DNA of 64,000 bases, from contig NC_073409.1 of the NCBI RefSeq assembly GCF_028641065.1, positions 20,274,001 through 20,338,000 of the forward strand. Reading direction: 5' to 3'. The notes under the pieces are model-generated. The model was not told where the DNA came from and did no database searches. It worked only from the letters and a program-made list of their open reading frames with translations. Source of the stretch: Leucoraja erinacea. Its lineage: Eukaryota. The translations under genes and the position numbers were made by a program. Below are positions 1 to 64,000 of the stretch, piece after piece. Each line of letters begins with the position of its first letter. The stretch's first letter is position 1.

Positions 1-555
1 ATATATTTATATAATGGTATATGGACACACTGATCTGTTCTGTATTCATGCCTACTATATTCTGTTGTGCTGAAGCAAAGCAAGAATTTCATTGTCCTAT
101 CTGATACACATGACAATAAACTCTTGAATCTTGAACCCTGTGGAACAACATCACAGTGCCTCAGTCAAAACAAAATCTCATCCACCACTACTCTCTACTA
201 TCTACTGCCAAGCAACTTTTGAATGTAAAGCCCATGCAACCTCTGGATTGTTATAAAATCCATCTGGTTCATTGATATTTTTATTAAGGAAATGTAAAAA
301 TCGCTTGATCAGTTTGTATTCCTGGAAGTCTAGGGTAACAGAGTCAGGAGGCTGAATTTGTCCTTGTCAACACAAAAATATTGCCAACCAAACATGTAGC
401 TCGGAATGAAAAATAACCGCATCAAAGCAAACTTTACACAACCAAAGCTCTTATTGGACTGTCCCCATCAACTGTAAAGCGTTGATCACTTTCCCGTGAT
501 TGAAATCTCAGCGACATTGGAAAGGAAACTTCCATCGCGATTGTATTTACCAAAT

Positions 556-843
556 TAACTTTCATACTTGCGGTTAGTTGTAGATACAGTTTGGGGGCGG
601 GTACATTGGTGTTGTATTTGTCCGGAAGTCTTTTCCCGTGTTACGCGCGGGCAAGTGAGCAAGGTGTGAGGGGGCCGGAGTTTTGTTTTCTTGTGGGGAC
701 AGGAAGCGGTCGCAGAGTCAGTGTAGGAGATTGTTTCATTGGTAATTCAGCAGCGGGTGAAGGCACTGCAGCCGCGGGTTCAAGTCCCATCGCAGTCACA
801 TCTTTCTGACATTCAAATTACATCGAATTCACAGATACCCAAG
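556..843 (+). promoter_or_regulatory. Putative promoter and non-coding first exon of UGT A1
   Basis: GC box (GGGGCGGG ~594), CpG-rich relative to flanks, ends at strong donor AAG|GTATGT (GT at 844); repeated upstream of each UGT unit. Confidence 0.6.
741..798 (+). pseudogene. Degenerate tRNA-Leu-like sequence with anticodon/variable arm deleted (copies at 28669-28726 and 63696-63753)
   Basis: GGTAATTCAGCAGCGGGTGAAGGCACTG...GCGGGTTCAAGTCCCATCGCAGTCA resembles both ends of vertebrate tRNA-Leu (GGTAGCGTGGCCGAGCGGTCTAAGGCGCTG...GTGGGTTCGAATCCCACCGCTGCCA); B box retained. Confidence 0.45.
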
Positions 844-1758
844 GTATGTAAATTGAAAACACTTCCAAATTCTCCACCGTCTCTGTGTTGTAACAATGCA
901 TGCTTTCTAGTTACAGTTCCGGCAACGAATAGCAATATTTAATTTTCTTTTTATCCTGAACAAACTTGCCGAGAGCTTATTTTTTTTCAGACTCGATATT
1001 ATCTAAACACATATATTTTGTATCCTCCATACACACACATTTCTACTCCCCGGATTTCACTCAATAGTCAATAAAATCCAATATTCCATTCCTGGCCCAC
1101 TTGACTGTGTTTTTACTTTTAAGCTTTAAACTGAAGCCCATGTTTTGTCTGAAGAAGTGTCTCGACCTGTTCCTTCTCTCCAGAGATCTTGCCTGGCCCG
1201 CTGAGACACTCCAGCTTTTTGTGTCTATCCCATGTTTTGTTGCGGGCTTCACATACACACTTGGGTTTGTTGCAGTGTTCGCCTGATCTCCGATGAAGAA
1301 TGAGAGCCGTTTTAACGATCCCGATTAGGGTAATGCTGCTGTAAACTAGCTTCACCGCTAAACCACTTCATCCTACCGTGCTGAGTCCAGGCGCCAGCTC
1401 TCACACACCTTCGCATTGGCCACAACGCCACACTCAAGCACAGACTCCAATGTTACAGTTCCCTAATCCCGTACAACCTGTTTCCTTGATATCCGTCCCC
1501 TTTGATACCTCAATTTTCACTGCTTACCCTTCCATCATTACTTTTCTCAGTCTAAAGAAGGGTCTCGACCGGAAACGTCCCCCATTCCTTCTCTCCAGAG
1601 ATGCTGCCCGTCTTGCTGAGTTACTCAAGCATGTTGTGTCTGTCTTCATCGTAAAATCCACAAACAGGGCAGTCCCATTGTTTCTGCCTGCGCCGGCCCC
1701 ACACATCTCATCAACAAATTCCTCAATTCAGGGGCGGTACGGTGATGCATGCCTTATT

Positions 1759-2715
1759 TTGCAATGTTACAAAATCTTGAGATTTTAAATATCAAGTCTG
1801 CAATTTATCCCATCAGATAAAGCATAAAAATAAGTTTAATTTGACACCCAATTCACTTTCATATCTTTAGTATTAAAACGTGATGGCCATTTTCATACTT
1901 AGCATCTTGTTCCCTATTGCTTTTCCATTGACTTAACTTAAAAGTGTGATCGAGAACAGTCAGCAGCCCATAACTTTCTTAAAAATTAAGAGAATGAAAG
2001 AAATTTTCAGTTATTATAGATTAAAGCATTCTGAAACAAACATGAAACAATCTTACTTGGATGACCTGAAATTAAAGAATATAATTAGTTAGTTACCTAA
2101 TTGTAGCTAATTACAAAATTCAATTACTATATCTAAACATCGATCCATTTCTTAAGAAAAGGTTAACATTTTTAAATAGCCTGTGTTCAAATAACATTCA
2201 CACAAGAATTCACAATATAACATGATTTTTAAATCTCATTGTCACGAATTTATAGGCCAAATGGAAGGAATTTAGTTTAATTCCCGTAAATTAATGGCCA
2301 TTTTAATCATCTTGCAGTGGGTTTTTGTGAAACGCGATCGATTGGAACGTTGCGGTTTGCGGTGAATTTAAACCCCATATCGGCAGGAAAAACACTGCCG
2401 GTTAGTACGGGGCCCAAATCACATTTTCGCAACGTGAAATTTAGGAAAGCCATCCTAAGAAGCAAGTTTATATGTAAAAATATACGACTTACCTTGCTTT
2501 GTCCCGTACGCGAGATCCGTTCCGTTGCCTGTATTGACGGCGTTCTAGGTCGCTTTTTACTCCAGTGCTGAAATTGTTCAGCGGTTTTAAAAAAAACAAT
2601 TCCGAGTACGACAGTCGAAACAATTTTTCAGTATTAGGTAGAAGCCCGAGAAAGTATGGCACACGACCAGTGGCAGAACTGCAGCGCCGCTGAAGGTGAG
2701 TTTTGGAACATACCT
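1759..2715. mobile_element. Non-autonomous DNA transposon inserted in an HE1-like SINE
   Basis: Imperfect TIR (GCAATGTTACAAAA / TTTTGGAACATACCT), degenerate 8-bp TSD gccttatt/accttact; copies at 29941-31352 and 62255-63292. Confidence 0.75.
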
Positions 2716-2995
2716 ACCTTACTGCGCCAGAGACCCCGGTTCAATCCTGACAATGGGTGCTGTCTGGACGGATTGTACGTTCTCCCAGTGACCTGCGTGG
2801 GTTTCCTCCGGCTGCTGCGGTTTCCTTCTACTCTCCAAAGACGTTCAGGTTTGGAGGTTAATTGGCCTGGTAACATTCTAAATTGTCCTTAATGTGTGTG
2901 GGATAGTGTCAGTATGCGGGGATCGCTGGTCGGCATGGACTCGGTGGGCCGAAGGGCCTGTTTCCATGCTCTATCTCTGAACTAAACTAATTTAA
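2716..2995 (+). mobile_element. HE1-like tRNA-derived V-SINE (representative; others near 6551, 8510-8790, 25760, 26350, 27481-27787, 31353, 46150, 55060, 58640, 61250-61900)
   Basis: tRNA-like head, V-domain core (gtacgttctccc...gtgggtttcctccgg), CR1-derived tail ending gggccgaagggcctgtttcc...aactaaact. Confidence 0.75.
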
Positions 2996-3284
2996 ACTAC
3001 CTTGTCCCCCCTTGTCCGATTTACATGTGAGACACCTCAGAGCTCTTCAACACTTTAATAACTTTCAATTCCTAGGTCCCCATTGCCTCAGTATGGACGA
3101 TCAGTATATTCCACCGTTCCACGGTCTTTCTTGAACAGAAACTAAATCGGTTCTCCTCTACACTCACCTCCACCTTCTGAAATCTGTCCTCACCCTGTTG
3201 GCTCCTCTCTCTTTCTTCAAGTCTTATGTTTGGCACGGCTGCACAATGAGATAGCGGTAGAGTTACTGCCTGATAGCGACCAGT

Positions 3285-6200
3285 GCCACGGGCTAGTAGA
3301 AATAGGAGGATATTGCCGATGAATACGTGGCTTGAAAAATGGTGCAAGGGGGTGGGATTCAAATTTCTAGGTCATTGGAACCAGTTCTGGGGGAGGTGGG
3401 ACCAGTACAAACACGACAGTCTGCACCTGGGCTAGAATGGAACCAATGTCCTTGGGGGAGTGTTTGCTAGTACTGTCGGGGAGGATTTAAACTAATGTGG
3501 CAGGGGGATCGGTGCGAGAGGCAGAGGGGTGTAAAATGAGGGTAGAAGCAATAGGTAGCAAGGTGAAAAGTAAAAGTGGCAGGCAGACAAATACAGGGCA
3601 AAAATCAAAAAGGGTCACTTTTCAACATAATTGTATAAGGAGTAAGAGTGTTGTAAAAACAAGCCTGGAGGCTTTGTATCTTAATGCAAGGAGCATTCAT
3701 AATAAGGTGGATGAGTTGAATGTGCAGATAGTTATTAATGAATATGATATCGTTGGGATCACAGAGACATGGCTCCAGGGTGACCAAGGCTGGGAGCTGA
3801 ACATCCAGGGATATTCAATATTCAGGAGGGAAAGACAGAAAGGAAAAGGAGGCAGGGTAGCGTTGCTGGTTAGAGAGGAGATTAACGCAATAGAAAGGAA
3901 GGACATTAGCTTGGAGGATGTGGAATCGATATGGGTAGAGCTGCGAAACACTAAGGGGCAGAAAATGCTAGTGGGAGTTGTGTACAGGCCACCTAACAGT
4001 AGTAGTGGAGTTGGGGATGGCATCAAACAGGAAATTAGAAGTGCGTGCAACAAAGGTAAAACAATTATAATGGGTGACTTCAATCTACATATAGTTTGGG
4101 TGAATCAAATTGGCAGGGGTGCTGAGGAAGAGAATTTCTTGGAATGTTTGCGGGATAATTTTCTAAACCAACATGTAGAGGAACCAACGAGAGAGCAAGC
4201 TATTCTAGGCTGGGTATTGAGTAATGAAGAAGGGTTAGTTAGCAGTCTTGTTGTGCGTGGCCCCTTGGGCAAGAGTGACCATAATATGGTTGAGTTCTTC
4301 ATTAGGATGGAGAGTGACATTGTTAATTCAGAAACAAGGGTCCTGAACTTAAAGAAAGGTGACTTTGAGGGTATGAGACGTGAATTGGCCAAGATAGACT
4401 GGCAAATGATTCTTAAATGGTTGACGGTGGATATGCAATGGAAGGCATTTAAAAACTGCATGGATGAACTACAAAAATTGTTCATCCCAGTTTGGCAAAA
4501 GAATAAATCAGGGAAGGTAGTGCATCTGTGGATAACAACGGAAATCAGGGATAGTATCAAAACAAAAGATGATGCGTACAAATTAGCCAGAAAAAGCAGC
4601 CTACCAGATGACTGGGAGAAATTCAGAGTCCAGCAGAGGAGGACAAAAGGGAAAGGGAAATTAGGAATTAGGAAAGGGAAAATAGATTATGAAAGAAAAC
4701 TGGCAGGGAACATAAAAACTGACTGCAAAAGTTTTTATAGATATGTGAAGAGGAAAAGCTTAGTTAAAACAAATGTAGGTCCCTTGCAGTCAGAAACAGG
4801 GGAATTGATCATGGGGAAAAAGGACATGGCAGACCAATTGAATAACTACTTTGGTTCTGCCTTCACTAAGGAAAGCATCTATAATCTGCCGGAAATAGCA
4901 AGGGGCCGGGGGTTAAATGAGATGGAGGAACTGAGTGAAATCCGGGTTAGTGGTGTTGGGTAAATTGAATGGATTAAAGGCCGATAAATCCCCAGGGCCA
5001 GATAAATTGCATCCCAGAGTACTTAAGGAAGTAGCCGCAGAAATAGTGGATGCATTAGTGATAATTTTTCAAAACTCTTTAGATGCTGGAGTAGTTCCTG
5101 AGGACTGGAGGGTAGCTAATGTAACCCACTTTTTAAAAAGGGAGGGAGAGAGAAAACGGGGAATTACAGACCAGTTAGTCTAACATCGGTGGTTGGGAAA
5201 ATTCTGGAGTCAGTTATTAAAGATGGGAAAGCAGCACATTTGGAAAGTGGTGAATTCATTGGACAAATTCAGCATGGATTTATGAAAGGTAAATCATGTC
5301 TGACGAATCTTATCAAATTTTTCGAGGATATAACTAGTATGTAACTAGAACCAGTGGATGTGTTATATCTGGACTTTCAGAAGGCTTTCGACAAGGTCCC
5401 ACATAAGAGATTAGTATACAAACTTAAAGCACACGGTATTGGGGGTTCAGTATTGATGTGGATAGAGAACTGGCTGGCAGACAGGAAGCAAACAGTAGGA
5501 GTAAACGGGTCCTTTTCAGAATGGCAGGCAGTGACTAGTGGGGTACCGCAAGGCTCAGTGCTGGGACCCCAGCTATTTACAATATATATATTAATGATCT
5601 GAATGAGGGAATTGAATGCAACATCTCCAAGTTTACGGATGACACGAAGCTGGGGGGCAGTGTTAGCTGTGAGGAGGATGCTAGGAGGCTGCAAGGTGAC
5701 TTGGATAGGTAGGGTGAGTGGGCAAATGTTTGGCAGATGCAGTATAATGTGGATAAATGTGAGGTTATCCACTTTGGTGGCAAAAACAGGAAAGTAGACT
5801 ATTATTTGAATGGTGGCCGATGAGGAAAAGGGGAGATGCAACGAGACCTGGGTGTCATGGTACACCATTCATTGAAAGTAGGCATGCAGGTAGTGAAGAA
5901 AGCAAATGGTATGTTAGCCTTCATAGCAAAAGGATTTGAGTATAGGAGCAGGGAGGTTTTACTGCAGTTGTACAGGGTCTTGGTGAGACCACACCTGGAA
6001 TATTGCATACAGTTTTGGTCTAATCTGAGGAAAGACATTCTTTCCATAGAGGGAGTACAGAGAAGGTTCACCAGTCTGATTCCTCGGATGGCAGGACTTT
6101 CATATGAAGAAAGACTGGGTAGACTTGGCTTGTACACGCTAGAATTTGGAAGATTGAGGGGGGATCTTATAGAAAATTACAAAATTCTTAAGGGGTTGGA

Positions 6201-6550
6201 CAGGCTAGATGTAGGAAGATTATTCCCGAGGTTGGGGAAGTCCAAAACTAGGGGTCACAGTTTAAGTATAAGAGGGAAGTCTTTTAGGACCGAGATGAGA
6301 AAATCATTTTTTACACAGTGAGTGGTGAATCTATGGAATTCTCTGCCACAGAAGGTAGTTGAGGCCAGTTCATTGGCTAGATATCAGAGGGAGTTAGATG
6401 TGGCCCTTGTGGCTAAAGGGATCAGGGGGTATGGAGAGAAGGCAGCGATGGGATACTGAGTTGGATGATCAGCCATGATCATATCGAATGGCGGTGCAGG
6501 CTCGAAGGATCGAATGGCCTACTCCTGCACCTATTTTCTATGTTTCTATG
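3285..6550 (+). mobile_element. CR1/HER1-like LINE (end of ORF1 esterase plus disrupted ORF2 APE-RT), inserted in an HE1-like SINE
   Basis: APE motifs (LYLNARS, GITETW, MGDFN, SDHN), RT motifs ([20 protein letters not shown]), frameshifts and stops, (TTCTATG)n tail. Confidence 0.93.
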
Positions 6551-7025
6551 ACAGAGACCCGGGCTCAATCCTGACTACGGGTGCTGTTTGTACGTTCTCC
6601 CTGTGACCTGGGTTGGTTTCCCCCGCATCCTCTGGTTTCCTCCCACACGTGCAGGTTTGTAGATTCATTGGCTTCTGCAAAGTGTGAATTGACCAGAGTG
6701 TGCAGGAGAGCGCTAGTGTACGGCGTGATCACTGGTCGGCGTGGCCTCGGTGGACTGATGGACCTGTTTCCACGCTGTCTCCCTTAAGTCCATTGACACT
6801 CGCATGGATTACAGCTGTGCCTGTTATGTCAAACTATCCATGAACCAAGCGTACACTGGCACCATCCCCAACTCTTTCTCCACATTGACGACAGAATCGG
6901 GGCTGCCTCCTCCACCCATGCTGAACTCGACATGCTGCCTGTCCCACTGAGTTACTCCAGCATTTTGCATCCATCTTCGGTGTAAACCAGCATCTGCAGT
7001 TCCTTCCTAACCCTATTTTCCACAG

Positions 7026-7120
7026 CAGTTCTCAATCTGTGAACACGTATGTATTTACCGACCAAAAGCCAAGTCAGGGCAGAACACTGTGCTGTAGCTA
7101 AATACATTTGAATGTTACAG
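7026..7120 (+). other. Candidate internal 5'-UTR exon of UGT A1 (paralogue about 36028-36119)
   Basis: Branch-like CCTAAC, pyrimidine tract and CAG acceptor at 7025; consensus donor CAG|GTGAGT at 7121. Confidence 0.4.
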
Positions 7121-7923
7121 GTGAGTAATGCAGGTGTGTCCCATTCTCACCCTGAAATGGACAACAATTACAGGACATCCCAAATCAGCAAAGAACCTGT
7201 TGGCCATCACAGGTCATTCTGGTGGAAGATCTGTTTCTCTGATCATTCCGCTACGACATTTGCATCTACAAAGTTACAATTTACCATTCCACCATTGCGT
7301 GTGACACTGCTCTGTGTGTTGCAAGGTCTTGTTCCTTGAACCAGTAGAACCTGCTGTATCTGTTGTTCCATATTCCTGTTCCAACCTATCCCTCTGGTTG
7401 ATTGGGTTATTCCTGCTTCCAAATCATGTTTACAAAGGGGGACCGGTGCGGGGGTCGGGGGGGTGGACTTTAGTTTTAGAATACTCTGCCCAGGGAATAA
7501 CCCTGTGTTTGTTTGTTTGTTGTATATTATGAAGGCGTTGTGCACACGGCAGCCAATCAACAGTCGCTAGTCATTTTCTTTATTTGCACTTTAATTTCAG
7601 GTTTTTGCGTACCTTGCGTGTTGTGACTGTTGGCAGACCAATTTCCCTCCGGCGATGAATAACACGTTATTGTATCGTACCGTACATGTTGAGTAGGAAG
7701 GGACTGCAGATGCTGGAGGTAGGAACAAAATGTTGGAGTAACTTAGCGGGTCAGGCAGCATTCCTGGAGAAAAAGGATGGGTCACATTTCTGGGCGGAAC
7801 AAGTCTGAAGAAGAGTTCTAACCCAAAACATCACCTATTCTTTTTCTCCAGAGATACTGCCCAACTCGCTCAGCATTTTATGTCCATCTTTGGTATAAAG
7901 AAGGGTTGCGTCCTGAAGCGTTA

Positions 7924-8417
7924 AGGGCCTGTCCCACCAGCATGCGATTGCATGTGTCTAGCGCGACCAAACATGGTCGCTTGAGGCGTACGGCCTCGCG
8001 GGGCCGGTCCCACTTTGTGCGGGGCTGGTCCCGACATCATACTCACCAATGAGCTGGGCAGGAGGCGGGCCGACTGAATTTGGACGTCGCACGGTGTCGG
8101 GCGGTGACGTCATTGCGCAACGCCACGCGCTAGTAGTACGCCATCAAGACGCTGCGTATGACGTCAAGACGCTGTGTACGCCCATCAATGCGTTGCGTGC
8201 GGCCTCAATGCGGCTGCAGGCCAGCAGTCCGTTGTCGCGCGGGATTTTCGAACAGTGCAAGATTTTTGGAGCCCTGCGCAATGTCGGGACCAGTCCCGCA
8301 CAACTCCATACGCCTCCGCCGATCAAAGTGGGACCGGCCCCGCGAGGCCGTACGCCTCAAGCGACCACGTTTGGTCGCGCTAGACGCATGCTATCGCATG
8401 CTGGTGGGACAGGCCCT
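7924..8417. mobile_element. PIF/Harbinger-type MITE
   Basis: Long TIRs starting AGGGCCTGTCCCACCAGCATGCG; TTA on both sides. Confidence 0.8.
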
Positions 8418-8949
8418 TTACCTATTCTTTTTCTCCAGAGATGCTGTCTGACCCGCTGAGTTTCTCCATGTATTTGTGTCGATCTTTATATCTTGAGTCA
8501 ACTATATTTAAGTTTTTAGACTTTAGCAATACAATGTGGAAACAGGCCCTTCAGCCCACTGAGTCCAGGCTGACCAATGATCCCCTTACACTTGCACTAT
8601 CCACACATTGCAATTTACAGAAGCCAATTAACCTACAAACCTGCACATTTGGAATGTGGGAGGAAACTGGAGCACCTGGAGCAAACCCACACAATCATGG
8701 GGAGAAGGTACAAATTCCGGACAGACAGCACCGGTCATCAGGATTGAACCCAGGTCTCTGGCACTGAGACAGCAACTCTACCGCTGAGTCACCTCACTCT
8801 CAGTAATGTTTCTACTGTACTGTAAACCTCCAGTGGAAAAGATCCACTTTTCAACTGATTGAAATGGAGCAAAGCGATTGTTCATTTTTGCGCCTGAGAT
8901 CAGATCCTCCTCAACATATTGGCCACAGAGATCATCAATGGGTACGTAT

Positions 8950-10075
8950 AAGGCAGATATTTATAGATTATTGATTAGTAAGGGTGCCAGTAGTTATGGG
9001 GAATAGGCAATAGACAATAGGTGCAGGAGTAGGCCATTCGGCCCTTCGGGCCAGCACTGCCATTGACTGTGATCATGGCTGATCATCCACAATCAGTACC
9101 CCGTTCCTGCCTTCTTCCCATATCTCTTGGTTCTGCTATCTTTAAGCTCTTGAAAGCATCCAGATAATTGGCCTCCACTGCCTTCTGAGGCAGAGAATTC
9201 CACGGATTCACACACTCTGGGGGAAAAGGTTTTTCCTCATCTCCGTTCTAAATGGCCAATCCCTCATTCTAAACTGTGGCCCCTGGTACTGGACTGCCCC
9301 AACATCGGGAACATGTTTCCTGCCTCTAGCATGTCCAATCCCTTAATAATCTTATATGTTTTCCTCTTTCATCCTTCTAAATTCCAGTGTAAACAAGGCC
9401 AGCCGGTCCATTCTTTCAGCATATGACAGTCCCGCCATTCCGGGAATTAACCTTGTGAACCTCTGCTGCACTCCCTCAATAGCAGGAATGTCCTTCCTCA
9501 AATTTAGAGACCATAACTGCACAAAATACTCCCGATGTGACTTCACTAGGGCACTAGGTCAAATACAGAATTACCTCTTTGCTCCTATACTAAACAGCTC
9601 TTGTTATCAAGGCCAACCTGCTATTAGCTTTCTTCACTGCCTGTTGTTTCTGCATGCGCAATTTGTGATTGATGGACAAAGACACCCAGGATTCATTGTG
9701 CTTCCCCTTTTCCTAATGACACCATTCAGATAATAATCTACCTTCCTGTTCCAGCAAGGTGGATAACCTCACATTTATCCACATTAAACTGCATCTGGCA
9801 CGCATCCGCCCACTCACCCAACCTGTCCAAGTCACCCTGACTCCTCATAGCATCCTCCTCACAGTTCACACTGCCACGCAGCTTTGTGTCACCTGCAAAT
9901 TTGCTAATGTTATGTTTAATCAATTTAAATCATTGATGTATATTGTAAATAGCTGCAGTCCCAGCGCTGAGCCTTGCGGTGCCCCACTAAGGGACCCGTT
10001 TATCCCTACTCTTTGTTTCCTGTCTGCCAACCTATTTTCTATCCAGGTCAGTACCTTATCCCCAATACCATGCTC
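8950..10075 (-). mobile_element. Degenerate CR1 LINE 3' fragment
   Basis: ISKFAGDTKL and AIEGVQQRFTRLIP on the minus strand. Confidence 0.85.
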
Positions 10076-10559
10076 TTTGGCCCTCAGAGTCCATGCCAAC
10101 CATCGATCGCATGCTAGTTCTGTATGGTCTCAATTTCCCATCCACTCTCTCCACACTTGAGGCAATATACAGAGGCCAATTAAACTACAACCCTGCATGT
10201 GTTTGGGATGTGGGAGGAAACTGGTGGCGGACTAACTCATCGGGTCAGGCAGCATCGATGGTGAACGTGAACAGGTTATGTTTTGGATGTCAACGGGTTA
10301 TGGGGCGACGGCAGGAGAATGGGGTTGAGAGAGAAAGATAGATTAGCAATGATAGAATGGTGGAGTAGATTTGATGGGCTGAATGGCCTAATTCTGCCCC
10401 AATAATTTATGAACATTGAATCTATCCCTGAAGAGATGAGTTACCTCTCTAAGGTGCTCCAGCACTTTGTGTCTTTATTCTCCTTTTGCCAATGTTTGTC
10501 ACTTACCAACATTTCTGGTCAATTCTACCACAGGATCAGTGTGATCATCTTTCCTCAAC

Positions 10560-12173
10560 ATGGGTGGTCTTGGATGGAGAAGCAGATCAAATGTCATATT
10601 TATTCTCGGTATCATCTTCGCCCTGTCTTGTCCAATTACCCAAGCAGCTAGAATATTGGTCGTGCCAGTTGATGGAAGTCACTGGATCAATATGAAAATT
10701 CTAATGGAAGAGCTGAACCTTCGTGGCCACAACATGACTGTGCTTTGTTACTCCGCAAACTGGTACATCAAAGAGAGACCCGATCTGTATCAAACCATCA
10801 CAGTTCAAGCACAAGAAAACATTGAAGCAGCTTCAAGGAAAGAAGTGATGGAAACATTTGTGCAAATGTCACTGGACAGGTTACAGAATGGTCACACACT
10901 ATGGGGCAACATAATGTTACAAATTCGAATGCTTATGTTTAAGTACAATTTCCATAGAATTTATCAAAATTTCAACATTGCGATTTTTGAAAACAAAACC
11001 TTGTTGAATCAATTTGAAAATGCAAACTTTGACCTAATACTCACAGATCCTATATTTGGTACTGGGCCAATGCTTGCGTATTATTTAAAAGTGCCGCTGG
11101 TGTACAACATACGATGGCAGATCAATGGGGAAGCCCATTTTCTCACTGCCCCGTCACCACTTTCCTACATCCCACTTCCTGGCTCACATCTCACAGACAA
11201 AATGGATTTTCTCCAAAGAACAAAAAATGTCATTCACAGTCTCTTTCACCACTTGATTTCTGAATTTATGATGTATCCACTTTATAATGAAATCTGCCAT
11301 CGGTATCTGGGACCAGACACGGACATCAAGTCGATTCTCCTCAGAGCTGATGTGTGGCTGATGAGGGTGGATTTTGTGTTTGAATTCCCAAGACCCACCA
11401 TGCCAAACATTGTGTACATCGGAGGCTTCCAGTGTAAACCAGCACAGCCTCTGGCAGCAGAGTTTGAGGAGTTTGCCCAAAGCTCACGGAAACATGGACT
11501 TGTTGTAATGTCATTGGGTGCCATTGTCGACTCTTTACCAATGGAGATTACAATGAAAATAGCAGAAGCTTTATCTCAAATCCCCCAGAAGGTTATCTGG
11601 AGATATGATGGTGAGACCCCTCCCAATATAGGGAATAATACACTGTTGGCAAAATGGATCCCTCAGAACGACCTGCTGGGTCACCCCAACACACGAGCCT
11701 TTGTTTCACACGGAGGCACCAATGGGATTTATGAAGCCATCTACCATGGGGTGCCAGTGGTCGGCATGCCTCTGCTTTTTGACCAGTTTGACAATTTACT
11801 CAAGCTCGAATCCCGAGGAACAGCAAAAGTGATCAACATTGCAACGATGCACTCCACAGATCTGTTGCAGGCACTCAACGAGGTGATAAACGACGCATCT
11901 TATGGGGACAACATGAAGAGACTCTCCGCTCTTCATCGGGACCAGCCAGAGTCGCCAATGGAGAGAGCCGTTTTCTGGGTTGAGTACGTTGCCCGACACA
12001 AAGGAGCAGGGCATTTGCGCTCAGAATCCCACCGACTCCCCTGGTACGCTTACTATTGTGTAGATGTGATGATCTTTCTGTTGTCTGTGTTACTCCTGCT
12101 CACTGTGTTGGTGGTTGGAACACTGAAGAAACTTTGTCGTATTGCAATGAAGAAAAAGCAAAAAATTCATTAA
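10560..12173 (+). CDS. UDP-glucuronosyltransferase, single coding exon (UGT5-like), copy A1, 537 aa
   Basis: Uninterrupted ORF with signal peptide, catalytic-His motif VPVDGSHW, FEFPRPTMPN, UGT signature WIPQNDLLGHPNTRAFVSHGGTNGIYEAIYHGVPVVGMPLLFDQ, C-terminal TM helix and KxKxx ER-retrieval end (KQKIH). Splice acceptor ...taccacAG at 10533, 26 nt before the ATG. Confidence 0.96.
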   Translation: MGGLGWRSRSNVIFILGIIFALSCPITQAARILVVPVDGSHWINMKILMEELNLRGHNMTVLCYSANWYIKERPDLYQTITVQAQENIEAASRKEVMETFVQMSLDRLQNGHTLWGNIMLQIRMLMFKYNFHRIYQNFNIAIFENKTLLNQFENANFDLILTDPIFGTGPMLAYYLKVPLVYNIRWQINGEAHFLTAPSPLSYIPLPGSHLTDKMDFLQRTKNVIHSLFHHLISEFMMYPLYNEICHRYLGPDTDIKSILLRADVWLMRVDFVFEFPRPTMPNIVYIGGFQCKPAQPLAAEFEEFAQSSRKHGLVVMSLGAIVDSLPMEITMKIAEALSQIPQKVIWRYDGETPPNIGNNTLLAKWIPQNDLLGHPNTRAFVSHGGTNGIYEAIYHGVPVVGMPLLFDQFDNLLKLESRGTAKVINIATMHSTDLLQALNEVINDASYGDNMKRLSALHRDQPESPMERAVFWVEYVARHKGAGHLRSESHRLPWYAYYCVDVMIFLLSVLLLLTVLVVGTLKKLCRIAMKKKQKIH

Positions 12174-13139
12174 GGTTTATCCTTTAGAATTGGGAGAATG
12201 TCTTTTAATTTTTTGCAATTACATTTTAGTAAACAATTTTTAATCATAATTTCTCCAACACCCCACCTAACATTTCTCTTGCAACCCATTCCCAATACAG
12301 CTATTGTGAATCTTAATAATGTCTATTCAGAAATTATAACAGATATTTACTGAATGTAGTTTCCACTGTCAACCATCTGTACATGAATTAAATGTGACAA
12401 AATTGACATGTTTTTGAAATAGTCTTCAAACAAAACCTAAAAAACAGTTCACACGTGTCAAGAACCTGTTTTGATAATTGTTGTTCCCAATTCCCACAAT
12501 CATACTGTCTATTGGTACACATGTTCACCACATTGTTTCTCAGTTTTAATATGTTTGTTTTCTCCATCATTGGAGTTGCCTTCCATGTCTTGTCATGTTG
12601 AAAAATTGTCAGGGTCAGGCAACATATATGGAGAAAAGGAATATGTAACATTTAGGGTCGATAGACGTCTTCAGTCTGAAGAAGGGCCTTGTCCCGAAAC
12701 GTCACCTGTTCGCTCTCAACTGAGAACTTTTTGTGTCTATCTTCTGACTGAGAGTCAGCGGAGAGGGTACCGAGAGATATGAAAAGGTACATAGAACGAA
12801 TGAATGAGCGATATGCAAAAAGACAGATCAGTCAGAAACAACAATCAAGGATAGATTGAGCCCACAATGGTCCATTGTTGGCTGTGGGGAATGTGATAAT
12901 TAATAATGCAAACAGTGAAACTCAGCAGGACGACAGTGAAACTAGTACAAAAACTAGGGTAGGACAGGGACAGAGGGAGGGGATGAAAGGGTTACTTGAA
13001 GTTAGAGAAATCAATATTCATACTGCTGGGTTGTCAGCTGCCCAAGCAACATATGACGTTTCCTACTGCTGTGTACATCTTTTAAAAGCACATTAACACT
13101 ATCCTACACACACATTAGGGACAATTTACATTTATACCA

Positions 13140-14066
13140 AGCCAAAGTGTGTTTTAGTTTGAAAATGCTTGGTAAATGTGTGTGTTTGGTTTGAAAATGC
13201 TTGGTAAAAGTATGTTTTGGTTTGAAAATGCTAGTGTTGCCTTGCCTAATTGAAAAGTTGGTTTGAGAATGCTAAAGTTGCCTTGACTAATTGAAAAGTT
13301 GGTTTGAGAATGCTAAAGTTGCCTTGCCATCTATATAATTAAATGTCTCATCTTGACCACTTCCTTTTTGCACTGTATATTGATTTTAGGAAAAACGATA
13401 CCACGTACGGCTGTGATTATTGGCCATCTTACTGAGAGTCCCCCTCCGCTCATCAGGTAGTGAGGATTTTTCCCATCGATTAAAAATATAAGAGTAATTA
13501 TTGTTTGAAAAATGTTGAGATTCTCTATCCTGTCAATTACACCATGAAGGTCACGCCCCTTCTGGTGGGAGGGACTATAAAACCTGGAAGTGTGGGTGTG
13601 GCTCAGTCTCTGCAAGAAGGGGGAGTGAGAGGTCACGACTCTCTGCCTTTAGTGTCCTTGCATCCTGCTTGAAATGGTATGAAACTGCACTTGAATTTTA
13701 TGGCCGTGCAACCTGCTTGAAATGGTAGGAAACTGCACTTGAATTTGATGGCCTTGCACCCTGCTTGAAGTGGAAGGAAACTGCACTTGAATTTGGTAGC
13801 CTTGCACCCTGCTTGAAGTGGCACTTCAAGGTACAGCCGTGAGTCAACTGCCAGCCCACCAGCCTTGAGTGAGTGAGCTGCCAGCACACCAGGCTTGAAT
13901 GACTGAGCCGCCAGCCCAAGAATCCATTCGGCCACAACACTCATACTAGTGCTCCAGAAAGCCCCCACCCCCCGCACACTGGCCACCAATATTGGAATTG
14001 GTGGAGAGGTGGAATATTCACCCTCCCGTGTGAAGCTGGGAAACAACGGGTCCCACTTAGTCTAGT
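13140..14066 (+). mobile_element. Non-autonomous Helitron/Helentron-like element with internal tandem repeats
   Basis: Short repeat arrays (13150-13327) and about 44-bp units (13655-13820); ends GGGTCCCACTTAGTCTAG|T; related sequences at 19080-20650. Confidence 0.5.
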
Positions 14067-14124
14067 AACAAATAAAATTAGTTTGTTACAATGAGCAGAA
14101 AATATGAAAATACAAGCTGGCAAC

Positions 14125-15150
14125 TCAGAAGGTGGATAAAAATGCTGGAGAAACTCAGCGGGCGAGGCAGCATCTATGGAGTGAAGGAAATAGGCAATGT
14201 TTGTGGTCAAAACTGCTCTTCAGACTGATGTGAGGGTGGGGGGAGGGGGGGAAGCAGGAAGAAGAAAGGAAGAGGTGGAGCCAGTGAGCTGAGGGAGAGC
14301 TGAGAAGGGGAGGAGAAAGTAGGGACTACCTGAAATTAGAGAAATCAATGTTCATACCACTGGGGTGCAAAGTGCCCAAGTGAAATATGAGGTGCTGCTC
14401 CTCCAACTGATGGTGGTCCGCAATCTGGCCATGGAGGAGGCCCAGGACAGAAAGGTTGGATTCAGAATGGGAGGGGGAGTTGAAGTGCGGAGCTGTTCGG
14501 CGAAGCGATCGCCAAGCCTACGCTTGGTCTCACCGATGTAGAGCAGCTGACATCTAGAGCAGCAGATGCAATAGATGAGGTTGAAGAAGGTGCAGGTGAA
14601 CCTCTGCCGCACCTGGAAAGACTGCTTGGGTCCTTGAACGGAGTCCAGGGGGGGAGGTAAAGCGACAAGTGTAGCATTTCCTGAGGTTGCAAGGGAAAGT
14701 GCCCAGAGAGCAGGTGGTTCAGGTGGGAAGGGACGAATTGACCAGGTAGTTCCGGAGGGAGCGGTCTCTATGGAAAGCTGACAGGAAAGGAGATGGGAAG
14801 ATGTTGCAAGTGGATGGATCACGTTGGAGGTGGCGAAAATGTCGGAGAATTATTTGTTGTATGTGACGGCTGGTAGGGTGGAAGTTGAAGACAAGGGGGA
14901 CTCGGCCCTTGTTGCGAGGTGGGGGACGAGGAGTGAGAACAGAGTCACGGGGTATAGAAGAGACCCTGGTGAGAGCCTCGTCTATAGTAAAAGAGGGGAA
15001 CCCCCGTTCCCTGAAGAATGAGGACATCTCTGATGCCCTGGTGTGGAACACCTCATCCTTGGTGCAGATGCGGCGTAGATGGAGAAATTGGGAGTAGGGG
15101 ATGGAGTCCTTACAGGAGGGAAGAAGTGTAGTCCAGATAGCCATGGGAGT
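14125..15150 (-). mobile_element. Penelope-like element fragment
   Basis: SIPYSQFL.LRRIC and LIYCICC...YIGETKR motifs; same tail family as 39004-39908. Confidence 0.85.
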
Positions 15151-15935
15151 CAGTGAGAGTTACTGACCGACATCCAGTATAAACCCACTGACTTCTTTAC
15201 TTCGGTTTCGTTTCCATTCGGTTATTTGGCTTCCACTGCTTTGCTTCGGCCTCTCATCCTTCAACGCCACGTCCACACACGGTTAAACATGGAACAGTAC
15301 AGCCCAGGAACAGGCACTTCAGTGCACAATGTCTTTGCAGAACATGTTAACAAAATAACATAATCTCCTCTCCCTTATAAATGAAGCACCATTGAACTAT
15401 TCACGCACACCAACTTTCCCACAATCTCTGCATATCCATGTGATTATTAAAAAACCTCTTAAATGTTACTATCATAAGAACCACCACCAACACCCACCAC
15501 CAAAGATCCTAGAGGAGCAAGATAGACCACTCCTTCGAAATCCAATGGACTGGCGTGTAGTACGTGACGGAACGTCACGGCCGCCATTTTTCAATGCGAC
15601 ACGCGACTTCCGGTATGCCACCCGCTGTGATCCAAAGCAAAGATTATAGAGCTCCGCTATAATCTTTGATCCAAAGCAAAGATCCTCGAGTATCTTGTAG
15701 CGGGAACAGCCCCCTCCTTTGCGTAGTTTCCCTTGCATTGTATTGCTTTAACACACACTGCACAAAATTAAATTTAACGTATACATATTATATATATTTA
15801 TATGAATGTGTGTCTGTGGGTGAGAGGCAAGTTAGAGATAGTTAAGTTTATTCTCATGGATCAGAAGCAACTTTGATTTAAATAATCACTATTAATTTAT
15901 TTGTCTTGTAAGATGATATACATAAACCATAAAGG

Positions 15936-18203
15936 NNNNNNNNNNNNNNNNNNNNNNNNNNNNNNNNNNNNNNNNNNNNNNNNNNNNNNNNNNNNNNNNN
16001 NNNNNNNNNNNNNNNNNNNNNNNNNNNNNNNNNNNNNNNNNNNNNNNNNNNNNNNNNNNNNNNNNNNNNNNNNNNNCATATGGATACATTTNNNNNNNNN
16101 NNNNNNNNNNNNNNNNNNNNNNNNNNNNNNNNNNNNNNNNNNNNNNNNNNNNNNNNNNNNNNNNNNNNNNNNNNNNNNNNNNNNNNNNNNNNNNNNNNNN
16201 NNNNNNNNNNNNNNNNNNNNGTAGAGGAACCAACGAGAGAGCAGGCTATTTTAGACTGGGTATTGAGTAATGAGGAAGGGTTAGTTAGCAATCTTGTTGT
16301 ACGTGCCCCCTTGGGCAAGAGTGACCATAATATGGTTGAGTTCTTCATTAGGCAGGCAGTGACTAGTGGGGTACCGCAAGGCTCAGTGCTGGGACCCCAG
16401 CTATTTACAATATATATTAATGATCTGGATGAGGGAATTGAAGGCAATATCTCCGAGTTTGCGGATGACACTAAGCTGGGGGGCAGTGTTAGCTGTGAGG
16501 AGGATGCTAGGAGACTGCAAGGTGACTTGGATAGGCTGGGTGAGTGGGCAAATGTTTGGCAGATGCAGTATAATGTGGATAAATGTGAGGTTATCCATTT
16601 TGGTGGCAAAAACAGGAAAGCAGACTATTATCTAAATGGCGGCCGACTAGGAAAAGGGGAGATGCAGCGAGACCTGGGTGTCATGGTACACCAGTCATTG
16701 AAAGTAGGCATGCAGGTGCAGCAGGCAGTGAAGAAAGCGAATGGTATGTTAGCTTTCATAGCGAAAGGATTTGAGTATAGGAGCAGGGAGTTTCTACTGC
16801 AGTTGTACAGTGTCTTGGTGAGACCACACCTGGAGTATTGCGTACAGTTTTGGTCTCCAAATCTGAGGAAGGACATTATTGCCATAGAGGGAGTGCAGAG
16901 AAGGTTCACCAGACTGATTCCTGGGATGTCAGGACTGTCTTATGAAGAAAGACTGGATACACTTGGTTTATACTCTCTAGAATTTAGGAGATTGAGTGGG
17001 GATCTTATAGAAACTTACAAAATTCTTAAGGGGTTGGACAGACTAGATGCAGGAAGATTGCTCCCGATGTTGGGGAAGTCCAGGACAAGGGGTCACAGCT
17101 TAAGGATAAGGGGGAAATCCTTTAAAACCGAGATGAGAAGAACCTTTTTCACACAGAGAGTGGTGAATCTCTGGAACTCTCTGCCGCAGAGGGTAGTCGA
17201 GGCCAGTTCATTGGCTATATTAAAGAGGGAGTTAGATGTGGCCCTTGTGGCTAAGGGGATCAGAGGGTATGGAGAGAAGGCAGGTACGGGATACTGAGTT
17301 GGATGATCAGCCATGATCATATTGAATGGCGGTGCAGGCTTGAAGGGCCGAATGGCCTACTCCTGCACCTAATTTCTATGTTTCTATGTTTCTATTATTT
17401 TCCAACGATCAATAGATTTACGATCAGTTCCTGTGGATTGGAGGATAGCTAATGCTATCCCACTTTTCAAGAAAGGAGCGAGAGAGAAAACGGGGAATTA
17501 CAGACCAGTTAGCCTGACTTTGGTGGTGTGAAAGATGCTGGGGTCAATTATTAAAGATGTAATAATGGGGCATTTGGATAGCAGTAAAAGGATTAGTCCA
17601 AGTCAACATGGATTTATGATTTTACAATGCATTTAAGCCTCTCCCATTTTTATGAGATGAATTCCTGGAATATGTAGGAAGTTTATTGTAACCTAGTGCT
17701 ACTTGCCTGAACAATGGATGATATATCACTTAAATGCAATTGTTTTCAGTTGTGTGGAGAGACCTGTATATTGAAAATGCGTTTTGCCTCTAATATGTCA
17801 ATTTACCTTAAATGTAGAAGAGCTTATTAAAATCTTCTTACAAAGACCATTAAGTATTTTCTATCTATCCTCTTTTGGACCCAAGGCATAGCAGAGCTGC
17901 CAACTCTCACGAAGAGGTANNNNNNNNNNNNNNNNNNNNNNNNNNNNNNNNNNNNNNNNNNNNNNNNNNNNNNNNNNNNNNNNNNNNNNNNNNNNNNNNN
18001 NNNNNNNNNNNNNNNNNNNNNNNNNNNNNNNNNNNNNNNNNNNNNNNNNNNNNNNNNNNNNNNNNNNNNNNNNNNNNNNNNNNNNNNNNNNNNNNNNNNN
18101 NNNNNNNNNNNNNNNNNNNNNNNNNNNNNNNNNNNNNNNNNNNNNNNNNNNNNNNNNNNNNNNNNNNNNNNNNNNNNNNNNNNNNNNNNNNNNNNNNNNN
18201 NNN
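15936..18203. other. Region containing three assembly gaps (15936-16076, 16092-16220, 17920-18203)
   Basis: Runs of N. Confidence 0.99.
16221..17395 (+). mobile_element. CR1 LINE 3' part (APE fragment joined directly to RT)
   Basis: FADDTKL, CR1 tail; adjacent to N gaps. Confidence 0.85.
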
Positions 18204-20649
18204 AGAGGGGGAGAGGGGGGGAGGGGAGAAAGGGGAGAGGGAGAAGGGGAGAAGAGGAAGAGGGAGAGTGGAACGATAGCACATTATAACGTGCAGCCGT
18301 CCCATTCCGACCAAAGATTATAGAGCAGAGCTCCACTAGTATCTTTGATTGCGGCCGCCGCCACCGAACCCCCCGACCCACCATTGCACCCAAAGATGAT
18401 AGAGCAGAGTTATATAATATTTGATTGCACCCTTCTTCACGGCGGGCTTGTGATCTTTGCTTGTGATGTCTTGTATGTATGTGAGTGTTGTTTGCTATGT
18501 CCCTATGTTTGAGGAATATAATGGGTAACAGCCGCCCATTCTCAGACTTGAATCCGAGCTCGAAAAATCTCCTGGTCACTGGACCTAATGTGTCCGCGGG
18601 CCATATTGTGGAGACCAATCGCTTACAAAACAAAACCAAAAACGTACAGAAGTGTTAAAATTGTCTTTATTATTGTGGTGAGTAAAGAACTATTAAAAAT
18701 AAGTCTAATAACTTTCTAATGTACCGACAAACCTAGTTTCCCAATGGCCGTTGATGGGAGAACAGAAAATAACATTTTCACGACAGAATATCGACTGAAA
18801 ATAATAAAAATATTTTCTCACCTTTCTTTTTTATTGGGGAACCTAAAGAATGACAGGTCGGGTCGTTTAGATTTACGATTAGAATACTTGATAGCAGAGC
18901 AGTGAGATGGAATTTAGATAAGGACGCCATGACAGTGTGGGGGAAGCCCAATAAATGCCTCGAAAAATGGCGTCGACGATCACACACGTCATACTACGCG
19001 TTTTTCGAGGAGTGGTCTATCTTGCTCCTCTAGGATCTTTGCCCACCACTGTCTGTAACAAAACTGCACATCTATACAATTACTAAAACTCTCATATTGT
19101 CCTCTTCCGGTTTAGCATTGTTTTATAATTTGTGCAAAAATGGTAACATATCGCTTGGATTGTTTTGCCCCCGTACTCACCGTTCACCTCTGCTCCACGC
19201 GCACCAAGTTTTGTTCTGATCGGTGGAATATTACAAAAGTTATGAGGGTTTTAAAATCATGAGATCAGCAGATTGGTCTTCTCGCCTGTCAGTCGGCAGG
19301 AAGGTAACGCCCCTTCTGGCACCTGCTGTCAATCACCAGGGCGAGCAGAATAAAGCCCCGGTGGCTGGGCGTGAGTCCAGAAGTCGGGCGCGAGTCAGTC
19401 AGTCCAGAAGCCCAGAAGCCGTGAGTGTGAACCGAGTCCAGAGAGTGAGTGAGAGTCGAGTTCAACAGCCGTGAATGAGTGAACTGTGAGCCCAGAAGCC
19501 GTGACTGAGTGAACCAGAAGACGTGACTGAGTAAACTGTGAGTCCCAAAGCCACGACTGTGAACTGTGGGTTCAGAAGAGCGAGTGAGTGAACTGTGAGT
19601 CCAGAAGCCGCCCTGTGCGCGGAGGCGGCAGAGAGCGAGGAGCCTGCCCGATTGCAATAAACTCGAGATCCAAGGGAAGTCTGAGAGTGGGGGGATTGAT
19701 GGAGCCAGGCACTGGTGGGGCCGGGCGCTAGTGGGGCTCACCACCCCCACCACACTCCCCTCACAAACCCTCCCAGCAGTAGGCCACGACAGCGCTGCCA
19801 TCACCGGCCCCTGCCTGAACCTGTCCCCCTCCCCCGGCTACAGAACGCTCCTGCCAGCCCCTACCTGAAGCCTCCCTGTCCCCAGCTACAGGACTAGCCA
19901 AAGAATTCATTCAGTCCACAATGTCCATACTAGCCTCTGCAAACCAGTCCCTTCGGCCCACAACACCCATATTAGCAAGATCCCCCCAACTGGCCACCAT
20001 CTGAAGCCGTCCCCCTCCCCAGCTGCAGGACGCTCTCCCCTCCCCCACCAGCCCCTGACTGCCCCACCTGAAGCCGTGACCTGCCCAGGCTACAGGATGC
20101 TACCCCATCGGCCCACGACAGCCCCCACCTGAAGCCGACCCCCTCCCCTGGCTGCAGAACGCAACAAGAGACACAACAATAAAGAATGCACTTATTAAAT
20201 CTCCTCTTTAACGTTAAAATTGTTGTCATATTTTAAGTTATTCACATTTTAAGCTTTAATAAATCCTTTTCCCACTTGCTGTGCCCATCAGCTGCACCTG
20301 CGCAGTAATACCTGCGTGTTCTACGTCACAGTGGGAACCCAATGGAAGGGAATGGCTGCTCCGCTGGAGAAACGCTAAGAGAGGGGGGGGGGGGGGGGGC
20401 GGGTGGTGGGTTGAGGGGGGGATGGAGTGAGTGCATGGGAGCGGGGGAATGGCAAGGGGAGGAGAGGGGGTGTGAGGGGAGGAGGGTGGATCAGGGGCGT
20501 CACACCGGGGATCCGTCAGCCATGCCCGTGCAGTTGGGAGCTATGCGTGAGTGGTGGAATATTGGAATTGGTGGAGAGATGGAATATTGCGTTAGGGGAC
20601 CAGGCCTCCCGTGTGAGAATGGAGTCCATCTTCAGTTAAAACAGTTTAT

Positions 20650-22000
20650 AGATTATCTGGTGATTTGTGCATGGGAGCTTGTGTGCGTTCCGCAGACAAC
20701 CAGACGGTAATAAATAAAACGTGCTTCTTGTCGATGGGGGTAGTGGGAGGAGATAAAATTGTTCATTGTCATCCACCAGGGAATGTGTGTGTGTCCCCAT
20801 GTTTTAGAAGCGATTTACTATGCCCCGAGCCGTCTGGCCCTGTGGCCGGGGTGGGGGGTGAATCACCCGGTGTGGGTGTCAGAATCCGGGGGATGGAGGT
20901 GTGGGGGGTCGTGGACAGGGGAATCACCTTGGTATGGGGGTAGGGGTCCAATGGCGGTGCATCGTGGTTAGTGACTCTGGGTGGGCGGAGGTGATTCTGT
21001 CTGTCCCACAATTGCCGACTACTTCAAGTAGCAAAATTTATGACAAACCATTTCTAATTCGTTCCATCCAATTTTTGCAATAGCCCCGCGTGTCTCAACC
21101 TGCCCAACCTCTTACCCAGTCCCAAGTGTCTCAACGCGGCTGCCTTCTTAACCAGTCCCAGGTATCTCAACCCGGCGGACTCTGTAATCGAGACCCGTGT
21201 ATCTCAACCTGGCAGACTCTAATAAAAAAAATTTAAAAGCAAAAAAACACACAATTGGTCTTACCATTGTCTGCATCTAAGAACCTCGGTGGGGAACCAA
21301 ATCAACTGGAGACGAAGGACCACAGATGTTCCCGGGGGTTTCTACGGGTGTCGGTCTTACAAGATAGAGCTCAGTTGTCTCCCTTCCAATCCCAGTAACA
21401 TCTGTAACCTCTTGCACTTTCAGCTGTTGATGGTGTCCCAGCGAGGCCTGCCAAAAAAGACCAATGTAAAGAGGTTACTTAAACAAACAGGTTCACTTCT
21501 TAATAAACAGACAACTCACAACACGGTTTGGTAGATCAATTCAAAATTTTACTAATTATCAGCAGGTGGAAGTGGCAAGGATAACCCCAGCTAATGGAGC
21601 AACACAGACCTTTGGCTGTCCTCTCTCCACTTCCCTGAACACAGAATTACATGGTATTATATACTATTATTTTGTCACCTAAGCACATTCTAAAGACATT
21701 AGTCATGGTCAGAGGTACAGAGCATACACATTACTACAGGGTGTGTCTGGGTTTGTCTCATCAATCATCAGTCGCATCAAAGGAATCTTGTCACGTGGTT
21801 CAAGGCACTTACAAATCAAAGGCATTGGATATTGGTACAAGGCACTTGCATATCAAAGTCATCAGTCACTGCATACCTCTCAAAGGCATCGGACATTGTC
21901 TCAATACCCCTTACTGGGATTAATCTGGGCTTCATCTCTCATAAATTGGTAGATGCATTTCAAAGTCATCGGTCATTATCTCAATACACAGCAACCTGGT
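20650..22000 (-). mobile_element. ERV-like LTR plus leader fragment
   Basis: PBS-like TGGTTCCCCACCGAGG (minus strand, 21284-21299), downstream donor AATG|GTAAG, short tandem leader repeats; LTR part matches 27200-27340 in reverse. Confidence 0.45.
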
Positions 22001-24375
22001 ATTTATATATAAATATATAAAATATAAGAGATTCACAAATGTATATTGCAGAAGTAAATTTGTCATCCTTGCCTCGTCTGATTTAGAGTTGACCACAGAC
22101 CAATCTGCTACAATGTGGTTGATTTTTGACTGCCCTCTCTACTCCTTTGTGTTAAACCACTCTGCAATGTTGGATACCTCCAACACATAGACTTCAATAG
22201 TTCACAAAGGGTTCTCACCATCATCGTTATAAGGGCGGATATCATTGGTAATAAAGGCAGGTTGAAAGTGCTGTGAGTGAGATAGCAGCCCACACAGAAT
22301 CACGGCTTTTCATCCATCTGCTCCTGATCTGAAGGACACTCTGGACACCAAATGCTCAGTGTTAAATCCTAGACTTAACAGACAAGAATCACGACACTGT
22401 TAATATGATTGCGAAGCTGATTATTTTGTGACTGGCTGCAACGTAATACGGTACAACACAAGAACGAGCCCCTTTGGCCCAAAATATCTGGGACGAATAT
22501 GATGCCAAAAAAATCTCTCGTCCACCTGCGAATGATCCATATCTTTCCATTCCCTGCATATCCATGTGCCTGCCTATCCAATATCCTCTTAAATGCCTCT
22601 ATAGTATCTGCCTCAATCACTAACCCAGGCACTCACCAGCCTCAGTGTAAAACAAGTTTCCTCCCACATCTCCTTTAAACCTTGCCCGTCTCACCTTCAC
22701 AGCTATTCATTCTCGTATATGATTGTGCCATCCTGGGAAGAATGTTCTAACTGTTTCTATCCCTCTCATAATTCGATATACTTCTATCAGGTCTCCCCTC
22801 AACCTACAACTTTCAGGAGAAAACAATCCAAGTGTGTCCAAACTTTCCCTGTAGCAAATACCCCATAATCCGGTGGATTCTGGTGAAGATTTAGGACTGA
22901 CATGAGGAAAAGCATTCTCATCAAGAGAGTTGTGAATCTGTGGGATTTTCTGCCACAGAAGACAGTGGAAGCCAATTAATTGGATGCATTCGAGTGAGTT
23001 GGATATAACTCTTAGGGCTAAATGAATCAAGGAATATAGGGTGAAAGCAGGAACGGGGTACTGATTCTGGTTGATCAGCCATGATCATATTCAATGGAGG
23101 TGCTGGCTCGACTATTTTCTATGTGTCTATGTTTCGAACCTCATCTGCACCATTTCCAAAGCGTCCACATCCTTCTTGTAATGGGCTTATCACAACACCA
23201 TACAACACTCCAAAAGCAGCCAAAGCAAAGGTTATCAAAGTTGCACCATGACACACTAAATCTTATTTTCAATATCCTGAAGGCAACCGTTCCAGTGCAC
23301 ATGCCGTGCACTTATTTTCTGTGAATCCTTTGCAATCGGTTTCAATGGAAAAAATGTCCCAGTTTTCTGTCAATATTTCAGAGAAGGCATAAGAAGGTAA
23401 AAGGTGAGTAACACAAACACGAGAACGGAACGAAGGGAAATAATTAACAGGGAGAAAGCAAACTAACAGGTTACTCGAGAGAAGGAAACACCCAGCGTAT
23501 TTGTACTTGGTAAAATAAAGTGTAATTGAAGGTTTACCAGATGAGCAAAATCTACTTCCAGTAAATTCAATTCTCTTCTTGACTATAACAACTGTACTGA
23601 ATATCTCCTTCATTGAGCAGAGTAGTTAATTATAAATAAATCATTTTATTAAACTAAGTTATTAGAATATTAAACAATTTCCACAGAGAAAATTCACTTC
23701 TGTAATTAGACACAAAATGTTGGAGTAACTCAGCGGGACAGGCACCATCTCTGCAGAGAAGGAATGGGTGACCTTTCGGGTCGAGACTCTTCTTCAGACG
23801 GCTGAAGATGGTCCGAAGCAAAGATCCTATAGCAGAGCGGTAGGATCTTTGGTCCGAAGAAGGGTCCGGACCCAAAAAGCCACCCGCTCCTTCTCTCGAG
23901 TGATGCTGCCTGTCCCGCTGAGTTGCTCCAGTTTTTCTTGTGTAAACCAGCATCTGTAGTTCCTTGCTACACATTCACCCGTTAGCCTGTGGCCACTATC
24001 TACCAACAAACTCCTGAGGTGTCAACTCTGTGGCACCTTTGCAAGAAACACACAGATGTAGGGGGAAGGGCAGTGGGCGGAGTTATTTGAAATAACTCGT
24101 CCATGCAACAATATTATCGGGTATTTCTCGGAATCTCGAGATAAACTGTTTGCGACTCAAAGCAGCGATGACTTAGAGGAAACAATCCAACTAGACTCGT
24201 CGTCAGGGACAACAGAAAGCGAGCAGGATTGTGAATAAAACAGTGAATAAGGATTAATATTATGCAGCGCTGTATTTTGGATCAGCCAGTTGAAAGGTGC
24301 CAAATAATTTTTCTTTGCGGTGAACTCAACGACCGGGAAGTTAATACTTTCTTTCAGATCAGCAAGTACCAGATA

Positions 24376-24770
24376 TAGGGTGATTTCACCAAATGTCAAA
24401 TGAGCGTAGATCCCCCCTCACGTGACCGAAAATTTTAACTGGAGGACATATGTCACTTCGGTACATGTTAGTGAATGGGGAAACACGCACTTTCCCACCC
24501 GTTAAAAACATGGAAAACGGCCGATTTTAGAGCTGAAATTTTCTGTGCTAGTCGGGGTGACCGTGAAGCACAGCGACCTACATTTTCAGGCAAATAAAAA
24601 GATAGAAAGTAAGGTAATTACAAGAGGGAACTGAAGGTGGAAAACAGCGGAAGTGAACAGCCGACATTTGCCGTGGAGATTTAAAGATCCAAAATATCGG
24701 GAATTATCGCGTTTGCTCGCTGAATTTCATCAAAAGTAAGGCATTATTAACTTCTAGTAAAATCTGCAAG
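24376..24770. mobile_element. DNA transposon end fragment
   Basis: Begins ATAGGGTGATTTCAC; reverse-complement similarity to 30270-30485; absent from unit 2 at about 54423. Confidence 0.55.
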
Positions 24771-24789
24771 AACAAAATATTTTTCTGCC

Positions 24790-25113
24790 CTTATTTCCAA
24801 AAACGCTCATAGGCATAAGCTCAGGGGTGACTGCGCCTTTGCAGTTGCAGCTCCTAGACTGTGGAACAGCATCCCTCTTCCCATCAGAACTGCCCCCTCC
24901 ATCGACTCTTTTAATTCGAGACTTATAACTCATCTTTACTCTCAAGCCTTTCTTGACGTCCTCTGAGGGAGGGCTATATGTATGTATTTATGTATGTACT
25001 TAATCTATGAACCACTGTTGTATAATGTTAGTACCTCCACCAATGTAAAGCACTTTGGTCAACGAGAGTTGTTTTTTAAATGTGCTATAGAAATAAAAGT
25101 GACTTGACTTGAC
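24790..25113 (+). mobile_element. L2-like LINE 3' end
   Basis: tgtaaagcactttg...tgtgctatagaaataaa followed by a (GACTT)n tail. Confidence 0.55.
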
Positions 25114-27006
25114 TTTACTAGATACAATCAGTTCAAACAAAGTACAATCAATAGAGCAAGGAGGAAGGTACATATGGCATAATATAGTTCTCAGCATTGT
25201 AACACATTAGCTCCATTGACAACGTCCAATGTTTACAACGTGTTGAGGTGAATCAGACCTCTGGCTTATGAAAGAACTGATCAGAAACCTGATAACAGAA
25301 GGGTGAAGTTGTTCCTGAGTCTGTTGGCACACGCTTTCAAACATCTGCACCTTCAGCCAGACAGAAGCTAAATTAAAGCTAATTAGATGCTAATTAAAAG
25401 TAAATAGAAGCTAATTAGCTAAACTAAACTAATCTTCGAGCTTGCAGGACGATGCTCTGCTCTAAGATATTTGGGACTGTGGACTTTGAACAATGGCGCC
25501 TAAAAAGGCGGTGCCTGCATGTGTAATATATGCAAAAAGAATGACACTGTCAGATGCATATGTGAAGATAGACACAAAGTGCTGGAGTAGCTCAGCGGGT
25601 CAGGCACCATCTCTGAAGGAAAAGGATGGATGAAGTTTTAAGCTGGAACCCTTCTTCAGACTCGGACTAATCATTCTGTTAAACCGAGACTATCATTCCA
25701 TCACTCCGTGTTACACCGCTCTGTGAATTCCAAAGTTTGCTCCATGACTGATTTAAAGACACGTCATGGAAACAGACCCCTCTGCCCATCAGGTCCATGC
25801 CGACTATAGATCACTGATTCACCGTAGTCCCATGGTATCACGTTTTTTTACATCCACTCCCAACACACTAAGGACAATTTTACAGAGGCCAATTATATTA
25901 CAAACCTGCACATGCTTGGAATGTAGGAGGAAACCGGAGCACCCGGGGAAAAACACTTGGTTACAGAGAGAACGTGCAAACTCTGCACAGACAACAACCC
26001 CGAGGTCAGGATCAAACTGGGGTGTCCAGTGCCTTGAGGCTGCTGCACTACAACTGCGCCTCTGTGCTGGCCATTCTGTTAGAACTTACTGCTGTTGGGT
26101 CTTCAGAGTCACAGCTTACTGATGCAACATTCCTTCTTGCACTGCCCTGTGTATTGCAAAACGTTGTTCCTTAAACAGAAGCTGCAGTTCCCTATTCCTG
26201 CTCAAACTTGTCACTCTTTGAACACTGGCCAAAAGCATGAACTAGAAACATTATGTGGTTGAGTGGAAAAACCTATTCCCGCTTCCAATTCATATTTGCA
26301 TGTCGTCCAAATTCAGCTGCGAGAATCTACCTAAACCTCACATTAGATTTTGTTTAGTTTATAGATACAGAGCAGAAACAGGCCCTTCAGCCCGCACCGA
26401 CCAGCGATCCCCGCACACTAACATTGTTCTAGACTAGGGACAATTTAGAATTTTTATTGACGGCTATTAACCTACAAGCCCTATGTCTTTGGAATGTGTT
26501 AGGAAACAGGAGCATCCAGAGAAAATCCACACAGGTCAAGTGGAGAGCATATCAAACCTATACAGACAGCACCCGCATTAAGGATTGTGCTCTGGCACTG
26601 TAAGGCAGCAACTCTACCGCTGTGCCACCGTTGTGCCATTCATATTTGCATGACGTCCAAATTGGAATATGAATGCACCTAATGCACGAGCTGCCAGAGC
26701 AAGTCGTTGAGGCAGGAACTTTCACAATGTAGAAGAAATAATTAGACAAGTACATGGATAGGACAGGTTTAGAGGGAGATGGGTCAAACGCAAGCAGCTG
26801 GGTCTGGTGTAGTTGGTCAGTGTGGGTAAGTTGAACCGAAGGTCCTGTTTCCACACTGTGACTCTATGACACACATTTGATTTGGTTAATGTAATGTCAA
26901 GAAAACACACAGCTGTTTCTAAATGTTGTTTTTTGCCAATGTGTGTTGCTTACTAACGTGTCTGGTCAATTCTGCAACAGGATCGGTGCTATTTTCTATT
27001 TCCAGC

Positions 27007-27090
27007 ATGGGTAATCCTGGATGGAAAGGCAGATTTGCATTTGTTCTTTGAATCACCATCACTTGTCTTGTCCAATTACCCGAGTAGCTG
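27007..27090 (+). pseudogene. Truncated 5' remnant of UGT type B (copy B1)
   Basis: ATG GGT AAT CCT GGA TGG... matches the start of B2 but has TGA at codon 15 and a 1-nt deletion; homology ends at about 27090 at an LTR-like fragment. TACTAAC (26951) and acceptor (26980) retained. Confidence 0.85.
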
Positions 27091-27345
27091 ATAAGGCTGA
27101 ATTATGTTAAAAATATAAGAAAATATTAAATGGATTCCTGGGCCAGTTTACGCCTTATATTTAGTCTCCAGTAGATTATTAAAGAAATGCATGTCTAGGC
27201 TTGCCTCAGGTTGCTGTGTATTGAGATCATGAATGACTATAACATTTATCTACCATTTGACGAGAAAGGAAGCCACATTGATCCCACTAAGGGGTATTGA
27301 CAAATGGCCGATGCCTTTAATATGTAAAGTCCTTGTACCATATGA
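27090..27345 (+). mobile_element. LTR fragment of the same family as 21300-22000, at the B1 breakpoint
   Basis: Starts with TG; caggttgctgtgtattgagat...taaggggtattga matches the reverse complement of 21890-21998. Confidence 0.6.
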
Positions 27346-27934
27346 CAAGATGCCTTTTCCACTCACAACCCCATTCACCTGCCTTCTTCCCAAATCCCCC
27401 GACACCCATAATAATCAAAAATCTGCCATTCTCCACCTTAAAAATATCCATTCAGATTAGAGAAATCAATATTAAGAGAAGGCGGCATGGTGGAGTAGCA
27501 GTAGAGTTGCTGCCTTACCGCGCCAGAGACTTGGGGTTGATACTGACTATGGGTGCTGTGTGTGTGGATGTTGTGCGCTCTCCCTGTGACCGCATGGGAT
27601 TTCTCCAGGTGCTCCGGTTTTCTCCTACATTCCAAAGATCTACAGGTGTGGAAGCTAATTGGCTTGGGTGAAAATTGGCATTTGTCCTTCGTGTGTGGGA
27701 TAGTGTTAATGTGGACAGATCGCTGGTTGCGTGAACTCAGTGGACCGAAGGACCTGTTTCCGCACGGTACCTCTAAACTAAACTAAAATACTCACACTGC
27801 TGGGATTGTAAACTGCCCAATGTTTGGCTTGTCTGCAAGCTTACTAATCAACCCATCAAATCATTTATGAACTCAAATAATTTATATATCCAAATCATTT
27901 ATATATTCACAAACAGTAAAGGTCCCAGCACTGA

Positions 27935-28472
27935 GTCGGTATGTCAAGGAGGACTTTCTCTAACTTCTACAGGTGCAAAATAGAGAGCATGCTGAACGCT
28001 GTATCGTGAGTTGGTTCCGGAACTTGAGCGCCCAGGAGCGGAAAAGACTACAAAAAGTGGTAAACACTGCCCAGTCCATCATCGGCTCGGACCTCCCTAC
28101 CATCAAGGGGATCTATCGCAATCACTGCCTCAAAAAAGCTGGACCCACACCATCTTGGCCACACACTCATCTCCCTGCTACCTTGAGATAGAAGATACAG
28201 GAGCCTGAATACTGCAATGTCCAGGTTCAGGAATAGCTATTTCCCCACAGCCATCAGGCTATTAAACTCAACTCAAACAAAACTCTGAACATTAATAGCC
28301 CATTATCTGTTATATTTATTCATATGTGTATATATTTATATAATGGTATATGGACACACTGATCTGTTCTGTATTCATGCCTACTATATTCTGTTGTGCT
28401 GAAGCAAAGCAAGAATTACATTGTCCTATCTGAGACACATGACAATAAACTCTCTTGAATCTTGAATCTTGA
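27935..28472 (+). mobile_element. Rex1/Babar-like LINE 3' fragment (tail also at 1-135; related fragment about 56700-57110)
   Basis: CIVSWF...LQKVVNTAQSIIG motif; (CTTGAAT)n tail. Confidence 0.65.
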
Positions 28473-28484
28473 TCCCTGAAAATG

Positions 28485-28771
28485 AACTTTCATACTTGCG
28501 GTTAGTTGTAGATACAGTTTGGGGGCGGGTACATTGGTGTTGTATTTGTCCGGAAGTCTTTTCCTGTGTTACGCGCGGGCAAGTGAGCAAGGTGTGAGGG
28601 GGCCGGAGTTTTGTTTTCTTGTGGGGACTGGAAGCGGTCGCAGAGTCACTGTAGGAGATTTTTTCATTGGTAATTCAGCAGCGGGTGAAGGCACTGCAGC
28701 CGCGGGTTCAAGTCCCATCGCAGTCACATCTTTCTGACATTCAGATTACATCGAATTCACTGATACCCAAG
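28485..28771 (+). promoter_or_regulatory. Putative promoter and non-coding first exon of UGT A2
   Basis: Near-identical to 556-843; donor GT at 28772. Confidence 0.6.
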
Positions 28772-29207
28772 GTATGTAAATTGAAAACATTTCCAAATTC
28801 TCCACCATCTCTGTGTTGTAACAATGCATGCTTTCTAGTTACAGTTTCGGCAACGAATAGCAATATTTAATTTTCTTTTTATCCTGAACAAACTTGCCGA
28901 GAGCTTTTTTTTTTTCAGACTCGATATTATCTAAACACATATATTTTGTATCCTCCATACACCCACATTTCTACTCCCCGGATTTCACTCAATAGTCAAT
29001 AAAATCCAATATTCCATTCCTGGCCCACTTGACTGTGTTTTTACTTTTAAGCTTTAAACTGAAGCCCATGTTTTGTCTGAAGAAGTGTCTCGACCTGTTC
29101 CTTCTCTCCAGAGATCTTGCCTGGCCCGCTGAGACACTCCAGCTTTTTGTGTCTATCCCATGTTTTGTTGCGGGTTTCACATACACACTTGGGTTTGTTG
29201 CAGTGTT

Positions 29208-29402
29208 TAAGAGGGAACTGCAGATGCTGGAGAATCGAAGGTTACACAAAAAAGCTGGAGAAACTCAGCGGGTGCAGCAGCATCTATGGAGCGAAGGAAA
29301 TAGGCGTCTGAAGAAGGGTTTCGGCCCGAAACGTTGCCTATTTCCTTCGCTCCATAGATGCTGCTGCACCCGCTGAGTTTCTCCAGCTTTTTTGTGTAAC
29401 CC
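29208..29402. mobile_element. Short Penelope-derived inverted-repeat insertion
   Basis: About 66-bp perfect inverted arms, 18-bp TSD TGGGTTTGTTGCAGTGTT; empty site at about 1262-1279. Confidence 0.85.
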
Positions 29403-29940
29403 TGGGTTTGTTGCAGTGTTCGCCTGATCTCCGATGAAGAATGAGAGCTGTTTTAACAATCCTGATTAGGGTAATGCTGCTGTAAACTAGCTTCACCGCT
29501 AAACCACCTCATCCTTCCGTGCTGAGTCCAGGCGCCAGCTCTCACACACCTTCGCATTGGGCATGACGCCACAGACTCAAGCACAGACTCCAATGTTACA
29601 GTTCCCTAATCCCGTACAACCTGTTTCCTTGATATCCGTCCCCTTTGATACCTCCATTTTCACTGCTTACCCTTCCATCATTACTTTTCTCAGTCTAAAG
29701 AAGGGTCTCGACCGGAAACGTCCCCCATTCCTTCTCTCCAGAGATGCTGCCCAAAGATCTTATAGCAGAGCAAGATCTTTGATGCTGCCCGTCCCGCTGA
29801 GTTACTCAAGCATTTTGTGTCTGTCTTCATCGTAAAATCCACAAACAGGGCAGTCCCATTGTTTCTGCCTGCGCCGGCCCCACACATCTCATCTCCAAAT
29901 TCCTCAATTCAGGGGCGGCACGGTGATGCATGCCTTATTT

Positions 29941-31352
29941 TGCAATGTTCCAAAATTTTGAGAATTTAAATATCAAGTCTGCAATTTATCCCATCAGATA
30001 AAGCTGTTATTTGGACAAAATCAGGACATTTTATTATTATTAATCAATTAACAGCTGACAATTATCCCATTCCTTAGCTTGCATCTGAGTAAAATTCATT
30101 TCAAAACGCATTTATGGTTTACGATTATTTAAATGGTAAATGTACCTTCAGAAGCATTTTCTTTTTGCATGTTAAAACCCACCTGAGAACCATGGGCGAT
30201 TTTGCAATTTTAATGATGGATTTTTCACTTTTAAAACTTTTTATATAACGCATTAATAAAGATAAAACATAATGCCTTACTTTTGATGAAATGCAGTGAG
30301 CAAACGCGATAATTCCCGATATTTTCTATCTTTATATCTCCGATTCGCGTTTTTTAACGGGTGTGAAAGTACGCGTTTCCAGGATCAATAACATGTACCG
30401 GAAGTGACGTTTGTACCCCAGTTAAATTTTGCGTCCACGTGGGTGAGGATCTATGATCCAGTGACCTTTCGTGAAATCACCCTATTGCTTTTCCATTGAC
30501 TTAATTCAAAAGTGTGATCGAGGCCAGTCAGAAGCCCATAACTTTCTTAAAAATTAAGAGAACTGAAAGAAATGTTCAGTTATTATAGATTAAAGCATTC
30601 TGAAACAAACATGAAACAATCTTACTTGGATGACCTGAAATTAAAGAATATAATTAGTTGTTACCTAATTGTAGCTAATTACACAATTCAATTACTAGAT
30701 CTAAACATCTATCCATTTCTTAAGAAAAGGTTAACATATTTAAATGGCCTAAGTGTTCAAATAATATTCACACAAGAATTCACAATATAACATGATTTTT
30801 AAATCTCATTGTCATGAATTTATAGGCCAAATGGAAGGAATTTAGAGTTTAATTCCCGTAAAGTAATGGCCATTTTAATCATCTTGCAGTGGGTTTTTGT
30901 GAAACGCGATCGATTGGAACGTTGCGGTTTGCGGTGAATTTAAACCCCATATGGGCAGGAAAAACACTGCCGGTTAGTATGGGGCCCAAATCACATTTTC
31001 GCAACGTGAAACTTAGGAAAGCCATCCTAAGAAGCAAGTTTATATGTAAAAATATACGAATTACCTTGCTTTTTCCCGTACGCGAGATCCGTTCCGTTGC
31101 CTGTATTGACGGCGTTCTGGGTCGCTTTTTACTCCAGTGCTGAAATTGTTCAGCGGTTTAAAAAAACCAATTCCGAGTACGACAGTCGAAACAATTTTTC
31201 AGTATTAGGTAGAAGCCCGAGAAAGTATATCTCGGACAGGCAGGAGAAAACGGTATTTTAATCCCGTCCCCCCTCCTCAAAGGCGCCAAAGTCACGCACA
31301 CGACCAGTGGCAGAACTGCAGCGCCGCTGAAGGTGAGTTTTGTAACATACCT
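29941..31352. mobile_element. Same DNA transposon as 1759-2715, with a nested piece of a second element (about 30005-30485)
   Basis: Paralogous copy; the nested piece ends GTGAAATCACCCTAT, the reverse complement of the terminus at 24376. Confidence 0.7.
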
Positions 31353-31914
31353 ACCTTACTGCGCCAGAGACCCAGGTTCAATCCTAACTATGGGTGCTGT
31401 CTGGACGGATTGTACATTCTCCCAGTGACCTGCGTGGGTTTCCTCCGGCTGCTCCGGTTTCCTTCTACTCTCCAAATACGTTCAGGTTTGGAGATTAATT
31501 GGCCTGGTAACATTCTAAATTGTCCCTAATGTGTGTGGGATAGTGTCAGTGTGCCGGGATCGCTGGTCGGCATGGACTCGGTGGGCCGAAGGGCCCGTTT
31601 CCATTCTGTCTCTCTGAACTAAACTAAGTTAAACTACCTTGTCCCCCCTTGTCCGATTTACATGTGAGACACCTCAGAGCTCTTCAACACTTTAATAACT
31701 TTCAATTCCTAGGTCCCCATTGCCTCAGTATGGACGATCAGTATATTCCACCGTTCCACGGTCTTTCTTGAACAGAAACTAAATCGGTTCTCCTCTACAC
31801 TCACCTCCACCTTCCGAAATCTGTCCTCACCCTGTTGGCTCCTCTCTCTTTCTTCAAGTCTTATGTTTGGCACGGCGGCACAGCGAGATAGCGGTAGAGT
31901 TACTGCCTGACAGC

Positions 31915-34900
31915 GACCAGTGCCACGGGCTAGTAGAAATAGGAGGATATTGCGGATGAATACGTGGCTTGAAAAATGGTGCACGGGGGAGGGATTCAAA
32001 TTTTTAGGGCATTGGAACCAGTTCTGGGGGAGGTGGGACCAGTACAAACAGGACAGTCTGCACCTGGGCTGGAATGGAACCAATGTCCTTGGGGGAGTGT
32101 TTGCTAGTACTGTCGGGGAGGATTTAAACTAATGTGGCAGGGGGATGGGTGCGAGAGGCAGAGGGGTGTAAAATGAGGGTAGAAGCAATAGGTAGCAAGG
32201 TGAAAAATAAAAGTGGCAGGCAGACAAATCCAGGGCAAAAATAAAAAAGGGCCACTTTTCAACATAATTGTATAAGGGGTAAGAGTGTTTTAAAAACAAG
32301 CCTGGAGGCTTTGTATCTTAATGCAATGGAAGGCATTTAAAAACTGCATGGATGAACTGCAACAATTGTTCATCCCAGTTTGGCAAAAGAATAAATCAGG
32401 GAAGGTAGTGCATCCGTGGATAACAAGGGAAATTAGGGATAGTATCCAAAAAAAAGATGAAGCGTACAAATTAGCCAGAAAAAGCAGCCTACCAGAGGAC
32501 TGGGAGAAATTCAGAGCCCAGCAGAGGAGGATAAAAGGGAAAGGGAAATTAGGAATTAGGAAAGGGAAAATAGATTATGAAAGAAAACTGGCAGGGAACA
32601 TGAAAACTGACTGCAAAAGTTTTTATAGATATGTGAAGAGGAAAAGCTTAGTTAAAACAAATGTAGGTCCCTTGTGGTCAGAAACAGGGGAATTGATCAT
32701 GGGGAAAAAGGACATGGCAGACCAATTGAATATCTACTTTGGTTCTGCCTTCACTAAGGAAAACATATATAATCTGCCGGAAATAGCAAGGGACCGGGGG
32801 TTAAATGAGATGGAGGAACTGAGTGAAATCCAGGTTAGTGGTGGTGTTAGGTAAATTGAATGGATTAAAGGCCGATAAATCCCCAGGGCCAGATAAATTG
32901 CATCCCAGAGTACTTAAGGAAGTAGCCGCAGAAATAGTGGATGCATTAGTGATAATTTTTCAAAACTCTTTAGATTCTGGAGTAGTTCCTGAGGACTGGA
33001 AGGTAGCTAATGTAACCCCACTTTTTAAAAAGGGAGGGAGAGAGAAAACGGAGAATTAAAGACCAGCTGGAAAGAACTATGGGAAATGGAAGCAAGCAAG
33101 ATCAGCTTCATCATCAGATCGACTTATGACGTGCTTCCTTCACCAAAGAACCTCCATCAGTGGTACGGCGAGGATCCAACCTGTGCCCTCTGCCCAACTC
33201 CAGCGACCCTCAAACACATCATGGTAGGCTGCAAGACCAGCCTCACGCAAGGGAGATACACGTGGCGGCATAATCAGGTACTAAAAAGCCTGGCATCAGC
33301 CCTTGAGAACAGGCGGTGTGCGACCAACTCCTTGCCTCCGAGAGCAAGCAACACCCCCCCCCCCAAGGGCAACAACCTTTGTCCGAGAAGGACAGAAAAC
33401 ATCTAAACATCCTTCCACCAGATCAGAAGAAGGAAACCTATGCAGGGCCCGTGACTGGAGGATGCTGGCGGACATCGGCCGACAACTAATTTTTCCACCT
33501 GAAATTGCTTCCACCAACCTCAGGCCAGACTTGGTGTTCTGGTCCCCTTCACAGAAGACTGCTTACATCATAGAGCTCACAGTTCCATGGGAGAACTCTG
33601 TTGAGGAGGCCTATGAGCGTAAGAAGCTGCGCTACGCAGAGCTTGCAGCAGAGGCAACGCAGCGTGGCTGGAACACCAAAGTCTATCCAGTTGAAGTGGG
33701 ATGCAGAGGATTTGTTGCGTCATCTACCATCAGACTGCTGAAGGAGCTTGGAATCCACGGTCAGGCTCTGCGGAAGACCATAAGATCACTCTCAGAGGCG
33801 GCTGAAAGAAGCAGCCGGTGGATTTGGCTCAAGCGGAAAGACCCATGCTGGGCCCCAAGTACGTCAGGGTGAATCTTTGGGACGGTTTGACACGGGACAC
33901 GCGCTGAGGGCTGATCATCCTGCAGCGGGCCGCCCTTGTGGAGGGTGTATAGTGTTAAAAGGCCGAAACACCCAGTGATGCAAGGGTACACTACTGATGA
34001 TGTGTCCTGTGCCCAACTGTCCTGAAGGTTGCCCAGGCCAAGATATACGTATCCCCCCCCCCGCCCCCCACCGATGTTGAGCGTTTACCACTCTCAACGA
34101 TCAACGAATGTCGTGAAATGCTCCCCACCTATTGGCACAAGGGACTTCTTAACATCTTGTCCTGTGTATTTGATTCTAATATCGGTGGTGGGGAAAATTC
34201 TGGAGTCAGTTATTAAAGGTGGGATAGCAGCACATTTGGAAAGTGGTGAATTCATTGGACTAAGTCAGCATGGATTTATGAAAGGTAAATCATGTCTGAC
34301 GAATCTTAACGAATTTATCGAGGATGTAACTAGTATGTAACTAGTACCAGTGGATGTGTTATATCTGGACTTTCAGAAGGCTTTCGACAAGATCCCACAT
34401 AAGAGATTAGTATACAAACGTAAAGCACACAGTATTGGGGGTTCAGTATTGATGTGGATAGAGAACTGGCTGGCAGACAGGAAGCAAACAGTAGGAGTAA
34501 ACGGGTCCTTTTCAGAATGGCAGGCAGTGACTAGTGGGGTACCGCAAGGCTCAGTGCTGGGACCCCAGCTATTTACAACATATATTAATGATCTGGATGA
34601 GGGAATTGAATGCAACATCTCCAAGTTTCCGGATGACACGAAGCTGGGGGGGCAGTGTTAGCTGTGAGGAGGATGCTAGGAGGCTGCAAGGTGACTTGGA
34701 TAGGTTGGGTGAGTGGGCAAATGCAAGGCAGATGCAGTATAATGTGGATAAATGTGAGTTTGTCCACTTTGGTGCCAAAAACAGGAAAGTAGATTATTAT
34801 CTGTATGGTGGCCGATTAGGAAAAGGGGAGATGCAATGAGACCTGGGTGTCATGGTATACCAGTCATTGAAAGTAGGAATGCAGGTAGTGAAGAAAGCAA

Positions 34901-35547
34901 ATGGTATGTTAGCATTCATAGCAAAAGGATTGAATATAAGAGCAGGGAGGTTCTACTGCAGTTGTACAGGGTCTTGGTGAGACCACACCTGGAGTATTGC
35001 GTACAGTTTTGGTCTCCTAATCTGAGGAAAGACATTCTTGCCATAGAGGGAGTACAGAGAAGGTTCACCAGACTGATTCCTGGGATGGCCGGACTTTCAT
35101 ATGAAGAAAGGCTGGATAGACTCGGCTTGTACACGCTATAATTTAGAAGATTGAGAGGGGATCTTATAGAAACTTACAAAATTCTTAAGGGGTTGGACAG
35201 GCTAGATGCAGGAAGATTGTTCCTGAGGTTGGGGAAGTCCAGAACTAGGGGTCACAGTTTAAGGATAAGAGGGAAATCTTTTAGGACCGAGATGAGAAAA
35301 TCATTTTTTACACAGAGAGTGGTGAATCTGTGGAATTCTCTGCCACAGAAGGTAGTTGAGGCCAGTTCATTGGATAGATTTCAGAGGGTGTTAGATGTGG
35401 CCCTTGTGGCTAAAGGGATCAGGGGGAATGGAGAGAAGGCAGCGATGGGATACTGAGTTGGATGATCAGCCATGATCATATCGAATGGCGGTGCAGGCTC
35501 GAAGGGCCGAATGGCCTACTCCTGCACCTATTTTCTATGTTTCTATG
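31915..35547 (+). mobile_element. Paralogous CR1 copy with about 750-bp deletion and a nested RLE LINE
   Basis: Same junctions as 3285-6550; APE region deleted between ATGCAA microhomologies. Confidence 0.9.
33067..34174 (+). mobile_element. 5'-truncated non-LTR retrotransposon with restriction-like endonuclease (Hero-like)
   Basis: CCHC knuckle CALC-x7-H-x4-C, RHN, RPD...IIELTVPWE...KKLRY motifs; absent from the unit-1 CR1. Confidence 0.85.
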
Positions 35548-36465
35548 ACAGGGACCCGGGCTCAATCCTGACTACGGGTGCTGTTTGTACGTTCTCCCCC
35601 TGACCTGGGTTGGTTTTCCCCGCATGGTTTCTGGTTTCCTCCCACACGTGCAGGTTTGCAGGTTCATTGGCTTCTGCAAAGTGTGAATTGACCAGAGTGT
35701 GGAGGAGAGCGCTAGTGTACGGCGTGATCACTGGTCGGCGTGGCCTCGGTGGACTGATGGACCTGTTTCCACGCTGTCTCCCTTAAGTCCATTGGCACTC
35801 GCATGGATTACAGCTGTGCCTGTAATGTCAAACTATCCGTGAACCAGGCATACACTGGCACCATCCCCAACTCTTTCTCCACATTGACAACAGCATCGGG
35901 GCTGCCTCCTCCACCCATGCTGAACTCGACATGCTGACTGTCCCGCTGAGTTACTCCAGCATTTTGTGTCCATCTTCGGTGTAAACCAGCATCTGCAGTT
36001 CCTTCCTAACCCTATTTTCCACAACAGTTCTCAATCCGTGAACACGAATGTATTTACCGACCAAAAGCCAAGTCAGAGCAGAACACTGTGCTGTAGCTAA
36101 ATACATTTGAATGTTACAGGTGAGCAATACTGGGATGTGGGAGGAAACTGGTGGTGGACTAACTCATCGGGTCAGGCAGCATCGATGGTGAATGTGAACA
36201 GGTTATGTTTTGGATGTCAAGGGGTTATGGGGCGACGGCAGGAGAATGGGGTTGAGAGGGATGGATAGATTTTACTTCGGAGTCACATGAGTGACTACGT
36301 GAAGAACCCGCTCAGTGCGCAGGCGCGGCATTACGCCAGCAGTGCAACAGCGGCGGCAGCTGGAGTCAGGCTCTCCAGCTGCACTTTAAAACGGACCGTC
36401 AGGTAAGTATACGGTGCATTGGAATAACAGAGGAGAGTTGCAGTTGTGTTTGCTTTTCAGAAAAC

Positions 36466-37770
36466 ATGTCGACACAACGCAGAAAACTCTCAAAGAGAAC
36501 TGACCGCGCTTCAACTCCACCAGCGGGGCAGCAACCAGCGGCAGCGTCGCTCTCAGAGTGTTTCGCTATCCCCGAGACCGAGCCAAGCCCAGTCTCGCCA
36601 AAGCCTGCACGGCGGACTGGGAAAGCGGCCAGGAAGTCCAATCGGCCGGTCATCTCCGATTCGTCGGAGGGGGACATGTCTCCACCAAAGCGGAGGAGAG
36701 ACAGCCGCCTGAGCTGCATTCAGCAGCTCCTGGAGGAGATGATCCACCGGGAACAGCAGCGCTCCCGGGGAGAATGGACAGGTACCTCCTCCACAGTGTC
36801 TTGTGCACTGCCCTCTGCTCCCTCATTACTGGAGGCTAGCATTGGTGACCAGGGCAGGGCTGGTCTGGAACAGGGGCAGGCGGACGAACTCGGGAGTATG
36901 CCAGGGGTTCAGGAACATGAAGAGCTGTTGGGTGTGGTGGACCGCTTTGTAGCAACCCCACGGGCTGGAGCACCGCTGGAGCCAAGAATGGCAGCCAGCA
37001 TCAACCACCTATCCAATAAACCGTTACTGGATAAGGTGCTCGCCGAGGTGCTGGAACAACACACAGCACCAGAAAACTGTGAGGCCCTCAAAGTAAAAAG
37101 TGTCAACAGCCAAATCTGGGGGCACGTGGGGGCTCACATCCGGACCCAAGAACTCAAGCTACAGCGAATCCTAAGGCTCCTGACGTCGGCCATCACAGCC
37201 TTTGCTCGTTCCGTGGCGACAACGGAGATGAATACATGCCAGCAGGATGTGCTGGCATTAATGTGTACCACACAATTCAAGATCAACAATCTCCGGAGGG
37301 AAATCATAAGACCTGCCCTCAATCCCAAATTTGCTGGCTTGTGTGAAGCCCCAGCTGCGGAGACGGACGCGCTGCTATTTGGGAAAGGTCTTAATAAAAA
37401 ACTGAAGGAGATGGAGGAAGCATCAAAAACCTTCGGCCTAATGAGGGCGGGCCCCGGGGCGAGCAAACCAAGACCTCCAATACCCAAGCGGCAACACCCC
37501 ACGGCATCCACCAGTCGACGTCCGGAATATGGGACTGGTGAACTGGTCCGCACATTATCCCCAAAGATCTTTTTTAGATCAGGGCCCGCAGCGGACCCCC
37601 TGGAAAATGCGCCTCCCCCCAACATCGCCAGCACGTCATCAGAACAGAACCTTCAGGAAAATGAAGAAACAGAATCGCCAATAACCATGGAGGTAGGTGG
37701 GTCTGGTTCCTACCAGCATATAGAGAATAAGGGTGCTTTACTAACAGGGGGGGAGATTACAATTGTTTAA
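36466..37770 (+). CDS. DIRS ORF1 (gag-like), probably frameshifted near the 3' end
   Basis: First ORF after the left ITR; RREIIRPALN and LLFG motifs like other DIRS gags. Confidence 0.7.
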   Translation: MSTQRRKLSKRTDRASTPPAGQQPAAASLSECFAIPETEPSPVSPKPARRTGKAARKSNRPVISDSSEGDMSPPKRRRDSRLSCIQQLLEEMIHREQQRSRGEWTGTSSTVSCALPSAPSLLEASIGDQGRAGLEQGQADELGSMPGVQEHEELLGVVDRFVATPRAGAPLEPRMAASINHLSNKPLLDKVLAEVLEQHTAPENCEALKVKSVNSQIWGHVGAHIRTQELKLQRILRLLTSAITAFARSVATTEMNTCQQDVLALMCTTQFKINNLRREIIRPALNPKFAGLCEAPAAETDALLFGKGLNKKLKEMEEASKTFGLMRAGPGASKPRPPIPKRQHPTASTSRRPEYGTGELVRTLSPKIFFRSGPAADPLENAPPPNIASTSSEQNLQENEETESPITMEVGGSGSYQHIENKGALLTGGEITIV

Positions 37771-40540
37771 AGAAGCATGGGGTATGGTCACGAGTGACAA
37801 GTATATACTCAACAGCATTAGTGGATATAAAATTCAGTTTATATCAGAAAAAACGCCGCCAGTTCAACATTGGCCCCAAAGGGTATTTTCTCCCTCCGTC
37901 AAAGAACAACGGGAGGGGCAAGCTGAACTGGTGAGACTTATCACAAAGGGGGTCATAGAAAAGACCAAACATGAACCCTTGGAATTTGTATCCAATGTAT
38001 TCACCAAAACCAAAAAAGATGGTGGATGTCGCATCATCATTGACTTAACATCCCTAAACAAGTTTGTTAAGTATATACATTTCAAAATGGGAACATTTGT
38101 TACTGCTAGACAATTGATTTCCAAACGATACTACATGGCAAGCATTGATCTCAAAGATGCTTACTATCTAATACCCATATACAAGGATCATAGCAGATAC
38201 CTAAAATTTATCTGGATGGGGCAGCTGTGGCAGCACAAAGCACTGCCTAATGCGCTCACGTCAGCCCCAAGATTGTTCACAAAAATATTGAAGCCAGCCA
38301 TGGCAATACTAAGGAAACAAAAACATATTGTCATGGCATATTTGGATGATATCCTCATAGTGGGGAAAACAATGGAACTGGCTGTGGCAGCAGTCTCAGC
38401 TACAAAACAGCTCCTTGAAACTCTGGGGTTCGACCTACATCCAGATAAATCTAAGTTAAATCCATCCACTATATGGACTACCTGGGTTTCACAATTAACT
38501 CAGTCCATATGACTGTTATCCTGCCAAGGGAAAAAATGATTGGATTAGCACAATCATGCAATAATTTAATGATCAACAATAGACCAACTATTTGACAAGT
38601 AGCAACAGTGATTGGTAAAATGGTAGCAGCATTTCCGGCTACACAATTTGGACCTTTGCACTATCAAAATTTACAAAGAGCAAAGGTACAGGCACTAAAA
38701 CAACATAGAGGTCACTATGATCGTGTCATGATATTACCCACGGAAGCAATATCAGAGCTACAGTGGTGGACACAAAATGTTTGGCATAGTTTTAGTCCTA
38801 TTATCATCACTAACCCTACTTTAGTTCTTCAGACAGATGCTAGTGCTCAAGGCTGGGGAGCAACTAACTCCATATCCAGCACAGGTGGTAGATGGACTAA
38901 CCCAGAGTCATCATTACTATCTACACTGGGCATTAACTATTTAGAAATGTTGGGCGCCTTTTATGGTTTAAAAGCATATGCATCCAATATGCAGCAGTTG
39001 CATATGAGGCTCGCACCAGGGTCTCTTCCATACCCCGCAACACTGCTCTCTCTCCCCATCCCCGCACTCGCAACAAGGGCCGAGTCCCCCTAGTCCTCAC
39101 CTTTCACCCCACCAGCCGTCACATACAAAAAATAATCCTCCGTCAGTTTCGCCACCTCCAACGTGACCCCACTACTCGCCACATCTTCCCATCTCCCCCC
39201 ATATCTGCCTTCCGCAAAGACCGCTCCCTCCATAACTCCCTTGTCAATTCTTCCCTTCCCTCTCGGTCCACCCCCTCCCCGGGCACTTTCCCTTGCGGCC
39301 GCAGGAGATGCAACACTTGTCCCTTTGCCTCCCCCCTCGACTCCGTTCAAGGACCCAAGCAGTCGTTCCAGGTGCGACAGAGGTTTACCTGCATCTCTTC
39401 CAACGTCATCTATTGCGTCCGCTGCTCTAGATGCCAGCAGATCTATATCGGTGAGACCAAGCGGAGGTTGGGCGATCGTTTCGCCGAACACCTCCGCTCG
39501 GTCCGCAATAACCAAGCTGACCTCCCGGTGGCTCAGCACTTCAACTCCCCCTCCCACTCCGCCTCCGACCTCTCTGTCCTGGGTCTCCTCCATGGCCACA
39601 GCGAGCAGCACCGGAAATTGGAGGAACAGCACCTCATATTCCGTTTGGGGAGTCTACACCCCCGGGGCATGAACATCGAATTCTCCCAATTCTGTTAGTC
39701 CTTGCTGTCTCCTCCCCTTCCTCAGCTCCCCTGCTGTCTCCTCCCACCCTCCAGCCTTCTGGCTACTCCTCCTTTTCCCTTTCTTGTCCCCACCCACCCC
39801 CACCCCCGATCAGTCTGAAGAAGGGTTTCGGCCCGAAACGTTGCCTATTTCCTTCGCTCCATAGATGCTGCTGCACCCGCTGAGTTTCTCCAGCTTTTCT
39901 GTGTAACCTGCAGCACTTGCATGTTCGGTTACAAATTGATATTACTACGGTGGTGGCTTATATTAACCATATGGGCGGCATAAAATCTTTATCATGCGAC
40001 AAATTGGTCAATATGATTTGGCAATGGTGTGTCGAAAGACATATTTGACTTTCAGCTACCTATCTACCAGGTAAGCTAAACACTGTGGCAGACACCAGGT
40101 CACGCAAATTCAATGATAACATCGAATGGATGTTAAACCCACAAGTATTTGCTAAAGTTATCAAGCAATATGGAACGCCAGATATCGAATTATTTGCATC
40201 AAAACTAAATCACCAGTTACCTATGTATGTCGCTTGTGAACCAGACCCAGAGGCAGCAGCGGTAGATGCCTTCACGCTGGATTGGGGAAAGTTATTTTTC
40301 TGTGCCTTTCCCCCCTTCTGCCTCATCGGTCGGGTACTTCGCAAAATACAGATGGACTCTGCTTCTGGTACTTTGAAGGTGCCCGACTGGCCTACGCAGC
40401 CATGGTTCCCAGTACTACATGACATGGTGGTAGAATCACCTATGGTGTTTCCCAGTGATCCAGGACTATTAACTCACCCAGTATCAGGCATAAGCCACCC
40501 ATGCCATGAAGACATTAAACTCCTGGGTTGCAGGTTCTGA
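37763..40540 (+). pseudogene. DIRS RT / RNase H / methyltransferase-like ORF, disrupted
   Basis: IDLKDAY, AYLDDIL (RT); QTDAS, INYLEM (RNase H); DIELFAS...AFPPF (MT-like); frameshift, stops and a Penelope insertion. Confidence 0.88.
39004..39908 (+). mobile_element. Penelope-like element 3' part (GIY-YIG endonuclease plus tail) nested in DIRS
   Basis: VIYCVRC...IYIGET...GMN motif; about 14-bp TSD TGCAGCA(G/C)TTGCAT at 38990 and 39909. Confidence 0.88.
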
Positions 40541-41511
40541 ACAGACCTTACCTGGACCTGGGATTATCCGAACAAACCATCACCACCATGTCAGCATCCC
40601 TGCGAACATCCACCAAGAGGCAGTACTTAACCAGCAGCAAAAAATGGGAAAAGTACTGCCAGGAAACAGGGACAACATATGAAACAGCCACAGTCACCAA
40701 CGTATTGGAGTTCCTGGCCTATCTACACCATCATGAAGGGATCAGCTACAGTGCCATCAACACGGCACGTAGTGCTCTTTCCGCTTACCTCAAACCAGCA
40801 GGACATCAGGCTATGGGATCCCATCCACTGGTGGTAAAACTGATGAGGGGCATTTACAATATTAAGCCCCCCAAGCCAAGGTATACCCATATTTGGGACA
40901 TCAGTGTCGTCCTGACATACCTCCGGGAATGGCCACCAGCTAGATCCCTCAGCCTCGAGCAATCAACACTGACGACGCTCATGCTGATGGCACTCGTATC
41001 CGCTCAGAGGGTCCAGTCACTACACAAATTGAGACTGGACAACATGGAGACAACCCCAGATCAGATCACATTCATTCTACAAGGTCTGGTGAAACAAAGC
41101 AGGCCAGGAACATCCAATCCACTAGTGGTATTCCGGGCCTACCCACCAGAGCCACGATTGTGTGTAGTGACCCATCTACTACAATATATAGACACAAACC
41201 ACAACATCAGAGGGAGTGAACAAGCCTTATGGGTCAGCCACAAAAAATCTCATGGCCGGGTAACAAGCCAAACCATCTCAAGATGGCTAAAACAGGTATT
41301 GAAAGCTGCCGGGATAGATATTAATACCATTAAATCCCATTCCACTAGGGCAGCGTCCACATCAACGGCAGCAAGAATGGATGTACCTATTGACCTCATT
41401 CTGAATACAGCAGGATGGTCGAGGGAATCAACATTCAGAACATTTTATAATAAGCCGTTGATGAAACCTGATTTATTTGCAGCAAAGATATTAGAGGCTG
41501 CAAATATTTAA
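40528..41511 (+). CDS. DIRS tyrosine recombinase
   Basis: Open 327-aa frame with SAQRVQ (R), HSTR (HxxR), AGW and terminal FRTFY (catalytic Tyr); true start uncertain. Confidence 0.85.
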   Translation: MQVLNRPYLDLGLSEQTITTMSASLRTSTKRQYLTSSKKWEKYCQETGTTYETATVTNVLEFLAYLHHHEGISYSAINTARSALSAYLKPAGHQAMGSHPLVVKLMRGIYNIKPPKPRYTHIWDISVVLTYLREWPPARSLSLEQSTLTTLMLMALVSAQRVQSLHKLRLDNMETTPDQITFILQGLVKQSRPGTSNPLVVFRAYPPEPRLCVVTHLLQYIDTNHNIRGSEQALWVSHKKSHGRVTSQTISRWLKQVLKAAGIDINTIKSHSTRAASTSTAARMDVPIDLILNTAGWSRESTFRTFYNKPLMKPDLFAAKILEAANI

Positions 41512-42229
41512 TTTAAGCCCGGGGGAGCAATTTATTTTGTTATTGTTAATAAATACTTTTTTGTTTTCTTGAAAAACAGATTCATTGGTTAATTACGATA
41601 ACACTTCCTCCCTCAAGAACTTTGGCAGTGAGTGAATAAAACTGTTACACGGTTTGAAATCACAGAGCTTTGAAATCTTCACGTAGTCACTCACGTGACT
41701 CCGAAGTAAAATAGTAAGATTAAACGAGAACTTACCAGTTTGAAGTTTGATCTGTATTTTATGAGGAGTTACGATGAGGGATTACGTGCCCTCCGCTCCC
41801 ACCCTCATTATATGGATCAAACTGATAAATTGATGTCTCTTTTTCTTTACTATGTTACTTCAAATACTTGTGTCTATCCGTGATTCCACACCGCTGCTTG
41901 GAAGTATGCCGCGCCTGCGCACTGAGCGGGTTCTTCACGTAATCCCTCATCGTAACTCCTCATAAAATACAGATCAAACTTCAAACTGGTAAGTTCTCGT
42001 TTAATCTTACTATTAGCAATGATAGAATGGTGGAGTAGATTTGATGGGCTGAATGGCCTAATTCTGCCCCAATAATTTATGAACATGTAATCTATCCCTG
42101 AAGTGATGAGTTACCTCTCTGAGGCACTCCAGCACTTTGTGTCTTTATTCTCCTTTTGCCAATGTTTGTCACTTACCAACATTTCTGGTCAATTCTAACA
42201 CAGGATCAGTGTGATCATCTTTCCTCAAC

Positions 42230-43843
42230 ATGGGTGGTCTTGGATGGAGAAGCAGATTAAATGTCATATTTATTCTCGGCATCATCTTCGCCCTGTCTTG
42301 TCCAATTACCCAAGCAGCTAGAATATTGGTCGTGCCTGCTGATGGAAGTCACTGGATCAACATGAAAATTCTAATGGAAGAGCTGCACCTTCGTGGCCAC
42401 AACATGACTGTGCTTTGTTACTCCGCTAACTGGTACATCAAAGAGAGACCCGATCTGTATGAAACCATCTTAGTTCAAGCACAAGAAAACATTGAAGCAC
42501 CTTCAAGGAAAGAAGCGATGGAAACATTTGTGCAAATGTCACTGGACAGGTTACAGAATGGTCACACACCATGGGGCAACATAATGTTACAAATTCAAAT
42601 GCTTATGTTTCTGTACAATTACCATAGAATTTATCAAAATTTCAACATGGCGATTTTTGAAAACAAAACCTTGTTGAATCAATTTGAAAATGCAAACTTT
42701 GACCTAATTCTCGCAGATCCTCTATTTGGTACTGGGCCAATGCTTGCGTATTATTTAAAAGTGCCGCTGGTGTACAACATACGATGGCCGATCAATGGGG
42801 AAGCCCATTTTCTCACTGCCCCGTCACCACTTTCCTACGTCCCACTTACTGGCTCACTTCTCACAGACAAAATGGATTTTCTCCAAAGAACAAAAAATGT
42901 AATTCACAGTCTCTATGAACACTTGATTTCTGAGTTTTTGATGTATCCACTTTATAATGAAATCTGCCATCGGTATCTGGGACCAGACACGGACATCAAG
43001 TCGATTCTCCTCAGAGCTGATGTGTGGCTGATGAGGGTGGATTTTGTGTTTGAATTCCCAAGACCCACCATGCCAAACATTGTGTACATCGGAGGCTTCC
43101 AGTGTAAACCAGCACGGCCTCTGGAAGCAGAGTTTGAGGAGTTTGCCCAAAGCTCAGGGAAACATGGACTTGTTGTAATGTCATTGGGTTCCATTGTCGA
43201 CTCTTTACCAATGGAGATTGCAATGAAAATAGCAGAAGCTTTATCTCAAATCCCCCAGAAGGTTATCTGGAGATATGATGGTGAGACCCCTCCCAATATA
43301 GGGAATAATACACTGCTGGCAAAATGGATCCCTCAGAACGACCTGCTGGGTCACCCCAACACACGAGCCTTTGTTTCACACGGAGGCACCAATGGGATTT
43401 ATGAAGCCATCTACCATGGGGTGCCAGTGATCGGCATGCCTCTGTTTTTTGACCAGTTTGACAATTTAATTAGACTCGAATCCCGAGGAGCTGCAAAAGT
43501 GATCAACATTGCAACCATGCATTCCACAGATCTGTTGCAGGCACTCAACGAGGTGTTAAACGGCGCATCTTATGGGGACAACATGAAGAGACTCTCCGCT
43601 CTCCATCGGGACCAGCTAGAGTTGCCAATGGAGAGAGCCGTTTTCTGGGTCGAGTACGTTGCCCGACACAAAGGAGCGGGGCATTTGCGCTCAGAATCCC
43701 ACCGACTCCCCTGGTACGCTTACTATTGTGTAGATGTGATGATCTTTCTGTTGTCTGTGTTACTCCTGCTCACTGTGTTGGTGGTTGGAACACTGAAGAA
43801 ACTTTGTCGCATTGTTTGTAGGAAAAAGCAAAAAATTCATTAA
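42230..43843 (+). CDS. UDP-glucuronosyltransferase, single coding exon (UGT5-like), copy A2, 537 aa
   Basis: Intact ORF, about 93% aa identical to A1 by hand alignment, same motifs; acceptor ...taacacAG at 42203. Confidence 0.96.
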   Translation: MGGLGWRSRLNVIFILGIIFALSCPITQAARILVVPADGSHWINMKILMEELHLRGHNMTVLCYSANWYIKERPDLYETILVQAQENIEAPSRKEAMETFVQMSLDRLQNGHTPWGNIMLQIQMLMFLYNYHRIYQNFNMAIFENKTLLNQFENANFDLILADPLFGTGPMLAYYLKVPLVYNIRWPINGEAHFLTAPSPLSYVPLTGSLLTDKMDFLQRTKNVIHSLYEHLISEFLMYPLYNEICHRYLGPDTDIKSILLRADVWLMRVDFVFEFPRPTMPNIVYIGGFQCKPARPLEAEFEEFAQSSGKHGLVVMSLGSIVDSLPMEIAMKIAEALSQIPQKVIWRYDGETPPNIGNNTLLAKWIPQNDLLGHPNTRAFVSHGGTNGIYEAIYHGVPVIGMPLFFDQFDNLIRLESRGAAKVINIATMHSTDLLQALNEVLNGASYGDNMKRLSALHRDQLELPMERAVFWVEYVARHKGAGHLRSESHRLPWYAYYCVDVMIFLLSVLLLLTVLVVGTLKKLCRIVCRKKQKIH

Positions 43844-46372
43844 GTTTTATCCTTTAGAATTGGGAGAATGTCTTTTGATTTTTTGCAATTTACTTGTTTG
43901 TAACACTTTTTTAATCCGTTTCTCCGACACCCCATCTAACGATTCTCATGCAACCCTTTACAGCATTTGTGAATTTTAATAATGTATATTCAGAAATTAT
44001 AACTGATATTTACTGAATGTAGTTTCCACCGTCAACCAACTGTACATGAATTAAATGTGACAAAATTGACATGTTTTTGAAATAGTCTTCAAATAAAACC
44101 TAGAGAACAGTTCACACGTGTCAAGAACCTGTATTGAGAGTCATAGTTCCCAATTCCCACAATCATACTGTCTATTGGTACACATGTTCACCACATTGTT
44201 TCTCAGTTTTAATATTTGATTTCTCCATCATTGGATTTGCCTTCCATGTCTTGTCATGTTGAAATGCCATGTTGTTTCTTTCATGAACTTTGTTCTGCAC
44301 ATTTTCCCAACTATGACTGATGCCTGGTGGCAGCTGAACCAGTGGGAGAGTCGAGGACCAGAGGCCTCAGCCTCAGAATAAAAGGACATACCTTTAGAAC
44401 GGAGATGAGGAGCAATTTCTTTAGTGCGACGGGGCGATTCTGTGGAATTCATCGCTACAGATGGCTGTGGAGGCCAAGTCAATGGGTATATTTTCAGGTG
44501 GAGATTGACAGATTCTTGATTACTGTGGATGCCAGGGGTTATGGGGAGAAGGTAGTAGAATGGAGTTGAGAGGGAAGCCATGATCAGCCATGATTGAATG
44601 GCGTGAACTTGAAGGACCAAATCGCCTAATTCTGCTCCTACAACTTATCAACTTACAAAGACTCACTTGGAAATATGCTGCTGATCATTCATAATTGTTG
44701 GGTCTAATAACTAGAACTTATTTCTGAACAGCATTGGCAGAAGCAAGTCCAAGGGGCTGCTCTCCAATCAGTGTTAAGGGAGATCAAGAAATAAAATGAG
44801 GAGCTAAATGTTAGCACTGCTTGCAGGAAATTTGACTGAAGATGTTGCAGGAACATATGAGCCTGAATTATTACTGAGTAAATGAGATTCCAGTTGATGT
44901 GAAGGCCAGGCAAAACATTGTTTGTAAGGAAGATAGACACAAAAAAACTGGAGTAACTTAACGGGTCAGGCAACATATATGGAGAAAAGGAATAGGTGAC
45001 ATTTCGGGTCGATAGGCTTCTTCAGTCTGAAGAAGGGTCTGGACCTGAAACAACACCTATTCACTCTCATCTGAGATACTGCCTGTCCCGCTGACTTACT
45101 CCAGCTTTTTGTGTCTATCTTCTGACTGAGAATCAGAGAAGAGGGAACCGACAGATATGAAAAGGTACATAGAACAAATGAATGAGAGATATGCAAAAAG
45201 ATAGATCAAAGCCAGCAACGACAATCAACGAAAGGTTGAACCCACAATGGTGCATTTTTGGCTGTGGGGAAAGTGATAATGAATAATGCAGCCCCATATG
45301 AAGCTTTTCAAAAAGGGTGGTGGCATGACAGGATTACAAAAAATGTATGCGAAATAACGTGCGCGTAGCGCACATCACGAGCGCGAAGTGCGCCCGGCCG
45401 AGGTCCCCCACCCACACGACGAGAGGAAGATGGAAGAGTCCAACAGATTAACACCGATGTGCAGTTGAGCGTGGCCAATGAGATAAGGGCTGGAAAGCTG
45501 CGCTTTTTCTTTATTGCCAGTGCTAATGTTGAGTTATCGGCTTAAAACACTATTATTCTGAAATGGAGGGCAAGGAAAATTACTGAAGTGTTGTTTAGAC
45601 ACTACAGTGCATTGCGACAGCATATGTAAGAAAGGCCTATGACAGTGTCAAAAATATTATACACCAAGTCCGTACAAAGCTTTTCAAAAAGTGAAAAGGC
45701 ATGGCAGGGTTACAAAGGTTTTATGTGAAATAAGTGCACGCAGCGCATATCACAAGCGCAAAGCTCAAAGACCCTTGCAGCATGGGGCAAGTGCCTGCTT
45801 AAGGGGCTTGGAAGCTCTGGGGTTTGAGATGCTCTCTGGTGCATTCTGAGCCTTATTTCGGAGCATTTTTGCACCAAAGTTATGATCAATATTTCAGAAG
45901 TAATTCTGGTTTAGTCAAGAGTGATGAGTGGGTGGAATGGGATGATTGGGGTCATTGTTGTATACATATTTTTAAATCAAAAATTGTAGTTTACTTTGTC
46001 TTTTTGCTCGTGCTGCGAGTGACGCCGTTCCCCGTTCTCCCCCCACCCCCCCTGCTCCCCACTCCTCCCTCCTTTACCTCCCTCCCTCCTCTCCCCATCT
46101 CCTCTTCCCCCCTCTCTCTCTCGCCCCCCTCCCCTCCCCCCCCCCTCTCCCCCCAGTTTCTTCCCACACTCCAAAGACGTAGGGTTTATTGGCTTGGTAT
46201 AATTGTAAATTTTCTGTCGTGAGTGTGGGATAGTGGTAGTGTGGAGGTGGTCCGCGTGGACTTGGTGGGCCAAAGGGCCTAATTCAACGAGATACAGCGC
46301 GCAGAAACAGGTCCTTCGGCCCACTGAGTCTGCGCCGACCAGTGATTACCCCGTGCACTAGCACTATCCTAG

Positions 46373-48090
46373 TACTTCTGAGTCACGCGAGTGACTACGT
46401 GAAGAAGGGCCGTCCGTCTACGTGCGCGTCATTACGTCTGAACGCAAGGCGCGCGATGGACTGGCAGGGGCACTGTGTCCCTCCCTCATAAAATGAAAAG
46501 GGGCACTTTTCTTATAGAATTTTTCGAGGATGTAACTAGTAGCGTTGATAGGGGAGAACCAGTGGATGTGGTGTATCTGGACTTCCAGAAGGCTTTCGAC
46601 AAGGTCCCACATAAGAGATTAGTATACAAACTTAAAGCACATGGCATTGGGGGTTCAGTATTAATGTGGATAGAGAACTGGCTGGCAAACAGGAAGCAAA
46701 GAGTAGGAGTAAACGGGTCCTTTTCACAATGGCAGGCAGTGACTAGTGGGGTACCGCAAGGCTCAGTACTGGGACCCCAGCTATTTACAATATATATTAA
46801 TGATCTGGATGAGGGAATTGAAGGCAATATCTCCAAGTTTGCGGATGACACTAAGCTGGGGGGCAGTGTTAGGTGTGAGGAGGATGCTAGGAGACTGCAA
46901 GGTGACTTGGATAGGCTGGGTGAGTGGGCAAATGTTTGGCAGATGCAGTATAATGTGGATAAATGTCAGGTTATCCATTTTGGTGGCAAAAACGGGAAAG
47001 CAGATTATTATCTAAATGGTGGCCGATTGGGAAAGGGGGAGATACAGCGAGACCTGGGTGTCATGGTACACCAGTCATTGAAGGTAGGCATGCAGGTGCA
47101 GCAGGCAGTAAAGAAAGCAAATGGTATGTTGGCTTTCATAGCAAGAGGATTTGAGTATAGGAGCAGGGAGGTTCTACTGCAGTTGTACAGGGTCTTGGTG
47201 AGACCACACCTGGAGTATTGCGTGCAGTTTTGGTCTCCAAATCTGAGGAAGGACATTATTGCCATAGAGGGAGTGCAGAGAAGGTTCACTAGACTGATTC
47301 CTGGGATGTCAGGACTGTCTTATGAAGAAAGACTGGATAGACTTGGTTTATACTCTTTAGAATTTAGGAGATTGAGAGGGGATCTTATAGAAACTTACAA
47401 AATTCTTAAGGGGTTGGACAGGCTAGATGCAGGAAGATTGTTCCCGATGTTGGGGAAGTCCAGGACAAGGGGTCACAGCTTAAGGATAAGGGGGAAATCC
47501 TTTAGAACCGAGATGAGGAGAACTTTTTTCACACAGAGAGTGGTGAATCTCTGGAATTCTCTGCCACAGAGGGTAGTTGAGGCCATTTCATTGGCTATAT
47601 TTAAGAGGGAGTTAGATGTGGCCCTTGTGGCCAAGGGGATCAGAGGGTATGGAGAGAAGGCAGGTAGGGGATACCGAGTTGGATGATCAGCCATGATCAT
47701 ATTGAATGGCGGTGCAGGCTCGAAGGGCCGAATGGCCTACTCCTGCACCTAATTTCTATGTTTCTATGTTTCTATGTCCTCCGAGCCGTCGGGATGCGGC
47801 AGGTATGGAAAGTTGAACTACTTACCTGCGTCCTTTCGGGCCTGAAGCTTTTTGTAGTTTCAGGGCCCAGATGTCGAGGAGACGGTCCGCGGGGAAGTCC
47901 AGTAGCGGGCGACGGTCTTGTTCCCGACATTAGCGCCGGCAGAACTGGCAGGAGAAGACTTGGTGCAGGAGGAGGAGCTCCGTTGGTGGTCCTGAGGGAC
48001 GTAATACCACCCGCAAGTCTAAACAAACCCGTTGACTCGGATGAGTCCGGGGAAGAGGGATACCCTCTCTCAATGGAGAGCGTTTGAGGA
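46373..48090 (+). mobile_element. 5' end of a second, divergent DIRS element interrupted by CR1
   Basis: TACTTCTGAGTCACGCGAGTGACTACGTGAAGAA nearly matches the left terminus at 36273; after the CR1 comes a gag-like start ATGTCG and NKPVDSDESGE (compare NRPVISDSSEG). Confidence 0.6.
46511..47776 (+). mobile_element. Young 5'-truncated CR1 LINE with open RT frame
   Basis: Uninterrupted RT C-terminal ORF (46475-47686); (TTTCTATG)3 tail. Confidence 0.92.
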
Positions 48091-48169
48091 CAACATGTCT
48101 CCCACATGAAGCAACTTTTGGAGCCTGTTCACTCCAACCATGACCTGCTTAAGTATGTAAGGAGGGAGC

Positions 48170-51100
48170 TGTGCTCAGCCCGGGCAGATAGTCTTCAGGC
48201 AGTACTCCCAAGTCGGAGCCAGAGGCGCAGTACAATCTAGGAGGGCAATGGTCGAGGTCACAAGATTTCTAGAGCCAAGGTCAAGTAGCATACACAACCC
48301 ATTGGACGAGGTGAAACACATCAGGGCGGGGCCAATAATCACATGAGGGTAAACGACCTGACAGGAAATGGGACCTGAAACAAGAGGAGATGCGAGACAC
48401 AAAAATAAAACAAGAATGCACACTCTAATACTAAAAAACAATAAGAACAGAAACTAGATCAAACTCCACGGCCGGCTCCCGACGGCCAGGATCTTATTGT
48501 GAGCCAGCACCCAAGACCGCTCCTCAAACCATAACCTCCCCAATCCACGAGATAAAAAAGCGCATACCCATGTTGGCTGACCGTTTGCTCCACTGGACCC
48601 CCATCAAGTTCCGGGGGGCTGGAGCCAATAAAGGGCTTTAGTCTCCCACATGAAAGTAGGGTGGACCCTCATGGCACGGGGGAGTTTGAGACGAACCGCC
48701 ACAGGATTGATGACCTTCGAAATGGGGAAAGGACCAACAAAACGAGGAGCCAGCTTCCGGGATTCCACCCTCAGAGGTAAGTCTCGAGTGGAGAGCCACA
48801 GCCAGAGTATACCGGAGCCGGCGTTCTCCACGGCCATCCTCTTGTAACGCGCAGTCATGCGCTGAGCATCTGACCAGCCCCATTCCAAACCTTGCGACAG
48901 CGACGGATGAGAGCTGAGCCACTGAGATCTGACCAGCAAAAGCAGTTGGGGTGGTGGGGGGGATATGGGGGGGGGACCAACAAAACGAGGGAGCCAGCTT
49001 CCGGGGGGGGTGGGGGGGGGGGGGGGGATAACCATAGCACACTGGAATGGGAGAGAGGAGGATGAGCAAGGAAGTGTGTTGTGGCATACTCCACCCAAAT
49101 AAGATGTTTGCTCCAAGTTGAAGGGTTCTGTGGCCCAAGTACCGTAGTCCTGTCTCCAATTCTGGTTAAGGCGTTCCTTCCCATTCCGGGTGACAGGCTG
49201 ACCGTGGCAGAGAACAAAACTCCTTCCAAAACCTGGACACGAACTGAGGCCCCCGGTCAGACATAATATCTCTGGGAAATCCATGAATACGAAAAACATG
49301 AGACAGCATGACCTCTGCCGTTTTCTTGGCGGAGGGAAGCTTATGAAATGGACCATCTTAGAAAATCTGTCATGACTGAGGTGTTACCTTCAGAAAAGGG
49401 CAAGCCCATAACAAAGTCCATGGAGATGTCTGACCAGGGGCATTGATTCAGGAGGCCAAAGGCCGCCCGACGTGAGGTTTTGTTCCGAGCACAAAACTGC
49501 AGGCGGCGACGTACTCCTTAATCCATGGAAGGCCACAAAACCTTTGTTTGGCCACAAACAGGGTTCGGCGGACACCGGGATGACAGGAGATCCGAGACGT
49601 ATGAGCCCAGTGAATCACCTGTGAACGAGGTCGGGAACAAACAGACGATTAGAAGGACACCCTAGCGGAGACTGAACACCAGCAGTTGCCGCGGAAACTC
49701 TCTTCTCAATCTCCCAAGTAACTGCCCCAACAAAACAGGAAGCAGGCAGAATGGGAGTTGAAACCTTAGGGGACGGGTCGAGGATCAAACTGTCTGGAGA
49801 GAGCATCAGGTTTGCCATTCTTGGCACCAGGGCGGTAAGACAGGATTAAAGAGAGAGCCCATTGGCGCGAGTTGAGGCGTTTGTCAGTCTTCCAAACTAG
49901 AAACGGCTGCTCTGTGCCCTCCAACCAGTGTCTCCATTCCTCCAAGGCCGACGCCAAAGCGTAATTTCTCTCAGCAGGAGAAAGTTTCTTTGAGAGGAAA
50001 GCGCAGGGATGTAATCGACCATCTTGGAGGATTTCTGGGAGAGTACGGCCCCGATGCCCACACCCGGGGTCCACCTCTACCACGAACTGGAGTGATGGGT
50101 CAGCGCAGCTCCTCTTGGTATCCACCAGAGGGCACTGAGTGGTGCAGCATGACACTGTTCGGATAAACTTCTATAAAAATTCAAAAAACCCCTGAAGTCG
50201 CTTACGACTGGAGGGTGTAGGCCAGGTGGCCACAGCACCGACCTTGCTCGGGTCCATCTGTATACCAGCAGAAGAGTGTTAAGAAATTCACATTTCTCAG
50301 AAGAGGGTATCTGTTTTTAACAGTAATGTCATTGAGTCCTCTGTAGTCAATGCAGGGCCGAAGTGTACCATCCTTCTTATCCACAAAGAAGAATCCAGCT
50401 CCGGCATGCAGGTGAAGAGGAAGGTCTCCATTCATCCCCCTCCCTTCCCAGCAGCAAGGGCATCTAACGTCAATGTATTTTTCCAGTTCAAATGGCGAGC
50501 CGCTGTTAACAGGTGAAGACAAAGGAGTATCCAGAGATGACGGCAGCTCCCCTTAGTCAAGTATTTTTCTGAGCCCTGGCAGAAGGTCGATGCAGCAGTC
50601 GTACAGTCTATGTGGTGGAAGAGATGTGGCCTTGGCCTTGTTGAACACCTCCTTTAGGTCTAAATAACATGAGGGAACCTTGGAGATATCTGGAAAATCC
50701 TCCTCCCTTGAACGGGGAGGCTGCTGGAGGGTGGTCCTGGAAGATCCCAGCAAACTGCTCCTTGATGGATCCGTCATAGACTCAGGAGAAGAATCATGAA
50801 GATAGATGAGTTTACAGTCATTCCCCCAAGAAATTACTTCCCCAGTACCCCAGTTCATGTGAGGGTTATGGTAAGACAGCCAAGGGAGCCCCAAAACCAG
50901 AGGATGAAGAGGACAGTCGAGGAAATGAAAACTGATGGTCTCAAGGTGATTACCTGCCATGATGAGTTGAACAGGTTGAGTTCGGTGAGTTACCCTGTAC
51001 AGTAGGCGCCCATCCAGTGCACTAGCCTCCAGAGGACTTTGAAGCTGTTCACGTTCCAGCTCCAATTCATCAGCCAAGCGAATGTCCATGAAGTTATCAT

Positions 51101-53413
51101 CTGCCCCAGAATCAACCAAAGCCTGCAGGGAGTGCCACTGGGAATGCACCAACAATTGTACCGTCGACAATTGACGAGAGGAACGGCTCATAGGAGTGGT
51201 ACAACTCACCAATGTCCTCTCTTTCATTGGTGAGCCTTCTTTTACTGAACAGCTGTTCAACAAATGTCCCAGTTCACCACAGTAAAAACACCTCCCCTCC
51301 CTTAGGCGGCGCTGCCGTTCCTCCGGGCTGAGTTTGGCTCATCCCACCCGCATGGGCTCCTCCGAAGAGACAGGTAGCGCTGTAGGCTGACTGGACCGGC
51401 CGAGAGGGAACAAGTCCCAATGGGAAGGTGAAGGGTGATGCTGCCGCCACGGCTGGGAGGACGAACGAACTGCCGCCGATCTCCTCTCTCGCTCTCTTTC
51501 TCAGAGCCTAGCGTCAATCTGGACAGCCAGGGAAATCATAGACTCGAAGTCGGAAGGCAGGGTTAGTGGAGCCAACTGATCTTTGATAGCTTCAGACAAT
51601 CCATTGCGAAAAGCATCCAACAAAGCAGCAGGCAGTAAAGAAAGCGAATGGCATGTTAGCTTTCATTGCAAAAGGATTTGAGTATAGGAGCAAAGAGGTT
51701 CTACTGCAGTTGTACAGGGTCTTGGTGAGACCACACCTGGAGTATTGCGTACAGTTTTGGTCTCCAAATCTGAGGAAGGACATTATTGCCATAGAGGGAG
51801 TGCAGAGACGGTTCACCAGACTGATTCCTGGGATGTCAGGACTGTCTTATGAAGAAAGACTGGATAGACTTGGTTTATACTCTCTGGAATTTAGAAGATT
51901 GAGAGGGGATCTTATAGAAACTTACAAAATTCTTAAGGGGTTGGACAGGCTAGATGCAGGAAGATTGTTCCCGATGTTAGGGAAGTCCAGGACAAGGGGT
52001 CACAGCTTAAGGATAAAGGGGAAATCCTTTAAAACCGAGATGAGAAGAACTTTTTTCACGCAGAGAGTGGTGAATCTCTGGAACTCTCTGCCACAGAGGG
52101 TAGTTGAGGCCAGTTCATTGGCTATATTTAAGAGGGAGTTAGATGTGGCCCTTGTGGCTAAGGGGATCAGGGGGTATGGAGAGAAGGCAGGTACGGGATA
52201 CTGAGTTGGATGATCAGCCATGATCATATTGAATGGCGGTGCAGGCTCGAAGGGCCGAATGGCCTACTCCTGCACCTAATTTCTATGTTTCTATGTAAGC
52301 AGCCTCATTCCATCCACTCTTAGCAGCAACAGTTCGAAAGTCAATAGCAAAATCCATAACTGAGCGATTACCTTGTTTCATGCAGACCAGGTTCTGTGAA
52401 ACGTGTGGGACAGAGCTTCCATGAACAGGACAGACGTCTGGCAAACAGGAGAATTCCGAGACCACTCCGCCGTGGCCCAAGCCTCCGCCCTACCCGACAG
52501 GTGCGTGATGATAAAGGCTACCCTTGAGCGTTCTGATGGAAAGGAAGCCGCTTGAAGTTCGAAATGCAGTCCACACTGAATCAAAAAAGGTCTACACTTC
52601 TCCGATTCCCATAAAAAGTGTTCCGGTCTTGCCAGGTGGACGAATGGAGATGCTGCAGCAGCCGTGGCCCTCGGAGCTCCTGGAGACCCAAACAAGGAAA
52701 CAGACTCGGGGGGCACGGGAGCCGCAGCAGGAAACAAAGAATTCAGCCGCGTAACCAGGTGTTCAAACCGAGAACTTAAAGTGTTCACCTGTGAACCGAT
52801 GTCCGCCTGGAACCCCTGCTGACGCTCGCCGAGGTCCCGGAACCCAGCGACGATCGAAGTGAGTTGACCCTCATAATGCGAGATGCGCTCCTCTTGCTTC
52901 TGGAGCGCTGCACGAAAAGGATCAGAGCCCGCTGCGTCCATTGTTGGCCAGTTCGTAATATCAGAACTGAACAAGGAGGAGGACACAAATGCAGGCTCAG
53001 ACACAGGGCAGATCAGTCTTCAGAGTTTAATCGGTCCAAGTCGGTACACAGGTAAGCAAAACAGAGGCAACAGTACAATCTAGGAGCAAGCAAAAAACAG
53101 AGGTCGAAAAACAGGCAATGGTCGAGGTCACAAGATTTCTAGAGCTGGAACGAGGTGATACCAAGTAGCATACACAACGAACTGGCAATGAGAACTAAAA
53201 CACAAAGGGCTTAAATACAGACTAGCAGGGGATAACGAGACACAGGTGAAACACATCAGGGCGGGGCCAATAATCACATGATGGTAAACGACCTGACAGG
53301 AAATGGGACCTAAAACAAGAGGAGATGTGAGACACCAAAATAAAACAAGAATGCACACTCTAATACTAAAAAACAATAAGAAACAGAAACTAGATCAAAC
53401 CCGAGACCTGACA
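48170..53413 (-). mobile_element. Gypsy/chromovirus (Sushi-like) LTR retrotransposon, degenerate
   Basis: LTRs about 52958-53413 (TGTCA start on minus strand) and about 48170-48465; gag MDAAG, protease [29 protein letters not shown], RNase H, integrase [10 protein letters not shown], chromodomain remnant near 48510-48545. Confidence 0.9.
51630..52296 (+). mobile_element. CR1 3' fragment nested in Gypsy gag
   Basis: TSD AAGCAGC (51623-51629, 52297-52303); removing it restores gag WNEAALLDAFRNGL. Confidence 0.92.
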
Positions 53414-55201
53414 GTATGAACATACTGAGGCACATGCAAATGGCCTCAAGAGCCAGCAGTTGGCAGAATATCCGCCCGCTACTAATGCCAGCAAGGGAAC
53501 AGCGCTATCAGGGAGAAACCAGCCGCCGAATCCTCTCTTCAGGTAAGACCAGAAGAAGGAAGCAAAACATGCGGGGATTGTTGGTCGGTACGGACTCGGT
53601 GGGCCTTTTTTCCGGAAGGTTTACCAGATGAGTATAATCTACTTCCAGTAAATTCAAATCTCTTCTTGACTATAACGACTGTATTGAATATCTCCTCCAT
53701 TGAGCTGAGCAGTTAATTATAAATAACAAATTTTATTAAACAAAGTTATTAGAATATTAAACTATTTCCAAGAAGAAAATTCACTTCTGTAAATAGGCAC
53801 AAAATGCTGGAGTAACTCAGCGGGACAGGCACCATATCTGCAGAGAAGGAATGGGTGACCTTTAGGGTCGAGACCCATCTTCAGACGGCTGAAGATGGTC
53901 TGAAGAAGGGTCTTGACGCAAAAAGTCACCCACTCCTCTCGAGTGATGAAGCCTGTCACGCTGAGTTTTTTTTGTGTCTATCGTCGGTGTAAACCAGCAT
54001 CTGCAGTTCCCTCCTACACATTCACCCCTGTAAGTCTGTGGCCAATATCTACCAACAAACTCCTGAGATGTCAACTCAGTGGCGCCTTTGCAAGAAACAC
54101 ACAGATGTAGGGGGAAGGGCAGTGGGCAGAGTTATTTGAAAGTTCGTCCATGCAACAATATTATCGGGTATTTCTCGGAATCTCGAGTTATAAACTGTTT
54201 GCGACTAAAAGCAGCGATGACTCAGAGGAAACAAGCCAACTAGACTCGTCGTCAGGGGCAACAGAAAGCGAGCACGGATGTGAATAAAACAGTGGTAAGG
54301 ATAATATTATGCAGCGCTGTATTTTGGATCAGCCAGTTGAAAGGTGCCAAAGAATGTTTCTTTGCGGTGAAATCAATGACCGGGAAGTTAATACCTTCTC
54401 TCAGATCAGTTAGTACCAGATATTTGTTGCAGATGACAAAATGTCACGTCCACTACCTTATATTATTAAATAAACGGTTTAGCTTCGAGATCTTTCTTGA
54501 GAATGTAGGAGAACTGCTCGTGAAAAATACTAGATATTGTTGTTTGCAGCATTGGGAGTTAGATCAGCATCTGAGGCTGAGGTGTTGTCCCGCTGGAGGC
54601 AATATTAAACAATTCTAAATTCGCAAGGAAGGTCCACACACAAAACGTCACCTATCTCTGTCCTCCACAGATGCTGCCTAACTTGCTGAATCACTCCAGT
54701 ACTTGGTGTTCTACATAAGCAGTTCCTTCAGTCTCCACAATTCTTCCATTTTTTGCTGAAGATTTGCAGGCAACTTCCCTTTCTAACCTCACTGGCCTGC
54801 GGTTGTAAAGGCTCTGTTTCATCATTTATCACGATTAAAAGTGCATCTTGTGTATTCTTCGGCAGAACTGGGAAAGAGAGCTTTCTTCTGTGTTCAAGAA
54901 GGAACTGCAGATGCTGGAAAATCGAAGGTACACAAAAAAAGCTGGAGAAACTCAGTGGGTGCAGCAGCATCTATGGAGCGAAGGAAATAGGCAACGTTTC
55001 GGGCCGAAACCCTTCTTCAGACTGTCTCGTTCAGTATCACACATAGTGTGTCGCAATGTAGGCAGTGGCGCAGCGGTAGAGTTGCTGCCTCACAGCGCCA
55101 AGATCCTGGGTGCGATCCTGTCTATGGGTGCTGTCCTTACAATTTGTACATTCTCCCTATGACCACGTGGGGTTTCTCCTGGTGTTCCAGTTTTCTCCCA
55201 C

Positions 55202-56550
55202 CAGGGCCGGATTTAGATGTAGAGAGGCCCTAAGCTATTTCACTTGTGAGCCCCCCCTCCCAATCCCCCACCCCCACGACTAGAGGGCCATGACTACCCG
55301 ACAGTGACAGTGTGACACTTTTAGATCCTACTGTATGTTGTCATTAAACAGTTGATTTTAAAATACATATTGGACTCACCGCGGAGCGGACGATGCCTTA
55401 CCTGGATCGCCGTTTGAAGCTCTGGAGTGTTGGGCCTGCTGCTTCAACATCATGGAGCTGTAGTTTGCGGAGCTCCCAGCCTCGCAACATTGCGGAGCCC
55501 TGGGAACCCTGGGAACCCTTTTGCCGAGGACTGCCAGCGTGAATCTCCACGCAACTCAGCCTGTGGAATTTGGCAGCCACGGTCTCCGGTAGGAAGTGGT
55601 CGATTCGGAAGTCCAAGTCGCTGAGAATGTTCTCCCGTTCCAACGGGGGATGGTGACCCCCAACTTCCATTGTACCAATGGCCATGAGGGGGTCCAAGAG
55701 GATGGGGTCCGTTGGAGATGGGAAAAGGGATCATCAATGGGGTGAGGACTCCTTCCCATGGAAGAACGGTGTGAGGCGGAGGCGACGGAAGAAGAACTCC
55801 AAATGGCATCGGGCACGGAACTCATTGAGGTGGGAACTGAGCGGGACAAAGATGAGGCCTCTGCCGAGGACAGGCCATTCGGTATAAAAACATAGAAAAT
55901 AGGTGCAGGAGTAGGCCATTCGGCCCTTTGAGCCTGCACCGCCATTCGATATGATCATGGCTGATCATCCAACTCAGTATCCCATCCCTGCCTTCTCTCC
56001 ATACCCCCTGATCTTTTTAGCCACAAGGGCCACATCTAACTCCCGAGGGCTGAGAGGGGGAGGTCAGGAGGGATGGTGAACACATGGCAGGGATGGGGGT
56101 TGGGGCCAGAGGAAGGCAGGCGAGTGGTCTGAGTTCTGGTGGAGGAGTGGTGGGTGGTCAGGGGGTAGGGGGGTATGAGGAGTGTAGTGTGGGTGGGGAA
56201 GAGCTGGGTCACATGGTTTGCGGGGAATGGGGAAGACTCAGTGGAACAGCCACTGAGGTTACCAGGGTTGGGGACCCAGTGCCGTCAAATCCAGGGGAGC
56301 GGGAATCTGCAGCGTGGAAACTCCAGGCCCGGTGCTGAGTCCAGGCTGCAGGTAAGGTGATGGCTGTGGGCTGCTGGAGGGCGGTGCAGTGGAGAGGGTC
56401 GGCGGGCAAAGACTAGGAGGTCCCAGTGGGGTGAAGGTCGGTGGGGCGGCGAGGTTCACCAGGTCCGGTGAGGTAGTGAGGTGACTAGGCCCCCTGAGAT
56501 CTTGAGGTCCTAAGCTTAAGCTTGTTAGCTTATACGTAAATCCGGCCCTG
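55202..56550. mobile_element. hAT-like non-autonomous element containing Penelope and CR1 fragments
   Basis: TIR CAGGGCCGGATTTA, 8-bp TSD (T/C)CTCCCAC; internal Penelope N-terminal fragment (FFFRRLRL) and CR1 tail (55886-56042, minus). Confidence 0.8.
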
Positions 56551-57483
56551 CCTCCCACACTCCAAAGATGTACGGGTTTGTAGACTAATTGGCTCGGTAA
56601 CATTGTAAATTGTCCCTTGTGTTATTGTGTGGGGATTGCTGGTCGGCATGGACTCGGTGCCCCAAAGGGCCTGTTTCTGCGCTGTATCGATAAACTTTAG
56701 TCACCACATCATCAGTCCATCTACACATCACACTGCCTCGGAAAAGCAGCCAACATAATCAAACACTTGTCCCACCCCGCTGCTTTCTGCTTCTGTCCGA
56801 CTGAAGGTGAAAGAAAGCACGCATCAAAAGACTCAGGAACAACTTCTTCCCTTCTGTTATCAGGCTTCTGAACAGTTCTTTCATAAGCCAGAGGTCTGGT
56901 TCACCTCTACACGTTGTAAACATTGGACTTTGTCAATGGAACTAATGCGTTGCAATTCTGAGAACTATATTATGCAATATGTACCTTCCCCCTTGCTCTA
57001 ATAATTGCACTTTGTTTGAAATGATTGTATCTAAGAATGATATATCTGATCTGATATGGGTAGCTTGCAAAACAATCGTACATGTGTCAATAATAAACCT
57101 AAGCCTTAAATTAAACAACATAGTTGCCGCAGAACCTATTCCACAACTTCCTGGTATGTTTATCTTTAGCCAACACCCCTGTTTGTGAATGGTAATATTT
57201 CAGGTACGAGGTGGCCATCTTTGTAGCTCATATTTACAGTCATTTCCTATTTGTGGTTTAACCATATCCCTCTACATTCAGCATAGACAACAGAGGATGC
57301 TGTGCTCCTACATCAGTCCTGTTGCAAATGCCTCAGAATCCTGTGGGTTGAGTAATGTTGGTGTCTCGCATTGTCACCCCGAGAGGATGAGATGGGCAAT
57401 TGTTACAGAGCACCACAAATCAGCAAACGACCCAGCGGCCAAGTCATTGTGGTGGAAGTTGTGATTCTCTGATCATTCTGTGT

Positions 57484-58492
57484 CAGGGCCGGATTTACGT
57501 ATAAGCTTCACAAGCTTAAGTTTAGGGCCTCGAGATCTATGGCGGCCTCGGCAGGCCTGGATTCAACTGTAGACTTCATAGGCTGAAGCCTAGGGCCTCA
57601 AAATCTAAGGGGCCACAGGCCAAGGCCAAGAATTAATTAAATCCTGAGAAAGAAAAATCGTAGGCTATCAGCGTTTCCATGAACGAAATTGCCAGGAATT
57701 CTGGTTCCGGCCCGCTAGAATTTTTTGGAAAAAAAATTGCGACCATTGCAGCTGGGGGAAGCCGGTGACACAGTAGCGACGCAAAATGACGCTGTCTCTC
57801 CGCACGTGCGCAGTGGGCCCGGGCGGGTTCAGATCTCCATTTGCACTCCATACAATCACCTCGATGCCTCGTGTCTACTCCAGGAAAGTAGTGGAATATT
57901 GAGTGCCCGTTTTACCGGGCCGGGTGGGGGGCAGGGGGGCTGTGGTGCAGAATCAGAGCCTCGCTACAAGGGAGGGAGAGAGAGGCGGAGGGAGGGAGAA
58001 AAAGGGGGGACGTGAGAGGTGCAAAAAATTTGGTGCAAAAATACTCCAAAATAAGGCTCAGAATGCACCAGAGAGCATCTAAAACCCCATGGCTTCTAAG
58101 CCCCTTAAGCAGGCACTGGCTTGTAATCCTGCCATGCCACCCCACTTTTTGAAAAGATTCGTAGGGGCGTGGTGTATAATATTTTTGACACTGTCATAGG
58201 CATTTCATATATAGGCTGCAACAACGCACTGTAGTCTCTAACCAACACTTCAGTAATTTTCCTTGCCCTCCATTTCAGAATAATAGTGTTTTAAGCCGAT
58301 AACTCGACACTAGCACTGGCAATAAATAAAAAGCGCAGCTTTCCAGCCCTTATCTCATTGGCCACACTTCGCTGCACATCGGTGTGAATCTGGTGGACTC
58401 TTCCATCTTCTTCTCGTCATGGGGGTGGGGGATTGTGAGGGGCCTCACAAGTGGAATAGCCTAGGGCTTCGCTTCATCTAAATCCGGCCCTG
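57484..58492. mobile_element. hAT-like non-autonomous element (opposite orientation to 55202-56550; related fragment 45290-45900)
   Basis: TIR CAGGGCCGGATTTA, perfect 8-bp TSD TTCTGTGT. Confidence 0.85.
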
Positions 58493-59216
58493 TTCTGTGT
58501 GGAGACGTCGGACGCTAGGAGTGGGCCGGGTTAAACCGGGATATTGCCTCCACCGACTTCAAGCTTGGCTGCAGGAGGAACCACCGGGACACAACAATAG
58601 AGAGGGTTGTCGGTTCATGAGAAATGTTCCAGTACATTAGGCAGCTCAGTGACGACGCAGTAGAGCTGCTGCCTTCCAGCGCCAGATACCCGGGTTTGTT
58701 ACTGGCTACGTTTGCTGTCTGTATGTCCGGAGTTTGTGCGTCCTCCCCGTGACACGCGTGTGTTTTCTCCGAGATGTTCGTTTTTTCCCCACACTCCGAC
58801 GATGTACAGGTTAGTAGGTTAATTGGCTTGGTCTAAGTGTAAATTGTCAATAGTGTGTGTAGGATATTGTTAATGTGTGGGGATCGCTGGTGGGTGCGAT
58901 CTTGGAGCACGTCGTTGAGGGAGGAACTATCGCAATGTTGAAGAAGTAACTAGACAGGTGCATGGATAGGACAGATTTTGAGGGATATGTGCCAAACGCA
59001 GACGGGTGGGACTTGTGTAGGTGGTCGATGTGGGTAAGTTGGGCCGAAGGTCCTGTTTCCACACTCTATGACTTGATGACACACATTTGGTTTGGTTAAT
59101 GTAATGTCAAGAAAACACACAGCTGTTTCTAAATGTTGTGTTTTACCAATGTGTGTTGCTTACTAACGTGTCTGATCATTTCTGCAACAGGATCGGTGCT
59201 ATTTTCTATTTCCAGC

Positions 59217-60199
59217 ATGGGTAGTCCTGGATGGAAAGGCAGATTTGCATTTGTTCTTTGCATCACCATCACCTTGTCTTGTCCAATTACCCGAGCAGCT
59301 AGAATATTGGTCGTGCCTGTTGATGGGAGTCACTGGATCAATATGAAATGTTTGATAGAAGAGCTGAACCTTCGTGGCCACAGCATCTCTGTGCTCAGTC
59401 AGTCAACATCCTTGTATATCAAAGAGAGCCCCGACTTGTATCCATCCATTATGATTCAAATGCCAAGAGAATCTGAAAATTACAACCTTTTGGAAAATAT
59501 TGTACAAAAAACATTGGAAAACCTACAGAAAGGCTCAACAGTCTGGGGAAAAATTAATCTCCAATATGAAATGTTGATGTTTATGTTTGAGTATCATCAA
59601 TGGGCGAAAGAGATAATCAAAGCATTATTCGAAAACAATAGCTTGTTGAACCAACTTGAAAATGCAAATTTTGAGTTAATACTTACAGATCCGGCATTTG
59701 GTATGGGGTCAATGCTTCCTTATTATTTAAAACTACTGGAGTAACTCAGCGGGACAGGCAGCATGGGTGGAGGAGGGTGCCAGTGATCGGCATGCCTCTG
59801 CTTTTTGACCAGTTTGACATTGTAGTCAGACTCGAATTCCGAGGAGCAGCAAAAGTGATCAACGTTGCAACCATACATTCCACAGATCTGTTGCAGACAC
59901 TCAACGAGGTGATAAACGGCGCATCTTATGGGGCCAACATGAAGAGACTCTCCGCTCTCCATCGGGACCAGCCAGATTCGCCAATGGAGAGAGCCGTTTT
60001 CTGGGTTGAGTACGTTGCCCGACACAAAGGAGCGGGGCATTTGCGCTCAGAATCCCACCGACTCCCTTGGTACGCTTACTATTGTGTAGATGTGATGATC
60101 TTTCTGTTGTCTGTGTTACTCCTGCTCACTGTGTTGGTGGTTGGAACACTGAAGAAACTTTGTCGTATTGTTTGTGGGAAAAAGCAAAAGACTGAGTGA
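59217..60199 (+). pseudogene. UGT paralogue type B (copy B2) with about 0.65 kb internal deletion
   Basis: MGSPGWKG...VPVDGSHW...YYLK, then about 40 nt of repeat-derived filler with an in-frame TAA (59742-59744), then resumes in another frame at VPVIGMPLLFDQF...KKQKTE. The first part of the UGT signature is lost. Branch point TACTAAC at 59161 and acceptor AG at 59190. Confidence 0.88.
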
Positions 60200-62254
60200 G
60201 ATTTGTTTCCCCTTGGTATATTTTATTCTTTCAAATTAATCAAATAAAGTTTTTCATGCCTTTGATCCACGGAGTCTCCTTTCCACAAAACATGGATTCA
60301 ACATGTGCTAATAAAAGCCAGAAAGGTGAGTGAAATAATAACCTTGGTGCATTGATATGCAGATGAAAAGTGTAAATGGCTGAAACTCATTGACTTGAAG
60401 CCTTAAATTTACTGACAGTTATTCACAATGAAGTTACCTTTGGTTTTCTGGGCACAAACCTTTGTGATTCACTGACAGAGTGGACCTTTACTGCACTATT
60501 CCCTCTTCCAGTCAATCATGCCAACTCTCACTCTCAATCTGTCAGCATGTTTGCCTTCGTTCCAGTGCCCCATTATTGTCATACATTATCATAGTGAGCC
60601 TCCTTTACACTTTAGAGATACAATGTGGAAACAGACCCTTCGGCCCATTCGGTCTGCGCCGACCAGCGATCACTCCACACACAAGATAGACACAAAATGC
60701 TGGATATCTCAGCAGGTCAGGCAGCATCACTGGAGAAAAAGATTAGGTGATGTCTCTAGTAAGAACCCTTCCCTGACCCCACACACTAGCATTAGCCTCC
60801 ACATGAGGGACTATAGACAATTTAAAAAAAAAAAATCTAATTAATCTTTTAGCCTGTATTTGGAGTGTTGGAGGAAAGCAGAGCACCTGGAGAAAACCGC
60901 ATGACAGCGCACTGTTCACTCTCCACTCTCCTCCATAACCTTTATGTGATGTGGTGACCAGAAATGCACACAGTAATCTAAATGAGGCCAAGTCAAAGTG
61001 ATGTACAAAATGAATTGGAACTTTCTGTACTCAATGCCCCCACAGATGAAGGCAAGCCTTATGCCGTCCTCACTACCCTCCCCACTTGTGTTGTTACATT
61101 CAGGATGCAATGGATTTGCAATCCAAGAGCTCTCTGAATGCATTTCGTTGTCTCTGTACTGTACACTGACAATGACAATTAATTGAATCATTTCATTTCA
61201 TTTCATTTCACAGTGCCCTGAAGCATTCATGCCATTTACTCGTTTCGTTTAGTTTTGAGATACCACGCGGAAACATGCCCTTCAACCCACTGAGTCCACA
61301 CTGGCCAGCGATCACCGCACACGAACATTAGCCAGCACACACTATGGACACAGTGAGAACATACAAACTCCGTAAAGAAAGCACCCACAGACAGGATTGA
61401 ACCCGGGTCCCTGGCGCTGTAAGGGAGCAGCTCTATTGTTGCACCTCTGTGCTGTACTGTATACAGGAGTTCCCCAGGTTAGGTAAGAGTTGCTCTCCTG
61501 TGAATTGAACACAAACTGGATTTCCTGTAATTCAGATGGAATCAATTGCCCCCAAAAGAGCAATGTGAAATCTTTATCCCAGACTGTCTTATGGAACTTT
61601 GGTGATTTTATGTTTAAAAATTCAGCATGGAAACAGGCCCTTCGACCCACCTAGTCCATGCTGACCATCGATCACCCGTTCACACTAGTTCTATGTTATC
61701 CCACTTTCTCATCCAATCCCGACACATTTGGGGCAAGTTAGAGGACAATTAACCTGCAAACCCACACATCTTTGGCGTGTGTGAGGAAACCGGAGCAACC
61801 GGATGAAACTCATATGGTCACAGGGCCAATGTGCAAACTCCACACTGACAGTACCAGAGTTTAGGGTCTCACCTGGTTTCTGGTGCTATGCAACAGCAAC
61901 CCTACCTGCAGCACCACTTATTTGCGATGAGTAGAGGGGGAAGGACAGTTTAGGTGACAAGGCTTGTAACCATTGAATAAACTGTGAAAGGTGTTTGTTA
62001 GAATGCAGCATACAATGACTGACCAGGGAGCTCAACTATATATCAGACAGAAAACTAACCACAATTTAACAATAGAAAAGGGTGCAGTTCATATGTTATC
62101 GGAGCAGAATTCAGCCTTTCGGCCCATTGAACTACTGTGCCATTCAATCATGACTGGTCTATTTTCCCCTCACAACCCCTTTCACGTGCCTTCTCCCAAA
62201 ATCCCCTGACACCCGTAATAATCAAGAATCTGCCATTCTACACCTTAAAGATAT

Positions 62255-63292
62255 AGGTATGTTACAAAACCTACCTGAATCGTGGCTGAGCATCTGCTCC
62301 ACCCCTTGTACGCGATTTTGGCGCTGTTTAGAGGGGGTGGGTTTAAAACGCGATTTTTACTAGGCTGTTCCAATTGAAAATGTTCAGCCTAGTAAATCAT
62401 TAACGGAAAATCGCTGAAAGACCCCGTCGCAAAAGGTATTATTAATTTTTATGGCCTTGTATAATATTTATAGTAGTTTTAAAATCACTCTCTCACTCCG
62501 CAATCTCTCGCAGCCCCAGGGTTTTATAAAGCAAACAATTAAAGGTATGTACCTTATTTTTACATTAAATGGGGCTTCTTAAGAACCCTGTATATAAACT
62601 TTTCTATAGCGAGTAGTTCATTTTGGGCTCTTTATATCCCGCTGTATTTTTCTGGGCACTTGAGGGCACAAATCCAGCGCAATGTGAACGTTCTAAACCA
62701 GCGCGTTCACAGGAACCCACTAGAAAGCCGATTTAAATTGACTTTAATTTACAGCAAATGAACACTAAATTCCTTCCATTTGGACTATAAATTGATGTAA
62801 ATGAGATTTAAAAATCATGTTTTATTGTGAATTATTTGTGAATATTATTTGGACACTTGGGCTATTTAAAAATGTTAATCATTTATTAAGAAATGGATAG
62901 ATGTTTACATCTAGTAATTGAAGTTTGAAATTAGCTACAATTGGGTAACTAACTAATTATATGCTTTAATTTCAGGTCATCCAAGTAAGATTATTTTATA
63001 TTTGCTTCAGAATGCTTCAATCTATGATAACTGAAAATTTCATTCAGTTCTCTTAATTTTTAAGAAGGTTATGGGATTTTGACTGTCCACGATCACAGCT
63101 TTTTTGTTATGTCCATAGAAAATCAATAGGGAACAAGATGCTAATTTCCGAGTATGAAAATGGCCATAACATTTTTATTACTTGAGATATAAAAGTGAAT
63201 TAGGTGTCAAATTAAACTTATTGTTATGCTTTATCTGATGGGATAAATTGCAGACTTGATTTTTTAAATCTCAAAACTTTGTAACATTGCTA
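62255..63292. mobile_element. Diverged, inverted copy of the same DNA transposon family
   Basis: Termini AGGTATGTTACAAAA / TTTGTAACATTGCTA; 8-bp TSD AAAGATAT; empty site at about 27440. Confidence 0.8.
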
Positions 63293-63315
63293 AAAGATAT
63301 CCATTCAGATTAGAG

Positions 63316-63798
63316 AAAATATTGCCAACCAAACATGTTATGCAGCTCGGAATGCAAAAATAAACGCACCAAAGCAAACATTACACAACCAAAGCTCTCC
63401 TTCGACTTTGTCCCCATCAACTGAAAATCTTTCATCACTTTCCCGTGATTGAAATCTCAGCGACTTTGGAAAGGAAACTTTCATCGCGATTGTGTTTAGC
63501 AAATGAACTTTCATTCTTGCGGTTATTTTTAGATACAGTTTGAGGGCGGGTACTTTGGTGTTGTATTTGACCGTTAGTATTTGCCTGCGTTACTCGCGGG
63601 CAAGTGAGCAAGGTGTGAGGGGGCCGGCGTTTTGTGGGGGCAGGACTGGAAGCGGTCGCAGATTCCCAGACTCCAGTGAAGGAGATTGTTTCATTGGTAA
63701 TTCAGCAGCGGGTGAAGGCACTGCAGCCGCGGGTTCAAATCCCATCGCAGTCACATCTTTCTGACATTCAGATTACATCGAATTCACTGATACCCAAG
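63316..63798 (+). promoter_or_regulatory. Putative promoter and first exon of a third UGT unit that continues beyond the window
   Basis: Homologous to 376-843; donor AAG|GTATGT, GT at 63799. Confidence 0.55.
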
Positions 63799-64000
63799 GT
63801 ATGTAAGTTGAAAACACTTCCAAATTCTCCACCATCTCTGTGTTGTAACAATGCATGCTTTCTAGTTACAGTTTCGGCAGCGAATAGCAATATTTAATTT
63901 TCTTTTTATCCGGAACAAACTTGCCGAGAGCTTATTTTTTTCCCATACTCGATATTATCTAAACACATTCCAGTACATGTTATTGATGCTGTAAACGCGA

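Follow-up and report, generated by a model that had tools for sequence, protein, structure and literature searches.

We found that five short inserts in a 64,000-nucleotide stretch of Leucoraja erinacea DNA (the whole of which is called the window below) are most likely fused tips of a CAAAGAT-ended cut-and-paste transposon family, probably germline excision scars left by a P-type transposase that cut deeper than the enzyme of the fly; we give this reading a probability of about 0.68. In the preliminary description of the window, inserts of 31, 36, 33, 33 and 30 bp had been placed between 8-bp TSDs, each being taken as a left and a right transposon end fused together. When we re-read the sequence, all five were present at these positions, with these lengths and TSDs (Table 1), and each is made of one tip of 15-20 nt and one of 10-18 nt. 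The TSD is perfect at four of the five inserts, that of insert 2 having 2 mismatches in 8. A strict TSD and tip pattern matches five times in the window; in 200 Markov-simulated windows it averages 0.01 matches and never exceeds 1. The inserts had also been called palindromes, which is a loose term: the two inverted tips are indeed present but the perfect stems measure just 12, 7, 4, 11 and 10 bp.

Table 1. Coordinates of the inserts, of their host element and of related features in the window
Feature	Position	Strand	Description
Insert 1	15638..15668	.	31 bp; 15-nt left and 18-nt right tip, GC in common (15+18-2); perfect TSD ATCCAAAG at 15630-15637 and 15669-15676; 137 bp inward of the host left end
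Insert 2	18312..18347	.	36 bp; 20-nt left and 18-nt right tip, GC in common (20+18-2); TSD decayed
Insert 3	18391..18423	.	33 bp; 19-20-nt left tip, short filler, right tip of about 11 nt with one change; perfect TSD ATTGCACC
Insert 4	23819..23851	.	33 bp; 20-nt left tip followed by 2 other letters and by 11 nt of the host right end; perfect TSD GTCCGAAG
Insert 5	29752..29781	.	30 bp; 20+10 joined bluntly, or 25-nt left tip via AAGAT; perfect TSD ATGCTGCC
Sixth candidate scar	18455..18459	.	5 nt of right tip in perfect TSD CTTGTGAT (18447-18454 and 18460-18467)
CAAAGAT-starting remnant	15677..15697	+	21 nt; abuts the insert 1 TSD; no TSD of its own recognised
Non-autonomous host element	15501..19041	.	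34-bp perfect TIRs (15501-15534 and 19008-19041); perfect 8-bp TSD CCCACCAC
LINE piece inserted in host	16351..17395	+	96% identity with 46731-47775, where the ORF contains an RT domain
Empty target of insert 5	1601..1608	.	Block 96.8% identical, gap-free
Empty target of insert 4	53898..53905	.	One target mismatch; block 90.8% identical, gap-free
Three paralogous single-ORF UGT genes	10545-12173, 42215-43843, 59133-60199		Third broken and deleted relative to the other two

The five inserts differ from one another, with pairwise edit distances of 5-9. One arm of each stops at a GAG(C) motif, at nt 18 or 20 from the tip, and there are indeed two tip types, with GAGC at nt 18, as in the host TIR, or at nt 20. 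GC microhomology often stands at the joint between the tips. The first 15 nt are identical in inserts 1 and 2, and the lengths of 31 and 36 bp are set by which of the two GAGC motifs was joined; the pair reads as the same two tip kinds, joined at the self-complementary GC of either motif. The right 11 nt of insert 4 are identical to the right end of the host element. In insert 5, nt 21-25 match the AAGAT that comes directly after GAGC in the host TIR, so that this insert can be read also as a 25-nt arm with a 5-nt microhomology, which counts against a strict ceiling of 20 nt. In all four informative cases (inserts 3, 4 and 5 and a form from run X4 described below), the 20-nt tip type is at the side from which the TSD reads AT or GT first, a possible orientation bias with too few cases for a test; the target of insert 2 is symmetric. 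With a possible preference for promoters in mind, we looked at CpG o/e, which around the inserts ranges from 0.61 to 1.06, while the window has a median of 0.48 and a 90th percentile of 0.81; only insert 1 stands out.

Two remnants had been missed. The sixth candidate scar (Table 1) amounts to an 8-nt tip if the GAT common to tip and TSD is counted, and a 7-mer tip with a perfect TSD has a null expectation of 0.005 per window. The remnant next to insert 1 is possibly an older nested scar. A 49-nt TSD-flanked stretch at 19546, one of 6 distinct matches of a loose scan with a null mean of 0.3, lacks a second tip and was discarded as a chance match.

The insert ends had been likened to those of the element at 15501-19041, and this likeness is borne out: the host TIR starts CAAAG and three inserts are nested in the element, of which 554 bases read N. 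These three of the five inserts lie within 5.5% of the window (clustering p=0.0016). The LINE piece in the host is presumably of CR1 type, and the right flank of the host, 19055-19300, is another high-copy repeat. Within the window there is no long element with the 20-nt tip type.

Sequencing runs were aligned to positions 18204-19300 at 80% likeness: contigs of runs X1, X4 and X7, from organisms A, B and C, and the RNA reads of run X22. This comparison covers the region of inserts 2 and 3, and inserts 1, 4 and 5 lie outside it. The evidence from reads consists of the best 15 of 41 joints, the best 12 of 31 between-letter rows and the best 24 of 1031 loose ends; joints at low likeness may stem from repeats. 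We observed that the right part of the host belongs to a many-copy family, since at least 23 X7 contigs continue into unlike flanks at the TIR tip; the summed depth is thousands of times that of a locus-specific X1 contig (16.9), a ratio that is not a copy number. Among the best 15 of 41 joints, X4 and X7 have one from 18311 to 18424 with 24 related letters. It corresponds to a family copy without inserts 2 and 3, so that both are secondary additions. Record 1 of X1 is a family copy with insert 2, an X1 contig that spans 18309-18451 differs in 11 letters and has 8 gap letters, and in X1 and X4 there is a copy that lacks sequence between the two inserts. Since inserts 2 and 3 are common to diverged copies, they are likely old passengers; they appear to have been inherited with the host family and not to be new arrivals in this copy. 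The nesting of three inserts therefore stands as to position, all three being inside the host, but at least two of them look like old passengers of a high-copy family, and the clustering would then record arrivals in the lineage of the host and not in this copy.

The contigs also contain forms of their own. The CAAAGAT tip occurs in 3 of the best 12 (of 31) between-letter rows. In X4, a 27-nt two-tip insert is accompanied by a duplication of 18926-18933 (8 bp), and in X1 and X7 a 16-nt tip runs into the last 18 nt of the host, giving a 34-nt form (18+18-2) with host-type ends, the TSD of which is not visible. X7 copies keep 17-21 nt of the left tip of insert 2 and resume at 18444, which amounts to a one-sided deletion with its break at the same depth. 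With the sixth candidate scar and the read forms, the remnant lengths are 5, 27, 30, 31, 33, 33, 34 and 36.

The RNA reads led to two side observations, both among the best 24 of 1031 loose ends. Poly(T) ends of X22 stand at 18649/18650 (45 and 34 reads), 17 nt from a minus-strand AATAAA (18649-18671), so that a functional poly(A) site is likely provided by the right subterminal region of the family. In addition, 36 X22 reads end at 18786 in sequence that we take to be a template-switch adapter, so there may be a short RNA of about 140 nt.

Single-ORF UDP-glucuronosyltransferase (UGT) genes (Pfam UDPGT) form a tandem cluster in the window. Their best protein match, 92% identical, is named from Amblyraja radiata, and the next cartilaginous-fish matches are also from skates. 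The duplication is seen as collinear blocks offset by about 28-32 kb. The two empty paralogous sites reported for inserts 4 and 5 are real, with a single target copy in gap-free blocks that are collinear at an offset of 28-30 kb. Both inserts had been taken to be younger than the duplication; the two blocks differ in identity, so they may not date from one single duplication. Several other repeats lie in the window. At 36295-41511 there is a retroelement with gag-like, RT and tyrosine-recombinase ORFs, presumably DIRS-like, which another repeat interrupts near 38937-39900. Decayed LTR-retrotransposon-like ORFs, interrupted by a LINE piece, occupy 48600-53020 on the minus strand, and a 157-bp direct repeat (48309-48464 and 53244-53400, 97%) goes with this element. 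Two small inverted-repeat elements were also seen, at 7920-8421 (arms of 103 nt at 94%, ends unlike those of the host) and at 41710-42014 (arms of 79 nt at 100%, different ends), the latter just upstream of the second UGT ORF.

From the anatomy of the scars we infer a staggered cut, a repair route and an enzyme. A family element first inserted and made its 8-bp TSD, a step that is read directly at the inserts. The transposase would later have excised the element by a long staggered cut, so that some 20-21 nt of each end stayed on the chromosome as single-stranded tails. These would next have been trimmed during end joining and sealed, some at GC or another microhomology, some bluntly and some with filler, giving remnants of 5-36 bp. 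Scars inside a non-autonomous family member would finally have been copied along with it, as is partly seen for inserts 2 and 3. The scars themselves are predicted to be immobile. Retained ends of 15-18 nt had been expected from a 17-nt stagger, and this figure had to be given up since the tips reach 20-21 nt here. In the window inserts and the read forms, the arms end at 18-21 nt. This ceiling comes from a small sample, in which insert 5 is ambiguous as it may keep 25 nt. In the window and the read contigs, we saw no site with the long element in one copy and a scar in another.

An origin by aborted gap repair, which we judge unlikely, would give similar products: once a P or hAT enzyme had cut the element out, repair synthesis on the sister chromatid would copy a few bases of either end and break off, and joining would result in minimal internal-deletion derivatives. 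Interrupted gap repair is, according to excerpts of PMC3014272 and PMC1562414, a known source of deleted copies; moreover it accounts for the possible 25-nt arm of insert 5 and works with any superfamily that makes 8-bp TSDs. However, it predicts broad arm lengths, and no arm goes clearly past nt 20-21 in the five window inserts or in the listed read forms; with a hAT enzyme, the intact double TSD would also have to be rebuilt. Another route is nearly precise excision without any transposase, as described for Tn10 derivatives (second-hand, in an excerpt of PMC12524634): as the DNA replicates, the long TIRs pair with each other, and slippage from one short direct repeat to another removes what lies between. 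Insert 5 has exactly the form that slippage between two AAGAT repeats produces, but inserts 1 and 2 and the 34-nt read form are joined at only 2 nt, inserts 3 and 4 contain filler, and slippage gives no reason for a stop at nt 18-20 of a 34-bp TIR; this route is, to our mind, very improbable.

There is also little chance that the inserts are true micro-MITEs of 30-36 bp moving by themselves. Both tips and a TSD are present, as such elements would have them, and inserts 2 and 3 have a very high summed contig depth, but this depth is explained by carriage inside the host family: in the reads the two inserts are repeated together with host flanks, and data of this kind cannot show them free. MITEs are defined by homogeneous size and sequence (PMC3698922, in part), whereas all five inserts differ, the read forms differ again and the series goes down to 5 nt. 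Furthermore, the fly P element needs internal transposase-binding sites beyond the TIR (PMC7776569, legend of Fig. 4). The preference previously expressed for excision footprints over very small mobile elements is thus strengthened by the five distinct inserts, by the distinct forms added by the reads and by junction classes that match fly P repair products.

The earlier proposal of a P/THAP9-type identity for the putative scar-making enzyme appears plausible from the sequence features. A TSD of 8 bp is found at the five inserts, the sixth candidate scar, the host and the X4 form, P elements having 7-8 bp. The host TIR, 34 bp starting CAAAG, resembles P element TIRs of 27-32 bp (PMC3698922, in part) starting CA, and this start fits hAT elements also. 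The eight target sites have a common GT/AT-type motif. When they were scored with motifs taken from an excerpt of PMC3276498, a P target motif like GTCCGGAC reached 32 against a null of 15.3 over the 8 sites (0 of 20000 reaching it), and the hobo motif fits the same 8 sites equally well (24 against 11.7, 0 of 20000). The YARNG terminal motif is cited for P in an excerpt of one paper and for hAT in another; an 8-bp TSD together with a YARNG terminus, as in hAT elements, is what we find here. Target motif and terminal 5-mer were therefore rejected as discriminators, both fitting both superfamilies. A hAT footprint consists of flank deletions or palindromes, with no tips, whereas tips stand between intact TSDs here.

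The P superfamily is characterized by a THAP domain and a P-type RNase H/GTP-binding core in the transposase, with GTP as cofactor (PMC7776569, in part). No THAP, P or hAT Pfam domain was found in 18 six-frame translations of the non-LINE, non-N parts of the host, the same scan giving just 3 weak membrane-family matches below the cut-off. The best link to P would be the Izanagi element of medaka, whose TIR has an exact 9-nt core in common with the host TIR; such a core is reached by 25 of 20001 shuffles and 6 of 5000 window 34-mers, and it was noticed post hoc. This core, the scar anatomy and the 34-bp TIR would favour P, so that the scar family seems to work like P and is likely a member of it. 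The TIR and scar patterns had 0 matches in viral, metagenome and prokaryote genome contigs, which is expected for skate DNA and uninformative on the family. A fly P element was sought in viral contigs as the source of a transposase query; the matches at four loci end at or just past the 17-mer and were taken as chance.

A more specific proposal is that skate genomes preserve the fossil traces of a P-family transposase that was active in the germline and whose cut, more than 17 nt deep, is set by the GAG-rich TIR motif (18 or 20 nt by tip type) and not by a fixed distance. We advance it tentatively and find it rather doubtful. The 18-nt tips observed all end at GC joins, so that a fixed cut near 20-21 nt followed by trimming explains them equally well, and the data as a whole fit either cut equally well. 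If the motif did set the cut, Izanagi tails would measure about 25 nt.

An excerpt of PMC7776569 presents the 17-nt stagger as a feature that only P transposase has, and calls the order of its strand cleavage and the mechanism unknown. If the excision-scar reading is true, a vertebrate enzyme cuts about 20 nt inside its own ends. Natural scars would then show that vertebrate relatives cut like fly P and would give the depth of the cut without a purified enzyme. They would also record how end joining treats long 3' tails in the germline, and point to a vertebrate P enzyme that both inserts and excises. For annotation, such 30-bp palindromes would be exit scars, not micro-MITEs or regulatory hairpins.

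Known systems resemble the one described here to different degrees; the papers on them are cited from excerpts. hAT elements (Ac/Ds, hobo; PMC5873905, PMC3014272, PMC3276498) have, as here, 8-bp TSDs, a YARNG start and a similar target motif. However, Ac/Ds footprints are flank deletions and flank palindromes arising from hairpins, not transposon tips (PMC5873905), and hAT TIRs measure 12-16 bp among the Anolis table rows of PMC3014272, against 34 bp for the host TIR. Zebrafish Pdre2/zfTHAP9 (PMC10983969) is, like the putative family here, a vertebrate P-family system with 8-bp TSDs, and its excision activity was demonstrated; the enzyme is reported to excise, not to transpose. Its TIR, 13 bp starting CAT with sub-TIRs, is unlike the 34-bp CAAAG TIR of the host, and in S2 cells zfTHAP9 left larger flanking deletions, not neat scars, which counts against the scar reading (PMC10983969). 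Izanagi (PMC2820524) has, like the host, an 8-bp TSD (starting GT) and a CAA start, with a 27-bp TIR, in which the common core lies at nt 16-24, 7 nt deeper than in the host TIR (nt 9-17). It is a non-autonomous P-like element with a THAP remnant, which the scanned parts of the host lack, and no scars are described in the excerpted parts of PMC2820524. For skates and sharks, the literature searched, which covered few subscription papers or Repbase entries, held no report of P-type elements or excision scars.

The closest parallel is the fly P element, whose transposase duplicates 8 bp of target and cuts the two strands 17 nt apart (PMC7776569), so that the donor keeps 17-nt 3' tails (PMC2895639). 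Its junctions (PMC2895639, Table 1) consist of near-full tails joined at 2-nt microhomology, of a full tail with a short stub, of joints with filler, and of few-base stubs, some joined via the TSD. As here, both 8-bp TSDs are kept, tips of the two ends are fused, 2-nt joins, filler and short stubs occur, and the target motif is GT..AC-like. The fly tips measure 17 nt, against 20-21 nt here, where two tip types exist (18 and 20 nt to GAGC), and the fly enzyme is identified, whereas the putative scars are fixed germline fossils in a vertebrate. Every junction class of fly P nevertheless has a counterpart in the window or the read forms, which fits end joining of long P-type donor tails of about 20-21 nt.
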